NCBI GenBank assembly: GCA_004284765.1 | Contig: NQJD01000007.1 | Location: 60,001 to 92,000, forward strand | Direction of reading: 5' to 3' | From: Candidatus Electronema aureum | GTDB lineage: Bacteria; Desulfobacterota; Desulfobulbia; Desulfobulbales; Desulfobulbaceae | DNA length: 32,000 nucleotides | Shown here: in pieces, positions 1-32,000 of the stretch | Numbering within the stretch: the stretch's first letter is position 1 | How the letters are laid out: each line of letters opens with the position of its first letter | The notes under the pieces: generated by a model | Told to the model about the DNA's origin: nothing | The model's input: only the letters and a program-made list of their open reading frames with translations | Databases searched by the model: none | Translations under genes and position numbers: made by a program

Positions 1-3000
1 GAAGAATGAAGAAGTAAAAAGTCGCTTGTCAGCGGTATTGTTGTTCAACTCATTAGCTTTGATTGGAGCACCGCCAAAGCGCAACGCCCCGACGAGAATA
101 GTACCCCATCCACCAGGATGCACGCACTTGGTTTTGTAATCCGCAGAAGTTGGATCGGCACATTCCGCTTCTGGTTGGAATATCTGCGCGTCAAAGATAC
201 GGGGTTTCTGATCGACATAATACTTATGCGCGTAATGCTTGTCAGCCAAGCATTTCAGATGTGGCTGGAGGTTATAGGGAATGTAGGCCCACATTTCCTG
301 ACCAAGAGCGGCCTTTCCGGTTCCACAGCTCCCGTTGACTGGTGTCACTGCGCAGTTGCCATTACTGTCATCAAGCGCGTCAGTGCAGCAGAACTGGCCC
401 TTGTTTTCAAAGTAGAAGCCACCGTTCATCGCGTGCAGCATACCGTCATTGCCACCGAAATAAACCATGTTACGACGACCTTTCCATTTTTCCACGAAAT
501 CCCGGTAGGTCGGATCGCGGTAGATGTAATGATAGGCTTCAGCAGGTTTGGCCACGACAATGGGTGTAGAATGGATGATATCGCCGAGCCGCCACGTATC
601 TGCTAACAGATCGTCAGGATCCAATTTATGGAAATAACGAGACCGCAGAGCTGTGTCTATTCTGCCATTACCGTTGTTGTCCGCAGATTCGTCACTGAGC
701 GAATCAACTCCTTGTATCCACTGAATCAGCGCGTCAAGAGCACCACGCTCCCGTCTGGTGTTGTACGCCGCGTCAGTTTCATTTAGCAAGCGTGCCTCAT
801 AGCCCGCAAAGGTTTCCCAGTCGGCAGAAGTCAAGAAATCATTACCCACCGGGCCTCGGTTGTTGTTCGCTGCGATAGTGTTGAGGGCGGCTAATTTGGT
901 ACTGTCAAGGTCTTTCAACAGGAATTGCTCTCCGTCATCTACCTTGCCATCATTATTAGCATCATTCCACGTGTAGATTTTACGATCAGTTACCACATTC
1001 ATCTTTGCCAACCTTTTATTAGCCGACCAAAGATATTTAATGTTGTTGATCTCTACGCATTTCGCGCCTGAGCATTGCGGATCAGGGTCTGTTGCTGTTT
1101 TTGCTGGCTCACCCGGACACTGCGGGCTGGTGGGGCTGCTGGCATAAAATCCGGTAATATCATAGCAGCCACGGGTTCTGTTTGCTGCGCTGCTGAAATA
1201 GAACAGCACTTGTTTGTCAGCAGGAGGATCGAGCTTGCCGTTTCCGTTGGTATCCTCATACATCAAACCAGCCGAGCTGACGAAGAGCGAATGCACATCG
1301 CCGACCCAGCTCACCTTATTATTTTTGAGCGCACCATCTAATTTCGCTTTGTCCTCATATTTTGGCCAGAAGACAGCCTGATAGACTGCGCCGGAGCCGC
1401 TGCGCGAGCTGGAGATAACCGAAGCTGCCGAACCTGCGGACGCGCGGCTAAGAATGTCGTCTAAAACTGCGTAAAGGTTGTCCTCAAGCTGCTGCGGATT
1501 CTCGCCGGGATAATAGTTATCGGTGCCGCCCTTGTCTGCGGCGTACTCCATCAGTGTTTTCGGATTGCATTCGCCAGTTCCGACATCACTCAATACGCCG
1601 GTGGTGACGACATGGGTGAAGATATTCTGCTTAGGTACCTGGTTGCCATCCGGGTCGAGGATATACCTCTTTTTGTAGATTGGCCACACATGCTGGCCCC
1701 ACCACGTCATATCATCCAGATACGTGCTGCGGAACAGCTTATCGCCGCACGGAGTTGAAGTGCCGGGTGTGAAAGCAGGCTCGGCGGTGCCGTCTCCGAT
1801 AAGATCGCCGGTCTCCTTCTTGGGAAAGTAAGCAGCTTGATTTACAGTCGTTGGACTAGCAGCGAAGGCAACAACATCTGGGTGAACATCTGTTGTGGAC
1901 TCACCTTCAGAGATTACCAAAATGTGGTTATCTTGGCACCAGAACTGCACCGGGTCTGTGTCGAGTGCGTAGTTCGTGCAGTTACCGCTGGCATCTTGCT
2001 GGAGGCAGAAATCAAGGCACTTGCCGGTGCTGTCCTTTTTCATGCAGAAAGTGTCGTTCTGGGTGTAGTAGCCCAAAGCGTTGTACAAGGCTTCACCCAG
2101 CGGTGTCCATGAAGTTCCCCGGACAGTGTTGATCGCAGCGGCCATATCATCAACATGGAGCCGTTTACTGCCGGAATATTCAGGGTCACTCGCATTGACT
2201 ACGTCATCACCTGCTTTCAGTTGCGCGATTAACTGCGCACCATCACGATTTCCAGTTGGGCAGTAGCGTGTGATACCGGGCGTAACATACGAACTCGAAC
2301 ATTCAGTGGCTGCGCCTACGTAATGGAAGGCCATCGCACCGAGTCGCAGGTCTTTCTTCACCGAATGAATAACTCCTGTAGGCCGGGTTGGTTGCTGGAT
2401 GTAGCCCTTCATGGTGGCGAGGGGATTGGTGCCGCCCATCAAGGCGATAATTCCTGAATCAGCGACCACGCCGGGAACGTTCCACGTTTGAGTGGTGTCA
2501 CCCGCTTGGTCTGAGGGATCAATTACCTCAGGTACTGCGGTGTCCGTGCAGTAGTCAATACTGGCTTGGGTAATGCAGTCATCAACATTGACAGTAGGAT
2601 CCCATCCAGCCGGTGTACTGATAGTCCGAGGAGTAGCTCCTACGGTGCAGCTGGCACCAGAGCCGTCATCCCATTGATATAGTGGTGTCCATGTTGTGCA
2701 GTCAGTTAACTTATTACTGGTACATGTATAATTGTATCCAGCCTTGTTCTTGAACCAAGGTTTTTTGTTATCTGGAGAATAGGTACACTCGGTCGCAGGT
2801 GCTGTAAAGTCGCAGCCTCCATTGGCCAAGCTCACCGCCGGTTTTGGCACACAGTTAGCCATCGAACTCTGGGCTGGTCGCCAGCAGCGGCCTATATAGC
2901 CAGCTCGCTGTACCGGATTGGTGATGTTCTTATCGTAAATGCCGTAGCAAATATAGGCACCATAAGCCGGAACAAGAGTGGAAGGCGCATAGGCAGGATT

Positions 3001-4545
3001 TTTGCTGGTGCCGGTGTACAAATCTCCACATTCTTTCTGGACAGTGCTGATGTTGCGAATTGAGTTATCTTTCCACCACTTAGAGCAAAACTGAAGACTG
3101 TGGTTCAACATCGGTCGCTGATGCGTAATTGCCGTGTCATTGGCAGGAAAGGTCTCCAAGCACTGGGTGATCGGCTGGCTCCAGTTGGCACCGTTCGGGT
3201 CTTTGTTCAGAATGGTGTCCAGCATATCCTGACATTGACCGGAGATTTGCAGGCCAGTCGCAGTGACAGCCAGCACCTCTAGGCGAGAGGTGTCATCGCT
3301 GCTATCAACCCGATCTTGGAGAAAAGGTAAATCGCTGTCCTCATATTTGGAGCCTCGAACACCGAGCGACAAATAACCAGCAGTGCCGTCCAATTTTACT
3401 TGCTTGATCATCCTCGAACCAGAACAACCCCGATGTTCACCGACCAGCACATTTTCATAATAATTGTGCTTGCCGCCAGTCAGAATCTTCTTCTCTACAT
3501 CAAACTTAGAGGCCATCGCCCAGTTAAGGAAATTGCCGCGCGCGACAAACGAAGTCACTTTTTTTGGTGTAGAAGTGTTGATAGTAAGACAGAGGTTATC
3601 AGCGCGGGTGTATTTTGTTCCAGTACCAGAGCAGGCTGCGGTGGCAGATGACGGGGCTGTTGCCAGACTCTCAAATGCACCTTGCCGCAGGCTCTTCCAT
3701 TTTGTCGTGTCTTTGCCCGGCACATTGCCGCTGTTGCTGTTGACCAAAGACTGATACAGAATCCCGTTATAAGTAACGATGCTGCCGATCGAATACGGCT
3801 CACTACTCATCCACGTATATTCGACCGGCACCCAGTCTGTTACACCCGTCTTGTCGGTGAGTTTTAGCCCGGTACTTGTACCACCAGCGGCGGTGTAATA
3901 AAGCTGCGGGCCGTACCAAGTAAAAGAATTTGCCGGATAAGTTATACCGCTTGCCCATTTGCTACGGCTGGGTGTGATACCACTGATGCCCAGCTTGTTC
4001 CACTCAACCCCGGTGCTTTTGTCGATGCTTGCGCCCGTCGATACTCCTGCTGTGGCTGCCTCATATATATTTCCGTAAGCCTGTACCCTGCTGCCAACAG
4101 CGTATGTGGTGCCGCTCGTCCACTCATCAGGAGGATATGCTTTCGTCCAAGTGTACCAAGTATCGCTTTTGAAATAACCGCCATAGACATACGCGGTGTC
4201 ATAGCCAGTGACAGTGGTGATCTTGGTGGTTGTGGTACTGCCACCCTGCGTTGAGACAGAGACAATGTCATAATCGCCATCCATGCAACGCTGATACGTC
4301 GCTTGGAGGGAGTTGTTAATCATCACCGGCGTTGTGCCATTAAAAATTTTTCCCTGCTTGCTGTAGGCTGCGTCCAGCATCGAGCCGGAGTTGTCTAACA
4401 CCATCAGCAGGTTGGGCTTGGCACCAGATGAAAGGAACGGAGGAATACCGACTCCTTCGCTGCATGTTTCAATAGCTCGCCCGATTGTTGGCTGTAGTGC
4501 TACTACAGCTAAAAAGGACAGGGCTGCATAACTTGTCTTTTTCAT
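1..4545 (-). CDS. pilY1: PilY1-like type IV pilus tip adhesin/biogenesis protein; 5' end complete, 3' end runs off the window (at least 1515 codons)
   Basis: Absent from the ORF track because no stop codon lies in the window. The reverse frame is open from the ATG (cat at 4543-4545, GGGAGA SD just upstream) to base 1. It has a signal peptide (MKKTSYAALSFLAVVALQP) and a VWA/MIDAS motif DNSGS at aa 51-55. C-terminal PilY1/PilC propeller motifs are WRLGDIIHSTPIVV, VYFGGNDGMLHAMN and GQEMWAYIPYN. It lies directly downstream of the pilX-like gene, as in fimU-pilVWXY1 operons. Confidence 0.88.
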   Translation of the reverse strand, partial: MKKTSYAALSFLAVVALQPTIGRAIETCSEGVGIPPFLSSGAKPNLLMVLDNSGSMLDAAYSKQGKIFNGTTPVMINNSLQATYQRCMDGDYDIVSVSTQGGSTTTTKITTVTGYDTAYVYGGYFKSDTWYTWTKAYPPDEWTSGTTYAVGSRVQAYGNIYEAATAGVSTGASIDKSTGVEWNKLGISGITPSRSKWASGITYPANSFTWYGPQLYYTAAGGTSTGLKLTDKTGVTDWVPVEYTWMSSEPYSIGSIVTYNGILYQSLVNSNSGNVPGKDTTKWKSLRQGAFESLATAPSSATAACSGTGTKYTRADNLCLTINTSTPKKVTSFVARGNFLNWAMASKFDVEKKILTGGKHNYYENVLVGEHRGCSGSRMIKQVKLDGTAGYLSLGVRGSKYEDSDLPFLQDRVDSSDDTSRLEVLAVTATGLQISGQCQDMLDTILNKDPNGANWSQPITQCLETFPANDTAITHQRPMLNHSLQFCSKWWKDNSIRNISTVQKECGDLYTGTSKNPAYAPSTLVPAYGAYICYGIYDKNITNPVQRAGYIGRCWRPAQSSMANCVPKPAVSLANGGCDFTAPATECTYSPDNKKPWFKNKAGYNYTCTSNKLTDCTTWTPLYQWDDGSGASCTVGATPRTISTPAGWDPTVNVDDCITQASIDYCTDTAVPEVIDPSDQAGDTTQTWNVPGVVADSGIIALMGGTNPLATMKGYIQQPTRPTGVIHSVKKDLRLGAMAFHYVGAATECSSSYVTPGITRYCPTGNRDGAQLIAQLKAGDDVVNASDPEYSGSKRLHVDDMAAAINTVRGTSWTPLGEALYNALGYYTQNDTFCMKKDSTGKCLDFCLQQDASGNCTNYALDTDPVQFWCQDNHILVISEGESTTDVHPDVVAFAASPTTVNQAAYFPKKETGDLIGDGTAEPAFTPGTSTPCGDKLFRSTYLDDMTWWGQHVWPIYKKRYILDPDGNQVPKQNIFTHVVTTGVLSDVGTGECNPKTLMEYAADKGGTDNYYPGENPQQLEDNLYAVLDDILSRASAGSAASVISSSRSGSGAVYQAVFWPKYEDKAKLDGALKNNKVSWVGDVHSLFVSSAGLMYEDTNGNGKLDPPADKQVLFYFSSAANRTRGCYDITGFYASSPTSPQCPGEPAKTATDPDPQCSGAKCVEINNIKYLWSANKRLAKMNVVTDRKIYTWNDANNDGKVDDGEQFLLKDLDSTKLAALNTIAANNNRGPVGNDFLTSADWETFAGYEARLLNETDAAYNTRRERGALDALIQWIQGVDSLSDESADNNGNGRIDTALRSRYFHKLDPDDLLADTWRLGDIIHSTPIVVAKPAEAYHYIYRDPTYRDFVEKWKGRRNMVYFGGNDGMLHAMNGGFYFENKGQFCCTDALDDSNGNCAVTPVNGSCGTGKAALGQEMWAYIPYNLQPHLKCLADKHYAHKYYVDQKPRIFDAQIFQPEAECADPTSADYKTKCVHPGGWGTILVGALRFGGAPIKANELNNNTADKRLFTSSFF

Positions 4546-4576
4546 AATACATCTCCCAGCGTTATATTACTTCCGC

Positions 4577-5260
4577 TCATGGATAATTGCAGGCACCACT
4601 TGAACCAAGGACATGGCCGTATTGGATGCAGATTACTGATTCGCTGCCGTCCCGACCCACATGCTGCACGTTGATATCATAGACCAGCGTGGCTCCGCCG
4701 CTGCCCATTCCTTTACCAACACCCTCATAGCCTGCTGCCATCTGAAGGGCCGAGCCTTCGGTCAACTTGGTGTTGCCGCCAATGTTGATATTGGAATGAG
4801 GCTGATTGTTGGTTGCCACCGGATCAAATAGACCACTCGGAGCTGGGGCGGTGAAAACCGCTGGAAAAACAAGGTTGCGGTTCGTATCGCTGGGAATTGC
4901 GATACCATTCGGCGCGTAGTTTCTCCAAAATCCCAGTGAATTACCTTCAATTGCCAAATCGAATCCCGGTGCGCCCACCATCCGCATGACCGAATTAGCA
5001 GGATTAGCGGTATCGGTGGTGTTGGCCCTAAAACCAAGGCAGGCAACGCTCTGTTCCAGTGACTCTGAAGCCAGCTCTGTTGCCGCGTCTGCGCTGTAGA
5101 AGGTCTCTTTATGTAAGCGGTCATTCATAGCAATCCGCCATTCGATATCCGTGTTCTGGTTCACTGCAATCCCCAGCAGAGTGAGAACAAGAAGAATGAG
5201 TAAGGAGGCGACCAGTACAAAGCCTTCTTCGCCGCTTCGGCATTTTTTTCGCTTTTTCAT
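4577..5260 (-). CDS. pilX: PilX-like minor pilin / PilX N-terminal domain protein (227 aa)
   Basis: The ORF-track call 4577..5353 was trimmed to the internal ATG at 5258-5260, which has an AAAGAGG SD. The N-terminus MKKRKKCRSGEEG|FVLVASLLILLVLTLLGIAV matches the PilX_N pattern, and the gene sits between the pilV-like gene and pilY1. Confidence 0.6.
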   Translation of the reverse strand: MKKRKKCRSGEEGFVLVASLLILLVLTLLGIAVNQNTDIEWRIAMNDRLHKETFYSADAATELASESLEQSVACLGFRANTTDTANPANSVMRMVGAPGFDLAIEGNSLGFWRNYAPNGIAIPSDTNRNLVFPAVFTAPAPSGLFDPVATNNQPHSNINIGGNTKLTEGSALQMAAGYEGVGKGMGSGGATLVYDINVQHVGRDGSESVICIQYGHVLGSSGACNYP

Positions 5261-5273
5261 GGCGACCTCTTTG

Positions 5274-5771
5274 CTAATTTTTCTTTGCATTCTGTTTAAT
5301 GTAGTTAAACACTGCCAGCTCTTGCTCGCCAAGTCCTCTATCAACGGTGACAATCACTCGGATGTGTTTAGGTTTTTGCTCATCCTGCTCCGGCGTAACA
5401 TCAATTATGCTATTCATGGAACAATTTTTTGCAACATTCCAATACATTCTGTAGAGCGGCACGGTACCGCTACTATCGTCGCCGTCTGCACGCGCTGGAT
5501 TGCCAGCAGATGCAGGCTTACGGTCGTTCAGCCCGTTGCAACCATCGTTGTCAGTATCCTTAAGCTGGATGTAGTCTTGGCCGAGCAATAGCTCAATGCG
5601 GTCGGTTGCCCATGTTGCCCCGCTGGTGATGCTGTTAGCGGTGAGATTTTTTTTGATCACCGCAGACTGCATTCCAAAAAGACCGAGAATGCCGATGGTA
5701 AAAATTGCCATTGCCATCAGCGTTTCAATGACAGTGAAGCCGGTTTGACCGGTATTGCGTGTATTTTTCAT
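5274..5771 (-). CDS. pilV: PilV-like type IV minor pilin (165 aa)
   Basis: It has a prepilin leader and N-methylation motif (MKNTRNTGQTG|FTVIETLMAMAIFTIGILGLFGMQ). This is typical of PilV-type minor pilins and fits the operon context. Confidence 0.7.
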   Translation of the reverse strand: MKNTRNTGQTGFTVIETLMAMAIFTIGILGLFGMQSAVIKKNLTANSITSGATWATDRIELLLGQDYIQLKDTDNDGCNGLNDRKPASAGNPARADGDDSSGTVPLYRMYWNVAKNCSMNSIIDVTPEQDEQKPKHIRVIVTVDRGLGEQELAVFNYIKQNAKKN

Positions 5772-5773
5772 AG

Positions 5774-6475
5774 CTATAGCCCAACGTTGCGGAGTTCAAT
5801 GGAAGTAACGAGCAGCCGCCGATGAAAATGATCATTGGGCGGGTTGCTGGAGCCGTTGTTGAGACTTGCCCATGCCGTGCCAGAACTTGGTATATATTGT
5901 GTGGTGTCCGTATGCCGTGGGTCAGGATACGAGGCACGGATCAGGATAGAGAGCCGGACAATGCGGGTGTCAGCAATGTTTGTAGCCTCAGGTGGCGGAG
6001 TTCCGTTACCCTGAAGATATAAGAATTCGATACCATCCACGCCCTCGGCTATAGTTCTTGTCTGGCCGGGTCCGACTACTCCGGTTCCGATGTTGATCAG
6101 GGTCAGATTGCGGTCCAAATTATTGTTGTTTATTGAATACATAACTCGGTTCAACACCCATTGATTGGTGGTGCTGTCTCGGTCGCAATATTCAAAGAAA
6201 AATTCCTGAGATTTTTTGATCAGGATGCCGCCATTATCTTTATTGACTCTGCAAACACCTCCTGGATCATACCCAGCCATCCGTATATCCCTATTCATGA
6301 AATCAAGAACTGACCTGAGCTTCTGCTGCATCTCCGTCACTTGTTCCTGAACAGTGTATGACCGCTGCTGAATGGTGTACACACCATATATTCCACCAAT
6401 CACCATGCTGGAGATGGCCATTGAGACCATGATCTCAATCAGGGTGAATCCGTTTTTTTTTGGCTTCTTTTTCAT
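5774..6475 (-). CDS. pilW: PilW-like type IV minor pilin (233 aa)
   Basis: The N-terminus is MKKKPKKNG|FTLIEIMVSMAISSMVIGGIYGVY, followed by LRSVLDFMNRDIRMAGYDP, which matches the PilW signature ...RDIRMAGY. An AGGTG SD lies upstream. Confidence 0.7.
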   Translation of the reverse strand: MKKKPKKNGFTLIEIMVSMAISSMVIGGIYGVYTIQQRSYTVQEQVTEMQQKLRSVLDFMNRDIRMAGYDPGGVCRVNKDNGGILIKKSQEFFFEYCDRDSTTNQWVLNRVMYSINNNNLDRNLTLINIGTGVVGPGQTRTIAEGVDGIEFLYLQGNGTPPPEATNIADTRIVRLSILIRASYPDPRHTDTTQYIPSSGTAWASLNNGSSNPPNDHFHRRLLVTSIELRNVGL

Positions 6476-6515
6476 AATTCACCTGCTTTTGCTTGACGAT
6501 GCTTCCGCAGCCTGT

Positions 6516-7034
6516 TCAATCTTTGTCCCAAGATGTTCCGTTGAATCTTCTTACCTTGACAGTTCCGTATGTTGTTGTCGTGATGGCATAGCATACATCT
6601 TGATTTTGATTATGTAAGTACGTAGTGCCTTGATTTGCTGTTCCTGTAACTCCAAAAGTAATGTTTGTTTTGATCTCGGTGAATGATTCATTGTCCCATT
6701 TTTTGACTGCCTTTCCTCTGCCGTAATCAACATTTTCGTAATCGGACAGATTTTTTCTGAATTCCCCTGAGTCCCATTTTTTGTTATCATTGCTATCAAA
6801 ATAATAATACCCCGGGCTGACTGATGTAATAAATTTTACAGGAACTTTTTTGTTTTTCCTCACCGCCAGTAACCTCGCCTTTTGCATGTCCGCATATAAA
6901 TTTCTGGCCGCGTTTTTCAGTCGTTTCTCTGGCAGAGTGCGGAGAAAACTGGGTAACGATATTGCTGACAGTATTCCAATCAAGGCGATAACTACCATCA
7001 ACTCAACAAAGGAGAAACCAGCTTCAGTTCTCAT
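6516..7034 (-). CDS. GspH/FimT/FimU-family minor pilin, paralog B (172 aa)
   Basis: The N-terminus is MRTEAG|FSFVELMVVIALIGILSAISLPSFLRTLPEKRLKNAARNLYADMQKARL. The prepilin motif plus the conserved 'R...A...l...l..AR' region is characteristic of the GspH/FimT family. Confidence 0.75.
   Translation of the reverse strand: MRTEAGFSFVELMVVIALIGILSAISLPSFLRTLPEKRLKNAARNLYADMQKARLLAVRKNKKVPVKFITSVSPGYYYFDSNDNKKWDSGEFRKNLSDYENVDYGRGKAVKKWDNESFTEIKTNITFGVTGTANQGTTYLHNQNQDVCYAITTTTYGTVKVRRFNGTSWDKD
6888..7016. repeat. Copy B of a 129-nt direct repeat (5' coding region of the FimT-like paralogs)
   Basis: Hand alignment with 7441..7569 gives 103/129 identical bases and no gaps. Confidence 0.8.
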
Positions 7035-7053
7035 TTGTGCAGCATTAATTCCA

Positions 7054-7611
7054 TTATTCCCATGAAGAACCGCTGTATCTTCTTAATCGCACCGAGCCAA
7101 AATCTGTTGTCGTTGCAGCATAACAGACATCAGTGCTTTGATCTGTAAGAAAAACACTGGCGGCATCTGATGCACCTATCTTGCCAAATTTAATGTTATT
7201 CGCTATAGTACAGGCATTGGCAACTACTGTATTCCAAGCACAGCTACCTGTAGGAACACTGGCAAAACCATAACCAACTGCGCCAGTTTCAGACAAATTC
7301 CTTCTGAATTCACTTGCATCCCAGATACCGTTATCATTAATATCAAAATAATAAAAATCATTTTTATTACCTGTATTATCAACAAATATCATTCTGATAT
7401 CTCTGTTTTCTTTAACGGCCTGTAATCTTGCTCGTTGCAAGTCCGAATATAAATTCCTTGCCGCGTTTTTCAGTCGTTTTTCAGGTAAGCCTCTCAGAAA
7501 ACTTGGCAGGACTATTCCTGATAATATTCCAATTAAGGCAATAACTACCATCAGCTCGACAAAGGAGAACCCTGACTTGTCCTTCGCGTATCGTTTGATT
7601 CTTTCCGTCAT
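7054..7611 (-). CDS. GspH/FimT/FimU-family minor pilin, paralog A (185 aa); first gene of the minor-pilin operon
   Basis: The N-terminus is MTERIKRYAKDKSG|FSFVELMVVIALIGILSGIVLPSFLRGLPEKRLKNAARNLYSDLQRARL. An AAGGTG SD lies 8 nt upstream. It is paralogous to 6516..7034 over its whole length. Confidence 0.75.
   Translation of the reverse strand: MTERIKRYAKDKSGFSFVELMVVIALIGILSGIVLPSFLRGLPEKRLKNAARNLYSDLQRARLQAVKENRDIRMIFVDNTGNKNDFYYFDINDNGIWDASEFRRNLSETGAVGYGFASVPTGSCAWNTVVANACTIANNIKFGKIGASDAASVFLTDQSTDVCYAATTTDFGSVRLRRYSGSSWE
7441..7569. repeat. Copy A of a 129-nt direct repeat (5' coding region of the FimT-like paralogs)
   Basis: Hand alignment with 6888..7016 gives 103/129 identical bases and no gaps. 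Confidence 0.8.
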
Positions 7612-7659
7612 GGCATCACACCTTGTTCAGGCTTGCGGTTGAAGTACCCCTTTTTGTTC

Positions 7660-7677
7660 ATGCAAATTCTGTTCCCG
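7660..7677 (-). promoter_or_regulatory. Candidate sigma54 (-24/-12) promoter of the minor-pilin operon
   Basis: The minus strand reads cGGGAACAGAATTTGCAT, with GG-N10-GC spacing and an exact TTGCA -12 element. The -24 hexamer matches TGGCAC at 4 of 6 positions. The site lies about 50 nt upstream of the ATG at 7611, and a sigma54 activator (pilR) is encoded next door. Confidence 0.45.
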
Positions 7678-7812
7678 CTTCAGTGGTATCTGTGTAGACA
7701 CGTAACTTATTGCAATGCAACAGTAAAAAAACACCTGCTTAATTCCTCTCGTTTGCTTCAGCTACTCAGTGTGAAAATAAATCATATTGCTACTGCTGAT
7801 TGTAAAAATATT

Positions 7813-9204
7813 TTACAATCCGATATTCGCATCATCAGGCAGCTTCAATTTACCCAAAAGCGAAGGATAGCTGATCTCCAGCAGCTCGGCAGCCCGGCTC
7901 TTATTGCCGCCGGTGACCTCCATTGCTCGTTCAATTAGCCACTGTTCCACAATCTGTCGCCCTTTTTTAATCGATGAGGTACTCAACAGCAAGTCAAGGG
8001 GATGACCGTTCCTACGTCCCGCCAGCATTTTCGGTAAGTTATCCGGTTGAATTAGCCTATCGTCAGTCAGTAGCACGGCCCGTTCCAGCACATTTTCCAA
8101 TTCACGGACATTACCCGGCCAAGAATGAGTAAGCAACATCTGCAAAGCAGCCGGAGCCGCACCTTCAATCTCAGGCCGGTTCATGCTAATCGCAAATTTT
8201 TCAATAAAATGGTCACAGAGCGGTGGGATGTCGGCGATGCGCTCCCGAAGCGGTGGCAGATGAATATTGACCACATTCAGTCGATAAAAAAGGTCTTCCC
8301 TAAAGTGGCCTTGCCGAACTTCTTCGGTCAAGTCGCGAGCTGTAGCCGCGAGGATTCGTACATCAACCTTTCGGCTGACTGTTGCACCAACGCGCCGAAT
8401 ATCTTGCTCTTGCAAAACCCGGAGCAACTTAACCTGGATAGATAACGGCAGCTCGCCAATTTCATCCAAAAACAGAGTGCCGCTGTTGGCTTCCTCAAAC
8501 AGGCCTTTTCGATCCCTATCCGCGCCAGTGAAAGCGCCCCGGACATGGCCAAAAAACTCGCTTTCTATCAAATTTTCAGGAATACCACCGCAGTTGACCG
8601 CCAAAAAAGGATTGGCAGCTCTGCCACTTTTTTCGTGAATTCCCCGCGCGACCAGCTCTTTGCCGGTGCCGGATTCGCCGGTGATCAGCACGGTGGTGCT
8701 GTGCTTGGCCACTTTGTCGGCAAGCTGGAAAATCGCCTGCATAGCCTTACTGCTGCCGATCATTCCGCCCAGTCCAGCGGTTTTTTCCAACCCGGCTATC
8801 TTTTTTTTCAGAAAAATATTCTCCCGGCGCAACCGCTCACGCTCCTCGGCTTTTTTCAACACCAACACTACTTCATCGGTCTTGAAAGGCTTGGAGATGA
8901 AATCATAAGCTCCCTGCTTCATGGCCTCAATTGCAGTATCAACCGTGCCAAAAGCCGACATCATAATGATCACTGCCGAATGCTTGACTTCGACTGCGGC
9001 CTTGAGAAAGGAGATCCCATCCATTTCAGGCATTCTGATGTCGCAAAGGACAAAATTAACGACATTTGTTTGCAGCAATTCAAGTCCAGCCCGACCATGC
9101 GCAGCGGTTTCTACAGCATAACCTTCGCCCTTGAGCAAAGCAGAGAGCATGTGCCGCATGTTTTCTTCGTCGTCAATCACCAGCACCTTTGCTGTCTCAG
9201 TCAT
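7813..9204 (-). CDS. pilR: Sigma54-dependent response regulator, PilR/NtrC family (REC + AAA+ + Fis-type HTH)
   Basis: The REC domain shows VLVIDDE...CDIRMPEMDG, Walker A is GESGTGKE, and the sigma54-contact loop GAFTGA is present. A C-terminal HTH (NKSRAAELLEISYPSL) closes the protein. The start was moved from 9219 to the ATG at 9202-9204 because AAGGAGGG sits 5 nt upstream of it. The gene overlaps the kinase stop by 8 nt. Confidence 0.9.
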   Translation of the reverse strand: MTETAKVLVIDDEENMRHMLSALLKGEGYAVETAAHGRAGLELLQTNVVNFVLCDIRMPEMDGISFLKAAVEVKHSAVIIMMSAFGTVDTAIEAMKQGAYDFISKPFKTDEVVLVLKKAEERERLRRENIFLKKKIAGLEKTAGLGGMIGSSKAMQAIFQLADKVAKHSTTVLITGESGTGKELVARGIHEKSGRAANPFLAVNCGGIPENLIESEFFGHVRGAFTGADRDRKGLFEEANSGTLFLDEIGELPLSIQVKLLRVLQEQDIRRVGATVSRKVDVRILAATARDLTEEVRQGHFREDLFYRLNVVNIHLPPLRERIADIPPLCDHFIEKFAISMNRPEIEGAAPAALQMLLTHSWPGNVRELENVLERAVLLTDDRLIQPDNLPKMLAGRRNGHPLDLLLSTSSIKKGRQIVEQWLIERAMEVTGGNKSRAAELLEISYPSLLGKLKLPDDANIGL

Positions 9205-10672
9205 TATTCCCTCCTTCATCAGCTAAAGGCAGACAGATAGAAATGGTGCTGCCCTCGCCTGCTTTACTTTCCATTTTCATGAACCCGCCTGCGTTTTCAA
9301 CCATTGAGCGGGAAACCGACAACCCCAGTCCAGTGCCTTTGCCTATTTCCTTGGTTGTGTAAAAAGGATCGAAGACGGCAGCAAGCTGCTCCTCAGTAAT
9401 GCCAATGCCGTTGTCTTCAATGCGGATGCGCAAAAAATGCGGCTCAGACTGATCGGTGGACAGCACGATCTGCCCGTTATTTCGCTCAATACCGCTACTG
9501 ATCGCATCCGCACTATTAAGCAGGCAGTTGAGCAAAACTTGACGTAGCTGGTCGGGATCGATATTAATTCTGTCCTGCGCTGCCTCCGCTTGGACAGTCA
9601 ATTTAATCTGCTTGAACGCAGACTGCACCTGCACCATTTCTACCACGGAATCTAACAGCGCGTGGACAAAAAAAATCTCTGGTCTGCCTTTGGAGACTCT
9701 GGCACAATTCAACAATTGGCGGATAAGACCGCTCACTCGTTGCAATTCTTGATCGGCCCGACAAAGAAAATCCTGATTCTCCTCGCTCTGGCCAGAGCGA
9801 GCTAACAGGTCGAGATAGCCCTGAATCACCGCCAAGGGATTGCCGATTTCATGCGCCAACCCAGCGGCCATTTTTCCCACTGAAGCCAACTTTTCTGCCC
9901 GAATCATCTCCTGCTGCCGTTCCTGAAGCTGCCGATTAGCAACCTCCAGCTCGGCTACAGTTGTTCGCAAAATCGTCCTGTCTTGCTCGATTTTTGCCAA
10001 CATACTGTTCAAGCTGCTCGCCAGCTGGTTGAACTCGCTGCCAGAATGATCAGCGGCAAACCAGACAGCCTCCTGCTCAGTATGCCGATCAGCTAACTGC
10101 ATTAATCGCTCCACAGGCCGAACAATGAGCTTGGTCATCCTGAAAAAGCTGATCACGCCGAGTACCAGCAGATTGACAACTATATAGATAAAAACGATTT
10201 TCTCGGCTTGCCAGAGCGTGGTGAATAACGGCAGCAGCGAGCGCGTCACCGCAACTACGCCGATTATTTGGCCTTGCCGCAGCACCGGTCGTGCACTGGC
10301 TAAAAACGGTTGTTGCCCCCGCAACAAGTCCGCTAAAGAGGCTGAGGCGCGCATTGTCAGCCTGCCGGTCTGAACTGCTTCGGTCGCCGTCTCGGCTATC
10401 AGTGGCGGCAATTCAGTATGGATGTCGTCCCGTGGCAACATCATAATCTGCCCTGATTCTTCGCCGGGATAAAATTCAGTGAAAGAAAATGCCTGCTTCA
10501 GATATGCCTTTTCTGCTGTCAGCTGGTATGCAATATGAAGCAGCACCGCCTGATCACGCTCGGCCTCCCGCTGGAGGGCATCGCGTTTCCAGAACATAAG
10601 CAGCACCATATTCACCAGCAACATGGCGATGAGCAGTAGCGCGGCGACGGTCAAAATCAGTTTGGTTTTCAT
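9197..10672 (-). CDS. pilS: Sensor histidine kinase partner of PilR (2 TM, periplasmic domain, HAMP, HisKA, HATPase_c)
   Basis: TM1 is LILTVAALLLIAMLLVNMVLLMFW and TM2 is IVFIYIVVNLLVLGVISFF. The H-box is AAGLAHEIGNPL, the N-box is LLNCLLNSADA, G1 is DNGIGI and G2 is GTGLGLSVS. It is translationally coupled to pilR. Confidence 0.8.
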   Translation of the reverse strand: MKTKLILTVAALLLIAMLLVNMVLLMFWKRDALQREAERDQAVLLHIAYQLTAEKAYLKQAFSFTEFYPGEESGQIMMLPRDDIHTELPPLIAETATEAVQTGRLTMRASASLADLLRGQQPFLASARPVLRQGQIIGVVAVTRSLLPLFTTLWQAEKIVFIYIVVNLLVLGVISFFRMTKLIVRPVERLMQLADRHTEQEAVWFAADHSGSEFNQLASSLNSMLAKIEQDRTILRTTVAELEVANRQLQERQQEMIRAEKLASVGKMAAGLAHEIGNPLAVIQGYLDLLARSGQSEENQDFLCRADQELQRVSGLIRQLLNCARVSKGRPEIFFVHALLDSVVEMVQVQSAFKQIKLTVQAEAAQDRINIDPDQLRQVLLNCLLNSADAISSGIERNNGQIVLSTDQSEPHFLRIRIEDNGIGITEEQLAAVFDPFYTTKEIGKGTGLGLSVSRSMVENAGGFMKMESKAGEGSTISICLPLADEGGNND

Positions 10673-10766
10673 CTCGGCTCAAACATAGCACAGCAGTGGC
10701 GACTGAAATAGAAAAAACGCTTCGGCGGCGGTCGAGTGGTGCAGAGATCGTCTTTGAAAAGGCCAA

Positions 10767-10803
10767 GTGACAAAAATTGTCAGTGCGTGACAAAAATTGT
10801 CAG
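10767..10803. promoter_or_regulatory. Two tandem copies (20-nt period) of GTGACAAAAATTGTCAG, each a TGACA-N5-TGTCA palindrome; candidate enhancer-binding-protein (PilR) UAS
   Basis: Exact 17-nt copies lie at 10767-10783 and 10787-10803. A third TGACA half-site begins at 10828, 40 nt after the second. The copies lie about 118-154 nt upstream of the sigma54 -24 element of pilA. Confidence 0.6.
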
Positions 10804-10919
10804 CAGGGAAGGAAAAACGATACCCTATGACAGAAAACGCTGGTGAGATAACTTGACTTGATTACGACAACTACCCTGAGTACAAAGAAAAATAGTTCTT
10901 TGCTGCTTCATCGGAAAAC

Positions 10920-10935
10920 TGGCACAGTTCTTGCT
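10920..10935 (+). promoter_or_regulatory. Sigma54 promoter of pilA
   Basis: TGGCACAGTTCTTGCT has a perfect TGGCAC -24 element, correct GG-N10-GC spacing and a TTGCT -12 element. It lies about 80 nt upstream of the pilA ATG. Confidence 0.8.
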
Positions 10936-11016
10936 TCATTTAAAGCAAATGAGACAAACGCCGATAGCGAGGCACGTACGCCCCCGGCGCACAACACACC
11001 AGAACGGAGGAACACC

Positions 11017-11451
11017 ATGAAACTGAATCAATTGAAAATGAAAGCCAACGAGAAAGGCTTCACCCTGATCGAGCTGATGATCGTTATCGCCATCATCGGT
11101 ATCTTGGCGGCAGTAGCAATTCCTAACTTCATTGCGTATCGTGATAAATCGTATTGTTCAGCTGCTGAATCGGATGCAAATGCGATTGCTGCTTCCTTGG
11201 CAGATTATTATGCCATTCCTACACATACAGCTGCAATCACAGGTGCTATTGCCAACGGCGCAACACAGCTTCTCGGTATGAAAGTATCACAATTGTCAGG
11301 AACTAATACCGCTGGTATTTCTGGAACAATAGATAGGTTAGTTATTACTGTAACTGACGGCTCTAAACGTTGCCCTACAGACTACCGGAAGGCTATTGAT
11401 GATTGGAGTGATACTGCTGCTGGTGGTGTTTTCACAAAGACAATGGAATAA
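11017..11451 (+). CDS. pilA: Type IVa major pilin PilA (144-aa prepilin, 130-aa mature)
   Basis: The ORF-track call 10858..11451 was trimmed to the ATG at 11017, which has a GGAGG SD at 11007-11011. The N-terminus is MKLNQLKMKANEKG|FTLIELMIVIAIIGILAAVAIPNFIAYR, with Glu5. The mature protein has two Cys (C33, C105). An alternative start at 11038 would give a 7-aa leader. Confidence 0.9.
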   Translation: MKLNQLKMKANEKGFTLIELMIVIAIIGILAAVAIPNFIAYRDKSYCSAAESDANAIAASLADYYAIPTHTAAITGAIANGATQLLGMKVSQLSGTNTAGISGTIDRLVITVTDGSKRCPTDYRKAIDDWSDTAAGGVFTKTME

Positions 11452-11484
11452 AGTTTCAAGTAGCAACGTCAAGTGAAGCAAAAG

Positions 11485-11519
11485 GAGGTGCATTTCTGCA
11501 CCTCTTTCTCTATTTTTTA
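11485..11519 (+). terminator. Rho-independent terminator after pilA
   Basis: The stem is GAGGTGCA (11485-11492) with TGCACCTC (11497-11504), and the loop is TTTC. It is followed by the T-rich tract tttctctatttttt. Confidence 0.75.
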
Positions 11520-11640
11520 TTGGGGCAAACCGATTGATCAGTCACATTTAACCTTGTGATGATAGATAGTTAAGACAGCGTATCAACATTTTTGCCCCAC
11601 CACCCTGTTTTTCATATAACTATTTGTTTTTAGAATAAAT

Positions 11641-13743
11641 TTGAAAAAATTCAACCGTATGAATAAATCTATAGTTAACTGGAATCATTCATTCGTATTT
11701 TTTTTAATTGCATGCATTGTTTTTGTTACATACTCTAACACTTTCAATGCGTCATGGCAGCTCGATGATGAGCCAAATATAACCAACAACAGCAAAATAC
11801 ATGTTACCACGTTAAATTTTCATCAAATAAACAATACGTTTAGAGCAAATCCAATTGTCAATGATAAACTTTACCGCCCTCTTCCGTGCCTAACCTTTGG
11901 TCTAAATTGGTATGTAGGGCAAGGTAATGTATTTGGATATCATATAGTTAATCTTGCAATCCATATTTTGACCACTTGGTTTCTTTTTTTATCTCTGCAT
12001 CTGCTCCTGCACATCCATTATCAAAAAAAATATCCGGCGCAATTTTTTTTCACCGCTGCTTTGTTTGGCACACTATTTTGGGCATTGGCTCCCATTCAGA
12101 CCCAAGCTGTTACATATATAGTTCAGCGCATGGCATCAATGGCGGCAATGTTCACTATTATTGCCATCTACGCTTATTTGCGGGGGAGAACAGAAAGAAA
12201 ATACGCATGGTTCATCCTCTGTTTACTTTCTTTTTTTGCCGCTTTAGCCAGTAAAGAAAATGCTATTCTTTTGCCCCTTTCCTTGGTACTTATTGAATTT
12301 GCCTTTTTCCCTCATCGGATCACAAAAAAACAGCTATTTCGCTTGATATTTAGCAGTCTCATAATCTTGATAGCGGGCTTTCTTTTTGTTCGCTACGGCT
12401 TAGGTCTCGTTCCGTTTAAGCTATCCAATCCCCTAAGCTTCCTTGACAGCTACGCAAACCGTTCCTTTTCATTTAGTGAGCGCATCCTTACTCAGCCTCG
12501 CATTGTGCTGATGTATCTTTCTCAGATATTTCTGCCAGTGGTAGAACAATTTTCCATCGAGCATGATATTGTTATGTCAAGCTCCCTATTTTTTCCTTGG
12601 ACAACATTGCCTGCAATGTTAACAATTTTACTGTCTATATTAGCAGCTATTTTTTTCTTGAAAAAATATCCACTAATCTGCTTCCCTGTTCTTTTTTTCT
12701 TCCTAAATCATGTCGTAGAATCAACTATTTTGCAATTAGAGCTGATTTTTGAACACCGCAATTACCTCCCTTCATTTTTTCTTTTCCTTCCTATAGGCGT
12801 TCTAATTGCCCGCATTTTATACAGTAATCCGAAGCAGTCGGCTTTCCGACAGGTCACGGCTGCGTTGTGTTCAATTTTTTTTCTGATTGTTTTTGGTCAA
12901 GCGACCTATACTCGTAATTTAGCTTGGGCAACAGAATATACCTTATGGGCAGATGCCATTCGCAAAGCTCCTAACAGTTCAAGAGCAGCACATCATTTGG
13001 GTAAATGGCATTATTATTCTAAGAACTACAATCACGCAATTTATTATTTTCAATTAGCATTACGCAGCACAGATAAAGCGCCAACACCGAAATATAGCAA
13101 ATACCTTGTTCTTAATGCATTAGGATTAAGCTATGCTGCTCTTGGAAAACACAATCAGGCAATCCTGTATCTTAATCAGTGTTTAGAATTAGGCGATTAT
13201 GCAGAATGTTTACAGAACAGATCCGTTGTGTATGCTGACAAAAAAATGTATAAGCAGGCATTGACCGATGCTACACAGTTAGCCAATTCTGTTACTGATT
13301 ACATTTATCAATTAAATGTAGCCATCGTTGCTTTTGAAGCCGGAAATTATGCAACTTCTTATGGGTATCTAAAAAAAATAATCAATTTTTCTCTTGAAAA
13401 CCATCAAGTCATGCATTTAGCTGGTCTTTTGCTGATGAAAGAAGGTGCCTATCCAAATAGCTTATTTTTTTTAAAGCAGGCAAATAAGCTCGCGCCTGAT
13501 GAAATCAGTTATCAGCTTACTCTCGCTGCTGCATATCATGTGGATCATCAACCTGCGTTAACAGAAACGGTTCTGAATGATATATTCAAAAAATACTCGC
13601 TACCTGTCATTACCAATGCTCTAAAGGAGTTCAGACGGCAGAATAGCTTCGTTATCAATGCAGTCAGCTTCATCGAACGTCGTATTGACAGCATGATCAA
13701 AACTAATGCGATAAACCATGAACAACAACCACCTGCACCGTAA
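11641..13743 (+). CDS. Polytopic GT-C-type membrane protein with C-terminal TPR repeats, TMTC/DUF1736-like putative protein O-glycosyltransferase
   Basis: The ORF-track start is TTG at 11641, and an ATG at 11659 is a possible alternative. Loop-1 motifs are WQLDDEPNITNN and YRPLPCLTFGLNWYVGQGNVFGYHIVNLAIHIL. These match the FVFDD..AI..N / YRPL..LTF.LNY....YH..N..H pattern of TMTC O-mannosyltransferases. The protein has at least 9 hydrophobic segments followed by about 250 aa of TPR-like repeats. The gene is strongly AT-rich. Confidence 0.65.
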   Translation: MKKFNRMNKSIVNWNHSFVFFLIACIVFVTYSNTFNASWQLDDEPNITNNSKIHVTTLNFHQINNTFRANPIVNDKLYRPLPCLTFGLNWYVGQGNVFGYHIVNLAIHILTTWFLFLSLHLLLHIHYQKKYPAQFFFTAALFGTLFWALAPIQTQAVTYIVQRMASMAAMFTIIAIYAYLRGRTERKYAWFILCLLSFFAALASKENAILLPLSLVLIEFAFFPHRITKKQLFRLIFSSLIILIAGFLFVRYGLGLVPFKLSNPLSFLDSYANRSFSFSERILTQPRIVLMYLSQIFLPVVEQFSIEHDIVMSSSLFFPWTTLPAMLTILLSILAAIFFLKKYPLICFPVLFFFLNHVVESTILQLELIFEHRNYLPSFFLFLPIGVLIARILYSNPKQSAFRQVTAALCSIFFLIVFGQATYTRNLAWATEYTLWADAIRKAPNSSRAAHHLGKWHYYSKNYNHAIYYFQLALRSTDKAPTPKYSKYLVLNALGLSYAALGKHNQAILYLNQCLELGDYAECLQNRSVVYADKKMYKQALTDATQLANSVTDYIYQLNVAIVAFEAGNYATSYGYLKKIINFSLENHQVMHLAGLLLMKEGAYPNSLFFLKQANKLAPDEISYQLTLAAAYHVDHQPALTETVLNDIFKKYSLPVITNALKEFRRQNSFVINAVSFIERRIDSMIKTNAINHEQQPPAP

Positions 13744-14899
13744 ACAAACCCTTCTCTGGCTTGCCGTCCTGCTGCTTGCCGTGACAGGTTTCACTGTCGC
13801 CCTTTATTCCGCCCACAGCCATTATCAGAACTACACCGACCCACTTTACAGCAGCTTTTGTGCCATCAGCCAAGCCATCAACTGTGACACGGTCGCGCAA
13901 AGTCCGTGGTCAGTTATATTTGCAATCCCGGTCGCGTGGTGGGGTGTGCTGTTCCATGTTTTCCTCCTGCTCATCCTCCTGACAGAAGACCGTCGCAATC
14001 TTGCAGCTTGGCAGGGATTCTTCTTTGTGATGCTCATCGCCTCCGCTGTCACACTGGGGCTGGCGGCCATCGCCGTCACGCAGATAAAATCGCTTTGCCT
14101 TGTTTGTCTTGTCACCTACGCCATCACCTTTGCCCTGACCTACACTTGCTGGATTGGCAGACGGCGGTGCAAAGAGGCTGTTGAAAAAAGCACCGAAGGA
14201 TTCAGCGCAACATTCAGCAAGAAAGACATGCTGCGCAATTACAACGTCGCCGCCGGGGTGTTCTGCGTCAGCCTGCTGCTGCTATATGGCCTGATGCCCC
14301 GCTACTGGCTGCTTGCTCCGGCGCAGGCGGACATCAGTGGCCTGCCGCAGGGCGTGACTGCTGACGGTCATCCTTGGATCGGAGCGGAAAAACCGCAGCT
14401 GACCATAACGCAATTTTCTGATTACCAGTGCTTTCAATGTAGCAAAATGTATTTCTTGTTACGCCAGTTCTTGATTGCGCACCCCGACACGCTGCGTTTT
14501 GTTCATCGTCATTATCCGATGGATCATAAAGTCAATTCAGTCATCGTGCCGGATGCGTTTCACGAAGGTTCAGGAGATTTGGCGAAAGTTGCCATCTTAG
14601 CCGCAATACGGAATAAATTCTGGTCAACTAATGAGCTGCTCTACTCGATGATGCGCAGCGGCGGCAAGGTCAAAGAAATTTCTCTCAAAGAACTTGCGGA
14701 GAAAACTGGACTTGATAACAACGAACTTTCCGCTGCCTTGTCGCATCTGGCCATAGCAGAAATGCTCCGCCGGGACATCTGGGACGGCATGAAGCTGGGT
14801 ATTACCGGCACACCGGCTTTTGAAATTAACGGCAAAGTCTATCAAGGTCATATTCCTGCCGAAATCCTCAAACAGATTGCCGAGCTGCCGAAAAAATGA
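13718..14899 (+). CDS. VKOR-family quinone reductase fused to a DsbA-like thioredoxin domain (disulfide bond formation)
   Basis: The N-terminal half has 4-5 TM segments with a loop Cys pair (FCAISQAINC, C48/C56) and a membrane CxxC (SLCLVCL, 14096-14107). The C-terminal soluble domain carries FSDYQCFQCSK (CxxC at 14429-14440). The gene overlaps the upstream gene by 26 nt. Confidence 0.8.
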   Translation: MNNNHLHRKQTLLWLAVLLLAVTGFTVALYSAHSHYQNYTDPLYSSFCAISQAINCDTVAQSPWSVIFAIPVAWWGVLFHVFLLLILLTEDRRNLAAWQGFFFVMLIASAVTLGLAAIAVTQIKSLCLVCLVTYAITFALTYTCWIGRRRCKEAVEKSTEGFSATFSKKDMLRNYNVAAGVFCVSLLLLYGLMPRYWLLAPAQADISGLPQGVTADGHPWIGAEKPQLTITQFSDYQCFQCSKMYFLLRQFLIAHPDTLRFVHRHYPMDHKVNSVIVPDAFHEGSGDLAKVAILAAIRNKFWSTNELLYSMMRSGGKVKEISLKELAEKTGLDNNELSAALSHLAIAEMLRRDIWDGMKLGITGTPAFEINGKVYQGHIPAEILKQIAELPKK

Positions 14900-16587
14900 C
14901 TTCGCAGCAAGCAAGCTTCGTCGGTGACCACAAGAGCATCCGCTGGCTGTCGGCCGTTTGTCTTGCGCTGGCTGTCGTCTGTGTCGCGCTCTTAGCCTGC
15001 ACCCCGCCCTTTGATCGTGATGGTCTAATTCACCATCTCCAAATTCCCAAGCTCTACCTTCAGCACGGCAGCATCTACGAGATTCCCGATCTCGTTTTTT
15101 CCTACTACCCCATGAATTTAGATATGCTCTACATGGGAGCCTTATGGCTTGGCAGCGACATCTTGCCTAAATATATCCACATGGCTTTTGCTTTCGCCAC
15201 GGCCCTGCTGCTTTTTTTTCATCTAAAAAAACGGATAGCCAGCACCTATGCGTGGCTGGGAGCGGTCTTTTTCCTCAGCGTTCCGGTCATTGTCAAGCTC
15301 TCGGTGACGGTTTACGTTGACCTTGGCTTGGTCTTTTTCAGCACCGCTGCTTTGCTGTTGCTTTTTCGTTGGTTAGAGACAAAACGATGGCAGCACCTGC
15401 TGCTGGCAGGATTCTGCGGCGGCTTGGGTATCGGCACCAAATATAACGGGCTATTAGTGCTCTTTATCCTGACTTTCATGGTTCCGGTGCTATGGATCAG
15501 AAGTCAGGTGTTGCATCAGAGAGCTGCTGGCCCGGCTGTGAAGGCGGCTGTGCTGTTCTGCCTTGCCGCGCTGCTGGCCGCCTCGCCGTGGTTGATCAGA
15601 AATGCGGTCTGGACCGGCAACCCGATTTATCCACTCTACAACGGCTTTTTTAACCGAGCTGCTGCGTCTGCTGAAGATACTGCAACCAGTGATGGTGAAG
15701 CGCAGGGTGGCGGGGTTCGGGGCGTGTTCGCCACTCGCCATGTTTTATACGGAGAAAATATTTGGCAGCTGATCCTGCTACCGGTGAGGATTTTTTTTCA
15801 TGAAGCGCAGGATGACGATCCTCGCTATTTTGATGGCAGACTCAATCCCTTTCTTCTGATTTTACCTATCCTTGCCTTGCTTCGTAGTATACGACAAGCA
15901 AACAAACAAACTCAACTTGAGCAAATAGCCTTGGCCGCATTCTGCTTGCTCTATTTTCTTTTCGCCTTCAACACCGGGGTACTGCGCATTCGCTATCTGG
16001 TGCCGATGGTGCCATTCCTGGTGATTTTATCCATGTACGGGTTATATCATATTGAAATGCTCACGCCAAAACACGTGGCAAAACAAAGCATTGCTCTTGC
16101 AATCTGGCTGCTACCGATAACCCTGATGCTGATTTGGAACGGTCATTATCTTTATGGCCAGTTCAAAAAAATTTCTCCGTTGAGCTATATCAGTGGACGG
16201 TTAAGCAGGGATGAATATTTAGCCAAACAACTTCCCGAATATCAGGTAATGCAATACGCTAACAAGCATTTACCTGCTTCAGCCAAAATTCTTTGTATTT
16301 TTATGGGCTGGCGGGGCTATTATTTGGAGAAGCCGCATTCATTTGACTCTCACGGCAATCCAAATGGCTTGATAGCTTTGCTGAACAAGCCCGGAACAAC
16401 AGCAGAACAAATTGGACAATGGCTAAAAGAAAAAGGCTTCAATTATTTGCTGATTCGGCGGGATTTGCTCTACAATCAGCTGCGCAGCGAAGATATCAAC
16501 GCCCAGCAGCTCTGGGTTGAGCTGGAACAAAAGCATTTGCTGCCGCTCTCATCCAATCAGGAATATACTCTATATCAGGCCTTCTGA
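14896..16587 (+). CDS. GT-C fold glycosyltransferase (family 39 / ArnT / PMT_2-like), 563 aa
   Basis: Its start overlaps the upstream stop (ATGA at 14896-14899). The first loop carries FDRDGLIHH. About 11 hydrophobic segments have PMT_2-like spacing (...GIGTKYNGLLVLFIL...), followed by a C-terminal soluble domain of about 130 aa. Confidence 0.6.
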   Translation: MTSQQASFVGDHKSIRWLSAVCLALAVVCVALLACTPPFDRDGLIHHLQIPKLYLQHGSIYEIPDLVFSYYPMNLDMLYMGALWLGSDILPKYIHMAFAFATALLLFFHLKKRIASTYAWLGAVFFLSVPVIVKLSVTVYVDLGLVFFSTAALLLLFRWLETKRWQHLLLAGFCGGLGIGTKYNGLLVLFILTFMVPVLWIRSQVLHQRAAGPAVKAAVLFCLAALLAASPWLIRNAVWTGNPIYPLYNGFFNRAAASAEDTATSDGEAQGGGVRGVFATRHVLYGENIWQLILLPVRIFFHEAQDDDPRYFDGRLNPFLLILPILALLRSIRQANKQTQLEQIALAAFCLLYFLFAFNTGVLRIRYLVPMVPFLVILSMYGLYHIEMLTPKHVAKQSIALAIWLLPITLMLIWNGHYLYGQFKKISPLSYISGRLSRDEYLAKQLPEYQVMQYANKHLPASAKILCIFMGWRGYYLEKPHSFDSHGNPNGLIALLNKPGTTAEQIGQWLKEKGFNYLLIRRDLLYNQLRSEDINAQQLWVELEQKHLLPLSSNQEYTLYQAF

Positions 16588-17198
16588 CGTACCGACTCTT
16601 TCTCCCCGAATCGCTTTTCCGTGCCGTTCAGCAGTCGTTGGATGTTCTGCTGATGCTTGAGCCAGATCAGCAGGGCGATGACACAGGCCAGCCATAATTT
16701 CCAACTTGGTTCGTCGAGAAAATACAGAGCAGGTAGCAAGGTAGCTGAAGCCAGAAGGGAACCGAGCGAGACGAACCCGGTTGTTGCGACGATCGGGATG
16801 AAGACAGCAAGACTGATTAGCTGGGCCATAGGGGCAAGGCAGAGAAAAACCCCCAAGGCGGTGGCTACCCCCTTGCCGCCCTTGAAGCGAAGAAAGAGGG
16901 AAAACATGTGACCAACGACCACCGCTGCACCGCAGAGTCCAATCACTAAATTTTGGCTGGAATTATCGCCAAAAAGTACACTAACGGCAAAAACTGTCAC
17001 CCAGCCCTTGGCTGCGTCCAAAAAAAGAGTCAGCAAGCCGACCTTCTTGCCCACCAAGCGGGAGACATTGGTTGCGCCGATATTGCCGCTGCCGTGCTGG
17101 CGAATGTCGATGCCGCTGCTCCGTGAGAGCAGCAGACCGAAGGGAATCGAGCCGATCAGATACGCCGCCGCTGGCAGCAGAAAATACAGGCTGTTCAT
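16575..17198 (-). CDS. plsY: Glycerol-3-phosphate acyltransferase PlsY
   Basis: The sequence AAAYLIGSIPFGLLLSR...HGSGNIGATNVSR...LDAAKG carries the canonical PlsY motifs. Confidence 0.9.
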   Translation of the reverse strand: MNSLYFLLPAAAYLIGSIPFGLLLSRSSGIDIRQHGSGNIGATNVSRLVGKKVGLLTLFLDAAKGWVTVFAVSVLFGDNSSQNLVIGLCGAAVVVGHMFSLFLRFKGGKGVATALGVFLCLAPMAQLISLAVFIPIVATTGFVSLGSLLASATLLPALYFLDEPSWKLWLACVIALLIWLKHQQNIQRLLNGTEKRFGEKESVRQKA

Positions 17199-17215
17199 GA
17201 CCGACTTGGTCCTTT

Positions 17216-18334
17216 TTAATTGAGATATTCTAAAAGAATATTGAGCATCCGCCGCACCGGCTCCGCCGCACCCCAGAGAAGCTGGTCGCCGACCGTAAAC
17301 GCGCTCAGGTACTGCGGCCCGAGGTTCATCTTCCGCATTCTGCCCACCGGAACAGTCAAGGTGCCACTGACACTGGCCGGACTCAGCTCGCGGAGGGTGT
17401 CCTCCTTCGTGTTGGGCACTAAGCGCACCCAGTCGTTGTGACCCGCAATTGCCGCCTCAATCTCAGCCAGAGGGATGTCTTGATTCAACTTCACCGTGAC
17501 CGCTTGACTGTGGCAGCGCATCGCGCCGACCCGGACGCAGCAGCCATCGACCGGGATACGGTTGTTCTCGTCCCGCCCCAGAATTTTGTTGGTTTCGGTA
17601 ATGCCTTTCCATTCCTCGCGAGTCTGGCCGTTGTCCATCGCCCGGTCAATCCAAGGAATTAGACTGGCCGCCAGCGGCGCGCCGAAATGCTGGGTGAGAA
17701 AGCGCGGGCTGCGGATTGTGTCGGTCACGTTGCGGTCGATAGCCAAAATGTTGGCGGCATCGTCGAGCAGATTCTGGCAATTCTCGCCGATCAACCGCAT
17801 TTGGTTGACCAACTCCAGCATATTCTTGGCTCCGGCCCCGGAAGCGGCCTGATACGTCTGCGAGCTGATCCACTCCACCCAGCCTTTTTCAAACAGCCCG
17901 CCTAAAGCCATCAACATCAACGAAACCGTGCAGTTGCCACCGACATAATTTTTGATGCCTTCAGTCAGTCCTTTGTCGATAACCGCTCGGTTGACCGGAT
18001 CAAGTACAATGATAGCATCTTTTTCCAAGCGCAGGGTCGAAGCAGCATCAATCCAGTAACCTTGCCAGCCCGCCTCGCGCAGCTTAGGATAAACTTCTTT
18101 GGTATAATCACCACCTTGGCAAGAGAGGATGATGTCCATCCCTTGCAGCAACTCAACATTGAAGGCATCCAGTAGCTCGTAGGTTGTGCCGTTGATCTCC
18201 GGCCCTGCTTGCCCTGCCTGCGAAGTGGAGAAAAACAGCGGCTCAAACCTCTGAAAATCATTTTCCGTCCGCATCCGCTCCATAAGCACAGAGCCGACCA
18301 TGCCCCGCCAACCGATGATGCCTGTCTTTTTCAT
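17216..18334 (-). CDS. asd: Aspartate-semialdehyde dehydrogenase
   Basis: [21 protein letters not shown]...[12 protein letters not shown] is nearly colinear with enterobacterial-type Asd. [13 protein letters not shown] holds the active-site Cys region. Confidence 0.95.
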
Positions 18335-18384
18335 GATGTTTTCCTGAAAGAATTTTTGCAGAGTTTTTTTCTTTTCCTGACGGG

Positions 18385-19305
18385 CTACACAATCCGTAGA
18401 TAATGAATCAGCTCCTTGGCGATGACCGGGGCAACGGAATAAACCTCCAGCAGCTCATCGCTTTTGGTACCCGGATAGGTATCTGCGCCGATGATTCGAC
18501 GGATGCCTTTTTCTTGAAAACGTTCGCGGGCGTTGCCAGACAGCACCAAATGGGTCGCCATAACCATGACATCCACTGCACCTGCCTCGTAACAGCGGTC
18601 AGCGGTCTGGAGCATGGAACCACCGGTGCGGATCATGTCGTCACAGATGATCGCTGTTTTGCCTTTAACCGCGCTGGAGAGCTGACTAACGATAGTTTTA
18701 TCCACATCATAGCGGTCTTTGTTGGCCGCCGTATGAGGACAACCCAAAATACCCGCAACCTGCGCTACCCGCTTACTGAAACCATAATCTGGTGAAACAA
18801 GAACATAATCGCTCAGATTCATGCCTCGAATTTTCTGAGCAGCCAGCTCCTCGGTCCACAGATGCCGAGTTTTGATTTCGCCAGAATGAGCGTGTAACAC
18901 CGCCTCGGAATGTAAATCAATAAAGGCAACATAATCAGGCCGAGTGCGGAATATCTGCCGTGTCCTCGTCACGCCCTTAGGAATTTCGCCGGATTCCGGC
19001 TTCGCCCGTTCCATAGTCGAATAGCCGAGATAGGGGACAATCACGTTGACGCTACGGGCGTTCCAGTAGCGCCCGCCGGCAATCAAATCCAGCAGTTCTT
19101 GGAGTGCGCTGTCAGTGTGAGTGGCTGAAATGATGACCATATCAACACCAGAAACATCACGGGGAAAAGCGTGGTAAATCTCTCCATCGGCAAACTGTTT
19201 GCGTACCATCGGAGTGCATTCGATCTTGAGTTCCGAGGCTACTTTGTCCGCCAGCAGGACTGAGTCTTGGGTGGCCAAAAGAAGAATGTTTTCGCGTCTG
19301 GTCAT
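18385..19305 (-). CDS. Ribose-phosphate pyrophosphokinase (Prs) family protein, divergent
   Basis: It has FADGE, the PRPP-binding loop [13 protein letters not shown], and [11 protein letters not shown] in place of the canonical PY.GYARQDR. Confidence 0.65.
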
Positions 19306-19312
19306 ACTGTTT

Positions 19313-20248
19313 TCAGAACCATCTTTTTTTCATGAGAAAAAGAACACCAAGAGCTGACATGCTGAATGATATTCCCAACACAATAAAGGCTGAATAGGTT
19401 GAATGTTGAAAAGGGAGTTCAATATTCATTCCGTAAAAACTTGCAATCAGCGTTGGAATCATCAGAATGATGGTGATGGAGGTCAGTATCTTCATCACCG
19501 CATTTAAATTGTTAGAGATGACCGAGGCGAACGCATCCATCATACCACTAAGAATGTTGCTGTAGATATTCGCCATCTCTATAGCTTGCTTATTCTCGAT
19601 GATCACATCTTCCAACATGTCTTCATCATCATCATTCAATTTGAGCGTTTTTATTTTTAGCAGACGTTCCATCATCAGCTCGTTTGACTTCAGAGAAGTT
19701 GTAAAAAATACTAAACTTTTTTCTAAGTTTAGCAGTTTGATCAGCTCCTCGTTTTTCAGAGACTTCTGTAACTCTTTTTCGATGTCTCCTGTCCGCCGGT
19801 TAATTTCTTTTAAAAATTTTAAATACAATAAGGCTGTACGTAGAAAAATGCGAAGAACAAACCCTATTTTACTGCTGGGAACAATATTTTTTGCCTTGCC
19901 AACATGCAATTCAAGAATATCTGTAATATCTGATGAGCATACAGTAATGAGCATGTTGTTATTTGCAAGTATTATTCCTGCCGGGAGTGTTACAAAAGGG
20001 ATTTCTGAATTTTTTTCATCGTATTCAGGGATTCTCAATACAATGAGAAGATTGCCTTCTTCTATCTCAATCCTTGCTCGTTCATCAATATCTAACGGGT
20101 CTGTTAAGAAATCGAGAGGAATGCAGGTTGCTTTGGATAACTGTTCGAGTTCTTGTTTTGCCGGGCAGATAACATTTATCCAGCAATTTTCTTCAATCGT
20201 ATCAGTCTCAATATATCCGCTTCCTGACCATTTGAATAGTTGAATCAT
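19313..20248 (-). CDS. corA: CorA-family Mg2+/Co2+ transporter
   Basis: Two C-terminal TM segments flank the YGMNIELPF (GMN) signature, and the length is typical at about 310 aa. The gene is AT-rich. Confidence 0.85.
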   Translation of the reverse strand: MIQLFKWSGSGYIETDTIEENCWINVICPAKQELEQLSKATCIPLDFLTDPLDIDERARIEIEEGNLLIVLRIPEYDEKNSEIPFVTLPAGIILANNNMLITVCSSDITDILELHVGKAKNIVPSSKIGFVLRIFLRTALLYLKFLKEINRRTGDIEKELQKSLKNEELIKLLNLEKSLVFFTTSLKSNELMMERLLKIKTLKLNDDDEDMLEDVIIENKQAIEMANIYSNILSGMMDAFASVISNNLNAVMKILTSITIILMIPTLIASFYGMNIELPFQHSTYSAFIVLGISFSMSALGVLFLMKKRWF

Positions 20249-20347
20249 TTTTTGTCACATTTCCGTATATCGTTTAAATTTTTCCTGAGAGGGAAGATTG
20301 CCATCGGTGCAAGGAAGATACTTTTCCTTACACCTTGTTATTTCAAC

Positions 20348-21457
<1,110 letters not shown>

Positions 21458-21507
21458 TTAAAATTTTTTGGAGAGAATACCAGAAAAAAAACCGATTGCC
21501 AAGGCTG

Positions 21508-22149
21508 TCAAGGCTGTTTCCGTAGGGCGGTCAGTAGGCGCGGATGGCCAGAAAATGGTAGGCTGCATTTGAGGCTATCAACCGTCTGCCAGCGATCTAC
21601 GTTCCATGTTTGCCGCTCCTCTGCTGCCAGCATCAGGATAACTAAGGTTTCCGGCCCAGCAGTCTGCTCGATGAGAGGCAGAAAAATATCCGGCGCAGCC
21701 ACGGCCCGACTGGTGATAAAGGTGAACGCTTCTGGCAGTGCTTTGCTTGGTTCAAGTCGCTCTTCGCGCACCGAGACATTGGTCAGCTTCAGCGTCCGCG
21801 CGATATGGCGAAGAAAGGCAGTGCGTTTCTGACGTGGCTCCAGTAGCGTTACGCACAATTCTGGTCTGACCGCAGCCAAAACCAGACCGGGAAAGCCTGC
21901 GCCGCTGCCCACATCAAGCAGGTGTGCGCCTTCACTACCGTGTCGATCCAGCAACGGCAGTAGGATTAGCGAATCGAGGAAATGCTTTTCCATGATTTCC
22001 GCCGCTGAAGTGTCGCGCGCGATCAGATTGATCTTCCGATTCCACTTTCGCAGCTCGCTACAGTAAATCAGGAGCCGTTCTACGGCGTGTTCTTCAAGCC
22101 TGATACCAAGCCGATTCACTCCGGTCAATAATTGCTTATAGTCGCACAT
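21508..22149 (-). CDS. rsmG: 16S rRNA (guanine527-N7)-methyltransferase RsmG/GidB
   Basis: It has WNRKINL, the SAM motif LLDVGSGAGFPGLVLA and the LLEPRQKRTAFL motif. Confidence 0.85.
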   Translation of the reverse strand: MCDYKQLLTGVNRLGIRLEEHAVERLLIYCSELRKWNRKINLIARDTSAAEIMEKHFLDSLILLPLLDRHGSEGAHLLDVGSGAGFPGLVLAAVRPELCVTLLEPRQKRTAFLRHIARTLKLTNVSVREERLEPSKALPEAFTFITSRAVAAPDIFLPLIEQTAGPETLVILMLAAEERQTWNVDRWQTVDSLKCSLPFSGHPRLLTALRKQP

Positions 22150-22173
22150 TTAGTATCTGAGAGGTGCAGCTTT

Positions 22174-23487
22174 TCAAGACGCATCGTCGGACTGATCGGG
22201 AAGGCTGTTGCTACAGCTTTCCCCACTGAGGCAGAACAGGCTGCGCACCACAGAAATGCGCTCTTGCCGGTCAACGCACTCGTGTTCTGCTTTGAGGTAC
22301 CGCAGGGGATGATGAAGCAGCTTGTTAGCAATCGCCGCTGCCATACGTTCAATGCTCTGCCGTTCTTTTTCGCCAAGACCGTTGATTCGGGGTAGGGTTT
22401 TCTCTAACTGATTACGGCAGATAGATTCGGCAAGGGTTTGCAGTTCAACGATGGTTGGCGTGACCTCCATCGCCTCTAACCAACGCATGAATTTGAAGGT
22501 TTCCTCCTCAACAATATGCCGCGCCTTGACCGCTTCTTTGTCCCTTTGCTCCCGGTTCATCTCAACGACGTTGTTTAAGTCGTCGATGTCGTAGAGATAA
22601 ACGTTGTCGAGGGTGTTGATTTCTGGATCAAGGTCACGGGGTACGGCGATGTCGATCAAGAAGAGCGGACGATTGCGGCGGCGCGGCATGACCGAGGCCA
22701 CGTCCTGTTTGTGGAGAACAAGGCCCGTTGCGCCGGTGGAACTGATAATGATGTCCGCCTCAGCAAGCTGCGCAACTAATTCATCTAATCCGGCGGCTCG
22801 ACCTTTGAAGCGGGCAGCAAGATTGACAGCCCGCTCTAAGGTACGGTTGACCACCACTACCTCGGCGATACCTTGGCCGACTAAATGCTCGGCAGCTAAT
22901 TCGGCCATTTCACCCGCGCCAATCAGCATCACCCGCTTGCCTTCCAAAGAGCCGAAAATTTTTTTGCCCAACTCCACTGCGGCATAGGAAATTGAGACCG
23001 CACTGGCTCCGATGCGGGTTTCTGTTCGCACTCGCTTGGCCGCTGAAAATGCCTTGTGCAACAGTCGATTGAGGATCAGGCCAGAGGTTTTCAACTCAGA
23101 GGCGTGACGGTAGGCTTCCTTGAGCTGGCCGAGAATCTGGGCCTCGCCCACAATCATAGAATCTAAGCTGGCTGCAACGGTGAAGAGATGCCGCACCGCC
23201 TCGCTGCCGGAGTGGGTATAGACGCAGCTTTCAAGCTGCTCTTGGCTGACCCGGCCAGCAAAGAGTAGGTTTAGCACCTCGGCCCGCATCTGTTCTGGCT
23301 CCTCGCTGGCAAAGAGCACCTCCACCCGGTTGCAGGTGGAGAGCAGGTAATATTCTTTCAAGCCGCGCAGCTGGCGGAGCTGGTTCAGTGGTTCTTCATA
23401 ACCGCCAGTCAGGGCCAGCTTTTCACGAATTGCTAATGGAGTTTTCTTATGATTCACTCCCAGCAGAATGATGGATTCACGCGCCAT
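22174..23487 (-). CDS. hemA: Glutamyl-tRNA reductase
   Basis: It shows GVNHKKTPLAIREK, LSTCNRVEVLF (catalytic Cys) and the NADPH-binding motif IGAGEMAEL. Confidence 0.95.
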   Translation of the reverse strand: MARESIILLGVNHKKTPLAIREKLALTGGYEEPLNQLRQLRGLKEYYLLSTCNRVEVLFASEEPEQMRAEVLNLLFAGRVSQEQLESCVYTHSGSEAVRHLFTVAASLDSMIVGEAQILGQLKEAYRHASELKTSGLILNRLLHKAFSAAKRVRTETRIGASAVSISYAAVELGKKIFGSLEGKRVMLIGAGEMAELAAEHLVGQGIAEVVVVNRTLERAVNLAARFKGRAAGLDELVAQLAEADIIISSTGATGLVLHKQDVASVMPRRRNRPLFLIDIAVPRDLDPEINTLDNVYLYDIDDLNNVVEMNREQRDKEAVKARHIVEEETFKFMRWLEAMEVTPTIVELQTLAESICRNQLEKTLPRINGLGEKERQSIERMAAAIANKLLHHPLRYLKAEHECVDRQERISVVRSLFCLSGESCSNSLPDQSDDAS

Positions 23488-24292
23488 AATCAGCTACTCC
23501 TTTCATCAGCAGCAACCAGAACGTCAGCAGAACAGCGGCAAAGGCCAGCACGGTGAGCAGGGCGGCCCGTCTGCCCCGCCAGCCTTGGACAAAACGGTGG
23601 TGCATCAGACCGGCGTAGAGCAGCCACGTGATCATCGCGCTGATGATTTTGGTGTGCCAGCCCAAGCCTCGGTGTCCGCCAAGTTGGAAGGCCCAGACCG
23701 TGCCGATGCTCATGCCCAAGGTCATTAACAGGAAGCCGATGCCGATGCAATGCTGGTTAAGGTTGTCCAATGCCTCCAGCGAGGGCAGACGGTGATAGAA
23801 GAAACCGAAGTGCTTTTGCTTGAGCTGCCGTTCCTGAATTAGGTACATCAGACCGCCAATGGCCGCGAGCGAGAGAAAGGCATAAGCGACAATCGAGATG
23901 GAAGCATGAACCGGCAGCAGCCAAGTCCGCAGCTCCGGCGGCAGAGGCAGGATAGCCTGCGGGGCTGCGGTGGCGGCCAGCATCAGGATAGTGATCAGCA
24001 AAACGGCAAAGCTGCCGAAGTTCTTCACCGCATATCGCCAGCGGAAGGAAAGGTAGCAGCAGGCCAGCGACCAGGCAAAGAACGAGATGATCTCGTGAAT
24101 ACTGGTGATCGGCGTATGTTCTGCCTCAACATAGCGGGCGGCGATGTTGACAGTGTGCAGTCCAGCCGCGACGCAGAAGATGACGCGGGCCACCGTGTGG
24201 AGCGTTTTCTTCTGTCTGATGAAGAAGACGGTATAGACTGCCGCAGCGGCGAGATAGGCTGCAAGGCTGAGTTGAAAAAGCAGATGGCTCAT
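23477..24292 (-). CDS. Cytochrome c assembly (CcsA/HemX-family) integral membrane protein
   Basis: It has 8 hydrophobic segments and a degenerate Trp-rich region (VWAFQLGGHRGLGWHTKIISAMITWLLYAGLMHHRF). It sits immediately upstream of hemA and overlaps it, as hemX does in hemAX-type clusters. Confidence 0.65.
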   Translation of the reverse strand: MSHLLFQLSLAAYLAAAAVYTVFFIRQKKTLHTVARVIFCVAAGLHTVNIAARYVEAEHTPITSIHEIISFFAWSLACCYLSFRWRYAVKNFGSFAVLLITILMLAATAAPQAILPLPPELRTWLLPVHASISIVAYAFLSLAAIGGLMYLIQERQLKQKHFGFFYHRLPSLEALDNLNQHCIGIGFLLMTLGMSIGTVWAFQLGGHRGLGWHTKIISAMITWLLYAGLMHHRFVQGWRGRRAALLTVLAFAAVLLTFWLLLMKGVADYGA

Positions 24293-24960
24293 CTGTTATT
24301 TTCCGGCTGACTAAAGTCAAAATTGGCATCCGGCCCCAGCACTGTGCGCAGATGGCTGCGCAATCGCTCCCCTTGGCCGTTTCGTATCCAGCCGAGTATA
24401 TCCTCATGCAGCAGATTCTCAAACAGATTTCTTCGCGCCGAGCCGTCTGCTATCCCGGCCAGTGCCTGTTCGCGGATGCGGCCCAGCAGCTCCAGCAGGA
24501 CAGCATATTCTGGGCCGTAATCAGCTTCTATCTGTTTCCTAATCCGGGCGGCAAGGGCTGGGCTTTTGCCATTGGTCGATACAGCAATACTCAGATCGCC
24601 CTGCCGAACAACCGCCGGAACTTGGAAGTTGCACAGCTCCGGTGCGTCGGCTATGTTGACTAATTGGCCGCCCGCTGCTGCCGCCCGCGCCACAGCTTCA
24701 TTGACGTACCTGCTGTCTGTAGCTGCGAAAACTAACAGAGCCTCAGCAAGATCGCTCGATTGAAAACAGCGCGGCAACCAGTCAATCCGTCCTTCAGCGG
24801 CTAAAGCGGTCAAGGCATCAGTCAACTGCGGACTGATTACCCGCACATGCGCCTCAGCTTCGAGCAAGGAAAGAATCTTACGTTCTGCTACTCTGCCGCC
24901 ACCGATGACTACGCAGCGTCGTCCACTGATACTGAGAAAGATTGGGTACATATACTGCAC
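24289..24960 (-). CDS. sirC: Precorrin-2 dehydrogenase / sirohydrochlorin ferrochelatase (SirC / CysG N-terminal type)
   Basis: The Rossmann motif is RCVVIGGGRVAERKILSLLEAEAHVRVISP, and ISTNGKSPALAARIR is also present. The true start may be the ATG three codons downstream. Confidence 0.78.
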   Translation of the reverse strand: MQYMYPIFLSISGRRCVVIGGGRVAERKILSLLEAEAHVRVISPQLTDALTALAAEGRIDWLPRCFQSSDLAEALLVFAATDSRYVNEAVARAAAAGGQLVNIADAPELCNFQVPAVVRQGDLSIAVSTNGKSPALAARIRKQIEADYGPEYAVLLELLGRIREQALAGIADGSARRNLFENLLHEDILGWIRNGQGERLRSHLRTVLGPDANFDFSQPENNR

Positions 24961-24986
24961 AATGAATTCCTCTCATCAAAAGAACG

Positions 24987-25724
24987 ATGAACCTTGTCCT
25001 TTTTGAAGAACATGAGCTACAGACAGGTGGTCTGCTAGTTCTATCTGACGTTCGGGCCGAGCATATCCGCAAGGTGCTTGGTCTTCTTGTTGACGACAGC
25101 CTGCGTATCGGCATGATTAACGGTACGTTAGGCCGAGGAACTGTTCTCAGTATTGATGCTGAAGCAGTGACGCTCGCGGTGCAACTTGACCGAGAGCCGC
25201 CGCCACTGGTGCCGGTGGAACTGATTCTCGCGCTACCCCGCCCGATCATGCTCCAGCGTATCCTCAAGCAGGCGGCTACGATAGGCGTGGGGCGTATTCA
25301 CCTGCTCCGCTCCGCCAAGGTGGAGAAATCTTTCTTTCACTCCCCTGCCCTGCTCCCGGAAAAAATTCGCGAGCGGCTACTGGAAGGACTGGCGCAGGCG
25401 ACGGTTGATACTCGCCTGCCGGAAGTCTGCATTCATCCGCTCTTCAAAGTCTTTGTTCAAGATGCGCTGCCGGAATTGGAAGGCTGCCGTCTGCTCGCTC
25501 ATCCCGGCGTGCTGCCTACCCTGCCGGAGGTCTTTCCCCGCAGCAAAGAGCGCATTCTTCTTGCGGTTGGCCCAGAAGGTGGCTGGAATGACTACGAGGT
25601 AAGCTGCTTTTTGGAGCAAGGTTTTGCCGCCTTTGCTATGGGCAGCAGAATCCTGCATGTGGATACCGCTGTGGCGGTGCTACTTGGCCAGCTTGCGCTG
25701 CTGCGGACGTTGACTGCTGGTTGA
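24987..25724 (+). CDS. rsmE: 16S rRNA (uracil1498-N3)-methyltransferase RsmE
   Basis: It shows AEHIRKVLGL, LILALPRPIMLQRILKQAATIGVGRIHLL and the C-terminal SPOUT knot GPEGGW...ILHVDTA. Confidence 0.85.
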   Translation: MNLVLFEEHELQTGGLLVLSDVRAEHIRKVLGLLVDDSLRIGMINGTLGRGTVLSIDAEAVTLAVQLDREPPPLVPVELILALPRPIMLQRILKQAATIGVGRIHLLRSAKVEKSFFHSPALLPEKIRERLLEGLAQATVDTRLPEVCIHPLFKVFVQDALPELEGCRLLAHPGVLPTLPEVFPRSKERILLAVGPEGGWNDYEVSCFLEQGFAAFAMGSRILHVDTAVAVLLGQLALLRTLTAG

Positions 25725-25727
25725 GTT

Positions 25728-28250
25728 TTACTTCCGTTTGTCTGTTGCCAGCACCGAGTAAAACTTATCGATCATCCGCTTGTGACTGAGAGCAACGCTA
25801 GAATCACGCAGCAGCAGGCTGGTCATGTCTTTTTCCGAAATCGGCATACTGAAGAGATAGCCTTGGCCTTCGTCACAGCGGCTTTTTTGAAGAAAAAAGA
25901 GATGTTCCTCGGTTTCAATACCTTCAGCGATGACCTTGAAGCCGAGATTTTTGGCAATGGAGATAATGCCCAACGTGATGGCCGCATCAGTCTTGTTGGT
26001 GGTGACATTGGTGATGAAAGAGCGGTCGATTTTTATTTTATCTACCCGTAAATGTTGGAGATAACTAAAGGAAGAATAGCCGGTACCAAAGTCATCAATG
26101 GCTGTTTTCACGCCCTGCTCTCGCAGTTTGTTGATCAGATCAACCGTGAATTCCATATTCTCAATGAGTACACCTTCGGTGAACTCCACCTCCAATGCCT
26201 CAGGCGGATAACCGGTGCTTTCAATGCAGCTCATGATCTGATGGTAGAGATCACGCCGTCGCAGCAGTCGTCCGGAGAGATTGACCGCCATGATGAATTT
26301 CTTAAAGCCCATGTCCCGCCATTTTTTCCCTTGAGCGCAGGCTTTGCGTACTAAGTCCAAGCCGAGCTTTTCGATCAGGCCGGTGTTTTCGGCAATAGGA
26401 ATGAAGGCTGCCGGAGAAATCATCCCCTTGACTGGATGCACCCAGCGGGCGAGTGCTTCCATACCGCAGATCGAACCGTTGGTTAGGCTGACTTGAGGCT
26501 GATAGTAATTGATCAGCTCGTTGTCCGCCACGGCCTTGCGTAGGTCGTTTTCCAAATACAGGCTTTCTGCCGCTTGGATTTTCATCCCGCTGTCCCACGA
26601 GCAGATGCGGTTGCCGCCTTCGCCCTTGGCCGCCTCCATTGCTGTGTCTGCATTACGCAAGATTTCCAACGGACTGCCACCGTCTTCGGGATAAACGCTA
26701 AAGCCGATGCTGGGCCGAATGAGAATAGCGCGGGCTTCATTGTTGACCGGGGTGCGGAAACGCTGCATGATTTTTTCTGCCAGCTTTTTAGCCCGCTCTC
26801 GGCTTGCAGGTGGTGGCAGAACTATGGCAAATTCATCTCCACTCAGGCGAGCAACTAAATCTGCACCTGCGTCGTCAGCACATTTCTTGAGAATCGTGGC
26901 TACGCTGCACAGGATTTTATCGCCGAAGCCAGGGCCAAAGATGCGGTTGATGCGCTTGAAATGATCGAGATCAACATAGAGCAGCGCAATGCCGCCCTCA
27001 GATTCCTTACCGAGCAGCGAAATAGAATCCTCAAGATACTGCTGAAATGAAGGACGATCAGCCAAGCCAGTTAGCGCATCTATGCCGAGACTGCCTGTAC
27101 GCTGATTTTCCTTGGCTGAAGCTGCGGTAGCAGGAGGAAAGGTGCAGCGTTGGAGAGCTGATTCGTTATCCTTCGGGAAAAGCAAGCAGATGTACCCTTT
27201 TTCCCTGCCCTCTTCGTCACCCTCGCTGCGGGTAATAGACAGGGCTGAAGGTTGTAGCTCGCATTTCTGCTCATCCTGGGCACCTTGGAGCAGTGCCGCC
27301 TTGCCCTGCCAACTGCCTTTTTCTTCGGCCTCTTGCAGTGCTTCTTCTAAGCTCTGGTTTGGTTCGGTCAGTTCAATCAGCTGATCAAGCCGTTTGGTCT
27401 GTACTGCGTTCAGTGTGCAGTCACAGCGATTGAGGAAAACAGGATTCGCATATAGAATTTTCTGTTCTACGCTGATAAACAGGATGCCGCAGCTTTGACT
27501 ATCCATGACCTGTCGCCGGATAGACAGCTCTTTCTGCATCCTAAACGAGGCAGTTCTGGCCTGATGGAGTTGGGATTTGTATTGCATCAACTGCTGATGC
27601 AGGATTTCAACGCCGACATCCGGCTCTGCTGCCACGTCCCCGGTTTCTTCATCAAGAGGTGTTAGTTGTTCCTCTTCCTCATGTACTTCCGGCTCTGGCT
27701 TTGGTGCTTCGCTCTTTTTTTCGTCGATCTTCAGCTCGACAGGCGGCACAGCCACAGTCGGTTTGATGCTGTCATTTTCTGATGGTGCAACTTCTTCTTG
27801 CTGTTCACGCCCAATACTTATTGTGCCCCAGCTCATGATATGTTCTTCACAAAAAATGACTGCTGGAACGCTGTGGCCCGGAGCAAGTCCTTTGCTTCGG
27901 CTCACCGGCTTAACCGTCACGGTAAAACAAACCGGCCCAGTTTTTATCACGCTGATTAAGCGGGAAAACTGGCGAAACGGCTCAACCGTCAGCTGTGGTT
28001 CCTCAACGCCATCTATTACAAAAGTTAGCTGGAAAACAGTCTCTTGCTGTTCTGAGGACGGAGGCAGGCGCAGCTCTTCCGGCTGCCAGCTGATGACCGC
28101 GCTGGCACTGGTACTGTTTTTGTTTTTATCAAGAAAGGGGAAAGGGCTTTTGAACCGGCAGAACTGGCAGGTGAAGCTGTTGGTTTCAATCAGAGCCGGG
28201 CTTAGAGTGATGCTATTCCGCTGTCCGCATTCCTCACAAAAGAGAATCAT
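25728..28250 (-). CDS. Cytoplasmic c-di-GMP turnover protein: N-terminal zinc ribbon, unknown domain, acidic linker, PAS-like region, GGDEF (SGDEF) and EAL
   Basis: The N-terminus is MILFCEECGQRN...FTCQFCRF (CxxC-N21-CxxC). The GGDEF domain reads LYVDLDHFKRIN...RLSGDEFAIV. The EAL domain shows MEALARW, DDFGTGYSS, KIDRSF, EGIETEE and QGYLF. No TM segments are present. Confidence 0.9.
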   Translation of the reverse strand: MILFCEECGQRNSITLSPALIETNSFTCQFCRFKSPFPFLDKNKNSTSASAVISWQPEELRLPPSSEQQETVFQLTFVIDGVEEPQLTVEPFRQFSRLISVIKTGPVCFTVTVKPVSRSKGLAPGHSVPAVIFCEEHIMSWGTISIGREQQEEVAPSENDSIKPTVAVPPVELKIDEKKSEAPKPEPEVHEEEEQLTPLDEETGDVAAEPDVGVEILHQQLMQYKSQLHQARTASFRMQKELSIRRQVMDSQSCGILFISVEQKILYANPVFLNRCDCTLNAVQTKRLDQLIELTEPNQSLEEALQEAEEKGSWQGKAALLQGAQDEQKCELQPSALSITRSEGDEEGREKGYICLLFPKDNESALQRCTFPPATAASAKENQRTGSLGIDALTGLADRPSFQQYLEDSISLLGKESEGGIALLYVDLDHFKRINRIFGPGFGDKILCSVATILKKCADDAGADLVARLSGDEFAIVLPPPASRERAKKLAEKIMQRFRTPVNNEARAILIRPSIGFSVYPEDGGSPLEILRNADTAMEAAKGEGGNRICSWDSGMKIQAAESLYLENDLRKAVADNELINYYQPQVSLTNGSICGMEALARWVHPVKGMISPAAFIPIAENTGLIEKLGLDLVRKACAQGKKWRDMGFKKFIMAVNLSGRLLRRRDLYHQIMSCIESTGYPPEALEVEFTEGVLIENMEFTVDLINKLREQGVKTAIDDFGTGYSSFSYLQHLRVDKIKIDRSFITNVTTNKTDAAITLGIISIAKNLGFKVIAEGIETEEHLFFLQKSRCDEGQGYLFSMPISEKDMTSLLLRDSSVALSHKRMIDKFYSVLATDKRK

Positions 28251-28537
28251 AGATATTGCATCGGAAGAGTAAAAGATTTACTGTACGCCCTGCGCTGCCC
28301 GCAGCGAAAAGCGGCAGCGGAAACCCGACAGCCTGCTTGTTATTTTTCTATTGGTGAAAATACCATGTATTCTGGCTGCGGTCAATGACCGGGCAGTCTT
28401 TACCTATGCCGCATATCCCAGCTGCTTTCCTGCGAAAGAATCCACAAAATATGTACATCTTGCCCAAGGAGCAGTCCTGAGCGAGGAAATATTGTTCTGC
28501 ACCCTGCCGGACAGAGACCGGAACAAGGAAACACACG

Positions 28538-29071
28538 ATGAGTGAAAACGGACAAAAAGGCCTATTGATAGTCTATACCGGCAACGGCAAGGGCAAGACC
28601 ACTGCCGCCCTCGGCTTGACCTTGCGCGCTCTCGGTCACGGTCACCGGGTTTGCTTTATTCAGTTCATCAAAGGCAGCTGGAAGTACGGCGAGCTGACCG
28701 CAGTGGAACGTTTTGCCGATTTGCTCGACTTTCATGTGATGGGCCGTGGTTTCACTTGGAAATCCGATGATCTGGAAAAAGATGCCGCTGCTGCCCGTGA
28801 GGGCTGGGAACTGGTACAAAAGATCATCGCCGAAGGAAGACATCAGCTGGTAGTTTTGGACGAGCTGACCTACTTGGTCAGGTACAACATGCTGTCTGAA
28901 CAGGAAATCTTAGACGTGCTGGCGCGACGCGGGCCGTCTGTGCATGTGGTGGTTACGGGCCGAGGAGCTGGAGAACAGCTCATGCAGGCTGCTGATTTAG
29001 TCACCGAGCTGCGCGAGGTTAAGCACCCCTACCGACAAGGAATCAAGGCGCAGAAGGGAATTGAATTCTAA
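28538..29071 (+). CDS. cobO: Cob(I)yrinic acid a,c-diamide / cob(I)alamin adenosyltransferase (CobO/BtuR type)
   Basis: It shows GLLIVYTGNGKGKTTAALGLTLRALGHGHRVCFIQFIKG...GE and VLDELTY, and has the typical length of about 177 aa. Confidence 0.9.
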   Translation: MSENGQKGLLIVYTGNGKGKTTAALGLTLRALGHGHRVCFIQFIKGSWKYGELTAVERFADLLDFHVMGRGFTWKSDDLEKDAAAAREGWELVQKIIAEGRHQLVVLDELTYLVRYNMLSEQEILDVLARRGPSVHVVVTGRGAGEQLMQAADLVTELREVKHPYRQGIKAQKGIEF

Positions 29072-30201
29072 GGCGCAGCAGGCCCGTCTTCCCGCTCCTG
29101 CTTTCTCTGAGAGCGATCTTCGTCCAACTGCTGAAGACCTTCCATCAGCAGCTTCATAAAATAACCAATCTCAGGCGCATCAAAATCCTCTGGCGGCAAG
29201 CCAGGATTAAACTTGAAGCGACCTTTCTTTTCTCTAAGTATCTTGAAGAACGCTTCTTTACCCTTCTGTCCGTCGTAAGATGCCTTGATCAGCGCACCTT
29301 GCCGCAGTGAGAAACGGGCCGTACCTTTTGACACTTCTGTAATAGTGAGAATACCGGTCTTGGCGTTGGCGTGCAGGGTTTGAAACAGGGCTTCCGGCGG
29401 AATTTCCTCTAATCTGCCGATCATCCCAGAAGCATAGTCATCAAAACGAATTTTGTTCGAGCGGCTTAGGCGCTGGGCCATCAGTTTAGTGAAATAACGC
29501 TGCATGGTCGGATAGCGATCTAACACGAGCTGAAAATGGCGGTGGTGGACGCTAAGAATCTTGCAATCCATCGCCGCTTGGACAGTAGCCCCGATGTTCT
29601 CGTCGCAAATCAGGCTCATTTCACCGAAAACTTCCCCTTGCTCTAAGGTCGAGATAGAAATACCGGTATCGTTGAGAATGCTCACCTTGCCCTCGGCCAC
29701 AATATACAGCTTACTGCCCGGTGCGCCTTGACGGATGATAATGTCGTCCTTCTTAAATTCCTCCAGCTCGGCATGGCGCAGCAATTCAGCTAAACTTTCA
29801 TGACTGATGATCTGGAAAAAAGGGAAGCGGCTCAATTCATCAAGCAGAGTGGAGAGTTCCTTGTTGCTGTTCAGCAGAGCTTCCTGCTCTGGGCCAGTTT
29901 TTCTATTCCGGTTGTGTTCCAAGCGGAGGGAGCCGGTGCAACCAGTGCAGGAAATCAGACAGTCTGGGATTTGGTCGGCACGCTCATATTTGATGATGAT
30001 TTTGACTAAATCGCCGTAGAGAATTTCACAATTTTCCCGGTTCTGATTAGTATGAACAGCAGTACTGTTGACAAAGGAGCTGTCTCCGCCGTTGGTTCGC
30101 ATCATCACTGCCACGCCAGAAACCGTGAAGGAATCACCGTACTGGAACTTTGGACAGTTCAGGGTCTCGCAGACCCGAAAGATTACTCGTGGAACTCCCA
30201 T
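29068..30201 (-). CDS. Cyclic-nucleotide-binding protein with a Cys-rich N-terminal domain and a C-terminal PATAN/DUF4388 domain
   Basis: The N-terminal domain has 6 Cys (VCETLNCPKF...NCEILYG...PDCLISCTGCTG). The cNMP domain reads FKKDDIIIRQGAPGSKLYIVAEGKVSI...GEVFGEMSL. The DUF4388 pattern reads GRLEEIPPEALFQTLHANAKTGILTI...GALIKASYDGQKGKEAFFKILREKKGRFKF. Confidence 0.8.
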   Translation of the reverse strand: MGVPRVIFRVCETLNCPKFQYGDSFTVSGVAVMMRTNGGDSSFVNSTAVHTNQNRENCEILYGDLVKIIIKYERADQIPDCLISCTGCTGSLRLEHNRNRKTGPEQEALLNSNKELSTLLDELSRFPFFQIISHESLAELLRHAELEEFKKDDIIIRQGAPGSKLYIVAEGKVSILNDTGISISTLEQGEVFGEMSLICDENIGATVQAAMDCKILSVHHRHFQLVLDRYPTMQRYFTKLMAQRLSRSNKIRFDDYASGMIGRLEEIPPEALFQTLHANAKTGILTITEVSKGTARFSLRQGALIKASYDGQKGKEAFFKILREKKGRFKFNPGLPPEDFDAPEIGYFMKLLMEGLQQLDEDRSQRKQEREDGPAAP

Positions 30202-30258
30202 TGCCTACTTGACGTATCCTGTCAGTCTCTCTGAAAATGAGGTGAAAAATCATGCTGC

Positions 30259-31911
30259 ATGGTCTATTATGACCAGAAAGTTTTCGTGAGCGCAACGTTT
30301 TTGTCGAAAAACATGTTTCTTTCCGGCAGCAGCCAGATGACCGCCATGCTAAGAACCTGCGTGACATCCACAGGGAAATTTCGGGTCGGCGTACACCGAC
30401 CAAGCTATGCTGTTCGTAATTTGCGAGACCAAGATTTTTTGCTGCGTCTCGGCACACTGCCCGACGGCACCGTAGTGGACAATCAAGCGAATTTCCCCTC
30501 GGGCGATGTGCGTGAGACGGAAGGCCGCTGGATTTACGAAATCCCCAATGCCTTTCCTTGTCACGGCGCGACCTATATTGACTCCGTTTGGGCAGCGGCG
30601 CGTGCTGAGAACCCCGGCCTGATTCAAATTGAACCGCCGCCGGAATGCTCCCTCTCGCAGTCGCTTGGCCTGAGCGAAGAAGAACGACGAAGTGTGCTTG
30701 ACCACCTGCCTTTACCGCTGAAATACGCTTTAGCCGCTAGTTCCACCGACCCAGAAGAGCTGATTCTGCTGGCGCACACCTGCTGCCGGATGGAGTTTAA
30801 CGGCGAAGGTCAGCCCGTCGGCCTGAAATATTTGCGGCCCGGCAAAGCGGACATTGATGATTTCGAGCTGTTCGAGACCATTGCCAATAACCCACATCTG
30901 CCTGATCAATACAAAGAGATCATGGTGCTGCGGCCCGGTGTGCAGGGCAACAGCGAGATTATTGGCCGTTACGCAGAGGACACCCATGTGTTCGAGTACC
31001 TGCGCCGTAACTCCTATATCCCGTGGGGCCATTATGCCGCCAACATGGCGCACGATGCTGTCCGCTACCGCACCTCTGATCTGACCTTCAGCGACATCAG
31101 AGGATTGCGCCATCTCTATTATCAGCGAATGATCGTCACACTGGCCGAACGCTTCGGCATCAATCTTGATTTGCCCAAACGCAGTTTGACGACGGATGAG
31201 CTGGAATCTTTGCGCAGAAAAGTGCTGACAGCGGCAGAACAAAGCGGCCAGCATCCAGCCACGCTTTGGGGCTGGAATTTCGGTTATGATTTCTCCGGCT
31301 CCGGTTATCGGCTCCATGCCTCCCATCAGATGATTCATCAGCAGTACGCGCTCACTCCTGAAGAGATTGAGACAACGGACGGCGACGCGATGCCGAGCTA
31401 TAGTTGCGGTGATCAAGTGGCAGAAGTGATTGCACAGTACGGTGGCGATTTTTTTTGTGATTATCTTCGCTGCATCCGCGAGAATAAGCGCACAGACCGC
31501 GATCCGGCAAAAGAGCGCAGTTTAATTGTCCACGAAGATGCAAACATGCTGCTTTTTGTGCCCAAGGCGCAGACTTCACAGTGGGAATTGCAGCTCATGG
31601 TTATTGCCGATGCGGATGGCCAGCCAATCGGCAATGTGCTGGAGGCGGACGCGGCGGTGCGCGAGTCAATTGACCGTGGCATCCTGCTGGCCCAGCATAT
31701 CTTTGCAAAACTGGGGGCAAGAATGGTCACTTCGCTGGAATACTCCAAGCGGATCGGCATCCGCAACGGCCAGCGGCTGCTCTATGCCTTTCTGCCCAAG
31801 CTGCCGTGGTCAATGGGCGCATTCAGCGAGGCCCAGCACCGGTATATCAGCAGTCATTTTCCAGAGGATTTTGCGACGGCGTGCCGCAGGCAGATTGAAC
31901 ACATTCAATGA
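30259..31911 (+). CDS. Conserved-looking hypothetical protein (550 aa); C-terminal half has GalT/HIT-like nucleotidyltransferase traits
   Basis: This is a long open frame with the GC-normal composition of neighbouring genes. Motifs GSGYRLHASHQMIHQQ, MLLFVPKAQTSQWELQLMV and FLPKLPWSMGAFSEAQHRYISSHFPEDFA resemble the HPHGQ / VPYWA.WPFE / GYE..AE.QR....EQAA regions of GalT. The start codon is uncertain; 30313, 30337 and 30346 are alternatives. Confidence 0.55.
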   Translation: MVYYDQKVFVSATFLSKNMFLSGSSQMTAMLRTCVTSTGKFRVGVHRPSYAVRNLRDQDFLLRLGTLPDGTVVDNQANFPSGDVRETEGRWIYEIPNAFPCHGATYIDSVWAAARAENPGLIQIEPPPECSLSQSLGLSEEERRSVLDHLPLPLKYALAASSTDPEELILLAHTCCRMEFNGEGQPVGLKYLRPGKADIDDFELFETIANNPHLPDQYKEIMVLRPGVQGNSEIIGRYAEDTHVFEYLRRNSYIPWGHYAANMAHDAVRYRTSDLTFSDIRGLRHLYYQRMIVTLAERFGINLDLPKRSLTTDELESLRRKVLTAAEQSGQHPATLWGWNFGYDFSGSGYRLHASHQMIHQQYALTPEEIETTDGDAMPSYSCGDQVAEVIAQYGGDFFCDYLRCIRENKRTDRDPAKERSLIVHEDANMLLFVPKAQTSQWELQLMVIADADGQPIGNVLEADAAVRESIDRGILLAQHIFAKLGARMVTSLEYSKRIGIRNGQRLLYAFLPKLPWSMGAFSEAQHRYISSHFPEDFATACRRQIEHIQ

Positions 31912-31927
31912 TGAAGGATATGGAGCC

Positions 31928-32000
31928 ATGAAAAAAGTCGCATCGCTGAAATACGGGGTCGTTTTCAGAAAGGCGTTCTGCGATCCTGAGATATTCACCG
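31928..32000 (+). CDS. 5' end (24 codons) of an unidentified gene; possibly a PD-(D/E)XK/Rpn-like nuclease N-terminus
   Basis: An ATG at 31928 follows AGGATATGGAG. MKKVASLKYGVVFRKAFCDPEIFT resembles the D..FKK.FG N-terminal motif of that family. The fragment is too short for a firm call. Confidence 0.3.
   Translation, partial: MKKVASLKYGVVFRKAFCDPEIFT

Follow-up and report, generated by a model that had tools for sequence, protein, structure and literature searches.

The window analysed here is a 32,000-nt stretch of the Candidatus Electronema aureum genome (contig NQJD01000007.1, positions 60,001 to 92,000). A pilY1-like open reading frame lies at its left end on the minus strand. It starts at an ATG at position 4545, is preceded by a ribosome-binding site (GGGAGA, 7 nt 5' of the ATG) and runs past the left window end; translation of positions 1 to 4545 gives the first 1515 of its 2139 codons. 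An identical full-length protein of 2139 aa (P0166) is present on GCA_942492785.1/OW818638.1. On inspection of the sequence, residues 1-24 (MKKTSYAALSFLAVVALQPTIGRA; positions 4474 to 4545, minus strand) form a putative Sec-type signal peptide.

The pilY1 gene is the last gene of a fimU/fimT-pilW-pilV-pilX operon. The minor-pilin genes immediately precede it (positions 4577 to 7611, minus strand), are recognised by the Pfam families N_methyl, GspH, PilW and PilX_N, and are called as genes in L075. Read in the direction of transcription, they comprise two GspH/FimU-FimT-like genes (7054-7611 and 6516-7034), pilW (5774-6475, Pfam PilW), pilV (5274-5771, an N_methyl pilin in Pfam) and pilX (4577-5260, Pfam PilX_N), all on the minus strand. 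Upstream of this operon, a pilS-pilR-type two-component system was found on the same strand (7813 to 10672), its Pfam domains being those of a histidine kinase (HisKA/HATPase_c) and a sigma-54 activator (Response_reg/Sigma54_activat/HTH_8). The gene after pilY1 encodes an ATP sulfurylase, and no pilE is found there. An origin of the pilY1 gene from a prophage or a tail fibre was considered and ruled out, because the gene sits in a pil operon amid housekeeping genes and phage neighbours are absent.

The host protein was taken as PilY1 in the initial annotation, and this identity was borne out by the operon position, the PDB search and the names of public orthologues, which are recorded as PilY1 or PilC/PilY. 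The P. aeruginosa PilY1 structure 3HX6 was the sole non-CBM PDB match of the E. aureum protein (E 1.6e-4), and a profile of 36 family sequences matched the same entry at E 3.2e-14. From aa 1320 onwards the probable start of the C-terminal beta-propeller was located (positions 1 to 588, minus strand, cut by the window end) by its likeness to 3HX6 and by a weak match to PF05567. The PF05567 score was 22.6 bits for aa 1320-1374 and 22.2 bits for full-length P0166, neither reaching the gathering score of 28.1, which is passed by the relatives L021 (36.9 bits) and L052 (54.2 bits). Collectively, this evidence supports the conclusion that the protein is PilY1-like. As in the present operon, the genes for P. 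aeruginosa PilY1 (vWA) and for M. xanthus PilY1.1 (DUF4114) and PilY1.3 (vWA) follow minor-pilin genes, and the P. aeruginosa and M. xanthus proteins combine a C-terminal propeller with a variable N-domain at the pilus tip, a layout that the E. aureum protein probably shares. The E. aureum protein, with its 2139 aa, is about twice as long as these and has many conserved cysteines.

The N-terminal domain of PilY1 carries a MIDAS-like DxSxS motif, D51-N-S-G-S55 (positions 4381 to 4395, minus strand), in which D51, N52, S53 and S55 are invariant in the orthologue alignment; the further MIDAS-like elements T814 and D886 are invariant as well. Alternating beta and alpha elements were seen in the 1076-aa AlphaFold model. 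Given that searches of Pfam, of PDB sequences (with the single protein and with the 36-sequence profile) and with Foldseek (1076-aa model) returned no match to the vWA family, the vWA label for this domain is a motif-level inference. Homologues carry the Pfam family PF28373. The core shared by PilY1 N-domains resumes with a helix of the form GNFLNW...KILTGG (aa 337-358; positions 3472 to 3537, minus strand), in which G337, L340, N341, W342, S346, K347, D349, K352, L355, T356, G357 and G358 are invariant; helices are predicted at residues 313-332 of the 1076-aa model. Between the DxSxS motif and this next conserved helix, three modules of 45-50 aa each are inserted. The spacing from DxSxS to GNFLNW...KILTGG is only about 95 aa in relatives that have no repeats, and some homologous proteins have a second insertion site for the repeats.

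The peptides that had been assigned to positions 3688-4125 match the minus-strand translation exactly, the plus strand giving no sensible reading, and their numbering as aa 141-286 is right for an open reading frame from the ATG at 4545. Of the three tandem units described there, the repeats themselves are real, but the third had been begun five residues late, and its first conserved tryptophan, W245, was therefore missed. With the limits redrawn, R1 spans aa 141-185 (positions 3991 to 4125), R2 spans aa 196-241 (3823 to 3960) and R3 spans aa 244-286 (3688 to 3816), all on the minus strand. In Smith-Waterman alignments of the window sequence alone, compared with 5000 shuffles, the R1-R2 score of 72 was reached by none of the shuffles, the R1-R3 score of 47 by 2 and the R2-R3 score of 36 by 92. 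Alignment of orthologue profiles with hhalign gave probabilities of 97.9% for R1 and R2 (E 5e-13), 97.9% for R1 and R3 (E 4e-13) and 96.2% for R2 and R3 (E 3e-9). As judged from these sequence comparisons, the three units are mutually homologous and their likeness is not due to chance. Tandem Repeats Finder detected no tandem repeat at the DNA level; the triplication is therefore old and detectable at the protein level only.

The initial annotation had read the repeats as carrying a CBM5/12 signature. For the region as a whole this reading stood: the isolated aa 141-286 matched Pfam CBM_5_12 (PF02839) significantly at 36.1 bits (E 6.7e-9), above the gathering score of 26.2 bits, and the N-terminal 437 aa of PilY1 scored 30.4 bits. 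It did not hold for every unit or for the entire protein. R3, the most canonical, is the only unit to pass the threshold alone (27.9 bits, model positions 1-43), R1 falls short (21.9 bits, covering only model positions 1-30), R2 is not matched directly by Pfam CBM_5_12, and the whole E. aureum PilY1 reaches no more than 19.4-20 bits, which is under the gathering score. PilY1 orthologues, submitted as whole proteins, score 37.5-68.4 bits. Recognition of the domain as such is no novelty, since PF02839 matches are already precomputed on many orthologues. NCBIfam returned nothing for the fragment, for full-length PilY1 or for two orthologues.

Searches of PDB sequences gave a similar picture. With the 146-aa fragment, phmmer yielded only weak, non-significant matches, and orthologue profiles were needed; these matched the CBM12/CBM5 domains of 9JEO, 4NY2, 3WX7, 2RTS and 1ED7. 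The R3 profile matched the CBM12 of the Vibrio chitin oligosaccharide deacetylase (COD; E 1.5e-8), 2RTS (E 2e-6) and 1ED7 (E 7e-5), and R1 matched 1ED7 at E 1.2e-4. The diverged R2 aligned with R1 and R3 in hhalign, and its profile matched the Vibrio deacetylase CBM12 only at E 0.04; unlike CBM5/CBM12 domains, it has diverged too far for an HMM to match it directly, and its probable CBM5/12-like character is assigned solely through its likeness to the other two units. The sequence that had been quoted for comparison as Serratia ChiB (YTAGQLVTYNGKTYKCLQPHTS..GWEP) is actually that of Bacillus circulans chitinase A1 (PDB 1ED7).

The predicted structures agree with this assignment. A 180-aa AlphaFold model matched, in Foldseek, the tandem CBM12 of the Vibrio COD over about 97 columns (E 8e-5), and single modules matched 2D49 (TMt 0.71, rmsd 2.5) and 1ED7 (TMt 0.74). 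In the 1076-aa model (mean pLDDT 84.9, pTM 0.83), in which the repeat region has a pLDDT of 75-96 and R1 one of 76-96, CBM12 pairs were again the top matches. For the modules AlphaFold thus predicts, and Foldseek matches to CBM12, 2D49 and 1ED7, a small all-beta fold, the roughly 45-residue beta-sheet 'ski-boot' fold of CBM5/12. Foldseek also returned the phage receptor-binding proteins 8FQC and 9RKV. The core aromatics equivalent to CjCBM5 Y265 and W299 are present in all three units (Y148/Y203/Y251 and W182/W238/W283), and across 182 family repeats an aromatic residue occupies the corresponding profile position 11 in 98% and position 45 in 94% of cases. The repeats share these core residues, the small all-beta fold and the framework W...Y..G..V.Y.G..Y.A...W with the CBM5/CBM12 domains of 1ED7 (ChiA1), 2D49 (S. 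griseus ChiC) and Vibrio 3WX7/4NY2/9JEO, and their tandem layout resembles that of the Vibrio chitin oligosaccharide deacetylases. Pfam, the PDB profile searches and Foldseek on the AlphaFold models together support membership of the repeats in the CBM5/12 fold and sequence superfamily. The CBM5/CBM12 domains compared here are appendages of glycoside hydrolases or esterases, whereas the PilY1 modules are inserted within a pilus tip protein.

Membership of this superfamily does not carry over to the ligand. In CBM12 of ChiA1, Trp687 in the GWEP loop is the residue that we take to contact chitin, and no tryptophan of R1 to R3 aligns with it. In CBM5, a consecutive Y/W-W pair is 'almost fully conserved' and required for binding, while aromatics of the Y265/W299 type form the hydrophobic core (PMC8449059). 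Aligned to 2D49 (KWW) and 6Z40 (NYW), the equivalents of the pair in PilY1 are T165-A166, A220-G221 and V268-N269, and at most 1% of the 182 family repeats have an aromatic residue at the corresponding profile positions 28-29. R1 and R3 lack any aromatic residue between their third Tyr and their final Trp. The aromatics that the repeats have kept are those reported as hydrophobic core (PMC8449059), and a surface aromatic platform, whether the CBM5 pair or the CBM12 Trp687, is absent from all three units. Unlike the CBM5/CBM12 domains with their contact aromatics, the PilY1 repeats carry a conserved loop, A-x2-G-G-T-S-x-G...D-T-G-V-x-W, whose Asp (D175, D231 and D279 in the three units) is conserved at 88% across the 182 family repeats.

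These substitutions bear directly on the possibility that R1-R3 are true chitin- or cellulose-binding CBMs that direct the pilus towards chitin or some other crystalline polysaccharide of the sediment. Their top sequence and fold matches include CBM12 and CBM5 domains that bind chitin experimentally, R3 lies above the Pfam CBM_5_12 threshold, tandem copies increase avidity, for which the Vibrio deacetylases are an example, and non-canonical aromatics (W210, Y211 and Y217 of R2, Y157 of R1, Y259 of R3) might be exposed. However, the CBM5 pair (PMC8449059) and the CBM12 GWEP tryptophan are missing in every unit, the modules are kept in a cable bacterium from freshwater and in diverse sulfate reducers for which no chitin-related lifestyle is known, and the nearest repeat arrays, among the best 150 matches, are those of phage tail fibres. 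Because the contact aromatics are replaced by a Gly/Ser/Thr/Asp-rich loop, a canonical crystalline-chitin ligand is improbable, and we regard this explanation as distinctly unlikely. Deducing chitin or cellulose as a defined target from the fold is unsupported, with the contact aromatics missing and a repeat type that is common in phage tail fibres.

The likeness to phage proteins extends over the complete repeat region: the HMM of phrog_9851 (tail fiber protein) takes in the triple repeat from end to end (fragment aa 1-144, E 2.5e-7). Of the best 150 database matches of the repeat profile, 126 form arrays; their median copy number is 9, and as many as 44 stretches are matched. Phage tail fibres and receptor-binding proteins (phrog_9851; Milano 8FQC; 7-7-1 9RKV; many BFVD tail proteins) have a repeat period equal to that of PilY1 and a loop of similar style, [AH]-T-S-x...D-x3-W, without the WW pair. 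Milano (8FQC) is an Agrobacterium phage. To our knowledge, phage tail fibres do not target chitin. The phage arrays sit distally on a filamentous appendage, where it makes contact with its target, as the PilY1 repeats probably do. They differ in that the phage repeats occur in up to 44 copies (median 9, for non-PilY1 matches among the best 150) in dedicated fibre proteins, whereas PilY1 has three positionally fixed copies within a cellular protein and no prophage context. With pilY1 on the chromosome in a pil operon free of phage neighbours, the link to phrog_9851 is one of module resemblance, not of family membership. The term 'CBM_5' in PMC8540738 is a serial label only and is irrelevant to CBM5 in tail fibres.

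Such arrays suggest a reading in which R1-R3 are mainly structural, as a rigid beta-rich spacer or scaffold giving the N-domain its shape or added length, or as a shield of the MIDAS-like site, without a ligand of their own; such repeats may likewise build the shaft of phage fibres. That 126 of the best 150 matches are arrays is more suggestive of a fibre-building role than of a binding site, conservation falls on core residues and a Gly-rich loop, and the pTM of 0.83 of the 1076-aa model would suggest fixed packing of the modules against the rest of the domain. Against this, the nearly invariant Asp (88%) and the G-T-S loop in each unit resemble a functional site, and the modules would lie in the tip-exposed variable N-domain by analogy with other PilY1 proteins (PMC7541494). 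Their copy number among homologues varies from 0 to 6 and the relatives without repeats retain the core; therefore, the fold does not depend on the modules. We consider a mainly structural role unlikely, but give it some weight.

The distribution of the repeats was examined in 93 PilY1 homologues. Exactly three units occur in 45 of them and at least one unit in 67. The order 1-2-3 is kept in about 35 species, covering the cable bacteria and many other Desulfobulbales, and R1-R3 are old positional paralogues. More distant PilY1 relatives (Geotalea, Nitrospirota) have no repeats. A homologous-protein search with an alignment of the repeat region returned only 3 proteins. Identity is, for example, 35-43% in the repeats as against 59-61% in the PilY1 core, and this faster divergence is typical of the exposed parts of adhesins. 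The variable copy number and the second insertion site are as expected for an accessory surface module. Conservation of the modules is just as strong in unicellular Desulfobulbales, so their role cannot be specific to cable bacteria.

We propose, with a probability of about one half, that the triple repeat of PilY1 is part of an adhesive pilus-tip head that binds a surface, the ligand being likely a glycan and not canonical crystalline chitin. By analogy with P. aeruginosa and M. xanthus, PilY1 and the minor pilins would be located at the distal pilus tip with the variable N-domain facing outward; the N-domain has been placed at the extreme pilus tip (PMC7541494). Three modules in the tip head could then bind a surface in a multivalent, low-affinity manner, the bound partner most likely being a glycan or polysaccharide, and retraction of the pilus after attachment would lead to anchoring or surface motility.

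The proposal has parallels in other systems. In P. aeruginosa and M. xanthus, a tip module of carbohydrate-binding type has been proposed to set the target of adhesion (PMC7541494, PMC9109919); the E. aureum protein has a CBM5/12-like module rather than DUF4114 or a plain vWA domain. The modular pilins of S. sanguinis (PMC9109919), PilB (vWA) and PilC (lectin), follow a common principle in that an adhesion module is grafted onto a component of the pilus tip, but there a true pilin of a Gram-positive type IV pilus carries the module as a fusion, and the module belongs to a fold family other than CBM5/12, whereas here it resides in the non-pilin PilY1. In the literature on PilY1 and cable bacteria, we did not find CBM5/12 modules described in any PilY1. 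They would represent a third type of module for the swappable adhesion heads of the PilY1 N-domain, after vWA and the lectin-like DUF4114.

One version of the adhesive head would have R1-R3 recognise a bacterial surface glycan, such as the sheath or EPS of the cell itself or of a neighbour, and mediate filament-filament or cell-cell contact instead of fixing the pilus to a substrate. CBM5/12-like repeats occur in envelope-targeting phage receptor-binding proteins (8FQC, 9RKV; phrog_9851), M. xanthus PilY1.1 has been proposed to recognise, through its lectin-like DUF4114, the EPS that the organism itself makes (PMC9109919), and cable bacteria are reported to form dynamic filament-to-filament contacts (PMC12449579). 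The points in its favour are analogies throughout, the equal conservation of the modules in unicellular Desulfobulbales counts against it, and it is a sub-case of the adhesive head rather than a separate mechanism; taken by itself, we consider it very unlikely.

A still broader proposal, speculative and in our view a long shot, is that the three modules form a glycan-binding tip head with a non-canonical G-T-S/D-T-G site, by which cable bacteria and related Desulfobulbales would grip a specific polysaccharide. Such a head could be the basis of gliding motility or of filament-to-filament contacts in cable bacteria and might also explain host recognition by the phage repeats; the polysaccharide gripped could be the cell's own sheath or EPS, or sediment polymers. 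For the type IV pili of these filaments, gliding motility is one suggested function (PMC10580974). The PilY1 module is tied here to a very common, uncharacterised repeat of phage tail fibres without the classical chitin-binding residues, and the ligand of one could therefore inform that of the other. For the type IV pili of cable bacteria, a conserved and probably adhesive insert in the tip protein offers a concrete handle, and a fragment of about 150 aa is expressible. E. aureum GS is a single-strain enrichment culture (PMC11976967).

The repeats are encoded in a minus-strand open reading frame whose ATG is at 4545. GGGAGA, 7 nt ahead of this ATG, is the ribosome-binding site, a Sec-type signal peptide follows the start, and 1515 codons are read before the frame leaves the window on its left side. 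The complete protein, identical and 2139 aa long (P0166), is encoded on OW818638.1, the 2.94-Mb chromosome of GCA_942492785.1. PMC11976967 identifies this assembly as that of Electronema aureum GS, which is a cable bacterium of fresh water grown as a single-strain enrichment. The non-repeat part matched a single PDB sequence, P. aeruginosa PilY1 (3HX6): the window protein at E 1.6e-4, its orthologue from Electronema sp. JM at 2.3e-6 and a family profile of 36 sequences at 3.2e-14. Immediately 5', the same strand carries minor-pilin genes: two like GspH/FimU-FimT, pilW, one like pilV, and pilX. Still further 5' are genes for a kinase of PilS type and a sigma-54 activator of PilR type. Orthologues appear in public records as 'type IV pilus assembly protein PilY1', 'PilC/PilY family type IV pilus protein' or 'hypothetical protein'. 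We therefore accept the PilY1 identity proposed in the initial annotation; the operon to which the gene belongs is a canonical minor-pilin one. In the host domain, DxSxS, T and D motifs are invariant and the model alternates beta and alpha elements, features that suggest a heavily inserted vWA domain; HMM, PDB sequence and Foldseek searches returned no confirmation of vWA. PF28373.1, precomputed on most homologues, may describe the PilY1 N-terminal domain.

The triple repeat occupies aa 141-286 (3688-4125, minus strand) and is read by reverse-complement translation; the plus strand of this interval yields no sensible protein. The coordinates and peptides first reported were correct, matching all 146 residues exactly. 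The units R1 (aa 141-185), R2 (aa 196-241) and R3 (aa 244-286), all on the minus strand, are consecutive and homologous as claimed, but R3 had been begun late, at E249, so that its first conserved Trp, W245, was missed. When local alignment scores within the window sequence were compared with 5000 shuffles, the R1-R2 score of 72 was reached by none, the R1-R3 score of 47 by 2 and the R2-R3 score of 36 by 92. Profiles built from orthologous units of relatives matched one another with probabilities of 97.9%, 97.9% and 96.2% (E 3e-9 to 4e-13). The likeness of the units thus exceeds chance. No tandem repeat was found at the DNA level, so the triplication is old.

Pfam PF02839 (CBM_5_12; gathering score 26.2 bits) scored 36.1 bits on the isolated region, which thus passed the threshold, and 27.9 bits on R3 alone, covering the full model; R1 alone gave 21.9 bits over model positions 1-30 only, and R2 alone gave no match. 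On whole P0166 the score was 19-20 bits (19.4), under threshold, which explains why the window protein lacks the precomputed Pfam call that many orthologues have. PilY1 family PF05567 also fell below threshold on P0166 (22.2 bits), which more distant relatives pass, and NCBIfam returned nothing for it, so standard pipelines would give no domain calls. Searched against PDB sequences, the R3 profile matched best to the CBM12 tandem in Vibrio chitin oligosaccharide deacetylases (E 1.5e-8), followed by the ChBDs of P. furiosus (2RTS, 2e-6) and B. circulans ChiA1 (1ED7, 7e-5); the R1 profile found 1ED7 (E 1.2e-4), and the best match for R2 reached only E 0.04. ChiA1 is also the true source of the comparison sequence earlier ascribed to Serratia ChiB.

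Structure prediction agreed with this assignment. A 180-aa AlphaFold model (pLDDT 68.5 overall, 76-92 in R1) resembled Vibrio tandem CBM12 in Foldseek (E 8e-5, about 97 columns), and single modules resembled the ChBDs of S. griseus ChiC (TM 0.71, rmsd 2.5) and ChiA1 (TM 0.74). For a confident 1076-aa model from 62 homologues (pLDDT 84.9, pTM 0.83; repeat region 75-96), credible PDB matches were limited to CBM12 pairs and phage Milano receptor-binding proteins. Assignment to this fold and superfamily therefore holds, R2 being counted as a module because of its similarity to R1 and R3, and PilY1 is shown to carry, as an insertion in its N-terminal domain, three homologous modules of the CBM5/12 fold.

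In CBM5, a consecutive, almost fully conserved Y-W/W-W pair forms the chitin-binding surface, the core being made by a different Tyr and Trp (PMC8449059). Our register check on ChiC and CjCBM5 placed this pair (KWW, NYW) 4-5 residues beyond the third conserved Tyr, where the window protein has T165-A166, A220-G221 and V268-N269. In the 182 repeats examined, taken from the PilY1 proteins of 74 loci, aromatic residues were conserved at positions 5, 11, 24 and 45, of which 11 and 45 are those reported as core, whereas pair positions 28-29 were aromatic in at most 1%; the pair is replaced by the signature A-x2-G-G-T-S-x-G...D(88%)-T-G-V-x-W. For CBM12, the key residue is Trp687 in the GWEP loop of ChiA1; in R1 and R3, the stretch that separates the third Tyr from the terminal Trp contains nothing aromatic. 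The canonical chitin-contact residues are thus missing from the PilY1 repeats. That the modules are true chitin or cellulose binders, as their fold relatives might suggest, is quite unlikely given that equivalents of the CBM5 aromatic pair and of Trp687 are absent.

The repeat profile, run against 1.84 billion representative proteins, matched 2816 at E<=1e-3. Among the best 150 of these, 24 were PilY1-like; the remaining 126 were unrelated proteins with many repeats (median 9 copies, as many as 44 matched stretches). Those sampled were CBM_5_12 arrays by Pfam; a Phage Tail Collar domain was present in one of them, and every one matched PHROG 9851 'tail fiber protein', which aligns to the entire window triple repeat (E 2.5e-7). 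Foldseek against predicted viral structures returned large tail proteins (160-180 columns, E down to 2e-8). The PilY1 repeats are therefore related to phage tail-fibre repeats, and the module is of the phage receptor-binding fibre kind besides the chitinase kind. Very large tandem CBM5/12-like proteins with up to 44 repeats occur in public data (P0019-P0165), for example P0020 (4341 aa) and P0030 (5585 aa); the PHROG matches come from smaller sampled members.

With one genome scanned per species, 74 related loci came up. Ca. Electronema sp. JM had the best (73% identity), Electrothrix species came next, and many lay in Desulfobulbales other than cable bacteria, for instance Desulfogranum, Desulfosediminicola, Desulfopila, Desulfobulbus and Desulfocapsa. 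Repeats were counted with a custom HMM and ordered with class-specific HMMs. In cable bacteria and most Desulfobulbales, the interval from DxSxS to the GNxLNW helix contains three units; among related loci it contains 0-4, and in repeat-less relatives it is only about 95 aa long. The 1-2-3 order is positionally kept in about 35 species. Exactly three units occur in 45 of 93 database homologues and none in 26, including distant ones (Geotalea, Nitrospirota). Module order is thus conserved and copy number modular. Sequence divergence is faster in the repeats than in the core (35-43% versus 59-61% identity, for instance, in Electrothrix/Electronema comparisons). Some Desulfobulbales have one or two extra units at a second site, PilY1 aa ~840-1030 (loci L021, L027, L032, L033, L036, L040, L041 and L056), and L060 and L063 carry units after the GNxLNW helix, not before it; insertion of the module thus seems to have happened on more than one occasion.

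PilY1 would sit at the pilus tip with its N-domain outermost (PMC7541494), and the triple repeat may contribute to adhesion there, its ligand most likely being a glycan-bearing surface bound through a putative non-canonical site. We give this reading, of tip-located adhesive modules, a probability of about one half. Similarly, adhesion has been proposed as the role of DUF4114, a lectin-like domain in M. xanthus PilY1.1, and of the PilC lectin module in S. sanguinis (PMC9109919). A mainly structural role of the modules in PilY1 is somewhat unlikely, and recognition of a self or partner envelope glycan, a narrower version of tip adhesion, is less probable than any other reading considered. Modular PilY1 heads and CBM5/12 modules are already known, and PF02839 matches are precomputed on many orthologues; our literature search found no paper on CBM5/12 modules in any PilY1 and none on PilY1 in cable bacteria. 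The finding makes two things accessible to testing: the unexplained type IV pili that cable bacteria have, and a phage-fibre repeat that is abundant but uncharacterised.

At about 2100 aa, the protein is roughly double the size of P. aeruginosa PilY1. More than 20 cysteines in aa 28-1432 (window 1-4545, minus strand) are invariant or near-invariant across 36 orthologues (among them C28, C87, C374, C438, C462, C487, C506, C533, C608, C666, C749, C762, C870, C933, C993, C1127 and C1143), which points to a disulfide-rich extracellular protein. Just ahead of the beta-propeller lie two EF-hand-like Asp/Asn-rich loops on the minus strand, NDANNDGKVDDGE (window ~940-980, ~aa 1194-1206) and DNNGNGRIDTAL (~655-693, ~aa 1285-1297), similar to those reported to bind calcium in PilY1; the EF-hand_5 model of Pfam matched only faintly, at aa 1288-1297. 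Beyond the window, 3' of pilY1 in the P0166 locus (L075, 12639-13916), a same-strand ATP sulfurylase gene (sat) stands in place of pilE, with a Cas3-like helicase and an IS110 transposase farther downstream.

Divergent from the minor-pilin operon, the plus strand encodes a pilin-like ORF (10858-11451), a 700-aa TPR protein (11641-13743), a VKOR-DsbA fusion for disulfide-bond formation (13718-14899) and a PMT_2-type glycosyltransferase (14896-16587), which may form a pilin glycosylation and oxidative-folding cluster. In Electrothrix gigas, glycosyltransferases adjoin pilA (PMC10580974). On the minus strand, a GGDEF-EAL protein (25728-28250) and a cNMP-binding protein with DUF4388 (29068-30201) are encoded among housekeeping genes, namely hemA, a leuB-type dehydrogenase, asd, prs, corA, plsY and rsmG.

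Follow-up and report, generated by a model that had tools for sequence, protein, structure and literature searches.

What do the three genes behind the major pilin gene of Candidatus Electronema aureum do, and do they serve the pilin? We analyzed a 32,000-nt stretch of its genome (the window; contig NQJD01000007.1, positions 60,001 to 92,000), for which a sequence-only reading had proposed that pilA and its terminator are followed by three co-oriented genes acting as one unit on pilus proteins. Open reading frames and sequence agree with this arrangement, including its 26-nt and ATGA overlaps. As the same four-gene block is found in sulfate-reducing relatives, pilA and the three genes, here called g1, g2, and g3, probably constitute a dedicated pilin-finishing kit that has not been described before and represents a variant of the kits known from Pseudomonas. 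Building on the observed gene order, domains, catalytic residues, linkage conservation, pilin cysteine pattern, and mosaicism, we consider it fairly likely that the block is a maturation island dedicated to the pilin, serving its O-glycosylation and disulfide formation and composed of two sub-modules.

The pilin gene and its regulation

The gene pilA (11017..11451, + strand) encodes a type IVa major prepilin of 144 aa, with an N_methyl match and a weak match to the PilA_Myxo N-terminus. Mature PilA has 130 aa and, as previously noted, two cysteines (Cys33 and Cys105). A sigma-54 type -24/-12 promoter (TGGCAC-N5-TTGCT; 10920..10935, +), the sole match in the window, lies 82 nt before the pilA ATG. 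Two perfect copies of a 17-bp direct repeat, GTGACAAAAATTGTCAG (10767..10803, +; two exact copies versus 0.01 expected), are located 117-153 bp upstream of the -24 element; each contains TGACA-N7-TGTCA, and they are putative binding sites of the upstream activator PilR for pilA. The pilS-pilR pair (7813..10672, -) is divergent from pilA and encodes a sigma-54 activator, with pilR at 7813-9219 (Sigma54_activat, Response_reg, HTH_8) and pilS at 9197-10672 (HisKA, HATPase_c). An intrinsic terminator follows pilA (11482..11519, +; 11-bp stem spanning 11482-11507, 4-nt loop, adjoining T-run), in a region with 21 terminator-like sites against 7.8 expected from shuffled sequences, and a hairpin with T-run is present in 34 of 45 post-pilA intergenic regions of relatives. 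This strong terminator between pilA and g1 counts against the proposed island, as does the absence of a sigma-54 site before g1 in the window scan.

Further pilus genes lie on the minus strand (1..7611): four minor pilins (5274-7611), PilX (4577-5353), and a PilY1-like giant protein (1-4545, partial in the window, 2139 aa in full) that weakly matches the beginning of the PilY1 propeller domain. Its cysteine content, put at roughly 39 by the sequence-only reading, amounts to 40 in the longest open stretch within the window (1522 aa). All of these proteins are possible further substrates of the trio.

Domains of the three downstream proteins

The first gene, g1 (11659..13743, +; alternative TTG start at 11641), encodes a 694-aa protein that has about 11 TM helices and ends in a TPR superhelix (residues ~430-690); the DD of its loop 1 is invariant. 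The loop motifs reported earlier (DD..N, YRPL, LTF, YH, N, H) are present, and a set of 27 homologues conserves D36, D37, N40, R73, P74, Y94, H95, N98, and H102 without exception, along with the KEN and E-H-R-x-Y motifs. Sequence evidence for g1 as a GT-C glycosyltransferase is weak: Pfam gave strong TPR matches, PMT_2 scored 17.5 bits, under its cut-off of 26.1, and hhalign aligned g1 with g3 at a probability of only 40%. When the N-terminal domain was modeled with AlphaFold2, however, each of the 12 best Foldseek PDB matches was a GT-C enzyme (STT3, Pmt4, ArnT, PglB, AglB, EmbB, or ALG9), if at E-values of only 1e-3 to 5e-2. The model thus predicts g1 to be a GT-C enzyme of TfpW/TMTC-like architecture. 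The earlier label "TMTC-type" holds for motifs and architecture, but not for the Pfam model DUF1736, which did not match g1.

That g1 is instead a non-catalytic TPR scaffold for protein-protein contacts in pilus assembly would fit the published view of cable-bacteria "TPR proteins" (PMC10580974), and TPRs alone pass the Pfam threshold. We regard this as highly improbable, given that the model of the N-terminal 11-TM domain (~430 residues) matches GT-C enzymes only and that the catalytic-type DD is invariant, together with the KEN and E-H-R-x-Y motifs. The large size of the g1 family (>5000 matches) counts against a pilin-dedicated island.

The ATG of g2 (13718..14899, +) at 13718 precedes the g1 stop codon TAA (13741-13743), which creates the 26-nt overlap. 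Its 393-aa product is, as proposed from the sequence, a membrane VKOR (77 bits) fused to a periplasmic DsbA-like thioredoxin domain (DsbA/Thioredoxin_4, 47-50 bits). By hydropathy, the VKOR part consists of a 4-TM core plus a fifth TM. No variation occurs at the six catalytic Cys (pairs C48/C56, C127/C130, and C238/C241) or in the cis-Pro motif G364-T365-P366. The third gene, g3 (14896..16587, +), is joined to g2 by ATGA at 14896-14899 and encodes a 563-aa GT39/ArnT-like protein with a C-terminal soluble domain of ~150 aa and the conserved residues R41-D42 in loop 1, K182-Y183-N184, and R364/R366. PMT (33 bits) and PMT_2 (34 bits) each exceed their Pfam cut-offs. Placement in the GT-C families by HMM, suggested for both transferases, was therefore obtained for g3, whereas g1 stayed below the Pfam cut-off and is placed by its structure model.

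Linkage to pilA in relatives

The order pilA, g1 (one to three copies), g2, g3 recurs in Desulfobulbales and Desulfobacterales; Desulfobulbus rhabdoformis, Desulfoprunum benzoelyticum, and Desulfosarcina alkanivorans are among the carriers in culture. In a search conditioned on g2 (80 species-level genomes; 57 informative loci, 67 for g3), pilA was upstream of g2 at 47 of the 57 loci and g1 directly upstream at 40, while g3 followed within 300 nt at 52 of 67 loci, often with the ATGA overlap. Where g1 is missing (L020, L022, L067, L071, L075), pilA lies 150-330 nt upstream of g2. An independent metagenome sample conditioned on g1 (80 loci, 61 informative for an upstream pilin) had a pilin gene directly 5' of g1 at 47 of the 61 loci; the 14 informative loci with no upstream pilin count against the island. 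Downstream of g1, g2 was found at 28 of these metagenome loci and was absent at 18 with sufficient flank. The order with pilA is kept over two Desulfobacterota classes at only ~40% protein identity. Linkage of the trio to pilA, for which a gene-neighborhood check had been recommended, is hence strongly conserved. In two MAGs g2 is present as two or three separate copies (L050 + L053; L031 + L067; L065), each with its own pilA alongside where flank exists, although binning artefacts are possible and L065 (2 kb) is too short to judge its pilA neighborhood.

The linked pilins share a cysteine pattern. Exactly two cysteines are present in 89 of 101 distinct cluster pilins from relatives, namely Cys33 and one in an RCP motif around position 100 (consensus ...YRNKAFCS... 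and ...ITITVTD.S.RCP...), and all 51 genome-locus pilins have Cys33 plus a second Cys at 95-114.

Two sub-modules and the question of dedication

The trio does not behave as one unit throughout. It is divisible into pilA-g1 and g2-g3, because the two parts are separated in some cable bacteria and recombine independently. Some cable bacteria have ~10 kb of sugar genes between them, and in Electrothrix sp. YB6 the distance is 370 kb, the latter counting against the island. Identity to E. nielsenii is 94% for g2 and 92% for g3, versus 55% for pilA and 37% for g1; GC is 0.43 in pilA and 0.38 in g1, versus 0.52 in g2, 0.49 in g3, and 0.50-0.56 in neighboring genes. The low-GC part pilA-g1 is exchanged among close relatives and g2-g3 is conserved. 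What stands of the one-unit claim is a probable dedicated pilin maturation module tied to pilA by conserved linkage, in two separable parts.

Host-like GC and vertical-looking inheritance of g2-g3 are as for a housekeeping system and speak against the island. An alternative explanation is therefore that g2-g3, and possibly g1, are general periplasmic machinery for disulfide formation and protein O-glycosylation that serves many envelope proteins and is adjacent to pilA only through ancestral gene order. In Pseudomonas and Acinetobacter, pilA-adjacent transferases are pilin-specific and general ones unlinked, which argues against this explanation, as do the order kept in two classes at such low identity, the direct abutment of pilA and g2 in loci lacking g1, and, with the reservation made above on binning, the multiple g2 copies by their own pilA. 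Detached g2-g3 in Electrothrix gigas (L015) is, moreover, followed by a pilC/T2SSF gene (Pfam), and homologous ORFs of ~412 aa occupy that position in five further loci, L013 and L014 among them (BLAST cluster). On the other side, g2-g3 remain a coupled pair in those cable bacteria where they lie apart from pilA, their GC and identities follow the host lineage, and the neighboring PilY1-like protein, with at least 40 Cys, would need such a system too. In several lineages VKOR homologues also stand in for DsbB as general oxidant (PMC11208910). On balance we consider general machinery unlikely, if worth serious attention.

In relatives, sugar genes occur in the cluster as well, which favors the island. 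A GT2 of ~300 aa directly follows g3 at 15 of 56 loci and occurs within the flank at 26 of 56; it has C-terminal TM helix(es), one to two by hydropathy scan, and resembles polyprenyl-P-sugar synthases. Upstream of pilA, E. halotolerans, Electronema sp. JC, and Electrothrix gigas have rmlB/rmlC-like genes, and in these three a same-strand insert of 6-10 kb between pilA-g1 and g2-g3 holds GT4, GT2, methyltransferase, UDP-GlcNAc 2-epimerase, and LPG_synthase_TM genes; the flippase-like LPG_synthase_TM gene stands right before g2 in cable bacteria. Neither a polyprenyl-P-sugar synthase nor a flippase was found beside the trio in the E. aureum window, which counts against the island. These inserted genes resemble generic glycan-synthesis genes, three-component systems of GT2, flippase, and GT-C often decorate LPS (PMC11194591), and databases name g3 "ArnT family", GT39, "phospholipid carrier-dependent glycosyltransferase", or "4-amino-4-deoxy-L-arabinose transferase-like". 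It is nonetheless improbable that the acceptor of g3, and perhaps of g1, is a molecule other than protein, such as lipid A, LPS core, or exopolysaccharide, in the manner of ArnT/GtrC, with the pilin not being a substrate: ArnT-type names are generic labels of PMT_2-type proteins, PMT and PMT_2 are models of protein O-mannosyltransferases, and translational coupling of g3 to a protein-folding catalyst at a conserved position in a pilin cluster favors a protein substrate.

Proposed pilin maturation

For the favored maturation island we infer the following enzymatic steps, substrates, sugar, and topology. PilA would be transcribed from its own PilR/sigma-54 promoter, with most transcripts ending at the hairpin, and g1, g2, and g3 would be made at a lower level by read-through or from an own weak promoter. 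The prepilin would insert into the inner membrane with its globular domain toward the periplasm, where the three enzymes may act. There the periplasmic TPR domain of g1 might dock the pilin, and its invariant DD loop could transfer sugar from a polyprenyl-phosphate donor to pilin Ser/Thr. The DsbA domain of g2 would oxidize the pilin, forming the family-invariant disulfide Cys33-Cys~100 that would staple the C-terminal strand to the N-terminal helix, and would itself be re-oxidized in cis by the VKOR loop Cys and CXXC, with electrons passing to menaquinone. The ArnT/PMT-like g3, translationally coupled to g2, may add further sugar to other sites, to the first sugar, or to other pilus proteins. 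Under this proposal, pilA-g1 would be the variable, horizontally exchanged part that pairs a pilin type with its cognate transferase, and g2-g3 the conserved part.

Comparison with known systems

The literature checked agrees with the earlier statement that no description is known of a cassette of two GT-C enzymes and an oxidoreductase tied to a T4P pilin, although the Electrothrix pilA cluster has been drawn with "TPR proteins" and a "phospholipid carrier-dependent glycosyltransferase", the GT-C domain and VKOR-DsbA not being recognized (PMC10580974). Judged by architecture rather than sequence comparison, TfpW of Pseudomonas aeruginosa group IV (Pa5196/PA7) appears to be the closest functional precedent for g1. 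This pilin D-arabinofuranosyltransferase, encoded directly downstream of pilA and sometimes clustered with sugar-synthesis genes, glycosylates the pilin and combines a GT-C fold and a DDx motif with periplasmic TPRs; GT-C, DD, and TPR are shared by g1. Unlike TfpW, g1 belongs to a Desulfobacterota anaerobe, often occurs in two to three tandem copies, and was not seen with D-Araf (DprE1/E2-type) genes; the YX6PFX7P motif of TfpW was not found in g1 by eye. A VKOR-DsbA and a second GT-C next to the transferase have not been reported for any TfpW locus. With the eukaryotic O-mannosyltransferases TMTC1-4 (GT-C/PMT clan, DUF1736), g1 shares an 11-TM GT-C with lumenal/periplasmic TPR and the motifs M1 (DD), M2 (YRPL..LTF.LN), M4 (KE[T/Q/N]), and M7 (E.R.YLPS-like), whereas no clear M3, M5, or M6 is seen.

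TfpO/PilO and PglL (Wzy_C family) are likewise encoded by pilA-adjacent accessory genes and glycosylate the pilin in the periplasm. They differ in fold and mechanism, as they transfer a pre-assembled undecaprenyl-PP-oligosaccharide, whereas GT-C enzymes use polyprenyl-P-monosaccharide donors. They belong to variable "pilin islands" swapped among strains (bioRxiv 10.1101/150227). The GtrA/B/C and ArnC/ArnT systems combine a GT2 polyprenyl-P-sugar synthase, a flippase, and a GT-C, recalling the GT2 after g3 in many relatives and the LPG_synthase_TM before g2 in cable bacteria; they differ in that the presumed acceptor here is the pilin protein, not LPS, and in that the E. aureum window holds neither GT2 nor flippase.

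The g2 protein resembles Synechococcus VKOR-Trx (PDB 3KP9/4NV6) in its four VKOR Cys, a loop pair and a CXXC in TM4, in the fifth TM, by which the fused redox domain comes to lie on the periplasmic side, and in its predicted quinone-dependent re-oxidation. Among the VKOR/DsbA pairs of actinobacteria, the VKOR-MdbA pathway is required for Actinomyces pili and so connects VKOR with pilus assembly. The fused domain of g2 is, however, DsbA-like (CFQC plus helical insert) rather than a plain Trx, and the gene belongs to a type IV pilin operon in strictly anaerobic Gram-negative bacteria, with translational coupling to a GT-C.

Results

Gene order and transcription signals around pilA

The type IVa major prepilin gene pilA (11017-11451, plus strand) is the first gene of a plus-strand block, preceded on the minus strand by genes for a PilY1-like giant protein, PilX, four minor pilins, PilR and PilS. 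It is followed by three genes, here called g1 (11659-13743; alternative TTG start at 11641), g2 (13718-14899) and g3 (14896-16587). Since plsY, asd, prs and corA after g3 lie on the other strand, the block ends at 16587. The open reading frames of the sequence-only reading and its coupled junctions, a 26-nt overlap of g1 with g2 and an ATGA overlap of g2 with g3, were all confirmed by direct reading of the sequence. The g1 protein is 100% identical to CDV28_10763 of Candidatus Electronema aureum, a cable bacterium of freshwater, and the contig is also present in Logan run SRR14559660.

The sole match to the sigma-54 consensus TGGCAC-N5-TTGCT within the window is placed for pilA, at 10920-10935. 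At 10767-10803, 117-153 bp 5' of this site, two 17-bp direct repeats of perfect identity (GTGACAAAAATTGTCAG), both with the inverted-repeat structure TGACA-N7-TGTCA, look like a putative PilR upstream activating sequence for pilA. A terminator with an 11-bp stem stands 3' of pilA (11482-11507), and pilA and g1 are separated by 190-208 nt. The consensus scan of the window found no sigma-54 site ahead of g1; a sigma-70-like sequence 5' of g1 (11609-11636) is a pattern match only, and Rfam gave no RNA family within the window. A hairpin with T-run is kept 3' of pilA in at least 34 of 45 loci, a lower bound because the script used for this count misses terminators such as the window's own, whose T-run begins a few bases past the stem and which is detected by a separate terminator scan.

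The PilY1-like protein (1-4545, minus strand) runs off the window start and measures 2139 aa in the complete contig; within the window, the longest open stretch comprises 1522 aa with 40 Cys. It shows a weak match to the carbohydrate-binding model CBM_5_12 (residues 244-283), and its match to the PilY1 propeller model covers no more than the first 60 model positions before the window ends. At 30259-31911 (plus strand), a 550-aa ORF without a Pfam match at E<=0.01 adjoins genes for a cNMP-binding/DUF4388 protein (29068-30201) and a GGDEF-EAL protein (25728-28250).

Predicted functions of the three downstream genes

The 694-aa g1 protein had been read as a TMTC-type GT-C glycosyltransferase carrying TPRs. 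In Pfam, TPR models alone exceed their thresholds; PMT_2 reaches 17.5 bits against a cut-off of 26.1, and DUF1736, the TM7-TM8 loop model of the TMTC family (CAZy GT105), gives no match at E<=0.01. Across 27 g1 homologues, the 25 most widely matched of 57 Pfam families are TPR and other helical-repeat families only, DUF1736 and PMT_2 being absent from these 25, and a PDB sequence search with g1 returned TPRs only. Alignment of the g1 N-terminus with the g3 family (hhalign, 60-sequence alignment) reached 40% probability and paired GSKEN with GTKYN, which is suggestive only. Because HMM support for g1 as a GT-C enzyme was weak, its structure was modelled. The full-length AF2 model (pLDDT 84.6) contains about 11 TM helices and, after the last of them, a TPR superhelix. 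As a Foldseek search of the PDB with this model gave TPR proteins only (consensus TPR proteins, OGT TPR domain), residues 1-428 were modelled and searched separately (pLDDT 80, pTM 0.86). The best 12 matches of this part are all GT-C proteins (STT3, Pmt4, ArnT, PglB, AglB, EmbB, ALG9, EmbA) with probability 0.99-1.00, E of 1e-3 to 5e-2 and TM of 0.33-0.49; matches outside GT-C stay below a probability of 0.35.

D36-D37 in the first loop after TM1 is invariant in the 27 homologues (36-66% identity). From the TMTC motif set M1-M7 of Eisenhaber et al. 2021 (PMC7801869), M1 (DD), M2 (YRPL..LTF.LN), M4 (K199-E-N201) and M7 (E365-H-R367-N-Y369-LPS) are invariant; M3 (RxD), M5 (DW) and M6 (PxxP) are not evident. 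Given the 12 GT-C matches of the model and the invariant DD and TMTC-type motifs, we predict g1 to be a GT-C enzyme that also carries a TPR domain, the latter probably on the periplasmic side, as judged from the odd TM count and PhoA data for TfpW of Pseudomonas. The GT-C assignment of g1 is thus supported by the structure model, with PMT_2 below its cut-off in the HMM search, and the label TMTC-type applies to motifs and architecture, not to demonstrable membership in DUF1736.

At the sequence level, the 393-aa g2 product is unambiguously a VKOR fused to DsbA. It matches VKOR with 77.1 bits (cut-off 27.5), DSBA with 47 bits and Thioredoxin_4 with 50 bits (Pfam), and a PDB sequence search found VKORL (6wv9), Synechococcus VKOR-Trx (4nv6) and DsbA-like chains. 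The loop pair and TM4 CXXC (C48, C56, C127, C130), as well as C238-F-Q-C241 and the cis-Pro motif G364-T365-P366, are invariant in 22 homologues, and the three Cys pairs previously ascribed to this fusion therefore stand. Hydropathy reveals five hydrophobic segments, the fifth at 175-193, which is consistent with a periplasmic DsbA domain placed there via the fifth TM helix, as in Synechococcus VKOR-Trx. The 563-aa g3 protein, likewise proposed to be a GT-C enzyme, scores above the Pfam cut-offs for both PMT (33.0 bits, cut-off 22.7) and PMT_2 (34.0 bits, cut-off 26.1) and bears the database names ArnT-family or GT39; a PDB sequence search with g3 gave no match. Its residues R41-D42 in the first loop after TM1, K182-Y-N184 and R364/R366 are at least 95% conserved in 60 orthologues.

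Linkage with pilA in related genomes

A scan with the g2 profile, using one genome per species, yielded 80 loci (the best 80 of 211 hits) from Desulfobulbales and Desulfobacterales. Carriers among them are Desulfobulbus rhabdoformis, Desulfoprunum, Desulfofustis, Desulforhopalus, Desulfosarcina, Desulfonema, Desulfosudis, Desulfobacterium N47 and an Olavius symbiont. When six-frame ORFs of these loci were searched with the g1 and g2 profiles, g3 and pilA, a pilA-like gene was found upstream of g2 in 47 of 57 informative loci and g1 directly upstream in 40 of the 57; where g1 is lacking, pilA stands immediately ahead of g2. Downstream of g2, g3 follows within 300 nt in 52 of 67 loci and anywhere in 62, and a different GT-C comes directly after g2 in 6. 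For the reverse test, metagenomes were scanned with the g1 N-terminal profile: a pilin gene lies directly upstream of g1 in 47 of 61 informative loci, and g2 is downstream in 28 loci and absent in 18 that have enough flank. From both sides, the postulated neighbourhood of the trio and pilA is upheld in relatives. Two MAGs have two or three copies of g2, each by its own pilA where flank is present, and could reflect a binning artefact.

Several loci deviate in the glycosyltransferases around g2. At the usual g1 position, locus L053 has a g3-like gene split into two ORFs (8225-9953), and in several loci the gene after g2 weakly matches the g1 TM-domain profile, not g3; interchangeable GT-C positions around g2 were recorded for L053, L027 (11152-12891), L033, L046, L082 and L084. 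A contig labelled 'Cyanobacteriota bacterium HOU_bin.0041' (L014, CALNYB010000016.1) encodes a g2 71% identical to that of the window, followed by g3, and is most likely a mis-binned Electrothrix-like contig. In L029 (1387-2577) and eight other Desulfobacterales loci, all of non-cable species, the region upstream of pilS/pilR-pilA repeatedly holds genes for a LarC-type nickel-insertion protein (PF01969), PgpA, signal peptidase I and aspartate carbamoyltransferase, which is probably plain synteny. Cable-bacteria fibres contain a nickel cofactor. A role of the module in cable-bacteria conduction was considered and rejected, since non-cable Desulfobacterales carry the module equally.

Sub-modules, pilin family and recruited genes

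Pairwise identities to the window proteins divide the locus. E. nielsenii F5 has 55% for pilA and 37% for g1, and 94% for g2 and 92% for g3; the corresponding values are 49, 36, 47 and 71% in Electronema sp. KV, and 43, 44 and 76% for g1, g2 and g3 in Electronema sp. PJ, where pilA was not found. GC contents are 0.43 (pilA), 0.38 (g1), 0.52 (g2) and 0.49 (g3), with 0.50-0.56 in neighbouring genes, and the minor-pilin genes (5274-7611) are well below these neighbours at 0.44. Low GC and identity mosaics suggest that pilus surface components have been horizontally exchanged or are under diversifying selection. On the same mosaics and GC contrast, pilA-g1, sometimes plus g2, behaves as an exchangeable cassette, and g2-g3 as the stable part. 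The pilA-g1 and g2-g3 halves are even 370 kb apart in Electrothrix sp. YB6. The trio is thus divisible, and the initial view of g1-g2-g3 as one unit has to give way to two sub-modules. The main rival explanation, that g2 and g3 are housekeeping envelope enzymes, fits the detached pair of YB6 and has to be set against the pilA-like gene found upstream of most informative g2 loci.

The pilins of these clusters are a distinct family. Exactly two Cys occur in 89 of 101 distinct sequences, Cys33 within YRNKAFCS and a second in an RCP motif at positions ~95-114 that is preceded by the Thr-rich strand ITITVTD; the Cys pair would join the end of the N-terminal helix to the C-terminal strand. Of 56 loci, 15 encode directly after g3 a GT2 of ~300 aa with one or two C-terminal TM helices (hydropathy), an architecture resembling polyprenyl-phosphate-sugar synthases; in 26 of the 56 such a gene is nearby. 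These GT2 genes are the one indirect hint that g1 and g3 may draw on a polyprenyl-phosphate-linked sugar donor at the periplasmic face. E. halotolerans, Electronema sp. JC and Electrothrix gigas carry 6-10 kb of co-directional genes between pilA-g1 and g2-g3, encoding GT4, GT2, methyltransferases, UDP-GlcNAc 2-epimerase, an AsnB-like enzyme and an LPG_synthase_TM protein, and have rmlB/C-like genes upstream of pilA. DprE1/DprE2 or phosphoribosyltransferase domains, as for D-Araf (decaprenyl-P-arabinose) synthesis in the TfpW system, occur in none of the genes annotated in the window and the inspected loci, whose sugar genes are of the other types named here. In Electrothrix gigas a pilC/T2SSF gene (Pfam) follows the detached g2-g3 pair, and homologous ORFs of ~412 aa (BLAST cluster) take the same place in five other loci. 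Between tandem g1 copies and methyltransferase/GT2 genes, Electrothrix gigas AU1_5 (L167, 15029-16816) has a 595-aa gene with no recorded Pfam match, which may be a further GT-C; a 594-aa weak PMT_2 protein holds the equivalent position in Electronema sp. JC (L012, 3828-5612).

Discussion

On this evidence, the feature made up of pilA and the trio holds up as real, and it is strongly conserved and coherent in function; its biochemical roles are predictions. The prepilin, anchored in the inner membrane, would dock on the TPR domain of g1, which might then use a polyprenyl-P-sugar to O-glycosylate Ser/Thr of the pilin. The DsbA domain of g2 would form the Cys33-Cys~105 bond of the pilin and be recycled via the VKOR cysteines to menaquinone, and g3 could attach an additional sugar, either to the pilin or to different pilus proteins.

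A more far-reaching proposal, which we consider unlikely to hold in all its parts together, regards the module as a bacterial counterpart of ER-type protein maturation for a single filament subunit. TMTC-like and PMT-like O-glycosyltransferases would here cooperate with a disulfide catalyst driven by VKOR, g2 and g3 would be physically coupled, and disulfide stapling and glycosylation of the Thr-rich beta-strands would be ordered steps. The same joint proposal would make pilA-g1(-g2) a horizontally exchanged surface-variation island for phage or predator evasion, and the dominant envelope protein of cable bacteria a pilin that is heavily glycosylated, may carry methyl-sugars and is locked by a disulfide.

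In Ca. Electronema aureum, PilA is reported to be the protein of highest abundance (PMC10580974). The GT-C domain of the cable-bacteria 'TPR proteins', VKOR-DsbA and pilin glycosylation were not recognised by Geelhoed et al. (PMC10580974); under our prediction these 'TPR proteins' of pilA clusters would be re-read as glycosyltransferases, and for PilA of Ca. Electronema aureum a concrete prediction testable by MS arises. The pilin family with YRNKAFCS and RCP is further predicted to depend on a helix-to-strand disulfide from a menaquinone-linked enzyme, which would be made in strict, sulfide-exposed anaerobes. VKOR is known to be tied to the assembly of Actinomyces sortase pili (PMC5478893). 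Our literature searches on VKOR and pilin, TfpW, bacterial TMTC, and cable-bacteria PilA/VKOR/DsbA did not find the cassette described; the VKOR-DsbA fusion and the second GT-C would be two conserved partners not so far reported beside a pilin gene.

Pilin-specific glycosylation islands have so far mainly been worked out in Pseudomonas, Acinetobacter and Neisseria. P. aeruginosa has islands consisting of a pilin gene plus accessory genes, which the pilA-g1 cassette resembles. The closest parallel to g1 in architecture is TfpW of Pseudomonas, a 646-aa protein encoded immediately 3' of pilA, with 11 TM helices, a DDx motif in the first periplasmic loop and a C-terminal TPR domain in the periplasm, which models on ArnT and is needed for pilin arabinosylation (bioRxiv 10.1101/2020.04.19.049825). 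The two agree point for point in architecture and in position beside pilA. To TMTC proteins g1 bears a resemblance in the GT-C/TPR architecture and in part of the motif set (M1, M2, M4 and M7, with M3, M5 and M6 not evident), but not a DUF1736 match. If our reading is true, the TfpW-type (GT-C plus TPR) system extends to anaerobic Desulfobacterota, and the module would belong to the known kind of pilin-accessory glycosyltransferase, to which a second GT-C and a dedicated disulfide catalyst are here added.
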